From positions 3,802 through 67,801 of the forward strand of contig DASZQJ010000150.1 in assembly GCA_035549715.1 (NCBI GenBank): DNA of 64,000 bases. Direction: 5' to 3'. A program made the translations under genes and the position numbers. Numbering within the stretch: position 1 is the stretch's first letter; each line of letters starts with the position of its first letter. Source of the DNA: Burkholderiales bacterium. GTDB lineage: Bacteria > Pseudomonadota > Gammaproteobacteria > Burkholderiales > JACQAP01. The notes beneath the pieces were generated by a model. The model saw only the letters and a program-made list of their open reading frames with translations, made no database searches and was not told where the DNA came from. Positions 1 through 64,000 of the stretch are shown in pieces.

Positions 1-64
1 ACGCAGGCTTGACGGGCAGCAGGATCTCGTCGGAGGCGATGCCGCCCAGGTTTGCCAAGCGCAT
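1..64 (-). CDS. mreD: Rod shape-determining protein MreD, 5' end (truncated by window edge)
   Basis: ATG at 64-62 overlaps the mreC stop (TGATG). Reads MRLANLGGIASDEILLPVKPA, matching the 'EILLPV' N-terminus of betaproteobacterial MreD. Follows mreB-mreC. Confidence 0.75.
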   Translation of the reverse strand, partial: MRLANLGGIASDEILLPVKPA

Positions 65-972
65 CAGCCGCCGCCCTTCTTCTTGCCGCGGGGCTTGGCC
101 GCCCTGGCGGCCTCCGGCACGACCGGGTACTCGGGCAGCGGCGCCAGGCGCGCCAGCACCAGCACCTGGCGGTGGCGGTTCACACCCGCGGTCGGCGTGC
201 AGGTGATCTTGGCAAAAGGGTAGGCGGCATTGCGCTCGATGTTGGACACCACGGCCACCGGCAGCCCGGCGGGATAGACGCCGTCGATGCCCGAGGTCAC
301 CAGCACGTCGCCGTTCTCGATGTCGGCATTGACGGGCATGAAGCGCAGGTCGAGCGCGCCGTCGTAGCCGATGCCGAAGACCACGGCGCGCAAGCCGTTG
401 CGCACGATCTGCACGGGCACGACCTGCTCGCGATCGGTGATGAGGGCGATCTCGGCCGTCCACGGAAAGGCGCGGGTCACCTGGCCGACCAGCCCGGTAT
501 CGTCCACCACGGCCGCCCCCTCCTCGATGTCCTGCATGGCGCCCTTGTCGATGACGATCTTGCGGCCGAAGGGATCACGGCCGAAGTACAGGATCTCCGC
601 GCTCACGGAGGACTGCTCGACACGCTCCTGCATCTCGAGCAGCGCCCGCAGGTGCAGGTTTTCGGCGATCAGCGCCTGCTGGTTCTGCAGCAGGCCCGAG
701 TTTAGGAAGTTCTCGCGCGCGAGGCGGTCGTTCTCGCGCTGCAGGGAGGACTGGGTGACGAAGAAGCTGCTCACGCGCGAGCCGACCTCGCCGGGCAGGT
801 CGGCGAGCTGCTGCAGCGGGTAGACCACCACCGCGACCACCTTGCGCATCGACTCCATGTAATGGAATCGCGCGTCGGCGTAGAGCAGGACCAGGGACAG
901 TGCGGTGAAGAACGAGAGGCGGGTAAGGAGGCTGGGGCCCCGCTTGAAGAACGGTGGCGGCGTGTATTCCAT
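64..972 (-). CDS. mreC: Rod shape-determining protein MreC
   Basis: N-terminal TM helix, coiled coil, 'GLVGQVTR', 'LVTSGIDGVYPAGLPVAVV' motifs; downstream of mreB. Confidence 0.95.
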   Translation of the reverse strand: MEYTPPPFFKRGPSLLTRLSFFTALSLVLLYADARFHYMESMRKVVAVVVYPLQQLADLPGEVGSRVSSFFVTQSSLQRENDRLARENFLNSGLLQNQQALIAENLHLRALLEMQERVEQSSVSAEILYFGRDPFGRKIVIDKGAMQDIEEGAAVVDDTGLVGQVTRAFPWTAEIALITDREQVVPVQIVRNGLRAVVFGIGYDGALDLRFMPVNADIENGDVLVTSGIDGVYPAGLPVAVVSNIERNAAYPFAKITCTPTAGVNRHRQVLVLARLAPLPEYPVVPEAARAAKPRGKKKGGG

Positions 973-976
973 CTAC

Positions 977-1118
977 GGGCGGGGGGCGGGGGACGAGGGA
1001 CGTGGGGATCCCTGCGGGACAGCGAAATTCATGGGACCAACGAGCCTGTGATGCGCGATTGCCGAATCCGGAACCGGTGGCTTTTCCCTCACCCCTCGCC
1101 CCTCATCCCTCTCCCCCC
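977..1118. repeat. Period-7 G-rich/C-rich inverted arms in the mreB-mreC gap
   Basis: Left 977-1008 GGGGCGG/GGGACGA/GGGACGT-type units. Right 1086-1113 CCCTCAC CCCTCGC CCCTCAT CCCTCTC. Confidence 0.65.
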
Positions 1119-1127
1119 GCGAAGCCC

Positions 1128-2171
<1,044 letters not shown>

Positions 2172-2365
2172 TTAGGGGGTCCAGTGAGCGATGTCGAGTG
2201 AACGAGGATCGCGGCGTCGGTTGTCGCAGTGCGGGAAAAGGATGCGCGTATGATACCCTATCGTCCTGCGCCGGTTAACAAAAACGCCGCGTTTGCGAGG
2301 GGGGCGATCCCCTCCGCCGCCGGCAACCGACGCAGCGCCCGCAATCCAGGAAAAACCCCCGGCAA

Positions 2366-2653
2366 ATGGCCCTGACCCTGAGCGACGTCCAACGCATCGC
2401 CCATCTCGCGCGGATCGAGATCACGCAAGCCGAGGCGGCCCACGCCCTGGGCGAACTCAACGACATCTTCGCCATGATCGAGCGCCTGCAGTCGGTCGAC
2501 ACCGCCGGCATCGAGCCGATGTCCCACCCACTGGGCGGCGGGCAGCGCCTGCGGGAGGATGCCGCAGCGCCGACGGGGGTGCGGGAGGCGGCCCTCGCCA
2601 ACGCGCCGGCGCAGCAGGCCGGCCTGTTCCTGGTACCCAGGGTGATCGAGTAG
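2366..2653 (+). CDS. gatC: Asp/Glu-tRNA amidotransferase subunit C
   Basis: 'IAHLARI', 'RLRED', 'FLVPRVIE'; precedes gatA. Confidence 0.97.
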   Translation: MALTLSDVQRIAHLARIEITQAEAAHALGELNDIFAMIERLQSVDTAGIEPMSHPLGGGQRLREDAAAPTGVREAALANAPAQQAGLFLVPRVIE

Positions 2654-2674
2654 CGCCGTAACTGGATAGAACCG

Positions 2675-4147
2675 ATGTCTGCCTCCGAACTTCCCCTGCG
2701 TTCCGTGGCCGATCTGGGCCGGGCGCTGGCCTCCCGCCAGGTCTCGGCCGTCGAGCTGGCGCAGGCCTATCTTTCGCGCATCGAGCGCCACCGCGACCTC
2801 AACGCCTTCCTCGACGTGCGCCCCGAGGTGACACTGGCACAGGCGCGGGACGCGGATGCACGCATCGCCCGGGGGGATGCCGGCCCCCTTGCCGGCGTGC
2901 CGATCGCCCACAAGGACATCTTCGTCACCCGCGACTACGCCTCCACCGCCGCTTCCCGCATGCTCAAGGGTTACATGAGCCCGTTCGACGCCACCGTCGT
3001 CGAGAAGCTCGCCGGGGCGGGGATGGTGGCGCTCGGCAAGCTCAATTGCGACGAGTTCGCGATGGGCTCGTCGAACGAGAACAGCCACTACGGCAACGTG
3101 CTCAACCCGTGGGACAAGACCGCGGTGCCCGGCGGGAGTTCCGGCGGGTCGGCGGCGGCCGTCGCCGCCCGCATCGCGCCGGCCGCGACGGCGACCGATA
3201 CCGGCGGCTCGATCCGCGAGCCCGCCGCGTTCTCCGGCATCACCGGGATCAAGCCGACCTACGGGCGGGCCTCGCGCTGGGGCATGATCGCCTTCGCCTC
3301 CAGCCTCGACCAGGCCGGCATCATGACCCAGTCGGCCGAGGACGCCGCGCTGATCTTCAATGCCATGCTGGGTTTCGACCCCCGGGATTCGACCAGCGTC
3401 GATCGTCCCGCGGAGGACTACACCCGGTCGCTGGGCATGGACCTGAAGGGCCTGCGCATCGGCTTGCCCAAGGAGTTCTTCGGCGAGGGCCTGCAGCCCG
3501 ACGTGGAAAAGGCGATCCGGGAGGCACTCGGGGAATACGTGCGGCTGGGGGCGGAGCTGGTCGAAATCTCGTTGCCCAACGCCGGGCTCGGCATCCCGGT
3601 CTACTACGTGATCGCGCCCGCCGAATGCTCCTCGAACCTGAGCCGGTTCGACGGGGTGCGCTACGGCCACCGCGCCGCGCACTACGAGGACCTCAACGAC
3701 ATGATGAAGAAGTCGCGCCGGGAGGGCTTCGGCCCCGAGCCGCGGCGGCGCATCCTCATCGGAACCTACGTGCTTTCGCACGGGTACTACGACGCCTACT
3801 ACCTGCAGGCGCAGAAAGTCCGGCGCCTCATCGCCGACGAATTCCAGCAGGCGTTCCGGCAGTGCGACGTCATCGCCGGTCCCGTGACCACCAGCGTGGC
3901 CTTCGGCTTCGGCGAGAAGGCGGCCGACCCGGTGTCCATGTACCTGTCGGACCTCTACACGATCCCCGGCAGCCTGGCGGGCATCCCCGGCATGAGCCTG
4001 CCCTGCGGTTTCGGCGCCAGGAACCGCCCGGTGGGACTGCAACTCATGGCCAACTACTTCGAAGAGGCGAAGCTGCTCGGCGTCGCCCACCGCTACCAGC
4101 AGGCCACCGACTGGCACAAGCGCATCCCCGCCGGATTCTCGGAATGA
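2675..4147 (+). CDS. gatA: Asp/Glu-tRNA amidotransferase subunit A
   Basis: Amidase signature '[11 protein letters not shown]', 'DTGGSIR', 'GIKPTYGR'. Confidence 0.98.
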
Positions 4148-4156
4148 GTTTTCCCC

Positions 4157-4184
4157 CCTCACGCCTCTCGCCTAACGCCTCACC
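4157..4184 (+). repeat. Four imperfect heptamer units between gatA and gatB
   Basis: CCTCACG CCTCTCG CCTAACG CCTCACC. Confidence 0.7.
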
Positions 4185-4196
4185 GGGCGCAGCCCC

Positions 4197-5624
4197 ATGA
4201 ACTGGGAAATCGTCATCGGGCTGGAAACGCACGCCCAGCTTTCCACGGCGTCCAAGATCTTCTCGCCGGCGTCCACGGCGTTTGGCGCGGAGCCCAACAC
4301 CCAGGCGAGCGTGATCGACCTGGCGTTGCCCGGCACCCTGCCGGTGCTCAACCGCGGCGCGGTCGAGCGGGCGATCCGCTTCGGTCTCGCGGTCGGCGCC
4401 ACCCTCAACCGGCGCTCGATCTTCGCCCGCAAGAACTACTTCTACCCGGACCTGCCGAAGGGCTACCAGATCAGCCAGTATGAAATCCCGGTCGTGCAGG
4501 GCGGCAGCATCGCCATCCGCGTCGGGGATGCCGAGAAAATCGTGCGCCTGACCCGGGCCCACCTCGAGGAGGATGCCGGCAAGTCGCTGCACGAGGATTT
4601 CCAGGGCATGAGCGGGATCGACCTGAACCGCGCGGGCACCCCGCTGCTCGAGATCGTCTCCGAGCCGGACATGCGCTCCGCCGAGGAAGCCGTCGCCTAT
4701 GCCCGTGCCCTGCATTCCCTGGTGCGATGGATCGGCATCTGCGACGGCAACATGCAGGAAGGGTCGTTCCGCTGCGACGCCAATGTCTCGGTGCGGCGGC
4801 CCGGCGGCCCGCTGGGCACGCGCCGCGAGATCAAGAACCTCAACTCCTTCCGCTTCCTGCAGCAGGCCATCGAATACGAGGTGCGCTGGCAGATCGAGAC
4901 CCTGGAGGATGGCGGCCGGATCGAGCAGGCCACGGTGCTGTTCGACCCCGACAGGGGCGAGACACGCATGATGCGGACCAAGGAAGACGCGCACGACTAC
5001 CGCTACTTCCCGGATCCCGACCTGCTGCCCCTGGAGATCGGCGAGTCGTGGATCGAGCAGACGCGCGCGGCCATGCCGGAACTGCCGCAGGCCAAGCGCG
5101 AACGCTACGTCGCGGAATTCGGGTTGAGCCCCTACGATGCCTCCCTGCTAACGGCCAATCGCGAAACCGCGGACTATTTCGAGGCGCTGGCGGCCCGGCT
5201 GCCGAAGGAGGTCAAGCTCGGCGCCAACTGGATGATGGGCGAATTGTCCGCCCGCCTGAACCGCGAGGGCCTGGAGATCCAGGCTTCACCGATCGCCGCC
5301 GGCGCGCTGGCCGACCTGCTGGCGCGCATCGCCGACGGCACCATCTCCGGCAAGATCGCCAAGGATGTCTTCGATGCCATGTGGGCCGGCGGGGGCGGCG
5401 CCGACCAGATCATCGAGCAACAGGGGCTGAAACAGATTTCCGACTCGGGCGCGATCGAGAAGATCGTCGACGAGGTCATCGCCGCGAACGCGCAGCAGGT
5501 GGCCGATTACCGCGGCGGCAAGCAAAAGGCCTTCAACGCCCTGGTGGGCCAGGTGATGAAAGCCAGCAAGGGCAAGGCGAACCCGGCCCAGGTCAACGAA
5601 ATCCTGAAGAAACGGCTCGGCTAG
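4197..5624 (+). CDS. gatB: Asp/Glu-tRNA amidotransferase subunit B
   Basis: 'IGLETHAQL', '[17 protein letters not shown]', 'YRYFPDPDL'. Confidence 0.99.
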
Positions 5625-5631
5625 GGCGCGC

Positions 5632-6243
5632 CTAGTTCTTGGCCGTGGCGGCGGATGCGCCCTTGAGCTCGCGAAAACGCAGCTTGTCCGACTCGTAGCG
5701 CGCCCGGATGGCTTCGGCCTGCGCCTTTTTCTGGGCGACCTCGGTTTCCAGCGCCGCCACCTGCTTTTGCCTGGCGTTCACGTCCTCGATCAGGTCCGCG
5801 GGTAGCGGCTTTTGCTGGGAAGCCAGACTATCTGCCTGTTTCTTGAGGGAAAACAGTTCCTGATTGGTCTTTTGCAAGCGCGCCTCCGACGCCTTCAGCG
5901 CCTGGTTCGGCATCTCCAGCGAACGGTCGCGGGCGGCGTCGATCTCCTCTTCCCGGGTATAGGTCGCCATGAGGGCCCGGTCGCGGCGCTCGGCGCTGGC
6001 CGGCGCCGACTTCTTCTCCACCTTGGCGGGGGTCGCGACCACCTTCTCGGGCTTGCGCACGACCACGCCGTGGCGGGTCATCTCCGTCCCCTTGTTACAG
6101 TCGGTGGACGGGCTGTCCGAGTAGAAGACCTTGCCCTTCTCGTCCACACACTTGTACATGCGCTGGGCGCTCTTGGTCTGCGCCAGCGCCGGCACGGCCA
6201 GCAGGGTGACCAGGATTGCGACCGCGATGCGCGATGGGTTCAT
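5632..6243 (-). CDS. Exported DUF4124-type protein with coiled-coil C-terminus
   Basis: Signal peptide, '[15 protein letters not shown]' DUF4124-like motif, 'DRALMATY...EIDAARDR' helix; ATG overlaps the pyrE stop. Confidence 0.75.
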
Positions 6244-6884
6244 TCGGCGGCTCCGTATTCCTTGCGGTAACGCCTCACCGATTGCAACTGCTGTGCCATG
6301 TCGGCACGGGCGTCCAGGAACAGGGTCAAGTCGTCCAGCGTGGCGATGCTGGCCACCGGGATGCCGTACTGGCTTTTGACTTCCTGGGTGGCGGACAGGG
6401 CGCCGATGCCCCGCTCCATGCGGTCCAGCGCGATGGCCACCCCGCAGGGCTCGGCGCCGGCCGCCCGGATGATCTGGACCGACTCCCGGACCGAAGTGCC
6501 CGCGGAGATGACGTCGTCCACGATCAGGACCCGCCCCTTGAGGGGGGCGCCCACCGTCATTCCCCCTTCGCCGTGGTCCTTGGCCTCCTTGCGATTGAAG
6601 CAGAAGGGCACATTGCGCCCTAATTCGGCAAGTGCGATGGCCACCCCGGATACCAATGGAATGCCCTTGTAGGCCGGCCCGAAGAGCATGTCGAAGGGGT
6701 GCGCCGCGGCAAGGATGGCTTTGGCGTAGAATTGCCCGAGCCTGCGCAGGGCCTCGCCGTCGTTGAACAGGCCGGCGTTGAAGAAGTAGGGCGACAGGCG
6801 TCCGGCCTTGGTCTTGAACTCGCCGAAGCAGAGTACGCCGCGGGCCAGGGCGAACTCGATGAACTCCTGCCTGAAATCACTCAT
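6240..6884 (-). CDS. pyrE: Orotate phosphoribosyltransferase
   Basis: '[13 protein letters not shown]', '[13 protein letters not shown]', PRPP loop '[10 protein letters not shown]'. Confidence 0.98.
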
Positions 6885-7660
6885 TGCAAATCGTCTCCCT
6901 CAACCTGAACGGCATCCGTTCAGCGGTCAGTAAAGGCTTCCTCGACTGGATGGCGCGCCAGGCCGCGGACGTGGTCTGCGTGCAGGAAATCAAGGCCCAG
7001 GAAAAGGACCTCACGGAGGCGGTCCGCAATCCCGACGGCTTCCACGGCTACTTCCACTGCGCCGAGCGCCCCGGCTACAGCGGCGTGGGCATCTACACCC
7101 GGCGCAAGCCCGACCGTGTCATCAGCGGCCTGGGCATCCCCGACATCGATGCCGAGGGCCGCTACCTCGAGGTCCAGTTCGGCAAGCTCAGCGTGGTGTC
7201 AGTATACGTGCCGTCGGGGTCGAGCTCCTCGGAGCGGCTGGCGATCAAGTTCGCGTTCATGGAGCGCTTCATCGATCCGCTGCACAAGCTGTTCACCGGC
7301 GGGCGCGACGTGATCATCTGCGGCGACTGGAACGTCGCCCACAAGGAAATCGACCTCAGGAACTGGAAGTCCAACCAGAAGAACTCCGGCTTCCTCCCGG
7401 AGGAGCGGGCCTGGTTCTCCGGCGTCATCGACAACCTCGGCTTCGTCGACGTCTTCCGCCGCCTCGACCCGCGTCCCGAGCAGTACACCTGGTGGTCCAA
7501 CCGCGGCCAGGCCTGGGCCAAGAACGTCGGGTGGCGCATCGATTACCAGATGGCGACACCCGCGGTGGCGGCCACGGCCAGGTCCTGCTCGATCTACAAG
7601 GACCAGCGCTTCAGCGACCACGCGCCCCTGACCATCGAGTATGACTACCCGCTGGGCTGA
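6884..7660 (+). CDS. xth: Exodeoxyribonuclease III / AP endonuclease
   Basis: EEP motifs NLNG, QEIK, SVYVP, GDWN, RIDY, SDH all intact; TTG start. Confidence 0.95.
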
Positions 7661-8951
7661 TCGCCTGCCCGCGGGCCTGCGTCCCTACCTGGAGCCGGCG
7701 CCGCTCGCGGCCCTGTTCCTCGGCATTTCCTCCGGCTTCCCGTTCGCGATGATCGGCGCCACGCTCACCACGCGGCTCGCCCAGTACGGCGTGACCAAGG
7801 GCTCGGTCACCGCGTTCGGCCTGACCATCCTGGCGTACAACTTCAAGTTCCTGTGGGCACCGCTCGTGGACAACGTGCGCCTGCCGCTGCTGGGCCGTTT
7901 CGGCCAGCGGCGCAGCTGGCTCTGGGTCTCGGGCCTCGCCGTCATGGCGACCGTCGCCTTCCTCGGCGCAGCCGATCCGCAGGCCGCGCTGCTCACCGTC
8001 GCCATCGCGGCCATCGCCGTCGGGATTGCGGGAGCGACCTTCGACATCGTCATCGATGCCTATCGCATCGAACTGCTCGAGCCGCGCCAGCTCGGCGCCG
8101 GCTCGGGCATGTCCCAGTACGGCTGGCGCATCGGCTCCGCGGCCGCGGGCGGGCTCGCCCTCGTCCTCGCCAGCCGCCTCGGCTGGGCCGCCGCCTACCT
8201 GGCCTGCATGGCCTTCGCCCTGCCGGCCATGCTGGTGGCGCTGGCGATGGGCGAGCCCGCCCGCCATCGCTCGCCCGCGCAGCCGCGCGGGGTGCTCGAG
8301 GCCCTGGTCGCGTACTTCGGGCCGATCGTCGAGTTCCTGCGCCGCCAGGGGGCCCTGGTGGTGCTGCTGTTCGTCCTCATCCACAAGATCGGCGACACGC
8401 TGGCCAACCTCACCCTGCGCCTGCTGTTCCAGGACCTGGGCTTCACCAACGACGAGGTGGCCTTCTACGATGTCGGGGTCGGTTTCGTGGCCCTGCTGGC
8501 CGGCGTCTTCGTGGGCGGGCTGCTGTACGAGCGCCTGGGCATGAAGCGCAGCGTGCTCGCGAGCCTGGTCCTGATGGCGGTGTCCAACCTGAGCTTCGCT
8601 GCGCTGGCGGCGGCGGGCCACAGCAACCTCGGCATGGCGGCGGCGGTGGGATTCGAGAATTTCGCCAGCGGCATCGGGGGCGTCACGGTGGTGGCCTACC
8701 TGTCCGCGCTGTGCAACCTCAGGTTCACGGCCAGCCAGTACGCGCTGCTGTCGGCGTTCGCCAGCATCGCGGGACGCCTGCTGTCGGGAACGACCGCGGG
8801 CCTGATGATCGAGGCGATCGGCTACGAGCGCTTTTACCTGCTCACGACCCTCGTGGCCCTGCCAGGCATCCTGCTGTTCTGGATGATGATGCGCTCCGGC
8901 CTCGTCGACCTGTCGCTCGGCAGCGCCGGCAGGGAAGACCGTGACGCCTGA
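7641..8951 (+). CDS. ampG: AmpG muropeptide MFS transporter
   Basis: 'LGISSGFP', 'YNFKFLWAPLVD', 'DIVIDAYRIE', 'ASQYALLS'. Confidence 0.93.
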   Translation: MTTRWADRLPAGLRPYLEPAPLAALFLGISSGFPFAMIGATLTTRLAQYGVTKGSVTAFGLTILAYNFKFLWAPLVDNVRLPLLGRFGQRRSWLWVSGLAVMATVAFLGAADPQAALLTVAIAAIAVGIAGATFDIVIDAYRIELLEPRQLGAGSGMSQYGWRIGSAAAGGLALVLASRLGWAAAYLACMAFALPAMLVALAMGEPARHRSPAQPRGVLEALVAYFGPIVEFLRRQGALVVLLFVLIHKIGDTLANLTLRLLFQDLGFTNDEVAFYDVGVGFVALLAGVFVGGLLYERLGMKRSVLASLVLMAVSNLSFAALAAAGHSNLGMAAAVGFENFASGIGGVTVVAYLSALCNLRFTASQYALLSAFASIAGRLLSGTTAGLMIEAIGYERFYLLTTLVALPGILLFWMMMRSGLVDLSLGSAGREDRDA

Positions 8952-8998
8952 CCCGGTGAACGCGCGACGAAATGCCTTTGTGACGGCACCAGCGCCCG

Positions 8999-9610
8999 TC
9001 AGTCGGACGTGCAGCGGTAGACCGCGAGGCTGCCGCGCAGGTTCGGCAGGAAGCCCACGGTGCGGCCTTCGTCCATGACCCGGCGCTCGAGGATGCGGAC
9101 GCCGTGCGCGGCGCAGAAGTCCTCGAAGTCGCCGATGGTGAAAAGGTGGATGTTGGGCGTGTCGTACCACTCGTAGGGCAGCTCGCCCGAAACCGGCATG
9201 CGGCCGCCGAGCACCTGCAGGCGGTGGCGCCAGTAGCCGAAGTTCGGAAAAGTCACGATCACCTCGCGGCCCACGCGCAGCATGTCGCGCATGATGCGCT
9301 CGGTGTGGCGCACGGCCTGCAGGGTCTGCGAGAGGATCACGTAGTCGAAGGAGCCGGACTCGAAGTCGGAGAGCCCGGATTCGAGGTCGATCTGCAGCAC
9401 GTTCACCCCGTTCTTCACGCAGGCAAGCAGCTTGGTGTCGTCGATCTCGATGCCGTAGCCCGAGACGCCGCGCGCCTCCTTCAGGTAGCGCAGCAGGGAG
9501 CCGTCGCCGCAGCCCAGGTCGAGCACGCGCGCGTCGCGCCGGATCCACTGCGCCATCGCGAGGAAATCCGCGCGTTCCGCCAGCGCGGCCGGCGCGAGGA
9601 ACGGGCTCAT
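8999..9610 (-). CDS. metW: Methionine biosynthesis protein MetW
   Basis: SAM motif 'VLDLGCGDG', 'SQTLQAV', 'WYDTPNIH'. ATG at 9610 overlaps the metX stop (ATGA). Confidence 0.95.
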
Positions 9611-10734
9611 AGCGGGATCCTGGCCAGGTAGGCGCGGATCAGGTTGTGATAGCGCGGGTCCTCCATCAGGAAGGCATCGTGCCCCTGGGGCGCGTCGATC
9701 TCGGCGTAGGTCGCGTCCAGCCGGTTGTGCAGCAGCGACTTGACGATCTCGCGCGAGCGCGCCGGCGAGAAGCGCCAGTCCGAGGTGAACGACACCACCA
9801 GGAAGCCCGCCCTTGCCTGCTTCAGCGCCGCATTGAGGTCGCCACCGAAGGCCGCCGCCGGGTCGAAATAGTCGAGCGCCTTGGTGATGCGCAGGTAGGT
9901 GTTGGCATCGAAGCGCTCCGCGAACTTGTCGGCCTGGTAGCGCAGGTAGGACTCGACCTGGAAGTCGACGTCGAAGTTGAACTTGAACCTGCCCTCGCGC
10001 AGTTCGCGGCCGAATTTCTCGGCCATCGCGTCGTCGGAGAGGTAGGTGATGTGCCCGATCATGCGCGCGATGCGCAGGCCGCGGCGCGGCACCACGCCGT
10101 GGGAATAGAAATTCCCGCCGTGGAAGTCCGGGTCGGTGGTGATCGCCTGGCGCGCGACCTCGTTGAACGCGATGTTCTGCGTCGACAGCTTCGGGGCCGC
10201 CGCGATCACGATGGCGTGCCCCAGGCGCTCCGGCTGGCTGATCGTCCATTGCAGGGCCTGCATGGCGCCGAGGCTGCCGCCCATGACGGCGGCGAACCGC
10301 CGGATGCCCAGCCGGGTCGCCAGGCGCGACTGCGCCTCGACCCAGTCCTCGACCGTGACCACCGGGAAGTCCGCGCCCCACGGCCGCCCGGTGGCGGGAT
10401 TGGGGCTCGCAGGCCCCGTCGAGCCATGGCAGCCGCCGAGGTTGTTCACGCCGACGACGAAAAAGCGGTCCGTGTCGACCGGCTTTCCGGGTCCGATCAG
10501 GTTATCCCACCAGCCGACGTTTTCGGGCTCGTCGGCGTAGACGCCGGCCACGTGGTGGGAGGCGTTGAGCGCGTGGCAGACCAGCACGGCGTTGCTGCGC
10601 TGCGCGTTGAGCGTGCCGTAGGTCTCGTACGCGAGCTGGTAGTCCTCCAGGCGCGCACCGCTCTTGAGCGTGATGGGCTCCTCGAAGCGCTCGAACTTCG
10701 GGACGACGGTGCCGACGGAACCTTCGGGTGGCAT
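9607..10734 (-). CDS. metX: Homoserine O-acyltransferase MetX
   Basis: 'CHALNASHH', nucleophile 'GGSLG', 'GHDAFL'; paired with metW. Confidence 0.96.
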
Positions 10735-10777
10735 GGGTGGCGGGACGGACGGGATGGCGCGGATTATATCGCCGGCG

Positions 10778-11305
10778 CTACGAGGGCCGTTGCGCCACGG
10801 ACAACCGGCGCAGCATCTGCTGCACGGCGTCCGCCTTCATGTCGCGGAAGAGCAGCGCTTCCTCCGATTCCTTGGCGAGCACCAGGGTGTCGTCGTAGGT
10901 CATGTCCCGGCGCAAGGTGATCTCGCCCGGGGGCGCCAGGTCCACCGAGTTCTTGTCGGTGAGGCGGTAGGCGATCCGATAGCGCAGCTCGAACTCGCGC
11001 ACCCGGCCGCCGCTGGACAGCGAAAGGATGTGCTTTTCCTGGGTCTCGCCCAGGATCTTGAGCACCGCCTCGGCGTCGTCGGCAACCGGCACGATGCGCG
11101 TGCCGCTGCCGGAACGGATGGCCCGCTCGAGGTCGTTCACGAACGCAGAGTAGCCCGGCGCCTCGACGTGCAGCGATTCGAAGGGGATCGCCACCTGGCC
11201 GCGCAGCTTGAAGCCGCAGCCCCCGAGCGCGACCGCCACGCAAAGCATGGCGATCGCAAGGACTGGGTGCTGAGTGCTGAGTGCTGAGCAGGGGCGTGAG
11301 GCCAT
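10778..11305 (-). CDS. lptE: LPS assembly lipoprotein LptE
   Basis: Lipobox LGGC followed by 'GFKLRG'; '[10 protein letters not shown]'; downstream of leuS. Start codon uncertain. Confidence 0.9.
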
Positions 11306-11408
11306 CGGCAGTTTGTCTTCGATTCGTCCTGGAGCTGGTCGCTGTCGTGAATTAATGTGCGCTTTGTCCTGGCACTTACCCAGTCCTATGCACTCAGTCC
11401 TCAGTCCT
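11259..11408. repeat. Inverted heptamer arrays at the leuS-lptE junction
   Basis: Left AGGACTG GGTGCTG AGTGCTG AGTGCTG (11259-11286). Right CAGTCCT ATGCACT CAGTCCT CAGTCCT (11381-11408). CAGTCCT is the reverse complement of AGGACTG. Confidence 0.75.
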
Positions 11409-11413
11409 GTTCT

Positions 11414-14050
<2,637 letters not shown>

Positions 14051-14133
14051 TTATAGCGTCGGGTTTGCATCCGTAGCGCCCTGCCGGGCGTAATTGCAGG
14101 CGTCGTCCACGAAAATCCGAACCGGGGGTCCCC

Positions 14134-15009
14134 ATGCCATCGCTTCGCGCAGCCTTGCTGCTGCTCCTGTTCTGCCCCGCCGGCTTCGTGCTGGCCGCGC
14201 CCGACGCCCGGGTCGAGGGCATGCAACTGCCCGCCTGGGTCGACCGGGACGGCCAGCGCCGGCCGCTGGCGATCGGATCGGAACTGCGCAGCAACGACCA
14301 GCTGTCCACGGGGGCCGATGCCCGCTTGCTGCTCCGGCTCGCCGACGGCAGCACGGTCAAGCTGGGCGAGAACGCGCGCCTGCTGCTCACCGACGTGGTG
14401 CAGCGGCGCAAGGACAGTTTCCTGGGCGCCACGCTGCGCGTGATCGAGGGCGCATTTCGCTTCACCACCGGGGCCGCGCTGAAGGCCAGGACCTCGCGCG
14501 ACATCGTCGTGCAGTTTCCCACCGTGACCGCCGGCATCCGCGGCACCGACATCTGGGGCAAGAACCTCGGCGACCGGGAGGTCGTGGTGCTGATCGAGGG
14601 CCACATCACGATCAGCCGCGCCGGCGACACGCCGGTGGAGATGAAGGAGGCCCTCACCTACCTGCAGGCACCGAAGGAAGGTGCGGCCAGCGTGGCGCCC
14701 GTGCCGATGGAGCAGCTCAAGCTGTGGGCGGCCGAGACCGAGATCGCCGCCGGCCAGGGCGCCCTGCGCGCGGACGGCAAGTGGAAGCTCTATCTCGGCA
14801 GCTTCGAGCGCCAGGCCGACGCCCTCGCGCTCTACGATGCCTTGCGCCGCGACGGTTACCCCGCCCGCATCCGCCCGCAACCGCGCGAGGGCGGCCAGCT
14901 CTACCGGGTGCGCATTGCGGGCTTCGCCGACGAGAGCGAAGCGGCCTTCGTGGGCGCACGCCTCAAGGCCGCCCATCCCGGGGTCGCGCCCGTCGTGTCC
15001 CTGCAGTAA
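14134..15009 (+). CDS. Exported FecR-like domain protein with C-terminal SPOR-like domain
   Basis: Signal peptide; 'LSTGADARLLLRLADGSTVKLGEN' and 'AGIRGT' FecR-like; C-terminal 'LYLGSF...A...L...GYPA...LYRVRI' SPOR pattern. Confidence 0.72.
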   Translation: MPSLRAALLLLLFCPAGFVLAAPDARVEGMQLPAWVDRDGQRRPLAIGSELRSNDQLSTGADARLLLRLADGSTVKLGENARLLLTDVVQRRKDSFLGATLRVIEGAFRFTTGAALKARTSRDIVVQFPTVTAGIRGTDIWGKNLGDREVVVLIEGHITISRAGDTPVEMKEALTYLQAPKEGAASVAPVPMEQLKLWAAETEIAAGQGALRADGKWKLYLGSFERQADALALYDALRRDGYPARIRPQPREGGQLYRVRIAGFADESEAAFVGARLKAAHPGVAPVVSLQ

Positions 15010-15116
15010 GCGCGCCCCGGCGTTCGGCGCCACCAAATGTAACCGCGCGTCGGCCCGGGAATTCGGTGTAGGATCGAAGGCGTGCGCGCATCCCCGCGCA
15101 TGCCCATCCGCACCCC

Positions 15117-16013
15117 ATGTCCCTCAGGCACCCGATCATCGCGGTGACCGGCTCGTCCGGCGCCGGCACCACCTCGGTCCGCAAGACCTTCGAGGGCATA
15201 TTCCAGCGCGAAGGCATCAACGCCGCGCTGATCGAGGGGGACAGCTTCCACCGCTACGATCGCGAGGAAATGCGGCGCCTGATCGACGCCTACGAGCACA
15301 TCGGCGGCCAGGCAGTCAGCCATTTCGGCCCCGAGGCCAACCTGTTCGAGGAGCTCGAAGCCCTTTTCCGGGAGTACGGCCAGCACGGCAGCGGCAACGC
15401 GCGCCTCTACCTGCACAACGAGGAGCGCGCGGCCCGCTACGGCCAGAAGTCGGGCACCTTCACCCCCTGGCAGCGGCTGCCCGAGAACACCGACCTGCTG
15501 TTCTACGAAGGCCTGCACGGCGGCGTGGTCACCGGCAAGGTGGACGTCGCGCGCCACGTCGACCTGCTGATCGGGGTCACGCCCACGGTGAACCTGGAGT
15601 GGATCCAGAAGATGCAGCGGGACACGCAGGCGCGCGGGCATTCCGTGGAGATGGTGACCAACACCATCCTGCGGCGCATGTACGACTACGTGCACTACAT
15701 CACCCCGCAGTTCTCGCGCACCCACATCAATTTCCAGCGCGTTCCCACCGTGGACACCTCCAATCCCTTCGTGGTGCGCGACATTCCCACGGCGGAGGAG
15801 AGCTTCGTGGTGATCCGGTTCACCGCGCCCGAAGCGGTCAATTTCCCCTACCTGCTGGCGGTGATCGAGGATTCGTTCCAGTCGCGCCCCGACACCCTGG
15901 TGATCCCGGGCGCCAGGCTCGACTACGCGCTGCAGTTCCTGGTGACCCCGCTGGTCAAGGACCTGGTGGCGCAGGGCCGCAAGCTGCGCGCCGCGACGCC
16001 CGCGCCCGCCTAG
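15117..16013 (+). CDS. prk: Phosphoribulokinase (proteobacterial PrkB/CbbP type)
   Basis: 'HPIIAVTGSSGAGTTSV', 'IEGDSFHRYDR', 'LFYEGLHG', 'INFQRVPTVDTSNPF'. Confidence 0.95.
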   Translation: MSLRHPIIAVTGSSGAGTTSVRKTFEGIFQREGINAALIEGDSFHRYDREEMRRLIDAYEHIGGQAVSHFGPEANLFEELEALFREYGQHGSGNARLYLHNEERAARYGQKSGTFTPWQRLPENTDLLFYEGLHGGVVTGKVDVARHVDLLIGVTPTVNLEWIQKMQRDTQARGHSVEMVTNTILRRMYDYVHYITPQFSRTHINFQRVPTVDTSNPFVVRDIPTAEESFVVIRFTAPEAVNFPYLLAVIEDSFQSRPDTLVIPGARLDYALQFLVTPLVKDLVAQGRKLRAATPAPA

Positions 16014-16034
16014 CACCGCGATCCAGGGCGGTTT

Positions 16035-16170
16035 TCACCACAGAGGCACAGAGAAGGTCGGTACGAGAGTCCTTGGCGAAACCAGGCTGTCGCATCCATC
16101 CCTGGCGTCGTTCGACTGCGCTCCTTCGCTTCGGGTGCCTTTCTCCGTGACCTCTGTGCCTCCGTGGTGA
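16035..16170. repeat. 136-bp element bounded by CACAGAG-type inverted repeats
   Basis: TCACCACAGAGGCACAGAG (16035-16053) versus the reverse complement of 16152-16170, TCACCACGGAGGCACAGAG (18/19 identical). Confidence 0.8.
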
Positions 16171-16233
16171 TATCGATTCTGCCGTACGGGTTCACTTATA
16201 ATCCGGGATCGCAACCGCACCGCTTTTGTCCCG

Positions 16234-18420
16234 ATGTCGCTCCTCGAAGGCCTCAATCCCCCGCAGCTCGAAGCCGTCACCCTGCCGCATTCCTCGGCCT
16301 TGATCCTCGCCGGTGCGGGCTCCGGCAAGACCCGCGTGCTCACCACGCGCATCGCCTGGCTGATCCAGACCGGGCAGGTCGGGCCGATGTCGGTCCTGGC
16401 GGTCACCTTCACCAACAAGGCGGCGCGCGAGATGCTCACCCGCATTTCGGCCATGCTGCCCATCAACACGCGCGGCATGTGGGTCGGCACCTTCCACGGG
16501 CTGTGCAACCGCATCCTGCGCGCCCACCACCGCGATGCAGGCCTGCCGCAGACCTTCCAGATCCTGGATTCGGCGGACCAGCTCTCCATGGTCAAGCGCG
16601 TGATGAAGGGCATGAACCTGGACGAGGAGAAATATCCGCCGAAGAACGCCCAGTACTTCATCAACAACGCCAAGGAGCAGGGCCTGCGCGCGGGCAAGGT
16701 CGAGGCGCACGACGAGTTCTCGCGGCGCATGGTGGCGGTGTACGAGGCCTACGACGCGCAGTGCAACCGCGAGGGCGTGGTCGACTTTGCCGAACTGCTG
16801 CTGCGCTGCTTCGAACTGCTGCAGCGAAACGAGGTCCTGCGCACGCACTACCAGGCGCGCTTTCGCCATATCCTGGTCGACGAGTTCCAGGACACCAACC
16901 GGCTGCAGTACATGTGGCTGCGCCTGCTGTGCGGCGCGGGCAACGGCATCTTCGCTGTGGGCGACGACGACCAGTCCATCTACGCGTTCCGCGGCGCCCG
17001 TTCGGGCAACATGCTCGACTTCGAGCGCGATTTCGGCATCGAGAAGGTCATCAAGCTCGAGCAGAACTACCGCAGCCACGGCAACATCCTCGACGCGGCC
17101 AATGCCCTGATCCGCCACAACCACACGCGCCTGGGCAAGAACCTGTGGACTTCCGAGGGGGCGGGCGAGGCGCTGCGGGTGTTCGAGGCGATGACCGACC
17201 TCGAGGAGGCGGATTACATCGTCGACGAGGTGCGCATGCTGCGCAACGAGGGCACCGCGCTGTCGAACATGGCCCTGCTGTACCGGTCGAACGCGCAATC
17301 GCGGGTGCTGGAGCATGCGCTGGTCAAGGCCGGCATCGCCTACCGTGTCTACGGCGGCCTGCGCTTTTTCGAACGCCAGGAGATCAAGCACGCGCTGGCC
17401 TACCTGCGGCTGGTGGCGAATCCGGACGACGACGGGGCCTTCCTGCGGGTGGTGAATTTTCCGACGCGCGGCATCGGTGCGCGCAGCATCGAGCAGCTGC
17501 AGGAGGCGGGCGCCGGCCGCGGCATCTCGCTGTGGCAGGCCGCCTGCGCCAATGGCCTGGGCGGCAAGGCGGGCACCAGCCTCGCCGCTTTCGTCCGCAA
17601 CATCGAAGCCATGCGCGATGCCGCCGGGGGCCTGCCGCTGCCCGAGATCGTCGAGCACGTGGTCGAGCACAGCGGCCTCGTCCAGCATTACCAGACCGAG
17701 CGCGAGGGCGAGGACCGCATCGAGAACCTGAACGAGCTGGTCACCGCGGCCACCACGTTCGTGGCGGCGGACGGCCCCATTACCCAGGTGACGGAGGAAG
17801 GCGAGATCAGCTCGGAAGGCATGGGCGCGCTCGCGCTCTTCCTGTCGCACGCTTCGCTCGAAGCCGGCGAGCACCAGGCGGGCGCCGGCGCGGACGCCCT
17901 GCAGCTCATGACCGTGCATTCGGCCAAGGGCCTCGAGTTCCATGCCGTGTTCATCAGCGGCCTCGAGGAAGGCCTGTTCCCGCACGACAACAGCAGGAAC
18001 GAGGATGAAGGGCTCGAGGAGGAGCGCCGCCTGATGTATGTGGCAATCACGCGCGCGCGCCGGCGCCTGTACCTCACGCACGCGCAGACGCGCATGCTGC
18101 ACGGGCAGACCCGCTACAACGTCCCTTCCCGCTTCCTCGACGAGATCCCCGCGGAACTGCTGCGCCGCGTGAACACCGTCAGGACCTTCGGCTTCGCCGC
18201 GCCGAGAACCGCCGACGCCGCGGCGGCGCCCCGATTCGCGCCCGCCCAGCCGGCGGCCGGCGGATGGCGCGTCGGCCAGAGCGTCGTGCACCCGAAGTTC
18301 GGCGCCGGGGTGATCGTGAACGCGGAAGGCCGCGGGGCGGACGCCCGCGTGCAGGTGAATTTCCGCGATGCCGGGATGAAATGGCTGGCGCTGGAGTACG
18401 CCAAGCTCACGGCAGCGTGA
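16234..18420 (+). CDS. uvrD: DNA helicase II UvrD
   Basis: 'AGAGSGKT', 'VDEFQDTN', 'LEQNYRS', 'MTVHSAKGLEF', C-terminal Tudor-like 'VVHPKFG'. Confidence 0.97.
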   Translation: MSLLEGLNPPQLEAVTLPHSSALILAGAGSGKTRVLTTRIAWLIQTGQVGPMSVLAVTFTNKAAREMLTRISAMLPINTRGMWVGTFHGLCNRILRAHHRDAGLPQTFQILDSADQLSMVKRVMKGMNLDEEKYPPKNAQYFINNAKEQGLRAGKVEAHDEFSRRMVAVYEAYDAQCNREGVVDFAELLLRCFELLQRNEVLRTHYQARFRHILVDEFQDTNRLQYMWLRLLCGAGNGIFAVGDDDQSIYAFRGARSGNMLDFERDFGIEKVIKLEQNYRSHGNILDAANALIRHNHTRLGKNLWTSEGAGEALRVFEAMTDLEEADYIVDEVRMLRNEGTALSNMALLYRSNAQSRVLEHALVKAGIAYRVYGGLRFFERQEIKHALAYLRLVANPDDDGAFLRVVNFPTRGIGARSIEQLQEAGAGRGISLWQAACANGLGGKAGTSLAAFVRNIEAMRDAAGGLPLPEIVEHVVEHSGLVQHYQTEREGEDRIENLNELVTAATTFVAADGPITQVTEEGEISSEGMGALALFLSHASLEAGEHQAGAGADALQLMTVHSAKGLEFHAVFISGLEEGLFPHDNSRNEDEGLEEERRLMYVAITRARRRLYLTHAQTRMLHGQTRYNVPSRFLDEIPAELLRRVNTVRTFGFAAPRTADAAAAPRFAPAQPAAGGWRVGQSVVHPKFGAGVIVNAEGRGADARVQVNFRDAGMKWLALEYAKLTAA

Positions 18421-18513
18421 CGGTCGTGACGACGTGACTGTCGCAAGGCGCCAAAAGCGCTCTAGAGCCCACGACCGATAGTCACGGCAGTCACGTAGTC
18501 ACGTCGTCACGAC
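18417..18513. repeat. GTGAC/GTCAC 8-9-mer inverted arrays between convergent uvrD and membrane protein gene
   Basis: Perfect 17-bp inverted repeat GTCGTGACGACGTGACT (18423-18439) / AGTCACGTCGTCACGAC (18497-18513). Confidence 0.8.
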
Positions 18514-19225
18514 GCTCGAAGACGTCCCGCCAGCTGGCATACATGGTCAGGATCATCACCGGGAACCAGAGGATGAGCCCGGCGCCCATCGGGATGAGGG
18601 CGAGCACCAGCAGCGCGGAGCTCGCCAGGCTGTAGACCAGGAAGGGCAGGAGGTTGCGCAGGATCGCCTTCACGCTCAGCAGCAGGGCGCGGGGGCCGGG
18701 CTGGCCGTCGAGCATCGCCAGCACTGGCGCGAACCACATCGCCATGCCCAGCAGCAGATACACCGGCATCGAAACCGCCAGGGCGAACAGGATGCGGCCG
18801 CGCAGTTCCGGCGGCACGTTGGCCGCGGCCCCGCCGCCTTCGCGCATGACATCGCGCAGTTCCGGCCCGCCGATGGAAAGCATCAGGCCCGACACCAGCA
18901 CCTGGCCCACCAGGTGCACGCCGCCGATGGTGACCAGTTGCGGCGTGTTCTCGAGGAAGCCGCGAAACAGGTGGGCGATCGTGATCTGCCGGCCCTGCTC
19001 CAGGTCGCGGCAGGCCGCCATCATGCCCGCGAGGAAGATGGGTGCGAGCAGGTAAAAGATGTATTCCCCCGCCACCGGCACATGGTCCAGCAGCCAGATG
19101 ATGCCGAACAGGAGGATGTTGAGCACCAGCCAAGGCAGGGGGCTCCTGCGGAACAGCGCGAATCCCTCGACGATCCAGGCCCAGCCCCGGCCCGCCGGGA
19201 CGCTGCGGATCTGCTTCATGGGCAT
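18491..19225 (-). CDS. BPSS1780-family membrane protein
   Basis: 'VPAGRGWAWIVEGFALF', 'AMWFAP', 'NLLPFLVY', 'YASWRDVF'. Confidence 0.82.
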   Translation of the reverse strand: MPMKQIRSVPAGRGWAWIVEGFALFRRSPLPWLVLNILLFGIIWLLDHVPVAGEYIFYLLAPIFLAGMMAACRDLEQGRQITIAHLFRGFLENTPQLVTIGGVHLVGQVLVSGLMLSIGGPELRDVMREGGGAAANVPPELRGRILFALAVSMPVYLLLGMAMWFAPVLAMLDGQPGPRALLLSVKAILRNLLPFLVYSLASSALLVLALIPMGAGLILWFPVMILTMYASWRDVFERRDDVTT

Positions 19226-19232
19226 GTCCCGC

Positions 19233-20201
19233 TCAATCGGCCAGGCTCGCGCGGGCCAGTTCCGGCGAAGCGCGATGCGTCAGCAGGATGCGGCGGAAGC
19301 GGTCGGGATCGTGCTTGTGCGTCAGCTCCCCGGGGCGCGGCAGGTGGAAATCGTAGAGGCGCGACACCCAGAAGCGCAGCGCGCCGGCGCGCAGCATCCA
19401 GGGCCAGGCCGCGCGCTCCTGCTCCGTGAAGGGCCGCACCGCGGTGTAGGCCTGCAGCATCGCGCGTACGCGCGGTTCATCGAGCCTGGCCTCGGCATCC
19501 ACGCACCAGTCGTTCACCGTGATCGCCACGTCGTAGACGAAGGCGTCGATGCAGGCGAAGTAGAAGTCGATGAAGCCGCCGACCTGCGGCCCCGAGGAGG
19601 GATCGTCGCGGAACAGCACGTTGTCGCGGAACAGGTCCGCATGCACGACGCCCCGCGGCAGGTCATCGCGCCGCTGCCGGGCCTGGAACGCGATCTCGGA
19701 CTCGAGCAGCTGGCCGTCCTCGGGATTGAGGAAGGGATAGATCTCGGGGGCGCAAGCGGTCCACCAGCCCGCCCCGCGCAGGTTGTCGAGCCGGCCCGGG
19801 TAGGTGCGGCCTGCCAGGTGCATCTCGGCCAGCACTTCGCCGACCCGCGCACAGTGTTCCGGCGCGGGCTCCACGACCGGCTTGCCCTCGAGGAAGGTGG
19901 CGATCGCCGCCGGCTTGCCGTTCAGTTCGCCCAGCAGGTGGTTCTGCAGGTCGGCGATCGGCTTCGGGCAGGGCAGCCCGTGGCTGGAAAGGTGCGCCAT
20001 CAGGTTGAGGTAGAACGGCAACTCCTGCCGGGTGAGCTTCTCGAACAGCGTGAGCACGAAGCGGCCGTGGCTCGTGGTCACGAAGTAATTGGTGTTCTCG
20101 ATGCCCGAAAGGATGCCCTCGAGCCCGGTCAGCACGCCGATCGAGTAGTTCTTCAGCCAGGCGGAGAGCTGCTCGGGCGTGACGGTGGTATAGACGGACA
20201 T
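19233..20201 (-). CDS. thrB: Homoserine kinase (type II, APH-like)
   Basis: 'MSVYTTV', 'GIENTNYF', '[14 protein letters not shown]', 'GFIDFYFAC'. Confidence 0.95.
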
Positions 20202-20214
20202 CGGGGACCCGCGG

Positions 20215-20943
20215 CTACAGGTTCAGCTGCGCTTCGTGCTCGGCCGCGGTCAGCGTGAACCCGCGCTTCTCGTAGTGGTTGAAGATCGCCTCGACCACGC
20301 CCTCCGGCTCGTCGATGAGCTGCATCAGGCTGACGTCCTCGGGGTCGATCATGCCCTCGGAGACCATGCGGTCACCGATCCACTCGACGAGCCCCTGCCA
20401 GTAGGCGCGCTGCACCAGGATGACGGGGATGCTGCGGATCTTGCGCGTCTGCACCAGGGTGAGGACCTCGCCGAGTTCGTCCAGCGTGCCGAAGCCGCCG
20501 GGCAGCACGACGTAGGCGCACGCAAACTTGACGAACATCACCTTGCGGGCGAAAAAATGGCGGAAGGTCTGGCTCACGTCCTGGTATCGGTTGCTGGCCT
20601 GCTCGTGCGGCAACTGGATGTTGAGGCCCACTGACAGCGACCGCCCGGCGTAGGCGCCCTTGTTCACGGCCTCCATGATGCCGGGCCCGCCGCCGGAGAT
20701 GACCGAGAAGCCCGCGTCGGAAAGCTGGCGCCCGATCTCCTCGGCGAGCCTGTAGTAGGGGTGGTCCGCCGGCGTGCGCGCGCTGCCGAAGATGCTGACC
20801 GCGGGGCGGACGTGCGCGAGGCGTTCGGTGGCCTCGACAAACTCTGCCATAATCCCGAAAACCCGCCAGGACTCGCGCGCCGACCACTGCTTCTCGACGA
20901 GCTCGGGGGCGAGCGGAACCGGAACCTTCTGCTTTTCGCTCAT
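20215..20943 (-). CDS. LOG-family (TIGR00730-like) nucleotide phosphoribohydrolase
   Basis: '[10 protein letters not shown]', 'FFARKVMF', 'PGGFGTLDE'. Confidence 0.9.
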
Positions 20944-20968
20944 GCTGGAATTTCCGCGCTGACCGTCA

Positions 20969-23692
20969 ATGAAAACGCTCGTGCTGGTTGATGGCTCTTC
21001 CTACCTGTACCGGGCTTTCCACGCGCTGCCGGACCTGCGCAATCGTCGCGGCGAGCCCACCGGCGCCATCCGCGGCGTGCTTGCGATGCTGCGCAAGCTG
21101 CGCAAGGAAACAGCGGCGGATTATATCGCTTGCGTATTCGACGCAAAAGGAAAGACCTTCCGGGACGACTGGTATCCGCAGTACAAGGCGAACCGCACGC
21201 CGATGCCGGACGACCTTTCCGCGCAGATCGAGCCGCTGCACGAGGGCGTACGCGCCATGGGATGGCCCCTGCTCATGGTCGAGGGCGTCGAGGCCGACGA
21301 CGTGATCGGCACGCTGGCGAAGGAGGCGACCGCGCGCGGGATGAAGACCATCATCTCCACGGGCGACAAGGACATCACCCAGCTCGTCAACCCGATGGTG
21401 AAGCTCGTCAACACCATGTCGTTCGAGGAGCTCGACGAGGCGGGCGTCGAGGCCAAGTTCGGCGTGAAACCCGCGCAAATCGTCGACTACCTCACGCTGG
21501 TCGGCGACTCGGTGGACAACGTGCCCGGCGTGGACAAGGTCGGGCCGAAGACCGCGGCCAAGCTGCTCGCGCAGTACGCCACGCTGGACAACCTGGTCGC
21601 ACACGCGGACGAGGTGAAGGGCGCCGTCGGCGAAAACCTGCGCAAGGCGCTGCCCTGGCTGCCGACCGCGCGCAGGCTGCTTTCCATCAAGTGCGACGTC
21701 GAGCTGCCGGTGAAGCTGGACGACCTGGCGACGCGCCCCGAGGACACGGAGGCGCTGACGAAACTGTTCGAGCGCTTCGACTTCCGCACCTGGCTCGAGG
21801 AGATGCGGGGCGGGGGGTCGAAGGGCGAGGCCGCTGCGGGTGCGCCGGCGCAGGCGCCGCAGCCACAGGCGCCGGCCCCGCGCCCGTCCCGCGAGTACGA
21901 GACCGTCCTCAGCGAGGACCGGCTGCAGGCCTGGCTTGCCCGGATCCGCACCGCGGAGCTCGTCTCGTTCGACACCGAGACCACGAGCCTCGACCCGCTC
22001 AATGCGCAGCTGGTGGGCATCTCGCTCTCGGTGGAACCCGGCAAGGCCGCCTACATTCCCGTGGCGCATGGCTACGCGGGCGCGCCCGCGCAGCTTCCGG
22101 TCGAGCGCGTCCTCGCCACCTTGCGCGAATGGATGCAGGATCCGGGCCGCCGCAAGCTGGGCCAGAACCTGAAGTACGACAAGCACGTGCTCGCCAACCA
22201 CGGCATCGACCTCGCGGGCATCGAGCACGACACCCTGCTGCAGTCCTACGTGCTGGAGAGCCACCGCGCGCACGACATGGACGACCTCGCGCTGCGCCAC
22301 CTCGACGTCAGGACGATCAGCTACGACGACGTCACCGGCAAGGGCGCCTCGCGCATTCCCTTCGAGCAGGTCGAGGTGTCGCGCGCAACCGAGTATTCGG
22401 GCGAGGACGCCGACATCACCCTGCAGCTCCACCAGACGCTCTACCCGCGCATCGCCGCCGACGCGAAGCTCGATCGCGTCTACCGCGACATCGAGATGCC
22501 GGTGATGCAGGTGCTGTTCACGATGGAGCGCAACGGCGTGCTGCTCGATGCCGCGCTGCTCGAGGAGCAGGGCAAGGCGCTCGGTACCCGCATGCTGGAG
22601 CTGGAGCAGCAGGTGCACCAGCAGGCGGGCCAGCCGTTCAACCTCAATTCACCGAAGCAGCTGCAGGAGATCCTGTTCGAGCGGCACAAGCTGCCGGTGA
22701 AGAAAAAGACCCCGGGCGGGCTGCCATCCACCGACGAGGACGTGCTGCAGGAGCTGGCGCTCGACCATCCGCTGCCGAAGCTGATCCTCGAGTACCGCGG
22801 GGTGTCGAAGCTCAAGTCGACCTATACGGACAAACTGCCCCGCATGGTCAATGCGCGAACCGGCCGCGTGCACACCAATTACGGGCAGGCCGTCGCCGTG
22901 ACGGGGCGGCTTTCGAGCAACGACCCCAACCTGCAGAACATTCCGGTGCGCACTGCGGAAGGCCGCCGCATCCGTGAGGCGTTCGTGGCTCCCCCGGGAT
23001 CGGTCATCGTGTCCGCGGATTACTCCCAGATCGAACTGCGCATCATGGCGCACCTGTCGCAGGACAAGGGCCTGCTGCAGGCCTTCGCCGCCGGCCAGGA
23101 CGTGCACCGCCATACGGCTTCCGAGGTCTTCGGCGTCGACGTCGACGCGGTCAGCAGCGAGCAGCGCCGCTACGCCAAGGTGATCAATTTCGGCCTGATC
23201 TACGGCATGTCGGCCTTCGGGCTCGCCAGCCAGCTCGGCATCGAGCGCGGTGCGGCCAACCAGTACATGGAGCGCTATTTCCAGCGCTACCCGGGCGTGA
23301 AGGACTACATGGAGCGCACGCGCGAGTCCGCGCGCGAGCTGGGCTACGTGGAAACGGTGTTCGGCCGGCGCCTGTACCTGCCCGAGATCCGCTCCGGCAA
23401 TCCCGCGCGCCGCCAGGGCGCGGAGCGCGCCGCCATCAACGCGCCGATGCAGGGCACCGCCGCCGACCTGATCAAGATGGCGATGATCGCCGTGCAGGGC
23501 TGGATCGCCGCGTCAGGCGCGGGGAGCCGCCTGATCATGCAGGTCCACGACGAGCTGGTGCTCGAAGTCCCGCAGGCGCAACTGGACACCGTGAAGGCGG
23601 AATTGCCGCGCCTGATGGAAGGGGTGGCGAAGCTGGACGTGCCGCTGGTCGTGGACGTCGGCGCCGGCCCGAACTGGGAGCAGGCGCACTAG
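20969..23692 (+). CDS. polA: DNA polymerase I
   Basis: 5'-3' exo 'LVDGSSYLYRAFHA', 3'-5' exo 'FDTET', polymerase 'DYSQIELR', 'QVHDEL'. Confidence 0.99.
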   Translation: MKTLVLVDGSSYLYRAFHALPDLRNRRGEPTGAIRGVLAMLRKLRKETAADYIACVFDAKGKTFRDDWYPQYKANRTPMPDDLSAQIEPLHEGVRAMGWPLLMVEGVEADDVIGTLAKEATARGMKTIISTGDKDITQLVNPMVKLVNTMSFEELDEAGVEAKFGVKPAQIVDYLTLVGDSVDNVPGVDKVGPKTAAKLLAQYATLDNLVAHADEVKGAVGENLRKALPWLPTARRLLSIKCDVELPVKLDDLATRPEDTEALTKLFERFDFRTWLEEMRGGGSKGEAAAGAPAQAPQPQAPAPRPSREYETVLSEDRLQAWLARIRTAELVSFDTETTSLDPLNAQLVGISLSVEPGKAAYIPVAHGYAGAPAQLPVERVLATLREWMQDPGRRKLGQNLKYDKHVLANHGIDLAGIEHDTLLQSYVLESHRAHDMDDLALRHLDVRTISYDDVTGKGASRIPFEQVEVSRATEYSGEDADITLQLHQTLYPRIAADAKLDRVYRDIEMPVMQVLFTMERNGVLLDAALLEEQGKALGTRMLELEQQVHQQAGQPFNLNSPKQLQEILFERHKLPVKKKTPGGLPSTDEDVLQELALDHPLPKLILEYRGVSKLKSTYTDKLPRMVNARTGRVHTNYGQAVAVTGRLSSNDPNLQNIPVRTAEGRRIREAFVAPPGSVIVSADYSQIELRIMAHLSQDKGLLQAFAAGQDVHRHTASEVFGVDVDAVSSEQRRYAKVINFGLIYGMSAFGLASQLGIERGAANQYMERYFQRYPGVKDYMERTRESARELGYVETVFGRRLYLPEIRSGNPARRQGAERAAINAPMQGTAADLIKMAMIAVQGWIAASGAGSRLIMQVHDELVLEVPQAQLDTVKAELPRLMEGVAKLDVPLVVDVGAGPNWEQAH

Positions 23693-23704
23693 GCGCTTGC
23701 GCGG

Positions 23705-23792
23705 GTGACGAGTGACGAGTGACGAGTGACGAGTGACGAGTGACGAGTGACGAGTAAAGTGTAGCTTCGCCCGTCACTTGTCACTTGTCACT
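23705..23792. repeat. Heptamer tandem repeat (GTGACGA)x7 with inverted (YGTCACT)x3 arm
   Basis: Seven perfect GTGACGA units at 23705-23753; CGTCACT TGTCACT TGTCACT at 23772-23792; between convergent polA and sodC. Confidence 0.95.
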
Positions 23793-23797
23793 ATAAC

Positions 23798-24370
23798 TTA
23801 GGGCGTTTGCGCGTAGGTCCGCCGGTCCGGATTGCGGGTGATGATCCCGCAGGCGATGCGGGCGCCGGAATTTCCGGCGGGCTGGGACTTCAGGTCGTCG
23901 GCGCCGGCGTGGACCACGAGGCTGCGGCCAACGATGCTGTCGGTGCCGGTGCCGAAGGCAACGCCGTCAATCTTCACGGTGGCCACGACATTGCCGGTGG
24001 CGTCCGCCTGGATGTTGCCCAGGTCGCCGCCATGGCGCTTGGCGCCGGAGGTGCCGCCGTGCTCGGCGCCCATGGGATTGAAGTGCCCGCCGGCACTGGA
24101 GCCATCCCGGGCCGTGCAATCGCCGATCTCGTGGATGTGGATGCCGTGGGTGGAGTTCGGCGCGAAGCCGCTCAGGCTGACGGTCACCGTGACGTCGTTG
24201 CCCGTGCGCACGAAATCCACCGCGCCGCGAACCGAATTCCCCTGGGTTGGTTCCAGGACGGCGATGGCCGAAGGATCGTCGTACCGCGTTCCGCCCTTGT
24301 TGCCCGCGCAACCGACCACCATGCCGGCGCATGCAGCGGCCAGCAGCCCGATTCCCATCCGTTTGCCCAT
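23798..24370 (-). CDS. sodC: Cu/Zn superoxide dismutase (lipoprotein)
   Basis: Lipobox VVGC; ligands HGIHIHE, GGHFNP, EHGG, RHGGDLGN, VVHAGADD; 'ARIACG'. Confidence 0.96.
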   Translation of the reverse strand: MGKRMGIGLLAAACAGMVVGCAGNKGGTRYDDPSAIAVLEPTQGNSVRGAVDFVRTGNDVTVTVSLSGFAPNSTHGIHIHEIGDCTARDGSSAGGHFNPMGAEHGGTSGAKRHGGDLGNIQADATGNVVATVKIDGVAFGTGTDSIVGRSLVVHAGADDLKSQPAGNSGARIACGIITRNPDRRTYAQTP

Positions 24371-24383
24371 GTCGTTGATCCGT

Positions 24384-24670
24384 TCAGCCGTCCTTCCCGG
24401 AGGAAGGATTGATCACGCCGCGCGCGATGCGCGCACCCGATGTGCCGGCCGGTGGCAACTCGCGGTCCTCCGGGCCGGCACGCAAGACGATGGCCTGGCC
24501 GGGATCCGATCGGGCCCGTCGTCGATGGAAATCCCTCCACCGGCGCCGGGTCGCGGACGCGGCCCTCCTCGTCGGCCTTCAGGTTACCCAAATCCCCGCC
24601 GTGGCGCATCTCCCCTGCCGGCCCGCCGTGCCGGGACGGCGGGAATCGAAGGGCGGCAGGAGGCCATCGA
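24384..24670 (-). pseudogene. Frameshifted C-terminal fragment of a second Cu/Zn SOD
   Basis: Three frames join to HGGPAGEMRHGGDLGNLKADEEG...VE / ISIDDGPDRI / GQAIVLRAGPEDRELPPAGTSGARIARGVI*, collinear with the intact sodC. Two apparent 1-nt deletions. Confidence 0.85.
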
Positions 24671-24731
24671 TTCACGTTGACGAAGCGACCTCACCGGGCT
24701 CGGCAGGGATCCCGGCGATTCCCGGTGACTG

Positions 24732-25064
24732 TCAGGTCTTCCCCGGGTCCTCTGTGCCTGCGTGGTGAGCTTCGCCCCAGGCCCGCGCCAGGGTGATGGC
24801 CTTCTCGGGACAGGCGGAGACGCAAAGCCCGCACGCGTGGCAGGCGTCGGCGTGGGTGGCAAAGGCCTGTTGCCAGCGGTGCGCGAAGCCCTTGAGCTTG
24901 CCGCGCAGCGACAGGCCTCCTCGCGCCTGCCTCGGCAGCGTGCCCATGGTGAACACGCCGTAGGGACAGACCGCCACGCATTCCTTCTTGCCTTCGCAGC
25001 GGTTGCGGTCGATGACCGGCCGGAAACGGCCGGACTCCTGCTTGCAGTCGGCGGGATCGCTCAC
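24732..25064 (-). CDS. Small ferredoxin (4Fe-4S dicluster-type)
   Basis: 'RCEGKKECVAVCP' (atypical first motif) and 'CHACGLCVSACP'; GTG start. Confidence 0.88.
   Translation of the reverse strand: MSDPADCKQESGRFRPVIDRNRCEGKKECVAVCPYGVFTMGTLPRQARGGLSLRGKLKGFAHRWQQAFATHADACHACGLCVSACPEKAITLARAWGEAHHAGTEDPGKT
24750..24768 (-). repeat. Solo copy of the CACAGAG repeat arm
   Basis: Minus strand TCACCACGCAGGCACAGAG; 1-2 mismatches to the arms at 16035-16170. Confidence 0.7.
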
Positions 25065-25070
25065 GCGCGC

Positions 25071-25076
25071 ATTATA
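25071..25076 (-). promoter_or_regulatory. -10 element (TATAAT) placed for leaderless initiation of the ferredoxin gene
   Basis: Perfect TATAAT 6 nt before the GTG at 25064; no SD. Confidence 0.55.
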
Positions 25077-25088
25077 GGCGCGCGGGGA

Positions 25089-25520
25089 TCAGGCCTGGAG
25101 CTTCGCGTCCAGCGTGATTTTCGCGTTGAAGAGCCTGGAGACCGGGCAGCCGGCCTTGGCATTGTTCGCGGCCGTCTCGAACTTCGCCTTGTCGGCGCCG
25201 GGGATCTTCGCCGTGAGATCGAGGTGCACGGCGGTGATGGCGAATCCGCCGTCCCCCTTCTCCAGGTTGACCGTGGCGGTCGTGTGGATGCTCTCCGCTT
25301 TCATGCCGGCCTCGCCAAGCTGCGCCGACAGCGCCATCGAGAAGCAGCCCGCGTGGGCCGCCGCGAGCAACTCCTCGGGATTGGTCCCGGGCCCGTTCTC
25401 GAAGCGCGTATTGAAGCCGTACTGCGAGTCCTTGAGCACGCCGCTTTCCGTCGAGACCGTGCCCTTGCCGTCCTTGAGTCCGCCCTTCCAGACGGCCGAG
25501 CCCTTCTTCCTGATCAACAT
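25089..25520 (-). CDS. osmC: OsmC peroxiredoxin
   Basis: 'GTNPEELLAAAHAGCFSMAL', 'AKAGCPVS'. Confidence 0.96.
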   Translation of the reverse strand: MLIRKKGSAVWKGGLKDGKGTVSTESGVLKDSQYGFNTRFENGPGTNPEELLAAAHAGCFSMALSAQLGEAGMKAESIHTTATVNLEKGDGGFAITAVHLDLTAKIPGADKAKFETAANNAKAGCPVSRLFNAKITLDAKLQA

Positions 25521-25595
25521 GCCTGCCTCCGTTGCCGGTGATTGTCGGGGGAAATCGCGAGTCCCGGTAGACAGGCCCCGGCCGCCTTCGTTCAG

Positions 25596-26153
25596 TCATC
25601 GCGCGGCAATCGCCGCGTCCTTCCATGCGGCCAGCTCGAGGGCCACGCTGCGCGTGTCGTCGCCGACCCAGACCTGCCCTTCCTGGACCGTGACCTGGAG
25701 CCTCATGGTCCGCTGCGCAAGCCGGGCCAGCGCCTGGCTGCCCGCATGGGGAACGCCAAGGACCGCCAGGTTGGGATTGCGCGCGAGATCGGCCGCGTTC
25801 TTCTTCCACCAGAGCTCGGCGGCCTGGCCGCCATACGCGTACACGCGGACGAGTGCAGCGCGCCCGCAGGCCCTGCGCAGCCGCCGCTCGTCCGGCAGGC
25901 CCACCTCGACCCACAGCTCGATGCCGCCGGTGAGGTCGTGCCGCCACAGGTCGGGCTCGTCCTCGTCGCTCAATCCCTTGCCGAAGGCGAGCGCGTCCCC
26001 CGCGTCCAGCGCGTAGGCCAGCAGGCGCAGCATCATGCGCTCGTCGGTCTCGGAAGGGTGGCGGGCCAGGGTCAGCGCATGGTCGCCGTAGTACGGCCGG
26101 TCCATGTCGGCGATCTGCACGTCGGCCTTGAAGATGGTCGCCTTGAGGGCCAT
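25596..26153 (-). CDS. yaeQ: YaeQ family protein
   Basis: 'MALKATIFKA', 'LARHPSETDERMM', 'DEPDLW', 'WVEVGLPD'. Confidence 0.94.
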   Translation of the reverse strand: MALKATIFKADVQIADMDRPYYGDHALTLARHPSETDERMMLRLLAYALDAGDALAFGKGLSDEDEPDLWRHDLTGGIELWVEVGLPDERRLRRACGRAALVRVYAYGGQAAELWWKKNAADLARNPNLAVLGVPHAGSQALARLAQRTMRLQVTVQEGQVWVGDDTRSVALELAAWKDAAIAAR

Positions 26154-26178
26154 GGCGCTGCGCGATGGGGCGCGCGAA

Positions 26179-27954
<1,776 letters not shown>

Positions 27955-28035
27955 CGAAGGAAGATAGCATACCCACTGCCCCGCTCCCGCTCCCTGCGGC
28001 CAGGGAAGTCGAGCGTCCTGAAGCCCTGCTGCAGC

Positions 28036-28076
28036 AGATCTCCCCCTCCCCTGGCGGGAGGGGGAGAGGTGGATCT
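28036..28076. repeat. GC-rich REP-like hairpin after patD
   Basis: CTCCCCCTCCC (28040-50), 5-nt loop, GGGAGGGGGAG (28056-66): perfect 11-bp stem with no U tract. A second small stem TCCCTG/CAGGGA lies near 27991-28006. Confidence 0.65.
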
Positions 28077-28077
28077 C

Positions 28078-29505
28078 CTACCCGTGGTTCACCATGATGT
28101 GGCGCACCACCGTGTAGTCCTCCAGCCCGTACATCGACATGTCCTTGCCGTAGCCGGACATCTTGACCCCGCCATGGGGCATCTCGTTGGCGAGCATGAA
28201 GTGCGTGTTGATCCAGGTGCAGCCGTACTCGAGGCGGGCGGCCACCTTCATGGCCCGGCCGACGTCCCGGGTCCAGACCGAGGAGGCGAGCCCGTACTCG
28301 GAGTCGTTCGCCCACTCGATCGCCTCCTCGGGATCCTGGAAGCGGGTCACGGATACCACGGGCCCGAAGACCTCCTTGCGCACGATCTCGTCGTCCTGCA
28401 GGGCGCCGGCGATGACGGTGGGCTGGTAGAAAAAGCCCTTGCCCGAGGCGACCGCGCCGCCGGCCACGGCCTCCATGTGCCGGGCGGACAGGGCCCGCTC
28501 CACGAAGCCGGCGACGCGGTTGCGCTGGGCGGCGCTGATGAGGGGGCCGATCTCGGAATCCTCGCTCTCGGGCTGGCCGAACTTGATCGACTTCACCGCC
28601 GAGGCGAGGTCCGCGACCAGCCGATCGTGGATTTTCGGCCCGGCGTAGATGCGGCAGGCCGCGGTGCAGTCCTGGCCCGCGTTGTAGTAGCCGAAGGTGC
28701 GCAGGCCGGCGACGACCGCCTCGAGGTCGGCATCGTCGAACACGATCACCGGCGCCTTGCCGCCGAGCTCGAGGTGGGTGCGCTTGACGGTGGCCTGCGC
28801 CGCCTGCACCACCTTCTGCCCGGTCGCAATGCTGCCGGTGACGGAGATCATGCGCACGCCGGCGTGGTGGATCAGCGGCGCACCGACGGTCTCGCCGCGG
28901 CCGTTGACCACGTTGACGACCCCCTTTGGCAGGATCTCCGCGAGCAGTTCCGCGAGCTTGAGCGTGGTCAGCGGGGTCATTTCCGAGGGCTTGAGGACGA
29001 TCGTGTTGCCCGCGGCGAGCGCGGGCGCCAGCTTCCACGCGGCCATCATGAGCGGGTAATTCCAGGGCGTGATCTGGGCGACGACGCCGACCGGGTCGCG
29101 GCGGATCATGCTGGTGTGGTTGGGAAGGTACTCGTCCGCCGCACTGCCGTGCAGGCAGCGCGCCGCGCCGGCGAAGTAGCGGAAGCAATCGACGATCGCG
29201 GGCATCTCGTCGGCGAGGGCGCGGGCCCTGGGCTTGCCACAGTTGAGCGACTCCAGCGCCGCGAACTCGGCTGACGCCTGTTCGATGCGGTCCGCCAGCC
29301 TGAGCAGCAGCAGGGCGCGCTCCTGGGGCGTGGTCTGGCCCCAGGACTGGAAGGCGGTCCTGGCCGCAGCGACCGCCTGGTCCACCTGGTCCGGCGAGGC
29401 CTCGCGCAGCTTCGCCAGGTTCTCCCCGGTGGCCGGGTTGACGACCTCGACCTCGGGGCCGGCGCCGCCGACGAGTTGTCCATTGATCAACAGCTTGGTT
29501 TGCAT
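28078..29505 (-). CDS. patD: Gamma-aminobutyraldehyde dehydrogenase (YdcW/PatD)
   Basis: ATG 29505 'MQTKLLING'; '[12 protein letters not shown]', 'LELGGK', 'NAGQDCTAA', '[15 protein letters not shown]'. Confidence 0.92.
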
Positions 29506-29525
29506 GATTGCTCCTCGTGGGAAGG

Positions 29526-30347
29526 CTATTTTCCGCTGCCCGCGACCTCGTGGGTATCCCGGGTCAGGTAAAAGGCCGCCAGGATCGGGATGAACGTCAC
29601 CGCGATCACGAACACCGCCACCACGTTGGTGACGGGCCGCTGGCGGGGGCGCACCAGCTCCGTGAGCATCCAGATCGGCAGCGTGGACTGCTGGCCGGCG
29701 GTGAAGGTGGTGACAATGACCTCGTCGAACGACAGCGCGAACGCCAGCATGCCGCCCGCGAGCAGCGCCGTGGCGATGTGGGGCAGGATGACATGGCGGA
29801 AGGTCTGCCAGCCGTTGGCGCCGAGGTCCATGGAGGCCTCGATCAAGGCGGGCGAGGAACGGCGAAACCGTGCGAGCACGTTGTTGTACACGACCACGAT
29901 GCAGAACGTGGCATGGCCGATGACGATGGTCCAGAAGCTGAACGGCACGCCCGCGAGGTTGAGCGCCGAGCGCAGGCTGATGCCCGTGATGATGCCGGGC
30001 AGGGCAATCGGCAGGATCAGCAGCAGGGAGATCGCCTCGCGACCGAAGAACCGCGTGCGCCAGACCGCGGCGGCGGCCAGCGTGCCCAGGATCATCGCCA
30101 CCGCCGTGGAGACGGCCGCGACCTGGACCGACAGCGCCAGCGCCGCACGGATGTCCTCGCGCGCCCAGGCCACCGCGAACCACTTCAGCGTCAGGCCCGG
30201 CAGCGGGAACGCAAAGCTCTTCTCCTCGGTGCTGAAGGCGTACAGGACGATGAAGAACAGGGGCAGGTGCAGGAAGGCCACGGCGCCGGCCGTGGCGAGC
30301 CGGAGCGGCCAGCCGGCGCGCGCGCGCGGGGCGGCCTCAGTTCGCAT
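29526..30347 (-). CDS. ydcV: Polyamine-type ABC permease (YdcV/PotC-like)
   Basis: 'FLHLP', EAA motif '[10 protein letters not shown]', 'LSFDEVIVT', '[12 protein letters not shown]'. Start 30347 or 30374. Confidence 0.88.
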
Positions 30348-30379
30348 CGGGGCCTGCGCAATCGATCGGGCCATGGGGG

Positions 30380-31300
30380 CTACAGCGCATCGAAGGCGCC
30401 CAGCCGGCGGGCGGCAAGCAGGTAGGCGCCCATGATCAGGATCGGCACGATCGTGAACGCGGCGGCAAGCGGGATGTTGCCTGCAGTGCCCTGCAGCTGG
30501 TAGACGGCCTGGCCGATGAACGGGCGCGAGTTGCCGATGATGCCGGGAATGATGTAGTCGCCGAGCGTGAGCGAGAAGGTGAAGATGGAGCCCGCGACGA
30601 CACCCGGAAAGGCGAGCGGCAGGATGACCCGGCGGAAGGTCTCCCGCGGCGAGGCGCCGAGGTCGGCGGAAGCTTCGACCAGGGAGCGGGGCACCCGTTC
30701 CAGCGCCGCGACGATCGGCAGGACCATGAACGGCAGCCAGATGTAGAGGAACACCAGGAAACTGCCGATGTAGGAAGTCGACAGAGACGGGCCGCCGATG
30801 ACCGGGAGGGAAAGCAGGGCGTCGAGCGCCCAGCCCAGGTGCAGCTGGCTGGCGAACCAGGTGACGATGCCTTCCTTGGCCAGGATCAGCTTCCACGCGT
30901 AGACGCGGACCAGGTAGCTCGACCAAAGCGGCAGCATGACGGCGAGGTAGAGCGCGGCCTTCATGCGCAGGCTGGCATAGCGCACCATGTAGTACGCCAG
31001 CGGGAAGGCGATGGCCGCCGCCGCGACGGTGACGGCCGCGGCCATCAGGGTCGTGCGCAGGAACACGTCTGCGTTGGCGGCGGTGAAGAGCTGGCGGAAG
31101 GTCTCGAGCGAGGGCTCGCGCACGATCGTGCCCGAGAACTCGTCGATGTAGAAAAAACTCTGCAGCAGCAGCGCCAGCAGGGAGCCCAGGTAGATGACGC
31201 CCAGCCAGAGCAGCGGCGGCGCGAGCAGCAGCGCGAGCAGCAGCCTCGGACGAACGTAGAACAGGGTGGATAGGCGCGACAGCGCCGGCGCCGGGCTCAC
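30380..31300 (-). CDS. ydcU: Polyamine-type ABC permease (YdcU/PotB-like)
   Basis: GTG at 31300 overlaps the ATPase stop; '[14 protein letters not shown]', '[10 protein letters not shown]', 'LTLGDY'. Confidence 0.88.
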
Positions 31301-32331
31301 TTCTCGTCCAGGAGGGGCTGGCACATCGCGCGCGGCCAGGTGAGCTGCACGACGTCGCCGGCGGATGCCCCCGTGCGGCCATCGCCGGCGTTCTGGCGCA
31401 TCACGTCGAGCTCGCCGCTTTCCACGGTGACGGTATAGCGGGTGGTGGCCCCGTGATACGTCACCGAACGCACCTTGCCGGGCACCCCGACCCAGCCCTC
31501 GGCGAGCGGCTCGCCGGCACGGGCCATGGCGATTTTCTCCGGGCGGATCGCGAACGGCCGCGCGTTGCCCGTGATGCGCACCGCGAGCGCATCGCGGCAC
31601 ACGTTGGAGGCGCCGACGAAGCCGGCCACGAAGGCCGTCGCCGGATGCTCGTAGATCTCGGCCGGCGCACCCAGCTGCTCGATGCGCCCGTGGTTGAAGA
31701 CCGCCAGGCGGTCGCTCATCGCAAGCGCCTCGCCCTGGTCGTGCGTGACATAAACGAAGGTGATGCCGACCTGGCGCTGCAGGGTCTTGAGCTCCTCCTG
31801 CATTTCCTCGCGCAGCTTCAGGTCCAGCGCGCCCAGCGGCTCGTCGAGCAGCAGCACCCCCGGCCGGTTGATGAGCGCGCGCGCCAGGGCCACACGCTGG
31901 CGCTGCCCGCCGGAGAGCTGGCTGGGCTTGCGGCCGCCCAGCGGGCCGAGCTTGACCAGATCCAGCATCTCCTGGGAGCGCCGCCGGCGCTCGCCGGCGG
32001 GCACCTTGCGGATCATCAGCCCGTATTCGACGTTCTCGTGGACCGTCATGTGCGGAAACAGGGCGTAATCCTGGAATACCGTGTTGACGTCGCGCTCGTA
32101 GGGCGGCACCCCCTCCACGTTCTCGCCGTGGACCACGATGCTGCCGGCATCGGGCCGCTCGAAGCCGGCGATGAGGCGCAGGCAGGTCGTCTTGCCGGAG
32201 CCGGACGGCCCGAGCATCGAGAAGAACTCGCCATCGGCGATCTCGAAGCTAACGTCATCCACGGCGCGCACGTCGCCGAAGCGGCGCGTCACCCCCTTGA
32301 AGGAAACCGCGATCCCGTTTTTCTCTCGCAT
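31297..32331 (-). CDS. ydcT: Polyamine-type ABC ATPase (YdcT/PotA-like)
   Basis: 'GPSGSGKTT', '[13 protein letters not shown]', '[11 protein letters not shown]', TOBE-like tail. Confidence 0.9.
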
Positions 32332-32406
32332 GACGACACGATGCCACACGTGAAACGGGCCGCACAGCGCGGCCCGAAGGTGGGTGGTCGGTCCCGGCCC
32401 GGCGCG

Positions 32407-33573
32407 CTAGCGGCCGCCCAGGACGGCGATGTAGTCGGTCACCCAGCGGTAGTAGGGCACGCAGGTGCGCCCGCCGCTGCATTTGGCGACCGGGGTGCGC
32501 CAGAACCAGATGCGGTCGAACTCCTTGATGCCGTTGGTCTCGCAACCCTTGTCGCCCAGCAGCGCATTGCCCTTGCAGGCCTCCGGCACCACCGGCACGG
32601 AACCGAACCAGGCGGCGAGGTCGCCCTGGAGCTTCTTGTTGACCGAGTGCTCCATCCACATGTAAGCGCAATTCGGATGCCGTGCGTCGACATGCATCAT
32701 CGTGGTGTCGGCCCAGCCGGTGGCGCCTTCCTTCGGCACCACGCTCGCGATGGGCTTCTTCTCGCCGCGGAGCAGGTTGACCTGGAAGCCCCAGGAGGAG
32801 GACGCGACCACGCCCTCGTTCTTGAAGTCGTCGATCTGCACCATGGCATCGTGCCAGTAGCGCGACACGAGCTTGCGCTGCTCGCGCAGCAGCGCAAGCG
32901 CCGCCTTGTACTGCGCCTCGTCGAGCTCGTAGGGGTTCTTGATGCCCAGCTCGGGCTTCGCGTGCATCAGGTAGAGGGCCGCGTCCGCAATGTAGATCGG
33001 GCCGTCGAAGGCCTGCACCCGGCCCTTGTTCGACTTGCCGTCGCCGAGCTTCATTTCCTTGAACACCACCTCCCAGCTGGCGGGCGGCGTCTTGAAGACG
33101 TTGGTGTTGTAGGCGAGCACGTTGTATCCCCACTGGTAGGGCACGCCGTAATGCCTGCCGTCGACGAAATGCCAGGGCGCCTTCTGCAGGCGCGGGTCGA
33201 TGCTCTTGTAGCTGGGGATGAGCCCGACGTTCACTTCCTGGACGCGCTTGCCGGCGACCAGGCGCATGCTGGCGTCGCCGGAGGCGGTCACCAGGTCGAA
33301 ACCACCCTCGTTCATGAGCGCGACCATTTCGTCGGAAGTGCCCGCCGTCTTGACGTTGACCTTGCAGCCCGTCTTTTTCTCGAAGTCGGTGACCCAGTCG
33401 AAGCTCTTGTCCGTCTCGCCCCGCTCGATGTAGCCCGGCCAGGCCACGATGTCGACGGCACCCTCGCCCTTGCCGACCTTGTCTTTCTTTGCGAAGGCTG
33501 GCGCGGCGCACAGGGCAGCGGCCAGGATGGCCGCCAGCAGGCGGCCGGTCAGTTCAAGTCCGCGGTACGGCAT
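32407..33573 (-). CDS. ydcS: ABC substrate-binding protein (YdcS-like)
   Basis: Signal peptide; 'GEGAVDIVAWPGYIERG', 'DWVTDFEKKTGCKV', 'GATGWADT', 'FWRTP'. Confidence 0.88.
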   Translation of the reverse strand: MPYRGLELTGRLLAAILAAALCAAPAFAKKDKVGKGEGAVDIVAWPGYIERGETDKSFDWVTDFEKKTGCKVNVKTAGTSDEMVALMNEGGFDLVTASGDASMRLVAGKRVQEVNVGLIPSYKSIDPRLQKAPWHFVDGRHYGVPYQWGYNVLAYNTNVFKTPPASWEVVFKEMKLGDGKSNKGRVQAFDGPIYIADAALYLMHAKPELGIKNPYELDEAQYKAALALLREQRKLVSRYWHDAMVQIDDFKNEGVVASSSWGFQVNLLRGEKKPIASVVPKEGATGWADTTMMHVDARHPNCAYMWMEHSVNKKLQGDLAAWFGSVPVVPEACKGNALLGDKGCETNGIKEFDRIWFWRTPVAKCSGGRTCVPYYRWVTDYIAVLGGR

Positions 33574-33628
33574 GAGGGTCTCCTCGTTGAGTGGAATCGC
33601 GGGCAGAAAGCCCGGATATGCTGCAGCC

Positions 33629-33657
33629 AGCCTACGCCCGGGCGAAGTATCCCGCAA
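33629..33657 (-). promoter_or_regulatory. Putative sigma70 promoter of the ydcSTUV-patD operon
   Basis: TTGCGG-17 nt-TAGGCT on the minus strand, about 55 nt before the ATG with GAGGAG SD. Confidence 0.5.
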
Positions 33658-33695
33658 GCGCCTGTCATAAATCGAAACAGGGACGGGGCGGCGGC

Positions 33696-35678
33696 TCAGG
33701 AGCCGAAGCGATACTCGGCCCGCAGGAGGAACGATTGCTGCGCTTCCGGATACGCGGAGTAGGACGTACCCGGCCCGTTCACGATTCCATAGCTGAAGTA
33801 CTCCTCGCCGAACGCGTTGTTGAGTTCGGCGCTGAACAACCAGTGCCGATAGCTGCGGGAGGCCTTGAGGTCGACGAGCGTGTAGGCCGGCATTTTCTCC
33901 GGAAAGGCGTTGTTCTGGTCGTTGTCGAAACGCTGCCCGCCGACGTAGCGCACCGCGCCGGTGAGGTTCCAGGCGTCCGCCGGTTGCCACGACAGCACCA
34001 GCGAGGCGAGCTTGTCCGGCACGAGCGGAACGTCCTTGCCGCTGACATCGACGCCGCCGAAGGTTCCTGCGCGGAACTGCGCCCGCCGCCACTCGAGGCG
34101 TCCCAGCAACCTCAGGCTGGGAAGGAGCGGGAGCTGCCCTTCCAGTTCCAGTCCCTCATGGCGCGTGGGCGGCAGGTTCACGTTCGAACCGAACAGGCCG
34201 AAGGGGCCGCCGGTGATGAACATGAAGTGGATCTCGTCCGAGACGCTCATGCGATAGGCGGACAACTTCAGGCGCCGGCCGTCGGAATCGTATTCGATGC
34301 CGGCTTCGCGGTCGCGCGACGTTTGCGGCGCGAGCGGAACCGCCTGCCCGCGGTTCTCGTCCACCGTGGCAAGGCGAAAGCTGCCACCGGCCTTCAGGGA
34401 CAGGTTCCAGCCGGAGCCGATGCCCTGGCGCAGCGCCACCTCGTACGCTTTGGGCTGCACCGTCTGGGCGGTGGTGCCGGCCGGCGTGAAGGTGTCCCGC
34501 GACTGGATCTCCGTACGGCTGCGCTGGCTGCGTGCGCCGATCGTGATGGCGGTGCGCTCGCTCACGTTGAGGGTGTTCTGCGCGTAGACCGCCGACGTCT
34601 CCTGGATCGACGTGGTATCCGCATCGAAGCCGGGAAACACGGTGAGGGAATCGTAGTCCCAGCCCTCCCAGTCCACGCCGAAGACCAGTGAATTCTTCAT
34701 GCCCCAGAGGGTGTTCGCGATCCTCGCGCGGGGCGACACCAGCGTCGAGCGATTGTGGTAGTTGCTTTGGCCCCCGCCGACCGAACCGTGGCCCTCGCTT
34801 TCCCGATGGGACGCATCCGCGGTCAGTTCGACGATGCCGAAGGCGCGTGTCCATGCTGCCGAAACGTATTCCGTGTCGAGGGAAGCGAAGTCGTCCGGGA
34901 AAACGGTGGCCCGCCGATCGATGGCGATCTGCGAGCGGCTCAGCGCGCCGGGAAGGCGGGTATCCTGCGCGTCCTTGCCGAACCCGAGGGTGAACCGGCC
35001 GGCCGCCCCGTTCAGCGTGACGCTTGCGTCGATCGTGTCCTGGCGATCGGCGCCGTTGTCGCGGTAGCCCTCCGTATCGAAGCGCCGCGCCGCCAGCCCG
35101 AGGCCGACCGATTCCCCCGCGACCTGGAGGCCCGCCTGCGCGGACCAGGCGTCATAGCTGCCCGCGCCCGCCTGCAGGTAGCCGGACCGTTCCCCCGGCG
35201 TCGGGACGCGCGTGATGATGTTGATGGTTCCGCCGGTCGCCCCCCCGCCGTAGAGGACGGCTCCCCCGCCGCGCAGGATCTCGATGCGTTCCACCGAGGA
35301 CAGGGGCACCGCGGCAAGATTGGCGGGTTGCAGGTCGATCTCGCTGATCTTGCGCCCGTTGACCAGCACCAGCGTGTTCTGGTCGCCGCTCACGCCGAAA
35401 CCGCGCAGGTCCAGTTGCGGATTCGAACGGCCGTTGTCGCGCGCATGGAGCCCGCCGATCGTGATCAGCACATCCTGGATCGTCTGCGCGTTGCTGGCCT
35501 CGATCTGCGGCCGCGTGATGACCTGCGTTCCCAGGGGGTGTCCGGACTGCGGCTCTTCGAACCGGGTCGCCGTCACCACCACCTCCGGTGCGACGAGATC
35601 CTTGTCCTTGGTGTCCTGCGCCTGCGAGGGCAAGGCGATGGCGAAGCCGGCGAGGACCGCCGGCAGTAGGCACTTCAT
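33696..35678 (-). CDS. btuB: TonB-dependent receptor, probably cobalamin (BtuB-like)
   Basis: ATG 35678, signal peptide, TonB box 'EVVVTATR', plug 'VERIEILRGGGAVLYG', C-terminal aromatic 'EYRF'; under a B12 riboswitch. Confidence 0.8.
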   Translation of the reverse strand: MKCLLPAVLAGFAIALPSQAQDTKDKDLVAPEVVVTATRFEEPQSGHPLGTQVITRPQIEASNAQTIQDVLITIGGLHARDNGRSNPQLDLRGFGVSGDQNTLVLVNGRKISEIDLQPANLAAVPLSSVERIEILRGGGAVLYGGGATGGTINIITRVPTPGERSGYLQAGAGSYDAWSAQAGLQVAGESVGLGLAARRFDTEGYRDNGADRQDTIDASVTLNGAAGRFTLGFGKDAQDTRLPGALSRSQIAIDRRATVFPDDFASLDTEYVSAAWTRAFGIVELTADASHRESEGHGSVGGGQSNYHNRSTLVSPRARIANTLWGMKNSLVFGVDWEGWDYDSLTVFPGFDADTTSIQETSAVYAQNTLNVSERTAITIGARSQRSRTEIQSRDTFTPAGTTAQTVQPKAYEVALRQGIGSGWNLSLKAGGSFRLATVDENRGQAVPLAPQTSRDREAGIEYDSDGRRLKLSAYRMSVSDEIHFMFITGGPFGLFGSNVNLPPTRHEGLELEGQLPLLPSLRLLGRLEWRRAQFRAGTFGGVDVSGKDVPLVPDKLASLVLSWQPADAWNLTGAVRYVGGQRFDNDQNNAFPEKMPAYTLVDLKASRSYRHWLFSAELNNAFGEEYFSYGIVNGPGTSYSAYPEAQQSFLLRAEYRFGS

Positions 35679-35814
35679 TCTTATTCTCCCTTCGATGCAC
35701 GCCCGCCGCGTGCCTGGTTGCTCAAGGGGAGTCGGCGCGCGGGAAAGGGATTCGGAAGGGCCGCGCAAGGCGGATCCGGAAACCGCCCCGCGCGGAAACT
35801 CCAGTTCGCGTTCC

Positions 35815-36020
35815 GGGGCCGGTATCCGGGCTTGCGATCGGAGCGTGTCGCCTTCCCATGGAGGGGCGTCGGCAGTCCTTGCCGGCGTTGTCCACAGTGG
35901 CCGAATGACACGCCCCTTGCGTCGCTTACCGTTGCGGGGGCAGCACAGGAATTGCGCGGCAAGCCGCGCGCACCTGTTTCCCGTTTGACCCGGCCGGTGA
36001 GGCCGGCCAGGCACCCGAGA
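35815..36020 (-). ncRNA. Cobalamin riboswitch
   Basis: Minus strand GGTGCC...AAACGGGAAACAGGTG...CTGCCCCCGCAACGGTAA...GCCACTG...GGGAAGG...AGCCCGGATACCGGCC, the conserved B12-box architecture. Confidence 0.95.
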
Positions 36021-36140
36021 TCGTGGCCGGAGTTTACCCCCCGGAACGCCCGGCACCAAATTCCCGCCCCGGCGTCTCATCCAGGCAGGCATGGTCGCTA
36101 CCGCATATGTCAAAATACTTTCAGTACGGCCCGTTAGCAG

Positions 36141-36170
36141 TTGACTTTGCTGGTTTTTTGTCTTTATAGT
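36141..36170 (+). promoter_or_regulatory. Sigma70 promoter for zapB-zapA-ssrS
   Basis: TTGACT (36141-46)-18 nt-TATAGT (36165-70); the ATG begins 7 nt after the -10. Confidence 0.7.
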
Positions 36171-36176
36171 GTGCCG

Positions 36177-36377
36177 ATGGAAGCCGAGCTCAATACCCTC
36201 GACGAGAAGATCGCCCAGCTGGCAAAGCTGTGCCAGAAGCTGCGTGGGGACAATTCCCAGCTGCGCCAGCAGCTGGCTTCCGCGCAAAGCGAGAACAAGC
36301 GCCTGGCCGAGAAGGTGAGCGCGGCCAGGACACGGCTGGAGTCGCTGCTCAGCCAGATCCCCGAGGCCCAGGAATGA
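36177..36377 (+). CDS. Small coiled-coil cell division protein (ZapB/DUF904-like)
   Basis: 66-aa coiled coil 'LDEKIAQL...DNSQLRQQL...ARTRLESLLSQIP'; overlaps the zapA start. Confidence 0.85.
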   Translation: MEAELNTLDEKIAQLAKLCQKLRGDNSQLRQQLASAQSENKRLAEKVSAARTRLESLLSQIPEAQE

Positions 36378-36685
36378 GCAAGGATTCGCGCGGACTCGAC
36401 GTGAGCATCATGGGCCGCGAATTTCGCGTCTCCTGCACCGAAGACGAGCAGAAGGACCTGCTCAAGGCGGTGGAATTCCTGAACAGCAAGATGAAGGAAA
36501 TCCGCGACACGGGCAAAGTCATCGGCGTCGAGCGCATCGCCATCATGGCCGCGCTCAACATCACGCACGAATACCTCTCCTCGCGCGTGGCCGGCGCATT
36601 TGACGTCGGCGAGTTCAAGCGTAGAATGAACCGCATGCAGGCAACCATCGACCAGGCCATGGACGGCCAGGACGAGTTGTTCTGA
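36374..36685 (+). CDS. zapA: Cell division protein ZapA
   Basis: 'VSIMGREFRVSC', 'ERIAIMAALNI'. Confidence 0.94.
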   Translation: MSKDSRGLDVSIMGREFRVSCTEDEQKDLLKAVEFLNSKMKEIRDTGKVIGVERIAIMAALNITHEYLSSRVAGAFDVGEFKRRMNRMQATIDQAMDGQDELF

Positions 36686-36696
36686 CGACGGTCAAT

Positions 36697-36870
36697 GTCC
36701 CCTGCGTTGTTGTCAGGCTTTAATTCTTTGAACCAATGTTACTAGCCTTGGTTGCGGCCTAAAGCAGCGCTGTTGTGCGCGTCCCAATGCGGAAGCGCCT
36801 GATGTGCTCGGAAAGCGACCACCTTGAACCCCAGGTTCAAGATGACGGCCTGACGGCACGCGCGGGGGGC
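36697..36870 (+). ncRNA. ssrS: 6S RNA
   Basis: Directly after zapA. Complementary ends (GTCCCCTGCG / CGCGGGGGGC), central 'TTCTTTGAACC...CCACCTTGAACC...GGTTCAAG' motifs, about 175 nt. Confidence 0.88.
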
Positions 36871-36896
36871 TCCCCACCCGAAGCAGGATGCAGGGC

Positions 36897-36925
36897 CAAA
36901 GGCGGCGAGGCCGCTTTTTTCTTTT
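36897..36925 (+). terminator. Intrinsic terminator after 6S RNA
   Basis: GCGGC-GAG-GCCGC stem followed by TTTTTTCTTTT. Confidence 0.7.
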
Positions 36926-36994
36926 GCGCGCCCCGCGGCTTGCGCCGGCCGCGCAATCCGCTAGAGTTCCGCCTTTGCCCCGGAACGCGCGACC

Positions 36995-37450
36995 ATGAAC
37001 CACTGGCTGATGAAGTCCGAGCCCGACGTTTTCGGCATCGACCATCTCGCCGCGTCGCCGGACAGGACCGCCGCCTGGTGGGGCGTGCGCAACTACCAGG
37101 CGCGCAATTTCATGCGCGACCAGATGAAGGTCGGCGACAAGGTGCTGTTCTACCATTCGAGCTGCCCGGAACCGGGCATCGCCGGCATCGCCCGGGTTTC
37201 GCGACTCGCCTATCCGGACGAGACCCAGTTCGACCGCAAGAGCCCCTACTTCGACCCCAAGGCGAGCCGCGACCTGCCGCGCTGGTTCAACGTCGACGTG
37301 ACGCTGGTGAAAAAAACCCGCCTCGTCGGCCTGCCCGAGCTGCGCTCGCACCCCGAGCTGAAGGATATGGTCATCCTCAAGCGCGGCAACCGGCTTTCCA
37401 TCACGCCCGTGACCGAACGCGAATGGGCGTTCATCTCGGACCTCCTGTAG
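36995..37450 (+). CDS. EVE domain protein
   Basis: 'WLMKSEP', 'WWGVRNYQARNFMR', 'FYHSSC', 'NRLSITPV'. Confidence 0.94.
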   Translation: MNHWLMKSEPDVFGIDHLAASPDRTAAWWGVRNYQARNFMRDQMKVGDKVLFYHSSCPEPGIAGIARVSRLAYPDETQFDRKSPYFDPKASRDLPRWFNVDVTLVKKTRLVGLPELRSHPELKDMVILKRGNRLSITPVTEREWAFISDLL

Positions 37451-37457
37451 CGCTGCC

Positions 37458-38267
37458 ATGGAGTGGTGGATCGTTTACCTGCTGATGGGGCTGTTCGTCG
37501 GCTTTTTCGCCGGCCTCCTGGGCATCGGCGGCGGCCTCATCCTGGTGACGCTGATGGTGTACCTGTTCACCGTCCAGCATTTCCCCGACGACCGGATCCT
37601 GCACATGGCGCTGGGCACGTCCATCACCAGCATCGTGTTCACCTCCATTTCCAGCCTTCGCGCGCACCACGGCCACGGCGCGGTGCGATGGGACATCGTG
37701 CGCGCCTCGGTGCCGGGGCTGATCGCCGGCACCCTTCTGGGCGCGCTGGTCGCCGACCAGCTGAAGTCGAAGTACCTCGCGATCTTCTTCGTGGTCTTCG
37801 TCTACTACTCCGCCGCGCAGATGTTCCTGAATGCCAGGCCCAAGCCTTCGCGCCAGCTGCCCGGCAAATGGGGCATGAGCGTCGCGGCCGTGGCGATCGG
37901 GGTGCTCTCCGCGCTGGTCGGCGTGGGCGGCGGCGTCATGACGATTCCCCTGATGACCCTTTGCAACGTGCCCATGCGCAACGCCATCGGCACCTCGGCC
38001 GCGCTCGGCCTGCCGATCGCGGTCGCCGGCGCAGCCGGCTTCATCGCGACCGGCTGGAACAAGGACCACCTGCCCGCGTGGAGCTTCGGCTACGTCTACC
38101 TGCCGGCGCTCGTCGGCATCGTGGTCGGCACGCTGGTGACGGTGCCCTGGGGCGCGAAGATGGCGCACTCGATGCCGGTGTCGCGCCTGAAGAAGATCTT
38201 CGCCGTGATCCTGTTCATCCTCGCCACGAGGATGCTCTGGACGTTGTTCCAGGGTTCCCTGCACTAG
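37458..38267 (+). CDS. TauE/SafE (TSUP) family transporter
   Basis: 'GLLGIGGG', 'GTS' repeats, 'GVGGGVMTIP'; about 8 TM segments. Confidence 0.9.
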   Translation: MEWWIVYLLMGLFVGFFAGLLGIGGGLILVTLMVYLFTVQHFPDDRILHMALGTSITSIVFTSISSLRAHHGHGAVRWDIVRASVPGLIAGTLLGALVADQLKSKYLAIFFVVFVYYSAAQMFLNARPKPSRQLPGKWGMSVAAVAIGVLSALVGVGGGVMTIPLMTLCNVPMRNAIGTSAALGLPIAVAGAAGFIATGWNKDHLPAWSFGYVYLPALVGIVVGTLVTVPWGAKMAHSMPVSRLKKIFAVILFILATRMLWTLFQGSLH

Positions 38268-38288
38268 GCACTAGGCACTAGGCGCTAG
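38261..38288. repeat. (GCACTAG)x3 + GCGCTAG array filling a convergent gene junction
   Basis: First unit supplies the TSUP TAG stop (38265-67); last unit supplies the oxygenase stop on the minus strand (38285-87). Confidence 0.85.
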
Positions 38289-38890
38289 CCGCGGGCCTTG
38301 AACCACCCGGTGAGGCTCAGGCGTTCGCGCGTGGCCGGCAGCACCTCATGGGGAAACCGCTCGCTGAGGAACAGCACCAGCGTGCCCGCGTCGGGCAGGA
38401 TGTCCACGTGCGCCGACTCGGGCTTGCGCTCGAGGTACAGGCGCAGCGCCCCGCCGCAGGCAGCCTCCCATCCCGGGTTCAGGTACAGGATGCTGGAGAC
38501 GCGCCGCCGCGAATCGCGGCTGAACTGGTCGACGTGGCGGCGATAGAACGCCCCCGGCGCATAGCGCGCGAAATGGCATTCGTACTCGAACAGCCCCAGT
38601 TGCAGGTCCCGGTTCAGGCGCAGGCGCACTTGCTCGAACTTCGCGAGGCAGGCGCGTTGGACCTCGCTGCTTCCCGCGGGCTCCAGCCACAGGATCTGGT
38701 CGGTGCGGATGTCTTCGTCGACACGCTGCCGCGCGCCGGTGCCGATGGCGGCGTCATGGAAGGCACCGCCGCGCAATAGCTGCGCTGATTCGGCCGCGAG
38801 CGCCCTAACCTCGGCCTCCCCGACGAACCCGGGCAGCGCCACCCAGCCGGACGAAGCCATGCCGTCGACGATGCGATCGAGGGCATCCAT
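38285..38890 (-). CDS. 2OG-Fe(II) oxygenase (SM-20/prolyl hydroxylase-like)
   Basis: 'IRTDQILW', 'ECHFARY', HxD 'RHVD', 'ILYLN', distal His 'FPHEV', 'RLSLTGWF'. Confidence 0.88.
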   Translation of the reverse strand: MDALDRIVDGMASSGWVALPGFVGEAEVRALAAESAQLLRGGAFHDAAIGTGARQRVDEDIRTDQILWLEPAGSSEVQRACLAKFEQVRLRLNRDLQLGLFEYECHFARYAPGAFYRRHVDQFSRDSRRRVSSILYLNPGWEAACGGALRLYLERKPESAHVDILPDAGTLVLFLSERFPHEVLPATRERLSLTGWFKARG

Positions 38891-38893
38891 GCG

Positions 38894-39742
38894 CTACGAG
38901 CCCCCGGCAGGCGGCCGGCCGCGAAGGTCCGCGGGGAGGGGGCGAACCGCGCCCGCCAGGCTCCAGCCGTTTGCCGCCGCCATGGCGGCGATCGCGTCGA
39001 TGCGTTCCCGGTCGAGCGGGTGGGTGCGCAGCAACGCCGGCGGATCGAGCGGCAGCCTCGCCGCTTCCTCACCCAGCAGGCGGAAGATGCGGTCCGCACC
39101 CGCGACATGCCCATAGAGCGCGGCAACCGCGCCCAGGGCCCGGGCGTCGGCCTCCCGCTCCTGCGCCCGGCTGAAGGTGAGCACCGTCAGCAGGCCGCCA
39201 TTGCCGAGGGTGCGGCCCGCGATGTCGCCGCCCGCGCCCGCCGACAGCGTCGCCACCGCGACCCCGATCGCCAGGCCCCGGCCCAGGGTGGTCACCGGGT
39301 GCCGCAGCTTCACGTGCGCAACCTCGTGGGCGATCACCATGGCGAGCGCGTTTTCGCTGGGCATCCTGTCGAGCAGGCCGCGAAACACGACGATGTTGCC
39401 GCCCAGCGTGGCGAACGCGTTGATGGCCGGCTCGTCGACGAAATGCAGGCGCACGCGCATGCCTTCGGGCAGGTCCTGGGCCGCGGCAATGCGATCCGCC
39501 AGCGCCTGCAGGTACGCGGATTGCGGCGATGGCGGCGGCAGCGCCCCCGCGAACCGGGCGGCGAGCCGCTCCTCCGCGGAGAACGGCAGGTGGCGCGCGA
39601 GCTTGTCGGCGAGCAGGGCCGCGACGCCGATGACCAGCGCCGCCGCCACGGCGATGCCGCCCAGCAGCCGCAGGAAATCGAGCAGCGGATGCGTGGCGCT
39701 GACGTTGATCCCTTCCGGGATCTGCGGGTTGCTGTACTGCAC
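38894..39742 (-). CDS. M48 family zinc metallopeptidase
   Basis: 'INAFATLGG', HExxH 'HEVAH', 'FSRAQEREAD', 'THP'. Confidence 0.9.
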   Translation of the reverse strand: MQYSNPQIPEGINVSATHPLLDFLRLLGGIAVAAALVIGVAALLADKLARHLPFSAEERLAARFAGALPPPSPQSAYLQALADRIAAAQDLPEGMRVRLHFVDEPAINAFATLGGNIVVFRGLLDRMPSENALAMVIAHEVAHVKLRHPVTTLGRGLAIGVAVATLSAGAGGDIAGRTLGNGGLLTVLTFSRAQEREADARALGAVAALYGHVAGADRIFRLLGEEAARLPLDPPALLRTHPLDRERIDAIAAMAAANGWSLAGAVRPLPADLRGRPPAGGS

Positions 39743-39756
39743 CGCGGGCCGGGACG

Positions 39757-40209
39757 TCAGCGCGCGGTCAGGGCCGTGCCGTAAGCCATGACTTCCACGG
39801 CGCCGTAACTGCGGGGGTTGCGCCCGGGGATCGAGAAGGTCTGGAACTTCACGTTGACGATCATGCGCGCGCCCTGCTCGCTCGCCTCCTGCTTCATGCG
39901 CAGGACCGCCTCCCGGCGCGCGCGGTCGAGCAGCGATTCATAAGCGCGCAGGCGGCCGCCGAAGACGCTTTGCAGCGAGGACACCACGCGCTTGAAGTAA
40001 TCCTCCGAAACCACCACGCTGCCCGCGACCAGCGCCTGGCCCCCGGCGCCGGAAAGCGGGGGAAAGCGGTTGGAGAACACCAGCACGCCCGCCATTTGCT
40101 TCTCGCGCTCGAGGATCGACCGGTAGTGCCGCCGCTCCGCGATGCGCCCGGCGACGTAGCCGACCACCATCAGGACGAGGAAGACGATCAGGTCGAGGAA
40201 TTCGCCCAT
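39757..40209 (-). CDS. Membrane-anchored YbjQ (UPF0145)-like protein
   Basis: N-terminal TM; 'FGGRLRAYESLLDRARREAVLRM', 'EVMAYGTA'. Confidence 0.85.
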   Translation of the reverse strand: MGEFLDLIVFLVLMVVGYVAGRIAERRHYRSILEREKQMAGVLVFSNRFPPLSGAGGQALVAGSVVVSEDYFKRVVSSLQSVFGGRLRAYESLLDRARREAVLRMKQEASEQGARMIVNVKFQTFSIPGRNPRSYGAVEVMAYGTALTAR

Positions 40210-40212
40210 CGC

Positions 40213-40527
40213 CTACTCCAGGACGACCGCCGTGCCGTAGGCGAGCATTTCCGCCGCGCCCTGCGTGATCGAGGACGTGCTGAAGCGGACATTGAGCACC
40301 GCGTTCGCGCCGACGCCCTGCGCCTGCTGCACCATGCGGTCCGTGGCTTCCTGGCGCGCCTCCTTGAGCAGGTCGGTGTAGCCCTTGAGCTCCCCGCCGA
40401 CGATGTTCTTCAGGCCCGCCATGATGTCCTTGCCGACGTGCTTGGAGCGCACGGTACTGCCCTGCACCAGGCCGAGGTGCTTGACGATGCGGCGGCCGGG
40501 AACGATCTCGAGGTTGCTGATCAGCAT
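40213..40527 (-). CDS. YbjQ (UPF0145) family protein
   Basis: 'GLVQGSTVRSKHVGKD', 'GGELKGY', 'GANAV', 'AYGTAV'. Confidence 0.92.
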   Translation of the reverse strand: MLISNLEIVPGRRIVKHLGLVQGSTVRSKHVGKDIMAGLKNIVGGELKGYTDLLKEARQEATDRMVQQAQGVGANAVLNVRFSTSSITQGAAEMLAYGTAVVLE

Positions 40528-40587
40528 GCGCCATCCTCCCTTGCGGATGCGCGGATTATGCCATCGGCGTCCGGCGCAAGCGTGCGG

Positions 40588-41430
40588 CTACAGGCGCTCG
40601 GCCTTGAAGGTCTCGCAAGCGGAAAGCTCGCCGGATTGCAGCCCGCGGCGGAACCAGCGCACGCGCTGCGCCGAGCTGCCGTGGGTAAAGCTCTCCGGGG
40701 CCACGTAACCGCGTGCCTGCATCTGCAGCCGGTCGTCGCCGATGGCCGCGGCGGCGTTGAGCCCTTCCTCGATGTCACCGGCTTCCAGCACATGCCGGGA
40801 CCGGTCCGCATGGTGCGCCCAGATGCCTGCGAAGCAATCGGCCTGCAGCTCCTGGCGCACGGAGAGCTGGTTCGCCCGCGCCTGGTCGCCGCGCGCCGCC
40901 GCCTCGGCGACCTTGCGCGAGATGCCGAGCAGGTTCTGCACGTGGTGGCCGACCTCGTGCGCGACGACGTACGCCTGCGCGAAATCACCTCGGGCGCCGA
41001 GGCGCCTTTCCAGCGTGGCGAAGAAGTCCAGGTCGAGGTAGACCTTGCGGTCGCCGGAGCAGTAGAACGGACCGACCGCGGCCTGGGCGTAGCCGCAGGC
41101 CGATTGCACGGCGCCCGTGAACAGGACCAGGGTCGGCACGCGGTATTCGGCGCCACCGCGGCCGAAGATGTCGCCCCAGGTGTCTTCCGTGTCCGCCAGG
41201 ACGACGGACACGAAATCCCGGGCGCGGTCCTGCGCCGGGTCGACGGGCGCCGCCCGCGGCGGCGGCGCGGACCCGCCCTGCTGCAGGATGACGCCCGGGT
41301 CCACGCCGAAGAACATGGCGATGAGCGCGACCACGACCACACCGATCCCGCCGCCCGCGATGCCGCCCGGCACGCGCATGCCGCGCCGGTCTTCGATGTT
41401 GTCGCTTCGCCTGCCGTCTTCCCAGCGCAT
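40588..41430 (-). CDS. ypfJ: Neutral zinc metallopeptidase (YpfJ-like)
   Basis: 'RRSDNIEDRRG', 'GPFYCSGD', 'AHEVGHHVQN', 'ELQADCFAG', 'SFTHGSSAQR'. Confidence 0.92.
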   Translation of the reverse strand: MRWEDGRRSDNIEDRRGMRVPGGIAGGGIGVVVVALIAMFFGVDPGVILQQGGSAPPPRAAPVDPAQDRARDFVSVVLADTEDTWGDIFGRGGAEYRVPTLVLFTGAVQSACGYAQAAVGPFYCSGDRKVYLDLDFFATLERRLGARGDFAQAYVVAHEVGHHVQNLLGISRKVAEAAARGDQARANQLSVRQELQADCFAGIWAHHADRSRHVLEAGDIEEGLNAAAAIGDDRLQMQARGYVAPESFTHGSSAQRVRWFRRGLQSGELSACETFKAERL

Positions 41431-41444
41431 GCCGGCCTCCGTGG

Positions 41445-42947
41445 TCAGCTTCCCCGGTAGCGCGCCCGCAGCTGCGCCTTCTGCACCTTGCCCATGGCAT
41501 TGCGCGGCAGTTCATCGACCAGGTATACCTGCTTGGGCACCTTGAAGTTCGCGAGGTTCTTGCGCAGCTCGGCGATGATCGCCGCCGGGTCGAGGCTCGC
41601 GTCCTTGCGCGGGACGATGACGGCCGCCACGGCTTCGCCGAAATCGGGGTGCGGGACGCCGATGACGGCGGACTCGACCACGCCCGGCATGACATCGAGC
41701 GCGAGCTCGATTTCCTTCGGGTAGACGTTGTAGCCGCCGCTGATGATCAGGTCCTTGGCGCGGCCGACGATGGAAAGATAGCCCTCGGCATCGAACGTGC
41801 CGACGTCGCCCGTGCGGAACCAGCCGTCGGCCGTGAATTCCTCGCGCGTCTTTTCCGGCATGCGCCAGTAGCCGCGGAACACGTTCGGGCCCTTGACCTG
41901 GATGCCGCCGATCTCGCCCGCCGGCAGGGGCCGGTCGCCGTCGCCGGCCACGCGCACCGCCACCCCGGGCAGGGCAAAGCCGACGCTGCCGGCGCGGCGT
42001 TCCCCGTCCAGGGGATTGGACGTGTTCATGCCGGTTTCCGACATGCCGTAACGCTCGAGGATGGCCTGGCCGGTGCGGGCCACGAACTCGGAGAAGGTGT
42101 CGGGCAGCAGGGGCGCGGAGCCGGAGATGAACAGCCGCACACCGGCGGTGATCTCCCGCGTGAAACCGGCTTCGGCGAGCAGGCGCGTATAGAAGGTCGG
42201 CACGCCCATCAGCACCGTGGCGCGGTGCAGGTCGCGGATCACCCGCTTTGCGTCGAACTTGCGATGCCAGAGCATCCTCGCCCCGGACAGCAGGGCGCAA
42301 TGGTTGGCCACGAACAGGCCATGCACGTGGAAGATCGGCAGCGCGTGCAGCAGCACGTCGCGTTCGCCGAAGCCCCAATACGCAACCAGGGTGCGCGCAT
42401 TCGACGAAAGATTGCGATGGGTCAGCATTGCCCCCTTGGAACGGCCGGTCGTGCCCGAGGTGTAAAGGATCACGGCCAGATCGTCGCCGTCGGCCGCGAC
42501 CGTCGCGAACCCGGCGGGCTGCCGTGCCGCGGCCTGCGCCAGTTCGCCCCCGCCCTCGTCGTCCAGCCCCAGCACACGGGCCCGCCCGCCACACAGCGCC
42601 TGCATCGTTGGCGCGGACTCGGGACGGCAGACGATCACGCTCGGTTGCGCATCGTCGATGAAATGCGCCAGCTCCCCGCGCTGGTAGGCGGTGTTGAGCG
42701 GCAGGTACACCACGCCGGCCCGCAGGCAGGCCAGGTACAGGAACAGCGACATCGGGGACTTCTCCACCTGCACGGCAACGCGATCGCCGCGCATCGCCCC
42801 GGAGGCCACGAGCAGGTTGGCGATCCGCCCCGACCATTCCGCGGCCTGGGCATGCGTGAAGGTCGCCCCGTCGTCCGTCTCGAGCAGTAGCTGTGTTTCG
42901 CGGCCGCGGGCCGCGGCTTCGATCGCCGCGTGGAAGTTTTCGTTCAT
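41445..42947 (-). CDS. matB: Malonyl-CoA (methylmalonyl-CoA) synthetase MatB
   Basis: ANL motifs 'YTSGTTGRSKGAML', 'LHALPIFHVHGLF', 'ERYGMSET', 'GRAKDLIISGG', 'PRNAMGKVQK'. Confidence 0.92.
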   Translation of the reverse strand: MNENFHAAIEAAARGRETQLLLETDDGATFTHAQAAEWSGRIANLLVASGAMRGDRVAVQVEKSPMSLFLYLACLRAGVVYLPLNTAYQRGELAHFIDDAQPSVIVCRPESAPTMQALCGGRARVLGLDDEGGGELAQAAARQPAGFATVAADGDDLAVILYTSGTTGRSKGAMLTHRNLSSNARTLVAYWGFGERDVLLHALPIFHVHGLFVANHCALLSGARMLWHRKFDAKRVIRDLHRATVLMGVPTFYTRLLAEAGFTREITAGVRLFISGSAPLLPDTFSEFVARTGQAILERYGMSETGMNTSNPLDGERRAGSVGFALPGVAVRVAGDGDRPLPAGEIGGIQVKGPNVFRGYWRMPEKTREEFTADGWFRTGDVGTFDAEGYLSIVGRAKDLIISGGYNVYPKEIELALDVMPGVVESAVIGVPHPDFGEAVAAVIVPRKDASLDPAAIIAELRKNLANFKVPKQVYLVDELPRNAMGKVQKAQLRARYRGS

Positions 42948-44206
42948 ACCAGGGTATCGATGACGCCGGATTGCAAGTAGTCGTCCACGCTCGCCGTCAT
43001 GCTGGAGCGCCGCAGGACCCGCGCGATGGCCGCGGGGGGCAGGATTTGCACGCTGGCGCCGGGCAGCGCGATGACGCGCCCCGCCGGCGCCGCGAGCGCC
43101 ACGTAGATGCCCCCGGCGGCCTCGCCGATGACCTGGAGCGTCACCCGATGGCCGGCCTGCCGCAGGCTGGCAAGCACCAGGGCCAGGTGGGAAACGTATT
43201 CCGACAGCAACACGCGCTCGTCACCGAACGTCGGCGCCTGTCCCGGGGAATCGAGCAGCAGCATGATGGCTTCGCCCGGGTGGGCATCGGCCGCGCGCAG
43301 GCACTCCCCCGCCAGGGTCCAGGCGGCGAGCGCACCCACGGCCACGCCGCCGACGAACCCGAAGTACGTGTTGGGGGCATTCGGCTGCAGGCGGCCGACG
43401 ATGACGCCGTCGATCTGCCTGGCGGTGAAGGTCTCGGGCACCAGGTCCTGCATGACCGCGGGCAGGGACGCCCCAACCTCGGCCGGCGAGGGGGCCATGC
43501 CGTGCTCGAGCAGCCGCGCGGCAAGGCGGTTGTGCTGCCCGCGCAAGTCGGGGGGGCCGGCGGGACGCAGCACCCAGTCGATCGCCGCCTGGCGGTAAGC
43601 ATACAGGCTGTCCTCGTTCAGCCGGCCCGCGGACTCCATCGCCGCGCGCGACGTGCCGCCCATGAGCGCATTGACCGCCTGCTTGTCGGACGCATCGAGC
43701 TCGTTGCGTCCGCCGAGGGCCTGGATGACCGCCGGTCCGGACATCGCCAGCCGGGACGCGACGGCATAGACCCGGTGGCTGCAGGCGGTGGCAAGCATGC
43801 TCGCGCCACCGAAGCAGTCGCGGCCCAGCAGCGCCAGCATCGGCACGCCGGCCAGGCGCAGGTCGAGGACCTGCCGGTACAGCTGGCGGAAGGCGCCCAG
43901 GGCCGGCAGGCCTTCGTCCAGGCGCGCGCCGGCCGAGTCCAGGCAGAGGATGAAGGGCAGGTGCTGCGTCTGGTCCTGGCGCAGCATCGCCGCGAGCGCA
44001 TGGGATTCGACGACGCCGAACGAGCCGCCCGCCGTGTCGCGGTCGGTCGCCGCAATGACCACCGGCTTGCCGCCGAGCAGGCCGGTGCCGGCGCGCAGGG
44101 ATCCGGTCGCCTGGGCGGTCAGGGGCGCGTAGCTGCCAGGGTCGAGCAGCCCCTCGACCTTGTCCTGCGCGCTGCTGCCCGACCAGGTGTCGTCCGGAGC
44201 CGCCAA
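42944..44206 (-). CDS. Fused carboxyltransferase resembling malonate decarboxylase beta+gamma (MdcD-MdcE)
   Basis: N-half 'GGSFG', 'DSAGARLDEG', 'CFGG', 'RLAMSGPAVIQ...G..ELD' (MdcD-like). C-half 'LDSPGQ...DE..L...HL...LR.AGH...GEAAGG' (MdcE-like). Stop overlaps the matB ATG; TTG start. Confidence 0.75.
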   Translation of the reverse strand: MAAPDDTWSGSSAQDKVEGLLDPGSYAPLTAQATGSLRAGTGLLGGKPVVIAATDRDTAGGSFGVVESHALAAMLRQDQTQHLPFILCLDSAGARLDEGLPALGAFRQLYRQVLDLRLAGVPMLALLGRDCFGGASMLATACSHRVYAVASRLAMSGPAVIQALGGRNELDASDKQAVNALMGGTSRAAMESAGRLNEDSLYAYRQAAIDWVLRPAGPPDLRGQHNRLAARLLEHGMAPSPAEVGASLPAVMQDLVPETFTARQIDGVIVGRLQPNAPNTYFGFVGGVAVGALAAWTLAGECLRAADAHPGEAIMLLLDSPGQAPTFGDERVLLSEYVSHLALVLASLRQAGHRVTLQVIGEAAGGIYVALAAPAGRVIALPGASVQILPPAAIARVLRRSSMTASVDDYLQSGVIDTLV

Positions 44207-44215
44207 GGGTCTGCC

Positions 44216-45343
44216 TCAGAAGCCGCACCAGCGGCGCGTGATCTCCTCGTAGGCCGCCACGGCCTCGCGGATGCGTTCGACCACGCAGTACTCGTCGGTC
44301 TGGTGCGCCATCTGCGCCTCGCCGGGGCCGAGGATGACGGTGGGCGGCGAGTCGTAGGCGACGTTGAGCGCCGCCGCGTCGGTGAAGTAGGTGGCGACGC
44401 GAGGTTCCGGGCGCCCGCCAAGGTAGGGCTGCATCACGTCGAAGACTTCCTGCATCCACGCGTGCCCGGGCTCGGTGTACACCGCCTCCAGGTCGAGGAG
44501 CGTCTCCAGCTCCACCTCGCTGCCCAGAAGGGACTGCAACTCCTCGCGCAGCTTCGCGTGGTTCACGGTGGGCACCGTGCGGATGTCCAGCGCCATCACG
44601 GCTTCGTCGGGCACGGAATTGATGTTGAGCCCGCCATGGATGGTGCCGACGTTCAGGGTCGCCTGGCCCATCAGCGGATGCGGCGGATTGCCGAAGCGGA
44701 ACTTCTCCAGCCTCGCGAGCGCGTGGGCGGCCTTGAACACCGCGTTCACCCCCTTCTCCGGCATCGAGCCGTGCGCGGTCACCCCGCGGGTGCGGGCCTG
44801 CAGCCAGAACGCGCCCTTGTGGCCGACGAAGGGAAAGTTCGAACTCGGCTCCGCGACCACGACGGCGCCCGCCCTGCCGAGCGCACCGGATTTGCGCGAC
44901 AGGTGGAAAGCGCCCTGGCAGCCGGTTTCCTCGCCGGCGGTGATCACGAGCTCCAGGCCGGCCGACCGGGGCAGCCTGTCCGCCAGGCGCAGCGAGGAGG
45001 CGACGAAGGCCGCCACGCCGGACTTCATGTCGCTGATGCCGCGTCCATACATGCGGCCGCCATCGGTGTCGGCTGCGAACGGATCCATGGTCCATTTCGC
45101 CGCGCCCAGGGGCACGGTGTCGATGTGGCCCGTGAAGCACAGCGGCTTCCTGTCGCCATTGCCGCCGATGGTCGCGACCAGGCTCGGGCGTCCCGGCGCG
45201 AGTTCGTGGTAGCGGGTCCGGAAGCCGGCGTCCTCCAGCAGCCCGCCGATGTGCCGCGCGCAGGCCTCCTCCGCCCCCGGGGGATTGATGGTGTTCATGC
45301 GCACCAGCTGCTTGCTCAGTTCGACGGCATCGATGGTTGCCAC
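44216..45343 (-). CDS. M20 ArgE/DapE-like metallo-deacylase
   Basis: GTG 45343 with GAAGGAG SD; ligands 'GHIDTVP', 'GRGISDMK', 'GEE', 'VAEP', 'AHQTDE'. Confidence 0.9.
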   Translation of the reverse strand: MATIDAVELSKQLVRMNTINPPGAEEACARHIGGLLEDAGFRTRYHELAPGRPSLVATIGGNGDRKPLCFTGHIDTVPLGAAKWTMDPFAADTDGGRMYGRGISDMKSGVAAFVASSLRLADRLPRSAGLELVITAGEETGCQGAFHLSRKSGALGRAGAVVVAEPSSNFPFVGHKGAFWLQARTRGVTAHGSMPEKGVNAVFKAAHALARLEKFRFGNPPHPLMGQATLNVGTIHGGLNINSVPDEAVMALDIRTVPTVNHAKLREELQSLLGSEVELETLLDLEAVYTEPGHAWMQEVFDVMQPYLGGRPEPRVATYFTDAAALNVAYDSPPTVILGPGEAQMAHQTDEYCVVERIREAVAAYEEITRRWCGF

Positions 45344-45353
45344 GTTTGCTCCT

Positions 45354-46079
45354 TCAACCTGCCTGCGAACGGCCGAAATAGGCCGCGCGGACCTCGTCAT
45401 TCTCGCGCAGTTGCGCGGCGGTGCCCGCCGCGACGACGCGCCCCTGGGACAGGACATAGCCTGCGTGCGCGATGGCGAGCGTCTGGCGCACGTTCTGCTC
45501 CACCAGCAGCACCGTGACGCCGCTATCGGCCACGCGGCGAATCACGTTGAAATTCTCGCGCACATAAAGCGGGGAAAGTCCCAGTGAAGGTTCGTCGAAG
45601 ATGAGCAGCGACGGCGCCGCCATCAGGCCGCGTCCGATGGACAGCATCGCCTGCTCCCCCCCGGACATGGTACCCGCAAGCTGCCTGGCACGTTCCTTCA
45701 GGCGCGGGAAGGTCGAAAACACCTGCGCCATGCGTGCCTCGATCACGCTGGCGTCGGCTTCCCGATAGGCGCCCATGCGCAGATTCTCGACCACGTTCAT
45801 GCGCGCGAACACGCGCCTGCCCTCGGGGATGCAGGCGATGCCACGACGCACGATCTCGTGCGTGGGTCGCCCGGTGATCTCCACCCCCTGGTGCAGGACG
45901 CGCCCCGCGCGCGGGGGGGTGAGCGAAAGGATGGCCCGGATCAACGTCGTCTTGCCGGCCCCGTTTGCGCCCAGGATGCAGGTGATCCGGCCGGCCTGGG
46001 CCTCGAGGTCAACGCCATGCAGCACGTCGGCGCGGTCATAGGCGGCATGCACCTGCTCCAGCTGCAGCACCGGCGCCAC
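45354..46079 (-). CDS. Liv-type ABC ATPase (LivF-like)
   Basis: 'GANGAGKTT', 'IPEGRRVF', 'MSGGEQAML', 'DEPSLGL', 'LVEQN'. Confidence 0.92.
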   Translation of the reverse strand: MAPVLQLEQVHAAYDRADVLHGVDLEAQAGRITCILGANGAGKTTLIRAILSLTPPRAGRVLHQGVEITGRPTHEIVRRGIACIPEGRRVFARMNVVENLRMGAYREADASVIEARMAQVFSTFPRLKERARQLAGTMSGGEQAMLSIGRGLMAAPSLLIFDEPSLGLSPLYVRENFNVIRRVADSGVTVLLVEQNVRQTLAIAHAGYVLSQGRVVAAGTAAQLRENDEVRAAYFGRSQAG

Positions 46080-46080
46080 C

Positions 46081-46857
46081 TCAGTCCTCCCCCAGATAGG
46101 CCTGGCGCACGCGCGCGTGCGCCGCCACTTCCCGGAAACCGCCCTCGGCGATCTTCTCGCCGTAACTGAGCACCACGCAGCGCTGCGTGACGCGCTCGAT
46201 CAGGCCCATCTCGTGCTCGATCAGGATCACCGCCAGCTCGGGCATGCGCTCACGCACGGCGAGCAGGTCATCCATGAACTCCCGCGTCTCATCATGGGTC
46301 ATGCCGGCCGACGGCTCGTCCAGCAGCAGGATCCGGGGCCGCCCGATCAGCGCGCGACAGACTTCGACGCGACGGCGGTCGATCATCGTGAGCGAGGCGG
46401 CGGCCTCGAACAACCGGGCCGCCAGCGACGGGCTGAAGGCGGCGAGCAGCTGTCGTGCGGCCTCGACACCCTCGTCATGCTGCCGGCGCAGGCGGTCGCG
46501 GCGCACGAGGTTGGTCCACAGCCCGAGGTCGAGCTGGCGGTGGTTGCCGATCATCAGGTTGTCGAACACGGTCAGCGGCAGGCACAGCCTCGAGCGCTGG
46601 AACGTGCGCGCCACGCCCGCGGCGCACACCGCGCCTGGCGCGGCGCCTGTAATGTCGACATCACCCACGGCAACCCGCCCGGCGGCGGGGCGGACCAGGC
46701 CGGTGACGCAGTTGAAGAAGGTCGTCTTGCCTGAACCATTGGGGCCGATCAGTCCGAGCAGTTCGCCGGCCTCGAGCGAGAGCTCGAGCGCATCGAGCGC
46801 AGTCAGCCCGCCGAATTTCACGGTGAGCGCCCGCGCCGAGAGGACCGGGGCCGTCAC
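46081..46857 (-). CDS. Liv-type ABC ATPase (LivG-like)
   Basis: GTG 46857 overlapping the permease stop; 'GPNGSGKTT', 'LDEPSAG', 'IEHEM', 'AYLGED'. Confidence 0.92.
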   Translation of the reverse strand: MTAPVLSARALTVKFGGLTALDALELSLEAGELLGLIGPNGSGKTTFFNCVTGLVRPAAGRVAVGDVDITGAAPGAVCAAGVARTFQRSRLCLPLTVFDNLMIGNHRQLDLGLWTNLVRRDRLRRQHDEGVEAARQLLAAFSPSLAARLFEAAASLTMIDRRRVEVCRALIGRPRILLLDEPSAGMTHDETREFMDDLLAVRERMPELAVILIEHEMGLIERVTQRCVVLSYGEKIAEGGFREVAAHARVRQAYLGED

Positions 46858-48011
46858 GCGGACTTCCCTGGGACGAAGTAGGTGCGCAGCGGTCGCGGCA
46901 GCAGGCCTTGCGGCCGGAACAGCAGGATGCCGATGACCAGCAGCGCATACAGCAGGAAGCGGTACTCCTGGATCACCTGCAGCTTCTCGGGCAGCACCAG
47001 CAGCAGCAGCGCGGCGGGCAGCACGCCGAAGGCGTTGCCGAGCCCGCCCAGGATCACGATCGAAACCAGGATCAGCGAATCGCCGAACGTGAAATTGTTG
47101 GGCGCGATGAAGCCGGTCATCATGGCGTAGACGGAACCGGCCATGCCGGCCAGGAAGTTGCCGAGGGTAAAGACGAAAATCTTCCAGCGCGCCACGGCGA
47201 TGCCGAATACCGCTGCGGCAGTTTCGTCCAGCCGCACGGCGTCGAGCGACAAGCCAAGCCAGGAACGCTCCATCCGCCGCACCAGGACGAAGGAGAAAGC
47301 CGCCAGGAGGATCGACAGCGCTGCGTAGGCGAGGTAGAACGACGCCTCGACGCCCGCGCCGAGCACGATGGGGTCGTTGAACGACCAGCCGAACAACGTC
47401 ATGGGCGCCACCTTCAGGCCCTGCGGTCCGCCGAGCGTGTCGTTGACCTCGAGGAAGGTCTTGAACAGGATCCCGAAGGCGATGGTTATGAGCGCGGCGT
47501 AGTGCCCGCGGGTGCGCAGCATCGGCAGGATGAGGATCGAGCCGAGCAGCGCGGCGGCGACGCCCGCAGCGGGAATGATCAGCAGCGGTGGCAGCGGAGT
47601 GTGCGCACCCAGCACCGCGGTGGCATAGCAACCGATGCCGAAAAAGGCGGCGCCGGCGAAATTCACCACGCCGGCGTGGCCGAACTGGAGGGTGAGCCCG
47701 AGGCAAACCGTCACATAGAGCGCGACCGTTGCGAGCATGAGCAGGGCGAAGTGGGCGTCGTACAGCAGGCCGGCGGCCACGGCCGGCACGGCCAGCGACA
47801 GCGCGAAGGCCCGGCGCGGTTGCGCCCGGGCGGCGGCTTCAATGCGCGCCGTCGCCCCGGTCAGGCGGAAGGCAACGAGCACCGCGACCGCACCGGCGCC
47901 CAGCGCGGCAATCTCCCATTGCCGCTCGATCTCCAGGAGCAGCACCGGAAAAGCGATGCCGGCAGCCAGCGCCAGCATGACGGCGATGCCGGTCTTCATG
48001 CAGCCGCTCAT
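46854..48011 (-). CDS. Liv-type ABC permease (LivM-like)
   Basis: 'FGIGCY', 'GGPQG', 'ILGGLGN', 'RPQGL'. Confidence 0.9.
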   Translation of the reverse strand: MSGCMKTGIAVMLALAAGIAFPVLLLEIERQWEIAALGAGAVAVLVAFRLTGATARIEAAARAQPRRAFALSLAVPAVAAGLLYDAHFALLMLATVALYVTVCLGLTLQFGHAGVVNFAGAAFFGIGCYATAVLGAHTPLPPLLIIPAAGVAAALLGSILILPMLRTRGHYAALITIAFGILFKTFLEVNDTLGGPQGLKVAPMTLFGWSFNDPIVLGAGVEASFYLAYAALSILLAAFSFVLVRRMERSWLGLSLDAVRLDETAAAVFGIAVARWKIFVFTLGNFLAGMAGSVYAMMTGFIAPNNFTFGDSLILVSIVILGGLGNAFGVLPAALLLLVLPEKLQVIQEYRFLLYALLVIGILLFRPQGLLPRPLRTYFVPGKSA

Positions 48012-48014
48012 CGC

Positions 48015-48932
48015 CTAGACGCGCTCCACGGATTTCTCGGCGATCAGGCCGGTGGGCTTCCAGGCCATGATCAGGATGACGGCGGCGAAGGCGAACACGT
48101 CCTTGTAAGCGGGGACCGAGAACCAGACCGCGCCGGCGGTCTGCAGAAGGGCGAACAGGAACCCGCCCAGGATGGCGCCGTAGACGTTGCCCAGGCCGCC
48201 CACCACGGCAGCCGAGAAGCCGATCACGCCCAGCAGCAGTCCCATGCCGAAGTTGATCTCGTTGTAGTAAAGCCCGTTGGTCACGCCCGCCAGCGCCGCC
48301 AGCGCCGATCCCAGCGCGAAGGTGAGCATCACCACCCGCTCGAAATTGACGCCCATGACGCGCGCCGTTTCAGGATCCTGGGCGACGGCGCGGATGGCGA
48401 GCCCGAGCCGGGTGCGGGTGATGAGCAGGTGCACGGCAACGATCGCCAGGATGCCGGTGGCGAGCAGGATCAGGCTGTCGGCGCGCAGGGAGAAATTCCC
48501 CATCGCGTACGCGTCCGTCGGCAGCAGTTGCGGAAAAGGCTTGGGATTGGATCCGTTCGGATAGAAAAGGCGCACGGCTTCGCGCAGCGCCAGCCCCAGC
48601 ATCAGGGTGATGAGCAGCGTGTTGAGCGGCGGGCTGCGCCGCAACGGCAGCACCAGGAAGCGCGCGATTGCCGCGCCGAGGACCGCCGTCACCGCCAGCG
48701 CCGCCAGGCAGGCGCCCGCGAGCAGGGCGATGCTGGATTCGACGCCCGCATGCCGCAGGCCCGCGTAGGAGGCCAGGGCGGCGAAGGCCCCGGCCATGAC
48801 CACGTCGCCATGGGAAAACTTGATGACGTCGAGCACGCCGAAAAACAGCGTGAAGCCGACGGCGACCATGGCGTAGATCACGCCGAGCATCAGGCCGTTG
48901 AGGATGAACTGGCCTGCGAGTCCGGGATCCAT
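48015..48932 (-). CDS. Liv-type ABC permease (LivH-like)
   Basis: 'QFILNGLMLGVIYAMVAVG', 'AVAQD', 'VVGGLGN', 'KPTGL'. Confidence 0.92.
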   Translation of the reverse strand: MDPGLAGQFILNGLMLGVIYAMVAVGFTLFFGVLDVIKFSHGDVVMAGAFAALASYAGLRHAGVESSIALLAGACLAALAVTAVLGAAIARFLVLPLRRSPPLNTLLITLMLGLALREAVRLFYPNGSNPKPFPQLLPTDAYAMGNFSLRADSLILLATGILAIVAVHLLITRTRLGLAIRAVAQDPETARVMGVNFERVVMLTFALGSALAALAGVTNGLYYNEINFGMGLLLGVIGFSAAVVGGLGNVYGAILGGFLFALLQTAGAVWFSVPAYKDVFAFAAVILIMAWKPTGLIAEKSVERV

Positions 48933-48942
48933 CAGCCGGGAT

Positions 48943-50100
48943 TCAGGGCCTGGGCAGCTTGCGCTTGCCCCGGGCGTACTCGCTGTCCTCCCAGACCATC
49001 CACTTGCCGTCCTGGACGACGAACTTGGTGATCAGGGGCACGGTGTTCTGTCCGTGGTCGTCGAACGTGATCGGGCCGACGATGGACTGGTGATCACGGG
49101 TCGCGTTGAGTTCGCGCATGATTTTCCTGCGGTCCGGGCCGACCTTCTCCACCGCGTCTATGATCAGGTTGGCCGCCGCATAGGCGAACGCGCCGTAGGC
49201 TTCGGGCGGATCCGCGTAGTTCTGCCTTGCATACTGCTCCAGGAAGGCCTTGCCGCCCGGCAGCTTTTCCGCCGGCGCGCCTTCCCTGAAGGCGAGCGTG
49301 CCTTCGGCGAGCGGGCCGAGTCCCTCGATGAAGGCATCGGAAACGATGCCCGAGGTGCCCTGGAACACGGCCTTGATCCCGAGCTTCTCCATCTGCGATC
49401 GGATGCGCACGCCGATCGGCGTGAGCCCGCCGAAGTAGATGACCTCGGGTTTGAGTTCCTTGATCTTGGTGAGCTCGGCATTGAAGTCCTGCTGGTCCGC
49501 GGTCACGCCGAACGTGCCGACGATCGTGCCGCCGAGGCCGGCGATGTCCTCGGAGAAGTACCTGTTGTGGCCCTTGCCGTAGTCGGTCGTGTCGTGAATC
49601 ACCACCCACCTGCGGTATTTCAGGCCCGCCATGAACTTCGCCGCGACGTCGTTCTGGTTGATCATGGTGCCGTTCACGCGATGCACCTCGTCGTAGTCGT
49701 GCGCGTAGGTCACGTCGGGCAACACCGCGCCCCAGATCACCACCGGCAGGCCGAACTTGTGGTAGACGTCGACCGTGCCCATCGCGACGGCAGAACAATA
49801 GTGGGTGACGCCGGCAACGATCTTGCGGTCGGCCGCCGCCTTGGTTGCCACCTGCACGCCGATGTTGGGCTTGCATTCGTCGTCGAGGACGACGAGCTGG
49901 TACTCGTACCGGGTGACGGGGTCGGCATTGCGCACGCGCACCGCCAGGTCGGCGGAGTTGCGGCCGCCGAGGCCGTTGGCGGAGACGCCGCCAGTGAGCG
50001 GGCCGATGAAGGCGATGCTCACCTTGTCCTTGGCCAGCGCGCCGGCGGCCGCCAGCAGCAGCGGCAACAGGGCAAGCAGGCGGATCAGCGATGATGTCAT
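48943..50100 (-). CDS. Liv-type (HAAT) periplasmic substrate-binding protein
   Basis: ATG 50100, signal peptide; 'GPLTG', 'DDECKP', 'THYCS', 'HDTTDYGKG', 'GPITFD'. Confidence 0.92.
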   Translation of the reverse strand: MTSSLIRLLALLPLLLAAAGALAKDKVSIAFIGPLTGGVSANGLGGRNSADLAVRVRNADPVTRYEYQLVVLDDECKPNIGVQVATKAAADRKIVAGVTHYCSAVAMGTVDVYHKFGLPVVIWGAVLPDVTYAHDYDEVHRVNGTMINQNDVAAKFMAGLKYRRWVVIHDTTDYGKGHNRYFSEDIAGLGGTIVGTFGVTADQQDFNAELTKIKELKPEVIYFGGLTPIGVRIRSQMEKLGIKAVFQGTSGIVSDAFIEGLGPLAEGTLAFREGAPAEKLPGGKAFLEQYARQNYADPPEAYGAFAYAAANLIIDAVEKVGPDRRKIMRELNATRDHQSIVGPITFDDHGQNTVPLITKFVVQDGKWMVWEDSEYARGKRKLPRP

Positions 50101-50128
50101 GCGAACCTCGCGCAAATCGGATGTGGCG

Positions 50129-50157
50129 AGCGTATTGAGTGCCTTCGGGCTTGTCAA
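50129..50157 (-). promoter_or_regulatory. Sigma70 promoter of the liv-M20-mdcDE-matB operon
   Basis: TTGACA (50157-52)-17 nt-TACGCT (50134-29), just downstream of the atp terminator. Confidence 0.7.
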
Positions 50158-50173
50158 CGCGCCGGCGCCGGAC

Positions 50174-50203
50174 AAAAAAAAAGCGGCCGGCGGCCGCTCT
50201 TTT
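50174..50203 (-). terminator. Intrinsic terminator of the atp operon
   Basis: AGCGGCC/GGCCGCT stem followed by nine T on the minus strand. Confidence 0.85.
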
Positions 50204-50220
50204 CCCCTGGATGGAACTGC

Positions 50221-50640
50221 TTATTTTCGGCGCAGCTTGCGGATCGCCGCGAGCTGGGCGGCGAGCATCGAAAGCTCGGCCTCCACCGTGGCAATTTCCT
50301 TCTTGTCGGTGGCGCTGCGCAGGGCTTCCTCGGCGCGCTTCTGCGCCTCCAGGGCCTTGGCTTCGTCCAGGTCGTGGCCGCGGATCGCGGTGTCGGCCAG
50401 CACGGTGACCATTGCCGGCTGGACTTCAAGGATTCCGCCTGCGACGAAGATGAGGTTCTCCTCCCCGCCGCCGGCAGGCTTGATGCGCACGGCGCCGGGC
50501 TTGATGCGGGTGATCAGTGGCGTGTGGCGCGGGTAGATGCCGAGCTCGCCGGCTTCGCCGGGGAGCACGACGAACTCCGCTTCGCCGGAGTAGATCTGCT
50601 CTTCGGCGCTGACGACGTCGACGTGGATGGAGTTGGCCAT
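50221..50640 (-). CDS. atpC: ATP synthase epsilon
   Basis: ATG 50640 '[13 protein letters not shown]', '[12 protein letters not shown]'. Confidence 0.97.
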
Positions 50641-50654
50641 GTTGTGTCTTGCGC

Positions 50655-52118
<1,464 letters not shown>

Positions 52119-52982
52119 TCAGACCGCCGCCGCGCCGGCGACGATCTCGGACAGTTCCTTGGTGATCGAGGCCTGGCGGCTCTTGTTGTAAACCAGCGTC
52201 AGTTCCTCGATCAGCTTGCCCGCGTTGTCGGAGGCGGATTTCATCGCCACCATGCGCGCGGACTGCTCGGAAGCCATGTTCTCGGACACGGCCTGGAAAA
52301 TGACGGCTTCGACATAGCGGGTGAGCACCTGGTCGAGCACCACCTTCGCGTCGGGCTCGTAGATGTAGTCCCAGGAGCCCTCCGGGGAGCCGAGCCTGTC
52401 GCCCGACAGCGGCAGCAGCTGCTCCATCACCGGCTCCTGCTTCATGGTGTTCAGGAACCGGGTGTAGAACAGGACGACCCGGTCGAAGCGGTCCTGGGTG
52501 TAGCCATCCAGCATCAGCTTCACGGCGCCGATCAGGTTTTCCAGGCGCGGGCGGTCACCCAGGCCCGTGGCCTGCGACACGATGTTCGCGCCCAGGCGCT
52601 GCATGAAGCCCAGCCCCTTGTTGCCGATGCAGCAGACGTCGATCTCCTCCCCCTCGGCCTGCCACTGCTTGTACTGGTTGAGCACCATGCGCAGCACGTT
52701 GGTGTTGAGGCCCCCGCACAGACCCTTGTCCGTGGTCACGACGATGATGCCGACGCGCTTGACGGAGTCGCGCTCGACGAGGAAGGGGTGGCGGTATTCC
52801 GGGTTCGCGTGCGAGATGTGGGCGGCGACGTTGCGGATCTTCTCGCCATAGGGACGGGCCGCGCGCATGCGCTCCTGCGCCTTGCGCATCTTGGACGCGG
52901 CGACCATTTCCATCGCCTTGGTGATCTTGCGAGTGTTCTGGACACTCTTGATCTTGGTGCGTATCTCTTTTGTGCCTGGCAT
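52119..52982 (-). CDS. atpG: ATP synthase gamma
   Basis: '[13 protein letters not shown]', 'DKGLCGGLN', 'RQASITKE'. Confidence 0.99.
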
Positions 52983-53019
52983 GTCTTGCCCTTAAGGACG
53001 GATCGCCGTCGCCTGCCGC

Positions 53020-54561
<1,542 letters not shown>

Positions 54562-54573
54562 GGGTCAGTGCTC

Positions 54574-55110
54574 CTATTTCGTGAGGGTCGCGGCCATGCT
54601 CTGCAGCTTGCCGCGGACCGAGGCATCCCAAACCTTGTCGCCCACCTCGACCTTGACGCCGCCGATCAGCTCGGGGTCGACGGTCACGGTGGCGTTGATC
54701 TTGCGCTTGAAACGCGTGGACAGCAGGTTCACCACCTGGTCGCGCTGCGCGTCGTCCATCGGGAAGGCGGAGCTGATCTTCGCGTCCACCTTGCCCTCGT
54801 CCTGGAGGCGCAGGCCTTCGAACAGGTCGCGGATCTCGCCGATCACCGGCAGGCGGCGGTTGTGCATCAGCAGCTGGACGAAGTTCTTCGCGTCGGCGCC
54901 GATCCGGTCGCCGCAGATGGCGAGCAGCAGGCGCTCGACCTCGGCGGCGGTGATTTTCGGGTTGGCCATGGCCGCCTGCATCTGGGGGTCATGGTAGACC
55001 GCGGACAGCAGCTCGAGCTGGTCGGACCAGGCCGGCAGCGCGTTCGTCTGCTTGGCCAGCCGGAACACGGCTTCGGCGTACGGGCGGGCGATGGTTGCGA
55101 GTTCGGCCAT
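54574..55110 (-). CDS. atpH: ATP synthase delta
   Basis: 'ATIARPYAEA', 'LIGGV'. Confidence 0.97.
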   Translation of the reverse strand: MAELATIARPYAEAVFRLAKQTNALPAWSDQLELLSAVYHDPQMQAAMANPKITAAEVERLLLAICGDRIGADAKNFVQLLMHNRRLPVIGEIRDLFEGLRLQDEGKVDAKISSAFPMDDAQRDQVVNLLSTRFKRKINATVTVDPELIGGVKVEVGDKVWDASVRGKLQSMAATLTK

Positions 55111-55131
55111 GGTTGATCCGGTTGGGCTCGC

Positions 55132-55605
55132 TTACTTGAATTCGGCTTCCAGGCCGGACAGCAGCTGGGCGTGGGCCTTGGCGTCGACTTCGCGCTTGAG
55201 GATCTTCTCGGCGCCGGTCACCGCCAGCACGGCCACCTGGGCCCGCAGCGATTCCTTGGCGCGGAAGACTTCCTGCTCGATCTCGGCCTTGGCCGAGGCG
55301 ACGATGCGGTCGGCTTCGGCCTTGGCGGCCGCCTTGGCTTCCTCGACCACGGCCGCGCCGCGCTTTTCCGCCTGGGAAATGATGTCGCTCGCCTGGGTGC
55401 GGGCGCGCTGCAGCTCTTCCGCGGCGCGCTTGGCGGCAAGCTCCAGATCCTGCTTGCCGCGTTCCGCGGCCGCGAGACCTTCGGCGATCTGCTTCTGGCG
55501 CGCTTCGATGGCCCGGAGCAGCGGCGGCCACACGAATTTCATCGTGAACCAGATGAACAGGAAGAACGCCACACCCTGGGCGATCATCGTGAGATTCAGA
55601 TTCAT
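55132..55605 (-). CDS. atpF: ATP synthase subunit b
   Basis: ATG 55605 '[10 protein letters not shown]', 'KFVWPP', coiled coil. Confidence 0.97.
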
Positions 55606-55639
55606 AGTCCTCTCCCCTTGGCCGGGAAGCTCGCGCTGG

Positions 55640-56794
<1,155 letters not shown>

Positions 56795-57181
56795 TCAGTC
56801 GCGCTTTTCGCGGATGAAGAAGGCGAGGCTGGATACCAGCACCGTCGCGATAAACGTCCCGATCAAAACTGCGGCAACCACCTTGCTGTAAAGCGCCAGC
56901 ACCAGCCAAAGCGCTGCCACTATGAACACGATCTTCGCGCCTTCGGCCTTCAGCGCCGTCAGCACAACGTCTTCCGCCGAGCTGCCCCGGCGCGGCACCG
57001 CGATCGAGGCGAACAGCACGCCTGCCGCCATGCTGATCGCGCCGCCGAGGGCCGCCGAAAGCGCCCCGTGAATGCCCGACGGTGCCGCGGCCAGCGCGAT
57101 GGCCGTCCCCGTCACCAGGGCCTGCCAGAGGAGAACGACGCGAAACGGTCGCCTCGTCCAGGCGGATTGCAGTGATGCCAT
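56795..57181 (-). CDS. atpI: ATP synthase protein I
   Basis: Four hydrophobic segments, 'AEGAKI'; first gene of the atp operon; probable ATG 57181. Confidence 0.85.
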
Positions 57182-57254
57182 GCGCGGCGAAATCCTGATG
57201 CCTGGCCCGAACCCGGTTACATCCGCCCGCATCCGGCCGTTGCAAAACCGGCGG

Positions 57255-57284
57255 ATTCTAACCGGGCCCGCATTTGACGGTCAA
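57255..57284 (-). promoter_or_regulatory. Sigma70 promoter of the atp operon
   Basis: TTGACC (57284-79)-18 nt-TAGAAT (57260-55). Confidence 0.6.
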
Positions 57285-57320
57285 CGCTGGACACGGCAAT
57301 TCGCGCCAAAACCACGGCCT

Positions 57321-58178
57321 TCAGGCCCCGCCCCGCAGCCGCGCGAGGATCTCATCGAGCTGGTCGAGGCTGCTGTAGCCGATGGTGAGCTTGCCTTTGC
57401 CGCCCCGCGACGCCTGGATGGAGACGACCGCCCCCAGCGTCTGCGCGAGCTCTTCCTCCAGCGCCTGCAGGTCCCGGTCCTTTTTTTGCCGCCGGGGCAT
57501 CTTGCCGGTGCCGATCTCCCCGCGGGCGACAAGCTGCTCCGTTTCGCGTACTGAAAGCGCGCGGGTGATGATCTGGTGCGCCAGGTCTGCCTGGCGCGCG
57601 GGACTCACCGCGAGCAGGGCGCGCGCGTGCCCCATTTCCAGCTTGCCCTGCATGAGCAGCTCCTGGACCGCCTGGCTGAGGTTGAGCAGCCGCAGCAGGT
57701 TGGAAACGGCGCTGCGCGAGCGCCCCACCGCCTGTGCCGCGGCGTCGTGGGTCATCTGGAACTCGTCGACCAGGCGCAGGAGGCCGCGGGCCTCCTCGAG
57801 GGGGTTGAGGTCCTCGCGCTGGATGTTCTCGATGAGCGCCATGGCCAGCGCGGCCTGGTCCGGCACGTCGCGGATGACCACCGGCACTTCGGTCAGGCCG
57901 GCAAGCTGCGCCGCCCGCCAGCGGCGCTCGCCCGCGATGATCTCGTAGCGGCCGCCGTCGATCTGGCGGACCAGGATCGGCTGGATGAGGCCCTGCGCCT
58001 TGATGGAGTCCGCGAGCTCGGCGATGGACTCCGGGTCCATGCGGCTGCGGGGCTGGTAGCGCCCGGGGCGCAGCAGGCCGACGGGCAGTTGCCCGAGCGT
58101 GTCCTCCTTGCGCTCGTTGTCGTCGTTGCCGGCGAGCAGGGCGTCGAGGCCGCGGCCGAGTCCTTTGAGTTTTGCCAT
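57321..58178 (-). CDS. parB: Chromosome partitioning protein ParB
   Basis: ATG 58178 'KGLGRGLDALL', 'QPR', 'IIAGERRWRA', 'IENIQREDLNPLEEA'. Confidence 0.98.
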   Translation of the reverse strand: MAKLKGLGRGLDALLAGNDDNERKEDTLGQLPVGLLRPGRYQPRSRMDPESIAELADSIKAQGLIQPILVRQIDGGRYEIIAGERRWRAAQLAGLTEVPVVIRDVPDQAALAMALIENIQREDLNPLEEARGLLRLVDEFQMTHDAAAQAVGRSRSAVSNLLRLLNLSQAVQELLMQGKLEMGHARALLAVSPARQADLAHQIITRALSVRETEQLVARGEIGTGKMPRRQKKDRDLQALEEELAQTLGAVVSIQASRGGKGKLTIGYSSLDQLDEILARLRGGA

Positions 58179-58186
58179 GTCGGTTC

Positions 58187-58951
58187 CTAGGGGTTCTTGC
58201 CGAGCATTTCCCCGGCGAGGGCGAGATAGGCGAGCGCGCCCTTCGACTGCCGGTCGAAGCTCAGCGCCGGCACGCCGTGGCTGGGCGCCTCCGCGAGCCG
58301 CACGTTGCGCGGGATGACGGTGCGGTAGACCTTGTCGCCGAAGTGCTGCTGCAACTGGTCGGAGACCTGCTGCGCCAGCATGTTGCGCGGGTCGTACATG
58401 GTGCGCAGCAATCCCTCGATTTCCAGCCCGGGGTTCAGGTTCGCGCGCACCTTCTTGATCGTCTGCACCAGGTCGCTCAGGCCCTCGAGCGCGTAGTACT
58501 CGCACTGCATGGGGATCATCACGGCATTCGCGGCGCACAGGCCGTTGACCGTCAGCAGGTTCAGCGCCGGGGGGCAGTCGAGCAGGATGAAGTCGTACTC
58601 GGGCAGCACGGGGACGAGCGCGGATTTCAGGCGCGTTTCGCGCGCTTCGAGCGCGACCATCTCGACTTCCGCCCCCGCCAGTTCGCGGTTGGCGGGAATC
58701 ACGTCGTAGCCGCCGCTCTCGCTGCGGACGCGGGCGGCCGTGATCGGCGCCGATCCGAGCAGGACTTCGTAGACGGTGGTGCGCAGGCTGCGTTTGTCGA
58801 TGCCGCTGCCCATGGTGGCGTTGCCCTGCGGATCCAGGTCCACGAGCAGCACGCGGCGCCCGGCCATGACCAGGCTGGCGGCGAGATTGATGGTGGTGGT
58901 CGTCTTGCCGACCCCGCCCTTCTGGTTGGTGATCGCGAGCACGCGGGTCAT
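58187..58951 (-). CDS. parA: Chromosome partitioning ATPase ParA
   Basis: 'NQKGGVGKTT', 'DLDPQGNAT', 'DCPPAL', 'IPRNVRLAEAPSHG'. Confidence 0.98.
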   Translation of the reverse strand: MTRVLAITNQKGGVGKTTTTINLAASLVMAGRRVLLVDLDPQGNATMGSGIDKRSLRTTVYEVLLGSAPITAARVRSESGGYDVIPANRELAGAEVEMVALEARETRLKSALVPVLPEYDFILLDCPPALNLLTVNGLCAANAVMIPMQCEYYALEGLSDLVQTIKKVRANLNPGLEIEGLLRTMYDPRNMLAQQVSDQLQQHFGDKVYRTVIPRNVRLAEAPSHGVPALSFDRQSKGALAYLALAGEMLGKNP

Positions 58952-59604
58952 GCGGCCGCGCTCCCGGCGGCATCCCCGCGCCGCTGCAGGAAAACGAGGT
59001 GGCGGGCGGCGTCCAGCTGCGGAACCGCCAGCGACAGGCTGCGCTCCACGATCCAGTCCGGCGGCAGGTGCCGGATCTCGTCGTCGGGACGCATGCCCTT
59101 CATGGCCGCCAGGCGACCGCCCGCGGCAACACAGTGCCCCGCAAGCGCGACGAAATCGGCGAGGTCCGAGAACGCACGCGATATGACGATCTCATACGGC
59201 CGTGCGGGCCGGTGGTCTTCGATCCGCTCGACGGCGACCTTCACGTTCTTCAGTTCCAGCTCCATGACCGCCTGTTTCAGGAACGCGCCCTTCTTGTGGT
59301 TCGAATCCAGCACCGTCACCGGCCGCGCGGGCTGCGCGACGGCGATCGGGATGCCGGGCATGCCGCCGCCGCTGCCGACGTCCAGCAGGGCCCCCGGCGG
59401 CAGGTGCGGCAGCACCGCCAGGCTGTCGAGCAGGTGATGCGTAACCATTCGTTCCTCGTCGCGGATCGCGGTCAGGTTGTAGACGCGGTTCCACTTGCCC
59501 AGCAGCGCGAGGTAATCGAGAAGCCGCTGCAGTGCCGGCTCGTCGAGCGCAATGCCCAGCTCCGCGACGCCCTGCCGCAGGTCCGCCAGCATCGCCGCAG
59601 TCAA
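58948..59604 (-). CDS. rsmG: 16S rRNA m7G527 methyltransferase
   Basis: 'WNRVYNLTA', 'HHLLDSL', '[10 protein letters not shown]', 'SRAF'. Confidence 0.96.
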
Positions 59605-61517
59605 CGCGGCGTGCCGGCGCGCTGCCGCGTCGCCTGCGCCGGCCTGTCGGTGCCGATGCCCCGCTTCAGGTGAACGAGCAGCAGGGAGATGGCCGCGGGC
59701 GTGATGCCGGAGATGCGCTGCGCCTGGCCGACCGTCTCCGGACGATGCTTGTCGAGCTTCTGCTGGACCTCGATGGAGAGTCCGCGCACCGCGCGGTAGT
59801 CCATGTCTTCGGGCAGCCGCCAGTCTTCATACTGCGCCCGGCGCTGGACTTCCTCTTGTTGCCGATCGATATAGCCCTGGTACTTCACCTGGATCTCCAC
59901 CTGCCCGGCCGCCTGGACTTCGGCGATCCCGGGTCCCGCATCGGGCAGGGACATCAACGTTTCGTAAGTGATGCCCGGCCGCTTGAGCAGGTCGGCCGCG
60001 GTGTAGTCGCGCTCCAGCGCCTGGCCGAACAGGTTCCGCATCGTCTCGTCGCCCAGGAGGCGCGGGTTGATCCAGGTGGAGCGCAGCCGCTCGATTTCGC
60101 GCGCCACGGCTTCACGCTTGCGCTCGAAAACCGTCCAGCGGGCGTCATCGACAAGACCAAGCCGGCGCCCCACCTCGGTGAGCCGCATGTCGGCGTTGTC
60201 CTCGCGCAGGCTCAATCGATATTCGGCGCGGCTGGTGAACATGCGGTACGGCTCGGTCACGCCGCGCGTGATCAGGTCATCGACCAGGACACCCAGATAG
60301 GCTTCGTCACGGCGGGGGCACCACGCCGGCTCACCGCGGACCATCAGCGCCGCGTTGATGCCCGCCAGCAATCCTTGCGCTGCGGCCTCCTCGTAGCCGG
60401 TCGTGCCATTGATTTGCCCGGCGAAAAAGAGCCCGCGGAATGCCTTGGTTTCCAGCGATGCGCGCAGGCCGCGCGGATCGAAGTAATCGTACTCGATCGC
60501 ATACCCCGGCCGGGTCAGGTGGGCTCGCTCCAAGCCTTTGATCGAATGCACCAAATTGATCTGCACATCGAACGGCAGGCTGGTGGAGATGCCGTTGGGG
60601 TAGACCTCGTGGGTGGTCAAGCCTTCGGGCTCCAGGAAAATCTGGTGCGAAGCCTTGTCCGCGAAGCGCGTGATCTTGTCCTCGATGGACGGGCAATAGC
60701 GCGGCCCAATGCCTTCGATGACCCCGGTGAACATCGGCGACCGATCGAGCCCGCCCCGGATGATCTCGTGCGTATGCGCGTTGGTATGCGTGATCCAGCA
60801 GGGAAGCTGGCGAGGATGTTGCGCCGCCGTCCCGAGGAAGGAGAACGCGGGCACCGGATCGTCCCCCGGTTGCTCGGTCATGACGGAATAATCGATGGTG
60901 CGGCCGTCGATGCGAGGCGGAGTTCCGGTCTTGAGACGACCGACCGGCAATTGCATCTCTCGCAGCTTTTGCGCGAGCTTGAGGGAAGGAGGATCTCCCG
61001 CCCGCCCGGCCTGGTAGTTGTTGAGCCCGACATGGACCAGCCCGGAAAGGAAGGTCCCCGTCGTGAGGACTACCGTGCGGGCATGGAAGCGAATGCCCAG
61101 CTGCGTGACAACACCGGTGACAGCATCCCCTTCGGTCAGGATGTCATCCGCAGCCTGTTGAAAAATCGTGAGATTTTTCTGGTTCTCCAGCCGTGATCGA
61201 ATCGCCTGGCGATACAGGACTCGGTCGGCCTGGGCCCGGGTCGCCCGCACCGCGGGACCCTTGCTGGCATTGAGGATGCGGAACTGGATGCCGGCTTCGT
61301 CGGTTGCCGCCGCCATGACGCCACCGAGCGCATCGACTTCCTTGACGAGGTGTCCCTTGCCGATGCCCCCGATGGACGGGTTGCAGGACATCTGCCCCAG
61401 CGTTTCGATGCTGTGGGTCAGCAGCAGGGTCCGGCTGCCGGCGCGCGCGGCGGCCAAAGCCGCTTCCGTGCCGGCATGGCCTCCGCCCACCACGATGACA
61501 TCGAACGTGAATTCCAT
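59601..61517 (-). CDS. mnmG: tRNA modification enzyme MnmG (GidA)
   Basis: ATG 61517; '[12 protein letters not shown]', 'MSCNPSIGG', '[11 protein letters not shown]', '[16 protein letters not shown]'. Confidence 0.99.
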
Positions 61518-61560
61518 GGGTCCCTCGAAAGAGGCCGGAATGATACCCGCCCTCCCTTCG

Positions 61561-61576
61561 CGTTTCACGTGAAACA
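61561..61576. other. parS centromere-like site 1
   Basis: CGTTTCACGTGAAACA, 15/16 match to TGTTTCACGTGAAACA. Confidence 0.92.
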
Positions 61577-61588
61577 TGCGCTGGCGGA

Positions 61589-61604
61589 TGTTTCACGTGA
61601 AACG
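61589..61604. other. parS centromere-like site 2
   Basis: TGTTTCACGTGAAACG, 12 nt from site 1. Confidence 0.92.
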
Positions 61605-61605
61605 T

Positions 61606-62370
61606 TCAGTGCAACCAGTCCCAGGCGATCTTGGCGACCAGGGCGAGGACCACGGCCAGGAAAGCCGCACGAATCAGCGGGGCGCCCCGGCGGATGGCCA
61701 GGTGGGAGCCGATCAGCGCCCCGGCTATGCTGCAGGCGGCAAGCGGCAGGGCAACCAGGTAAAGGATGTTGCCGGTCGCCGCAAACAAGACGACGGCCCC
61801 AAAATTTGTCGAAAAATTAAGGACCTTGGCCGCAGCGGCAGCCCTCAGGAAATCATAGCCGAACCAGCGGACGAGGCCGAAGATCATGAAGCTGCCCGCG
61901 CCGGGGCCGAAAAAGCCGTCATAGAAACCAGCCAAGGTCGCCAGCGCGGGCATCAGCCACACCGGCTGCTGGACAGGTTCCTTTCCCGCCCGCTGGAGCC
62001 CCATGCCCGGCCGCAGGAGGGTGTAGGCCGCGACCATGACCAGCAACACCACGATGGCGGGACGCAGGACCGCCGGATCGAGCAGGGTCACGGTTTTCGC
62101 GCCGAGGACGGCACCGATCCCCGCACACAGGGCCGCGGGCAGGACACGACGCCAATCGATGGGCACGGAGAAGCCATAGCGCACCGTCGCCACGAAGGTG
62201 CCGGCGATGGAGGAAAGCTTGTTCGTCCCCAGGAGCAGGGCTGGGGACGCATTGGGGAAGACGGCGAACAGCGCCGGCACCAGGATCAGGCCCCCTCCCC
62301 CGGCAATTGCGTCCATCAGGCCGGCCAGAAAGGCGAACCCGCTGAGGATGAGAACGGGCTCGACGCTCAC
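61606..62370 (-). CDS. TauE/SafE (TSUP, YfcA-like) transporter
   Basis: GTG 62370 overlapping the mnmE stop; 'MDAIAGGGGLI', 'GTNKL', 'GFYDGFFGPG', 'AKVLNF'. Confidence 0.9.
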   Translation of the reverse strand: MSVEPVLILSGFAFLAGLMDAIAGGGGLILVPALFAVFPNASPALLLGTNKLSSIAGTFVATVRYGFSVPIDWRRVLPAALCAGIGAVLGAKTVTLLDPAVLRPAIVVLLVMVAAYTLLRPGMGLQRAGKEPVQQPVWLMPALATLAGFYDGFFGPGAGSFMIFGLVRWFGYDFLRAAAAAKVLNFSTNFGAVVLFAATGNILYLVALPLAACSIAGALIGSHLAIRRGAPLIRAAFLAVVLALVAKIAWDWLH

Positions 62371-63707
62371 TTGCCGATGCAGAACCGGCTGAAGATCTCG
62401 CCCAGCAGGTCGTCTGCGGTGAATTCCCCGGTGATCCCCGCCAGCGCCTGCTGTGCGAGACGCAATTCCTCGGCGAACAGCTCCAGGGATTCGAACCTCC
62501 CCTGCGCCCTCATCAGCGCATCGCGAGCGCTGAGCAATGCCTGGACATGCCGCTCCCGCGCGATGAACGAGACCTCTTCGCCGGGTTGCCATCCGAGCGC
62601 TTCCAGCAGCGCATCTCGCAGCAGATCCATCCCGGCGCCTGTCTTCGCCGAAAGCCGGATCTCCACGCCATGGGGTCCATCCGTCCTGCCAGGGACCGAT
62701 CCGGATAGATCTATCTTATTGAAAATAATTAATTTAATGGTATTTTTCGGGAGCTTTGCGAGGATCTCCCGATCGGGCTGGGTCAACCCGATGGCGGCGT
62801 CGACGACGACCAGCGCCACATCCGCGATGCGAGCTTCGCGCCAGGTTCGTTCGATGCCCAGCTTTTCGACGACGTCCGGCGCCTCTCGCAGGCCGGCGGT
62901 ATCCACCAGGTGCAGCGGAATCCCGTCGACGTGCAATGCATGCTTGAGCGAATCGCGCGTGGTGCCCGGGACCTCGGTGACGATGGCAACGTCCTCGCCG
63001 GCAAGCCGATTCATCAAGCTGGACTTGCCTACATTGGGCTGGCCCACCAGCACCACCCGGGCGCCTTCGCCCACGAGGCTGCCCTGCTTCGCCTGGCGCA
63101 GCACTTGCCCGACCGCATCGATGAGGACATCGAGCCGGCCGCGCGCATTCGCCCGCTCCAGGAAGTCGATGTCCTCCTCGGGGAAATCCAGCGACGCTTC
63201 CACGAGCGCGCGCAATTCCACCAACTCCGCGGTGAGCGCCTGCACGCGCGCCGAAAACTCACCCGAAAGGGACCGCATCGCGGCGCGCGCCGCCACCTCC
63301 GAACTCGCATCGATCAGGTCCGCGATGGCTTCCGCCTGCGCGAGGTCGATCCTGTCGTTGAGGAACGCACGCCGGGTGAATTCCCCCGGCTCCGCCGCGC
63401 GCACGCCAAGCTCGGCGCAGCGACGCATCAGCATCTGCAGGATGGCGCCACCGCCATGCCCCTGCAGCTCGAGCACGTCTTCCCCGGTGTAGGAATGCGG
63501 CGCCGGGAAATAGAGCGCGATGCCGCGATCGATGGCTTCCCCGCGTCCATCCAGGAAATCGCACAGGACGGCGCGGCGCGGGACGAGATCGCGCCCCAGC
63601 AGGCCGCGCAGGATGGACGGGACCTTCGGGCCCGACAACCGGACCACGCCGATTCCAGCGCGGCCCGGTGCGGTGGCTACCGCCGCAATGGTGTCAGCGC
63701 TTGGCAT
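62367..63707 (-). CDS. mnmE: tRNA modification GTPase MnmE (TrmE)
   Basis: 'TIAAVAT', 'GQPNVGKSS', 'GTTRD', 'DTAGLR', 'NKID', 'FSRFCIGK'. Confidence 0.99.
62704..62747. other. AT-rich island inside mnmE (candidate DNA-unwinding element or nucleoid protein site)
   Basis: 62708-62747 has 34/40 A+T; begins GATCTATCTTATT; contains the 12-bp palindrome GATAGATCTATC (62704-15). Confidence 0.4.
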
Positions 63708-64000
63708 GAGCGGGCTTGGACCGCTCGATACTGCGCGTGATCTGCCACTGCTGCGCGATGGACAGGATGTTGTTGACCAGCCAGTAGAGCACCAGGCCGG
63801 CCGGGAAGAAGAAGAAGAACACGCTGAACACCACCGGCATGATCTTCATGACCTTCGCCTGCACCGGATCGGGGGGCGTGGGATTGAGCCAGGTCTGGAT
63901 GATCATGGTGGCGCCCATGAGCACCGGCAGGATGTAGTAGGGATCCTGCGCGGAGAGGTCCTTGATCCAGCCGAAGAACGGAGCATTGCGCAGCTCCACG
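63694..64000 (-). CDS. yidC: Membrane protein insertase YidC, 3' end (truncated)
   Basis: '[24 protein letters not shown]', '[13 protein letters not shown]'. Confidence 0.97.

Follow-up and report, generated by a model that had tools for sequence, protein, structure and literature searches.

What does an operon do that joins an amino-acid-type ABC importer and an amide-cleaving hydrolase to two enzymes of malonate metabolism? The locus that raises this question adjoins the atp operon of a Burkholderiales genome (G000), within a stretch of 64,000 nucleotides that we analysed and refer to as the window. A sequence-only reading had interpreted the genes as a candidate catabolic operon for an N-malonyl or methylmalonyl conjugate, and had assigned them to a Liv importer, an ArgE/DapE-like M20 hydrolase, an MdcD-MdcE-like fusion and MatB. 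Matches to family models bore out these assignments, and the eight genes all lie on the minus strand within 41445–50100, at the coordinates which that reading had given.

Anatomy of the operon

The features, in the direction of transcription, are as follows.

50174–50197, minus strand: intrinsic terminator of the atp operon, a GC hairpin and nine T, 3′ of the atpC stop (read from the sequence)
50129–50157, minus strand: sigma-70-like promoter, TTGACA (50157–50152), 17 nt, TACGCT (50134–50129) (read from the sequence)
48943–50100, minus strand: HAAT/Liv-type periplasmic binding protein (SBP); Peripla_BP_6, E 8e-44; signal peptide
48015–48932, minus strand: LivH-type permease; BPD_transp_2, E 4e-47; LivH and UrtB models below cut-off
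46854–48011, minus strand: LivM-type permease; BPD_transp_2, E 2e-36
46081–46857, minus strand: LivG-type ATPase; ABC_tran and BCA_ABC_TP_C; GTGA overlap of its GTG start with the end of the LivM gene
45354–46079, minus strand: LivF-type ATPase; ABC_tran and BCA_ABC_TP_C; LivF model 238.6 bits, below cut-off
44216–45343, minus strand: M20, cytoplasmic DapE/ArgE-family amidohydrolase; TIGR01910 ArgE/DapE deacylase, 241.7 bits against a cut-off of 217.6
42944–44206, minus strand: single-chain MdcD-MdcE-like protein of carboxyltransferase fold (MdcDE); Pfam Carboxyl_trans (residues 33–182) and MdcE (289–401)
41445–42947, minus strand: MatB malonyl-CoA synthetase; NF005702, 787.4 bits against a cut-off of 558; ATGA overlap of its ATG with the end of the fused gene
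40588–41430, minus strand: YpfJ-type zinc metallopeptidase, the ninth gene; NF050010, 373 bits against a cut-off of 250

All junctions were re-read and agree with the claim of eight co-oriented genes that overlap or are at most 10 nt apart: from the SBP gene to MatB, we found a gap of 10, a gap of 3, the GTGA overlap, a gap of 1, a gap of 10 with AGGAG inside it, a gap of 9 and the ATGA overlap. The promoter that had been placed behind the atp terminator is likewise visible, followed by GAGG and the ATG of the SBP gene at 50100. A consensus promoter scanner returned no site upstream of the operon because its rule for the −10 element is stricter, and the promoter was taken by eye and from its recurrence in relatives: a TTGACA-N17-TAnnnT element follows atpC in most related loci, whether the first gene encodes the SBP, M20 or MdcDE. 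An Rfam search for a leader RNA or riboswitch gave just one chance miRNA-like match, and we found no regulator, riboswitch or ligand clue for the operon.

The YpfJ gene begins 14 nt past MatB with GGAGG ahead of its start, and no terminator was found between the two, so it is possibly co-transcribed with the operon. It follows MatB in many Liv-type loci, is missing from those with a Dpp-type importer, and lies outside the conserved core. The operon sequence is present in soil, root and rhizosphere metagenomes, and metatranscriptome contigs of 158–182 nt match pieces of M20 and MdcDE (region 42800–45500), none of them crossing a junction, which points weakly to expression of these two genes. 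We consider it very likely that the locus is a real polycistronic catabolic or salvage operon of these families.

The importer and the M20 hydrolase

The importer has the five-component architecture of E. coli LivJHMGF and draws on the same families, whereas every component in the window falls far under the equivalog cut-offs. The closest solved structures to the SBP are E. coli LivK and LivJ (E 1e-33 to 1e-29), and about half of the LivJ pocket residues, as listed in PMC6983066, are altered in it. The substitutions Y18N, T102V, Y202L and E226S describe a remodelled LivJ-like pocket, in which T102 and Y202, residues that hold the free amino acid, are lost. E226, which we take to hold the free amino acid as well, is also lost.

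The closest structures to the hydrolase are DapE and ArgE. Its metal ligands H72, D104, E137/E138, E164 and H346, together with the lid histidine H190, are kept in 47–48 of 48 distinct orthologues, so the full two-metal set that had been noted in the single sequence is intact across the alignment; 134 of the 374 positions are at least 98% conserved. As housekeeping DapE the protein scores poorly (118 bits on TIGR01246, dapE_proteo, against a cut-off of 361.8), and the true DapE, at 557 bits, lies elsewhere in the genome (G000:C110:19169-20275), which sets M20 apart from the ordinary enzyme. M20 is an additional paralogue of that enzyme, and its active site is intact. It shares fold, dimerisation lid and metal ligands with DapE (N-succinyl-L,L-diaminopimelate desuccinylase) and ArgE (N-acetylornithine deacetylase), whose chemistry takes a short acyl group, a dicarboxyl-acyl group in DapE, off an alpha-amino group; it differs in that its context is catabolic, not biosynthetic. 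M20 homologues of 50–62% identity in other families show no link to MatB. Homologues of 51–54% identity in G037 and G039 were considered for clues from context; their neighbours, GDH, PmbA and Rieske oxygenases, are unrelated and hence uninformative on the role of M20.

MatB and the fused MdcD-MdcE-like protein

MatB directly follows MdcDE in all of 80 related loci where the contig reaches far enough, and in two representative proteins MdcDE and MatB are joined as one polypeptide. The fused protein, a single chain of 420 aa, corresponds to MdcD/Carboxyl_trans in its N-terminal half and to MdcE in its C-terminal half, and both halves fall under the equivalog cut-offs (128.7 bits against 228 for the beta model, 97.9 against 237 for gamma). 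Against the PDB it matched MdcD (E 1.6e-16) and MdcE (E 4.7e-5). A predicted model (pLDDT 89.9, pTM 0.92) matched the 12S transcarboxylase, PCC beta and AccD6 over its full length in Foldseek, at E of about 1e-21, and the model indicates two crotonase-like domains of the carboxyltransferase superfamily. Proteins of this type are currently labelled “malonate decarboxylase gamma subunit” or “acetyl-CoA carboxylase carboxyltransferase.”

The canonical MdcD-MdcE pair decarboxylates malonyl-CoA in vitro (PMC5534430). A94 and G134 of the fused protein line up with the oxyanion-hole residues V121 and G162 of MdcD (PMC5534430), and G134 does not vary across 18 diverse members; the equivalent of MdcD Arg180 is not conserved across the family. 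We regard the protein as a candidate ACP- and biotin-independent (methyl)malonyl-CoA decarboxylase. It resembles MdcACDE of Pseudomonas and Acinetobacter (PMC5534430) in that its two halves have MdcD and MdcE as homologues there, and in the retained oxyanion-hole glycine. It differs in that the subunits there are separate (about 290 and 270 aa), identity is just about 28–29%, and an ACP transferase cycle operates where the window operon has an ATP-dependent CoA ligase as partner. A distant MdcDE-like protein, P0200, shares its locus with a CoA ligase and a Liv importer as well as an alpha/beta hydrolase. It was considered as an independent recurrence of the arrangement and rejected: the ligase there is a member of the benzoate-CoA ligase family, and P0200 is therefore part of a different pathway.

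Other known malonyl-CoA decarboxylation systems were searched for by several routes. A search for MatA (MCD family, PF05292) came up empty in G000, 24 genomes of its genus and 10 more of families f4, f34 and f45, while the same method was positive in G030, G037 and G039. Neither G000 nor its genus has MdcA (TIGR01110), which was matched only in G028, G031 and G033; tblastn with MdcA from the mdc cluster of G031, which is of the same order, also gave no match in G000. With MdcC, MdcB and MdcG of G031 as queries, tblastn of the whole G000 assembly gave no match at E ≤ 0.01, its sensitivity being limited for MdcC because that protein is short. The cluster contains no MatC-type or TRAP dicarboxylate carrier and no GntR-type MatR, its neighbours being the ABC importer, the atp operon and YpfJ/YbjQ; canonical malonate clusters of the same order carry DctP/TRAP-type carriers.

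The matABC operon of Rhizobium leguminosarum bv. trifolii (An & Kim 1998, pmid 9826185, cited in PMC12799670) exemplifies related MatB-based malonate use. In both systems MatB makes malonyl-CoA, which is later decarboxylated to acetyl-CoA (in the window operon presumably so), and a transporter is encoded alongside. The rhizobial operon has MatA, whereas the window genome has none and carries the fused protein in its place; MatC there contrasts with an amino-acid/peptide-type ABC importer here; and the window operon adds a DapE/ArgE-type amidohydrolase and has no MatR-type regulator nearby.

Linkage across genomes and its interpretation

Related loci were searched for with a closer alignment (A2) as seed, the diverse one (A1) being too divergent. 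About 22 of the 24 genomes in the genus have M20, MdcDE and MatB side by side, and the arrangement occurs in five Burkholderiales families (f1, f4, f11, f34 and f45), mostly with a linked importer, so the co-occurrence of M20, mdcDE-like, matB and liv genes on which the sequence-only reading hinged does extend well beyond one genome. The importer itself varies between a Liv-type set, a Dpp-type cassette and none. The Dpp-type importer replaced the Liv importer in place and left livF debris in every DppA-M20 spacer. The two types are mutually exclusive: the Liv SBP is missing from Dpp-type genomes, and that DppA is missing from G000. In a streamlined genus (g62; 2 Mb, 47% GC), the window-type MdcDE is gone and M20 lies next to MatB, with a gap of 44–67 nt, downstream of Liv genes.

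In the MatB tree, all M20-linked loci fall into a single monophyletic clade, and the link therefore counts as one evolutionary event; it could be inherited synteny. In the sister Usitatibacter clade, MdcDE-MatB occurs without M20 and without an ABC importer, and in at least 12 genomes the same operon contains a classical MatA, so that the fused protein may not simply replace MatA.

Judged by gene order and family membership, with an importer and an amide-cleaving enzyme joined to two malonate enzymes, the operon probably feeds on malonate-tagged nitrogen compounds. The Liv-type importer (Dpp-type in sister genomes) would take up a small amide-linked compound resembling an amino acid or dipeptide, and the cytoplasmic M20 would split the amide to free a short dicarboxylic acid. 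Malonate is the most likely such acid, and the substrate would then be an N-malonyl amino compound. MatB, firmly placed in its family, would join the acid to CoA, and the fused protein, given its fold, motif and context, would decarboxylate (methyl)malonyl-CoA to acetyl- or propionyl-CoA with no ACP or biotin, the job of MatA in rhizobia. That MatB and the fused protein turn malonate into acetyl-CoA is fairly probable; that M20 and the importer feed this module is plausible, if not quite probable; and that the substrate is specifically an N-malonyl conjugate we regard as doubtful. The full sequence from importer through deacylase, malonate and malonyl-CoA to acetyl-CoA is our best overall explanation, held tentatively. 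Accordingly, the earlier interpretation stands in part: the linkage across families, the mostly linked importer, the separate DapE and the absence of MatA and of the Mdc ACP machinery speak for it, whereas the single origin of the M20 link, the sister clade without M20 and with MatA in the operon, and the unlinked M20 homologues speak against it.

The same genes may instead be two unrelated modules held on one transcript by descent, with the importer and M20 scavenging nitrogen and MatB-MdcDE clearing or assimilating free malonate that is made in the cell or enters by other carriers. The mammalian counterpart would be ACSF3 with malonyl-CoA decarboxylase. MdcDE-MatB indeed stands alone in the Usitatibacter clade and at G015:C8, and is kept at L069 and L075 where M20 was lost; the M20 link has a single origin, and the cluster occupies a fixed chromosomal site adjoining atp, as vertically inherited housekeeping genes do. 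However, where the importer is absent (L019, L026, L058 and others), M20 still lies upstream of MdcDE-MatB; in g62 it is MdcDE that was lost while M20 closed up to MatB; and the importer was exchanged for another type at the same site, not merely deleted. On balance we find two modules somewhat unlikely.

It is also conceivable, though improbable, that the fused protein is something other than a malonyl-CoA decarboxylase and acts on methylmalonyl-CoA or another carboxy-acyl-CoA from the adjacent ligase, in which case the operon would handle an acid or conjugate of the methylmalonyl or another alkylmalonyl type. MatB enzymes accept methylmalonate, the Arg180 equivalent is unconserved, the fused protein shares an operon with classical MatA in at least 12 genomes of the Usitatibacter clade, and the distant member beside a benzoate-CoA-ligase-family enzyme indicates that the family pairs with different ligases. 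Against this, the oxyanion-hole motif is retained, and families f1, f4, f34 and f45 have no MatA, so that no other dedicated outlet would exist there for the malonyl-CoA that a bona fide MatB makes. Least likely, and very much so, is an importer that carries free malonate or another dicarboxylate with M20 taking no part. HAAT-family binding proteins do bind many non-amino-acid ligands, and the pocket of the SBP is remodelled; but this does not explain why M20 is so strictly retained and so strongly conserved, nor the swap to a peptide-type Dpp importer, and canonical malonate clusters of the same order use DctP/TRAP-type carriers.

Returning to the preferred pathway, a link to plants can be considered. 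The surroundings of roots are rich in malonate and malonylated compounds, and N-malonylation is the main route by which plants store ACC, D-amino acids and some xenobiotics. A dedicated bacterial scavenging of plant N-malonyl conjugates (malonyl-ACC, N-malonyl-D-amino acids, malonylated xenobiotic amines) is an unlikely but specific proposal: uptake would fall to a retuned Liv importer or to the Dpp type that replaced it, M20 would be the first bacterial N-malonyl-amino-acid amidohydrolase, and MatB would burn the malonate together with a malonyl-CoA decarboxylase of a new kind, single-chain and independent of ACP and biotin. The genus g62, which keeps Liv-M20-MatB, is presumably non-plant-associated given its streamlined genome; if so, the substrate need not be plant-derived. 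In the literature searched, we found neither such an operon nor a bacterial route that reopens N-malonyl conjugates.

Uncultured soil and root Burkholderiales carry a conserved, undescribed operon that probably adds a new variety to MatB-based malonate use. If our reading holds, the fused protein would represent a kind of malonyl-CoA decarboxylase not recognised before, whose labels would be corrected and which could make a compact engineering part, and the in-place exchange of Liv for Dpp would provide a clean natural example of non-orthologous transporter displacement. The operon would likewise offer a defined gene set for testing the reopening of N-malonyl conjugates and, were the plant proposal true, root-associated Burkholderiales could reopen the “inactive” pools of ACC and D-amino acids in plants.

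Operon architecture and promoter

Between positions 50100 and 41445 of the window, eight genes lie in a single orientation on the minus strand, encoding a Liv-type ABC importer, a hydrolase of the DapE/ArgE family (hereafter M20), a single-chain MdcD-MdcE-like protein (MdcDE), and the malonyl-CoA synthetase MatB:

First gene, minus strand: the importer's binding protein (SBP), Peripla_BP_6 (Pfam/NCBIfam)
After the SBP, minus strand: LivH- and LivM-type permeases (Pfam/NCBIfam)
After the permeases, minus strand: LivG- and LivF-type ATPases (Pfam/NCBIfam)
Minus strand: M20, ArgE/DapE-family deacylase (TIGR01910, 241.7 bits; cut-off 217.6)
Minus strand: MdcDE, 420 aa, N-terminal half MdcD/Carboxyl_trans and C-terminal half MdcE, both below the equivalog cut-offs
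Last gene, minus strand: MatB (NF005702, 787 bits; cut-off 558)

Five of the junctions are gaps (10, 3, 1, 10, and 9 nt), and at the other two the start and stop codons overlap by 4 nt. On the 5′ side, the end of atpC precedes a GC hairpin and its nine T, after which TTGACA, 17 nt, TACGCT, GAGG, and ATG stand in this order. The sequence-only reading had described this eight-gene operon, its protein families, and its promoter, and its description proved correct wherever it could be checked. On the 3′ side of MatB, a YpfJ-type Zn peptidase gene and then a YbjQ-like gene follow (40380-41430) after gaps of 14 and 60 nt; no terminator was found between the three genes, and transcription may read through from MatB into the latter two.

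An element of the form TTGACA-N17-TAnnnT is present at a constant distance past atpC in related loci, alike where the first gene encodes the SBP (e.g., TTGACAAGGCGCGGCCGAGCCCATAGCCT), M20 (TTGACAAGGACCGCGCAAGCCCATAGCCT), or MdcDE (TTGACAAGCAGCGCGCAAGCTCATAGCCT). Because it recurs in many related loci, this pattern argues for a functional promoter that would drive whichever gene comes next.

A conserved core with a variable importer

When the window's proteins were compared by tblastn with 100 related loci, MatB came after MdcDE in all loci of sufficient extent, and M20 was lost in two loci. Many loci, with MdcDE identities as low as 38%, match the window gene for gene (atpDC, five Liv genes, M20, MdcDE, MatB). 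In other loci, the interval from atpC to M20 is occupied, on the opposite strand, by an ABC importer of the Dpp/Opp type, made up of SBP_bac_5, a pair of permeases, and a pair of oligo_HPY ATPases, and importer-free loci consist of atpDC-M20-MdcDE-MatB only. At L022/L053 (contig C5 of genome G015), both the SBP gene and the M20 gene are split in two, the former with one in-frame TGA; these are either pseudogenes or assembly errors.

Every Dpp-type locus (L015, L016, L017, L037, L042, and L043) retains a decaying livF between dppA and M20 (example fragment, CAGCTTGCGGGTACCATG); the L042 remnant measures about 550 nt at most. Since these remnants persist in every such locus, the Dpp cassette took the Liv importer's place in situ, which shows an in-place swap. 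The two importer types are mutually exclusive, with no orthologue of the Liv SBP in Dpp-type genomes and none of the Dpp-type loci's DppA in the window's genome. On a MatB tree, Dpp-type loci are interspersed with Liv-type loci within one genus, and well-supported branches require at least three importer changes. Because the livF scar is common to all Dpp-type loci, we read this history as a single replacement event that later spread by recombination.

The sequence-only reading had proposed searching for co-occurrence of M20, mdcDE-like, matB, and liv genes, and this combination was indeed found in related genomes, with an importer that varies. A sample of 401 genomes from the order showed M20-[MdcDE]-MatB to be conserved over five families (f1, f4, f11, f34, and f45), in which an M20 orthologue with an identity of 64% or more precedes MatB by about 1.3 kb; homologues sharing 50-62% identity with M20 also occur outside these families, in no case near MatB. 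Genus g62 (2-Mb genomes, 47% GC) has atpDC followed by five Liv genes, M20, and MatB; M20 and MatB are separated by only 44-67 nt, and the sole MdcDE-like gene is a distant paralogue located elsewhere in another cluster. The M20-linked loci make up one clade on the MatB tree (support 95/96), and the association is hence of single origin. The window lies on contig C150 of a 3.46-Mb assembly; its close relatives are without exception uncultured, metagenome-derived Burkholderiales, and near-identical DNA is present in metagenomes of soil, root, and rhizosphere.

The fused MdcD-MdcE protein

By sequence, the closest solved relatives of MdcDE are Pseudomonas aeruginosa MdcD (E 1.6e-16) and MdcE (E 4.7e-5). 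An AlphaFold model of the family (18 diverse members; pLDDT 89.9, pTM 0.92) aligns from end to end with two-domain carboxyltransferases, and the predicted fold is thereby shown to be of this type. A94 and G134 of MdcDE, the latter invariant in the family, align with V121 and G162, the backbone oxyanion-hole positions of MdcD (PMC5534430). Canonical MdcD-MdcE has weak decarboxylase activity on free malonyl-CoA in vitro (PMC5534430). An exhaustive profile-free search (E <= 1e-30) placed the family at 89 clusters at 50% identity, mostly of 380-450 aa, and two representatives are one polypeptide of MdcDE and a MatB-like ligase. As for the ACP-dependent malonate decarboxylase Mdc, MdcA is absent from the window's genus, and MdcC, MdcB, and MdcG gave no tblastn match in the window's home assembly; MatA, the classical MCD-family malonyl-CoA decarboxylase, is missing both from that genus and from another 10 genomes belonging to f4, f34, and f45. 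With MatA and the Mdc machinery absent, MdcDE is the only visible candidate in these lineages for taking MatB's product.

MdcDE-MatB pairs also occur in other settings:

L086 6996-14402 (also L088, L091, L093, L097, L098, L107, L108): Usitatibacter-clade operon
L023 (contig C8 of genome G015) 7402-13566 and L119 1114-4794: paralogous cluster of an alpha/beta hydrolase (PcaD/MenH/RutD-like), MdcDE, MatB, and an MFS carrier

In Usitatibacter, the sister clade, the operon encodes, with short gaps, a YdiJ-like FAD/FeS oxidase, MdcDE, MatB, MatA (MCD family, E 9e-96), and DUF1178. This order including MatA was found in at least 12 genomes, and MatA is missing from other genomes of the clade, which carry MdcDE-MatB-DUF1178. 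As both candidate malonyl-CoA decarboxylases share one operon, the arrangement suggests that MdcDE and MatA are not simply interchangeable: MdcDE may prefer methylmalonyl-CoA or have other kinetics than MatA. Alternatively, the operon with both may be a transitional stage of a displacement completed in the window's clade.

In the paralogous cluster of G015, a hydrolase and a carrier are again paired with the MdcDE-MatB module, and a metagenomic fusion protein likewise places an alpha/beta hydrolase and an MFS carrier beside MdcDE-MatB. At L119, MdcDE and MatB form one 939-aa polypeptide; at L117 (contig C19 of genome G291, 7749-10549), MatB lies in an open frame of 942 aa, and G291 may have the fusion as well. 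A distant MdcDE-like fusion (26% identity) at L123 (5043-13430) and L126 (contig C6 of genome G087, 4382-12766) neighbors a benzoate-CoA-ligase-family enzyme, a Peripla_BP_6 binding protein, LivHMGF, and an alpha/beta hydrolase; this cluster may serve an undescribed pathway for an acid of carboxy-aromatic or similar type. At L030 (contig C40 of genome G031, 448-8171), a canonical mdcA-C-D-E-G-B-H is directly followed by matB (59% identical to the window's), whose product may provide malonyl-CoA, priming ACP via MdcH.

Candidate substrate and proposed pathway

M20 is not the housekeeping enzyme: a canonical DapE encoded elsewhere in the window's genome scores 557 bits on TIGR01246, and M20 scores 118 bits. 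Among 48 distinct orthologues, 134 of its 374 positions are at least 98% conserved, among them the ligands of the two metals and the histidine of the lid, and no signal peptide was found in M20. Its closest solved structures are DapE and ArgE, enzymes that strip succinyl or acetyl groups off alpha-amino groups. The SBP resembles LivJ/LivK (E from about 1e-33 to 1e-29). In LivJ, E226 holds the ligand's alpha-ammonium group. Compared with the LivJ pocket (residues from PMC6983066), the SBP retains C78, S79, and Y150 and has the substitutions Y18N, L77Y, A100G, T102V, Y202L, and E226S. Judged from these residues, the pocket would fit a ligand other than a free alpha-amino acid, without being diagnostic.

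In the proposed pathway, M20 would free an acid that MatB then activates, this acid would be malonate, and MdcDE would decarboxylate the malonyl-CoA. We consider the full pathway possible, at slightly below even chances, and a specifically N-malonyl substrate less likely still. Three observations speak for a functional M20-MatB link rather than plain synteny: M20 remains beside MatB after loss of either the importer or MdcDE, the importer was swapped and not simply deleted, and the arrangement is retained in a 2-Mb genome. The single origin of the link and the M20-free sister clade count against it.

Literature searches on MatB with MdcD/E and on bacterial N-malonyl amidohydrolases found neither a published operon of this kind nor a description of a single-chain MdcDE-type malonyl-CoA decarboxylase. 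Greater interest would follow only if the conjugate hypothesis were proved; the operon is in itself a new form of MatB-based malonate use.

Follow-up and report, generated by a model that had tools for sequence, protein, structure and literature searches.

A single-chain MdcD-MdcE-like protein linked to MatB in Burkholderiales: a predicted carrier- and biotin-independent malonyl-CoA decarboxylase

The MdcD-MdcE pair of the Pseudomonas aeruginosa malonate decarboxylase decarboxylates malonyl-CoA in vitro with no need for biotin (kcat 2.3 per s, K0.5 100 uM), and the authors of its structure raised the physiological relevance of this activity as a question (PMC5534430). The protein family described here is a natural setting for that question: in a 64,000-nt stretch of Burkholderiales DNA (the window), an MdcD-like and an MdcE-like half are fused in one chain (FUS) and linked to the CoA ligase gene matB, while the carrier machinery is gone from the genome and the surface on which it docks is deleted from the protein. 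Can such a chain decarboxylate, by itself, the malonyl-CoA that MatB makes? The original prediction, which correctly cited the in-vitro activity of the MdcD-MdcE pair, proposed a stand-alone decarboxylase that replaces MatA. We consider it probable that FUS decarboxylates malonyl-CoA or, with lower likelihood, methylmalonyl-CoA, at the CoA level and independently of ACP and biotin; the reaction, the preference for malonyl- over methylmalonyl-CoA and the independence from biotin are what we infer from the gene and genome data below.

The 420-aa ORF does consist of an MdcD-like half followed by an MdcE-like half, with Pfam and NCBIfam models matching in that order (Table 1). Specifically, Carboxyl_trans (PF01039) matches residues 33-182 (58 bits, E 9e-16) and MdcE (PF06833) residues 289-401 (74 bits, E 1e-20), the latter over model positions 5-117 of 196, compared to 209.6 bits over the entire model for a canonical MdcE of the same order. 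The more specific models NF005530 (MdcD; 128.6 bits, residues 39-259), TIGR03133 (110.9 bits) and TIGR03134 (MdcE; 97.9 bits, residues 277-401) all score short of their cut-offs (228, 278 and 237, respectively); FUS is thus far below the MdcD/MdcE equivalog level, and the function is not simply transferable. Compared to AccD and AccA, both halves nevertheless prefer MdcD/MdcE (128.6 and 97.9 bits vs. 37.6 bits for accD, cut-off 317, and 19 bits for AccA, cut-off 300; mmdA gave 45.9 bits, cut-off 999), and the only biotin-dependent carboxyltransferase threshold that FUS reaches is that of the superfamily domain PF01039. The reciprocal search with a profile of the family agrees, giving 134-160 bits for canonical MdcD, 66-107 for MdcE and 70.7 for the AccD of this genome, with no match to AccA. 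The MatA/MCD models PF05292 and PF17408 found no match in FUS in the Pfam search. More than 360 homologues exist, mostly of 417-429 aa, under database names as varied as 'acetyl-CoA carboxylase alpha/beta subunit', 'malonate decarboxylase subunit gamma', 'enoyl-CoA hydratase' and 'hypothetical protein'.

In trees of both halves, the fusion proteins form one clade (support 94/98 and 90/95) with the same subclades, outside of and sister to canonical MdcD (94/95) and MdcE (98/96), and the matching subclades are consistent with a single ancient fusion event under selection. Sampling 400 genomes across the phylum yielded only canonical MdcD outside the order, so the family looks Burkholderiales-centred at that sampling depth. 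The AF2 model of FUS is a confident, compact two-domain fold (pLDDT 92.9, pTM 0.94). Its best whole-chain Foldseek matches in the PDB are biotin-dependent carboxyltransferases (E ~1e-20; the sole class in the top 50), although the domain arrangement differs from that of PCC-beta chains (TMq 0.44) and the two domains are not jointly superposable. Relative to the canonical pair (P. aeruginosa and A. calcoaceticus; PDB 5VIP, 5VIT, 5VJ1; PMC5534430), FUS preserves the order of the two halves, each with the crotonase/carboxyltransferase fold, and retains the GG-x and CFGG motifs, Arg180 and Gln100 (Q/H), but it is one chain as opposed to two subunits (~527-550 aa), lacks the extension on which MdcA and MdcC dock, and is never accompanied by mdcA/B/C/G, its partner being MatB.

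At the residue level, the N-half carries the oxyanion-hole motifs DSAG93-A94-RLDEG and CFG133-G134-AS, and the segment SR152LAMSGP, whose R152 is the equivalent of MdcD Arg180 and is found in 44 of 67 family members. G93 (directly followed by A94), G133, G134, G157 and P158 are invariant among these 67, all of which have Q or H at position 323 in the C-half (Gln in FUS), the counterpart of MdcE Gln100. The oxyanion-hole motifs and the Gln/His at the malonyl site persist in members with as little as 25% identity, a pattern that speaks for catalysis on a malonyl-type enolate. In the canonical pair, CoA is mostly bound by MdcD, with the thiol at the Val121 and Gly162 amides, and the C-terminal extension and beta12 of MdcE contact MdcA and MdcC (PMC5534430). 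This extension is absent from FUS, which has ~20 residues after the core of its C-half vs. ~77-88 in MdcE. The residues of the malonyl site are not all retained, which is a counter-point to the decarboxylase reading: the position of MdcE Ser142, whose change to Ala costs ~10-fold activity (PMC5534430), is an invariant glycine (Gly365, 67 members) followed by Gly or Ala at 366, and that of Tyr102 is Pro325. The resulting Gly-Gly turn is reminiscent of the biotin oxyanion hole seen in biotin-dependent carboxyltransferases.

The original prediction had noted no mdcA, mdcC, mdcB, mdcG, mdcH, biotin carrier or matA in the window and had called for a check of the rest of the genome. The assembly searched comprises 3.46 Mb in 180 contigs (completeness estimate 100%), and neither profile search nor tblastn found mdcA, mdcB, mdcC, mdcG or matA in the window or anywhere else in it. 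That is, PF16957 (MdcA), PF06857 (MdcC) and PF05292 (MatA) have no match in the entire assembly, and the sole PF06833 match is FUS; tblastn with canonical MdcA/B/C/D/E/G/H from a genome of the same order and one MatA returned FUS only for the MdcD and MdcE queries, a FabD-like gene for MdcH and nothing else. A genome with the canonical cluster mdcA-C-D-E-G-B-H (G007) served as positive control. Credible biotinyl domains number three in the assembly, all on other contigs and all belonging to ordinary carboxylases, including AccB, and no biotin carrier or biotin-related gene occurs among the annotated neighbours of the fusion (its own operon, loci of the ABC-M20 type, and recurring neighbours at TRAP loci). 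OAD_beta or a MadB-type Na+-pumping carboxybiotin decarboxylase is likewise absent from the whole assembly, and a Mad-type Na+-pumping system was rejected on this ground.

The linkage to MatB extends well beyond this genome. matB lies directly downstream of the fusion in all of the best 25 homologous loci (35-100% identity), and the fusion and MatB also occur naturally joined in one polypeptide of 899 or 939 aa (e.g., WP_083439307.1 of Herbaspirillum autotrophicum). The pair occurs after atp genes with the ABC importer and M20 gene, with just the M20 gene, or next to TRAP transporters, and no small conserved ORF accompanies it across these contexts. Among 301 genomes of the order we counted 89 MatB loci, 42 with an adjacent fusion, 17 with MatA only, and ~28 with no decarboxylase candidate nearby; three loci show ABC-M20-MatB without the fusion. 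Fusion and MatA are both nearby in just two of the 42 fusion-bearing loci (Fisher p = 2.5e-4 for exclusivity at MatB, kinship ignored); the counts are not independent because much of the synteny is in related genomes at the conserved post-atp site. A search for contigs with related loci using the fusion protein alone as query returned only an unrelated Streptomyces carboxyltransferase.

Does the fusion, then, take the place of MatA? MatA/MCD (PF05292/PF17408, rhizobial matABC) has the same proposed reaction and MatB-adjacent role, is not detectably related to FUS, and is nearly exclusive with the fusion at MatB loci. However, complementarity at the genome level was rejected, MatA being present in 11 of 42 fusion genomes vs. 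64 of 259 fusion-free genomes (p = 0.85), and two relatives (G191 and G048) carry fusion, MatB and MatA in one operon; hence, the fusion is no strict MatA substitute, and the shared operons together with the equal MatA rates indicate that the two may not be equivalent. The replacement of MatA that had been proposed applies to this genome, which has no matA, but does not hold in general.

A second qualification concerns the description of the locus as a two-gene module, which applies to the conserved core and not to this genome, where the pair forms the end of a tightly packed eight-gene operon whose other genes encode an ABC importer of the LivJ type and an M20 deacylase (Table 1). FUS starts with TTG at 44206, with GAGG (44214-44217) 7 nt 5' of it; the GAGG overlaps the stop of the M20 gene, which ends 9 nt before the FUS start. 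As had been noted, the FUS stop overlaps the matB start, and the overlap can be read directly in the sequence (...CTGGTATGAACG...). Among solved structures, the R. palustris enzyme (4FUQ/4FUT, 585 bits) is the nearest to this MatB. The M20 protein can be placed at subfamily level only, since it scores below the equivalog cut-offs of DapE (118 bits, cut-off 362) and ArgE (195 bits, cut-off 298), and in the PDB it comes closest to DapE 7uoi and ArgE 7rsf. The first gene of the operon, with ATG at 50100 and GAGG upstream, encodes a binding protein that, among PDB entries, is most similar to Leu/Ile/Val-binding proteins (E 8e-33). The atp and FUS operons are separated by a terminator that follows atpC; within the FUS operon, a promoter/terminator consensus scan gave nothing above chance. 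Longer ORFs for M20 (413 aa) and LivG (541 aa) were rejected for shorter starts based on codon-position GC and the ends of homologues.

Table 1. Features of the FUS-matB locus (window coordinates).
Feature	Coordinates	Strand	Basis
YpfJ-type Zn metallopeptidase, 14 nt after matB	40588..41430	-	domain/profile match
MatB malonyl/methylmalonyl-CoA synthetase, 500 aa	41445..42947	-	NF005702, 787 bits (cut-off 558)
ATGA overlap (TGA, FUS stop; ATG, matB start)	42944..42947	-	sequence read
FUS, single-chain MdcD-like + MdcE-like protein, 420 aa	42944..44206	-	Pfam/NCBIfam matches, AF2 model
FUS C-half, MdcE/gamma-like, residues ~261-420	42947..43426	-	NCBIfam, alignment
FUS N-half, MdcD/beta-like, residues ~1-260	43427..44206	-	NCBIfam, alignment
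M20 ArgE/DapE-family deacylase, 375 aa, start inferred	44216..45343	-	TIGR01910, 241 bits (cut-off 217.6)
LivF-type ABC ATPase	45354..46079	-	domain/profile match
LivG-type ABC ATPase	46081..46857	-	domain/profile match, start choice
LivM-type permease	46854..48011	-	domain match
LivH-type permease	48015..48932	-	domain match
LivJ/LivK-like periplasmic binding protein, first operon gene	48943..50100	-	Peripla_BP_6
Intrinsic terminator after atpC, GC hairpin + T9	50174..50197	-	read by eye

The prediction of a stand-alone decarboxylase acting on CoA thioesters draws support from homology, from the absence of mdc genes and from the coupling to MatB (25 of 25 loci, 42 of 89 MatB loci, and the single-chain fusions). 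Of the refuting outcomes that it had named, those checked here, a better match of the halves to AccD/AccA or another biotin-dependent carboxyltransferase and a full mdc cluster with MdcC elsewhere in the genome, were all decided in favour of the prediction. Under this hypothesis, MatB would convert malonate, ATP and CoA to malonyl-CoA, which would dock in the MdcD-like N-half of FUS, where the main-chain amides of Ala94 and Gly134 would polarise the thioester carbonyl; CO2 would then be released at the interface between the N- and C-halves (Gln323 and the Gly365-Gly366 turn) to give acetyl-CoA. The MdcC carrier, the MdcA transferase, a biotin protein and MatA would all be dispensable, and the ABC importer and M20 deacylase of the operon would probably supply the malonate. 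Fusion and MatB together most likely provide a widespread route from malonyl-CoA to acetyl-CoA without carrier, biotin or MatA.

Alternatively, the fusion might act specifically on methylmalonyl-CoA (or a different 2-substituted malonyl-CoA) to give propionyl-CoA, with MatA, where present, taking malonyl-CoA. MatB-type ligases also accept methylmalonate. Among known enzymes, E. coli YgfG/ScpB, a methylmalonyl-CoA decarboxylase of the crotonase family, likewise works without biotin and has a crotonase-type oxyanion hole, but it is a single crotonase domain that forms hexamers, with no two-domain carboxyltransferase pair. We consider such specificity unlikely, even if operons with fusion, MatB and MatA would be easier to explain by different substrates, the nearest solved MatB is the R. 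palustris enzyme, and the malonyl-binding residues are changed relative to MdcE (Ser142 to Gly, Tyr102 to Pro). No sequence feature indicates a methyl pocket, the sole biochemical precedent for the fold concerns malonyl thioesters (PMC5534430), and 40 of the 42 fusion-bearing MatB loci have no MatA nearby, as is the case for this entire genome; without MatA, specificity for methylmalonyl-CoA would leave the malonyl-CoA made by MatB without a catabolic outlet. Somewhat less likely still is another crotonase-type activity (thioesterase, CoA-level proofreading or isomerase) or a non-catalytic role as MatB partner, for which one could cite the scores under all equivalog cut-offs, the remoteness from characterised enzymes, the inconsistent database names, and the fact that MatB orthologues work without the fusion in about one-third of loci. 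A thioesterase would create a futile cycle with MatB, and the conservation of the oxyanion-hole motifs and Gln/His noted above favours an enzyme that acts on a malonyl-type enolate.

MadC/MadD of Malonomonas rubra are reported to pass the carboxyl group from a malonyl thioester to a biotin carrier, and FUS could, in a similar way, be a true carboxyltransferase that hands the carboxyl of malonyl-CoA on to a biotin-bearing carrier protein and releases no CO2 itself. FUS shares with the biotin-dependent enzymes (AccD/AccA, PCC-beta, 12S transcarboxylase) the superfamily, the N-then-C order and the Gly-Gly turn of the C-half, i.e., invariant Gly365 and Gly/Ala 366 at the position of the PCC-beta biotin oxyanion hole, in addition to the Carboxyl_trans match, the whole-chain structural matches and the presence of biotin carriers such as AccB in the genome. 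Yet both halves are far nearer in sequence to the biotin-independent MdcD/MdcE, the chain is ~100 aa shorter than PCC-beta, the annotated neighbours include no biotin gene, the three biotinyl domains are parts of ordinary carboxylases encoded elsewhere, and neither OAD_beta nor a MadB-type decarboxylase is present in the genome, which makes this role quite improbable. Finally, the canonical pair acts on malonyl-MdcC in vivo, and an unrecognised ACP-like partner might stand in for MdcC here; we regard this as very improbable given that MdcC, MdcA, MdcB and MdcG are all missing from the genome, the MdcE surface that touches MdcC and MdcA is deleted, no small conserved ORF travels with the pair, and the product of MatB is a CoA, not an ACP, thioester.

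If FUS is indeed a decarboxylase of malonyl-CoA, it would extend the known enzymes of this kind by a compact one that needs neither biotin nor ACP and is not detectably related to MatA/MCD, correct the inconsistent database names of the family, fill a gap in the malonate catabolism of many soil and freshwater Burkholderiales and, on a smaller scale, offer a tool for malonyl-CoA control in engineered strains. The M20 gene may hint at the origin of the substrate. Its orthologues of at least 64% identity lie directly upstream of fusion-MatB (24) or MatB (3) in 27 of 27 cases, and across loci M20 and the binding protein are conserved at 65-89%, compared to 35-77% for the fusion; the strict M20-MatB linkage points to a natural source of malonate. 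It is tempting, if tentative, to view the operon as a route for degrading N-malonylated amines or amino acids (e.g., plant N-malonyl-D-amino acids or malonyl-ACC), in which the LivJ-type ABC system would import the malonyl conjugate, a dedicated ArgE/DapE-type 'demalonylase' would free malonate and the amine, MatB would activate the malonate, and the single-chain MdcDE, as a third, unrecognised kind of malonyl-CoA decarboxylase, would yield acetyl-CoA. Our literature search, of incomplete coverage, turned up no earlier account of either the fusion or a pathway with an N-malonyl amidohydrolase. At the 3' end of the operon, ypfJ is possibly co-transcribed as a ninth gene; the linkage is not conserved, with ypfJ directly after MatB in two of 20 fetched 20-kb loci (L028 and L043) and ~2 kb downstream in another (L040).

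The original prediction described a single open reading frame with an MdcD-like half followed by an MdcE-like half, whose stop codon overlaps the matB start, and every particular of this description was found to be right based on reading of the ORFs (see table) and on Pfam and NCBIfam searches. A GAGG motif is located 7 nt 5' of the TTG start of the fusion, overlapping the stop codon of the upstream gene, and the Pfam domains of the product are Carboxyl_trans (residues 33-182) and MdcE (residues 289-401). Among NCBIfam models, MdcD (128.6 bits, residues 39-259) and MdcE (97.9 bits, residues 277-401) scored far higher than mmdA (45.9 bits), accD (37.6 bits) and AccA (19 bits), consistent with the assignment of the two halves in the prediction; all these scores, those of MdcD and MdcE included, are below the equivalog cut-offs. 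The MatB protein reached 787 bits with model NF005702 (cut-off of 558) and 585 bits against R. palustris MatB (4FUQ).

Genes of the operon that ends with the fusion and matB, and the peptidase gene that follows (all on the minus strand)
Feature	Position	Strand	Remark
LivJ-like binding protein	48943-50100	minus	operon gene 1
LivH	48015-48932	minus	operon gene 2
LivM	46854-48011	minus	operon gene 3
LivG	46081-46857	minus	operon gene 4
LivF	45354-46079	minus	operon gene 5
ArgE/DapE-family M20 deacylase	44216-45343	minus	operon gene 6, before fusion, then MatB
MdcD-MdcE fusion, 420 aa	TTG 44206 to TGA 42944	minus	ORF read
MatB, 500 aa	42947 to 41445	minus	start within fusion stop, ...GGT ATG A...
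YpfJ-type neutral Zn metallopeptidase	40588-41430	minus	starts 14 nt past matB

The window was also said to lack mdcA, mdcB, mdcC, mdcG, a biotin carrier and matA, which was borne out, and the absence of the mdc and matA genes extends to the whole assembly (3.46 Mb in 180 contigs, estimated to be 100% complete, with the window on a 100-kb contig). Specifically, family searches of the assembly recovered no MdcA (PF16957), MdcC carrier (PF06857) or MatA/MCD (PF05292), and the fusion gene was the sole MdcE-family match. Using as control queries the canonical mdcA-C-D-E-G-B-H cluster of another genome of the order (G007), plus a MatA, tblastn against the assembly gave no match for MdcA, MdcB, MdcC, MdcG or MatA, and the MdcD and MdcE queries matched the fusion only. 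For mdcH, whose absence had likewise been claimed, no MdcH was found, the only match to the query being a FabD-like gene. Further, the genome encodes no OAD_beta/MadB-type carboxybiotin decarboxylase, and its three credible biotinyl domains (AccB and two acyl-CoA carboxylase alpha subunits) are all located off the window's contig.

Alignment of the fusion to the P. aeruginosa MdcD and MdcE chains showed which active-site residues are kept, changed or lost. In MdcD, the Val121 and Gly162 main-chain amides hold the thioester oxygen and Arg180 sits near the CoA pyrophosphate (PMC5534430); the corresponding fusion residues are Ala94 (DSAG-A-RLDEG), Gly134 (CFGG) and Arg152, with G93, G133 and G134 being invariant across the fusion family. 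On the MdcE side, Gln323 occupies the position of Gln100 (among 67 sequences, 34 have Q and 33 have H here), while Ser142 is replaced by an invariant Gly365 and Tyr102 by Pro, which suggests a malonyl pocket that is akin, yet not identical, to that of MdcE. The MdcE-like half has about 20 residues after the core vs. about 77-88 in canonical MdcE, and the missing tail covers residues 241-266, the extension whose deletion breaks the MdcA-MdcC-MdcD-MdcE holoenzyme (PMC5534430). This loss argues directly, at the sequence level, that the fusion would be unable to join a canonical holoenzyme. An AlphaFold2 model based on the family alignment was confident and compact (pLDDT 92.9, pTM 0.94); its top Foldseek matches were single-chain biotin carboxyltransferases (E ~1e-20; TMq 0.44, rmsd 18 A), to which the two domains fit singly but cannot be superposed together.

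Hundreds of full-length homologues (417-429 aa), with inconsistent database names, were found in metagenomes and MAGs labelled Burkholderiales, and an exhaustive search of representatives returned about 60 divergent full-length clusters with identity down to ~26%. About 42 of 301 sampled genomes of the order, including all eight of the window's genus, carry the fusion; outside the order, a phylum-wide sample of 400 genomes contained canonical MdcD only and no fusion. A profile built on 67 members scored members at 367-610 bits vs. 134-160 for canonical MdcD, 66-107 for canonical MdcE, 70.7 for the genome's own AccD and 35-51 for PCC-beta-like genes. In maximum-likelihood trees of each half, the fusions were grouped in one clade, with canonical MdcD and MdcE outside it, and the two trees share their subclades, which fits a single, old fusion event. 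One locus (L026, G233:C1:1941427-1942572) has the fusion split by one in-frame TAA in the linker into ORFs of 210 and 212 aa, but since it nests deep within the fusion clade, it is a secondary split or pseudogene rather than an ancestral two-subunit form. In longer MdcD-MdcE fusions (P0184 and P0205; 533-591 aa), the match to MdcE is nearly full-length (178-190 bits). An intermediate type (family f44; L055 in G230) is encoded divergently from MatB. Such fusions may have arisen more than once. Overall, the fusion is homologous to MdcD/MdcE yet misses most features of membership, as it scores below the cut-offs, is not made of separate subunits, lacks the partner genes and the docking tail, and lies outside the clade; it belongs to the carboxyltransferase superfamily but outside every biotin-dependent family. 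A full-text literature search found no published description of it.

The linkage to MatB is consistent: in each of the 25 best loci of the order (identity of 35-100%), matB is directly 3' of the fusion. The contexts vary: the pair follows the atp operon (where an ABC plus M20 block may or may not be present), has M20 alone, or lies beside TRAP transporters, the last type also including an aminotransferase and an FAD oxidase. Further, two representative clusters (899 and 939 aa, one from Herbaspirillum autotrophicum, WP_083439307.1) are natural triple fusions of carboxyltransferase-N, MdcE and AMP-binding ligase. Combined with the malonyl-CoA decarboxylase activity shown in vitro for MdcD-MdcE (kcat 2.3 per s, K0.5 100 uM; PMC5534430), these patterns point to a CoA-level decarboxylase acting on the product of MatB as the most economical reading. 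MatB associates with the ACP-dependent system as well; at L080 (G007:C40:1-12000), the canonical mdcA-C-D-E-G-B-H genes are directly followed by a MatB orthologue (59% identity).

That the fusion functionally replaces MatA, as originally predicted, is supported in part. The fusion resembles MatA in its proposed function but does not match the MatA/MCD Pfam families. In a survey starting from MatB (89 orthologous loci in 85 of the 301 genomes), 42 loci had an adjacent fusion, 17 lacked it but had MatA no more than 5 kb away, two had both and about 28 neither (Fisher p = 2.5e-4, with no correction for shared ancestry, the synteny counts not being phylogenetically independent). However, two genomes of one genus (G191 and G048) have fusion, MatB and MatA in a single operon, and 11 of the 42 fusion carriers encode MatA somewhere in the genome, the same frequency as non-carriers; these carriers have one MatB orthologue each, always the neighbour of the fusion. 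Hence, the fusion and MatA are alternative neighbours of MatB, though not strictly exclusive enzymes. The two enzymes may differ in substrate, and methylmalonyl-CoA may be an alternative substrate of the fusion. The shared operon (L038, G191:C72; L046, G048:C1), the sole context found to join both decarboxylase types, is preceded by an FAD-oxidase/Fe-S protein and by a TRAP transporter in divergent orientation, which comes with a class-V aminotransferase.

In the window, the fusion-MatB pair closes an operon that begins after the atpC terminator and has intergenic gaps of -4 to 14 nt; the entire ABC-M20-fusion-MatB block was found in three further GTDB families. The M20 subfamily is the most informative of these neighbours. 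M20 orthologues of at least 64% identity (27 genomes) are directly upstream of fusion-MatB in 24 cases and of a fusion-less MatB in three, with homologues at 48-62% identity located elsewhere. ArgE and DapE cleave N-acyl amines to free a carboxylic acid, and malonate is what MatB activates, making an imported N-malonyl compound an attractive candidate for the malonate source of the operon. In three relatives with small genomes (1.8-2.1 Mb; G064, G115 and G244; L069, L070 and L073), the gene order is SBP-LivHMGF-M20-MatB and the fusion is missing between the last two genes; these relatives encode elsewhere a distant fusion homologue (26-32% identity; L044, L045), whose neighbours are another AMP-binding ligase and a further Liv-type ABC system.

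Directly upstream of the fusion operon is a complete F1Fo ATP synthase operon (atpB to atpC, 50221-57115, minus strand), and in several Burkholderiales families the fusion-MatB block, whether or not it has the ABC and M20 insert, shares this post-atpC site. The YpfJ gene may be co-transcribed with matB and is outside the conserved core; it also directly follows MatB at L028 and L043, and is ~2 kb downstream at L040. Two tandem YbjQ-family (putative heavy-metal-binding) genes (39757-40527, minus strand) come after it, and further downstream are genes for an M48 peptidase and for a 2OG-Fe(II) oxygenase.
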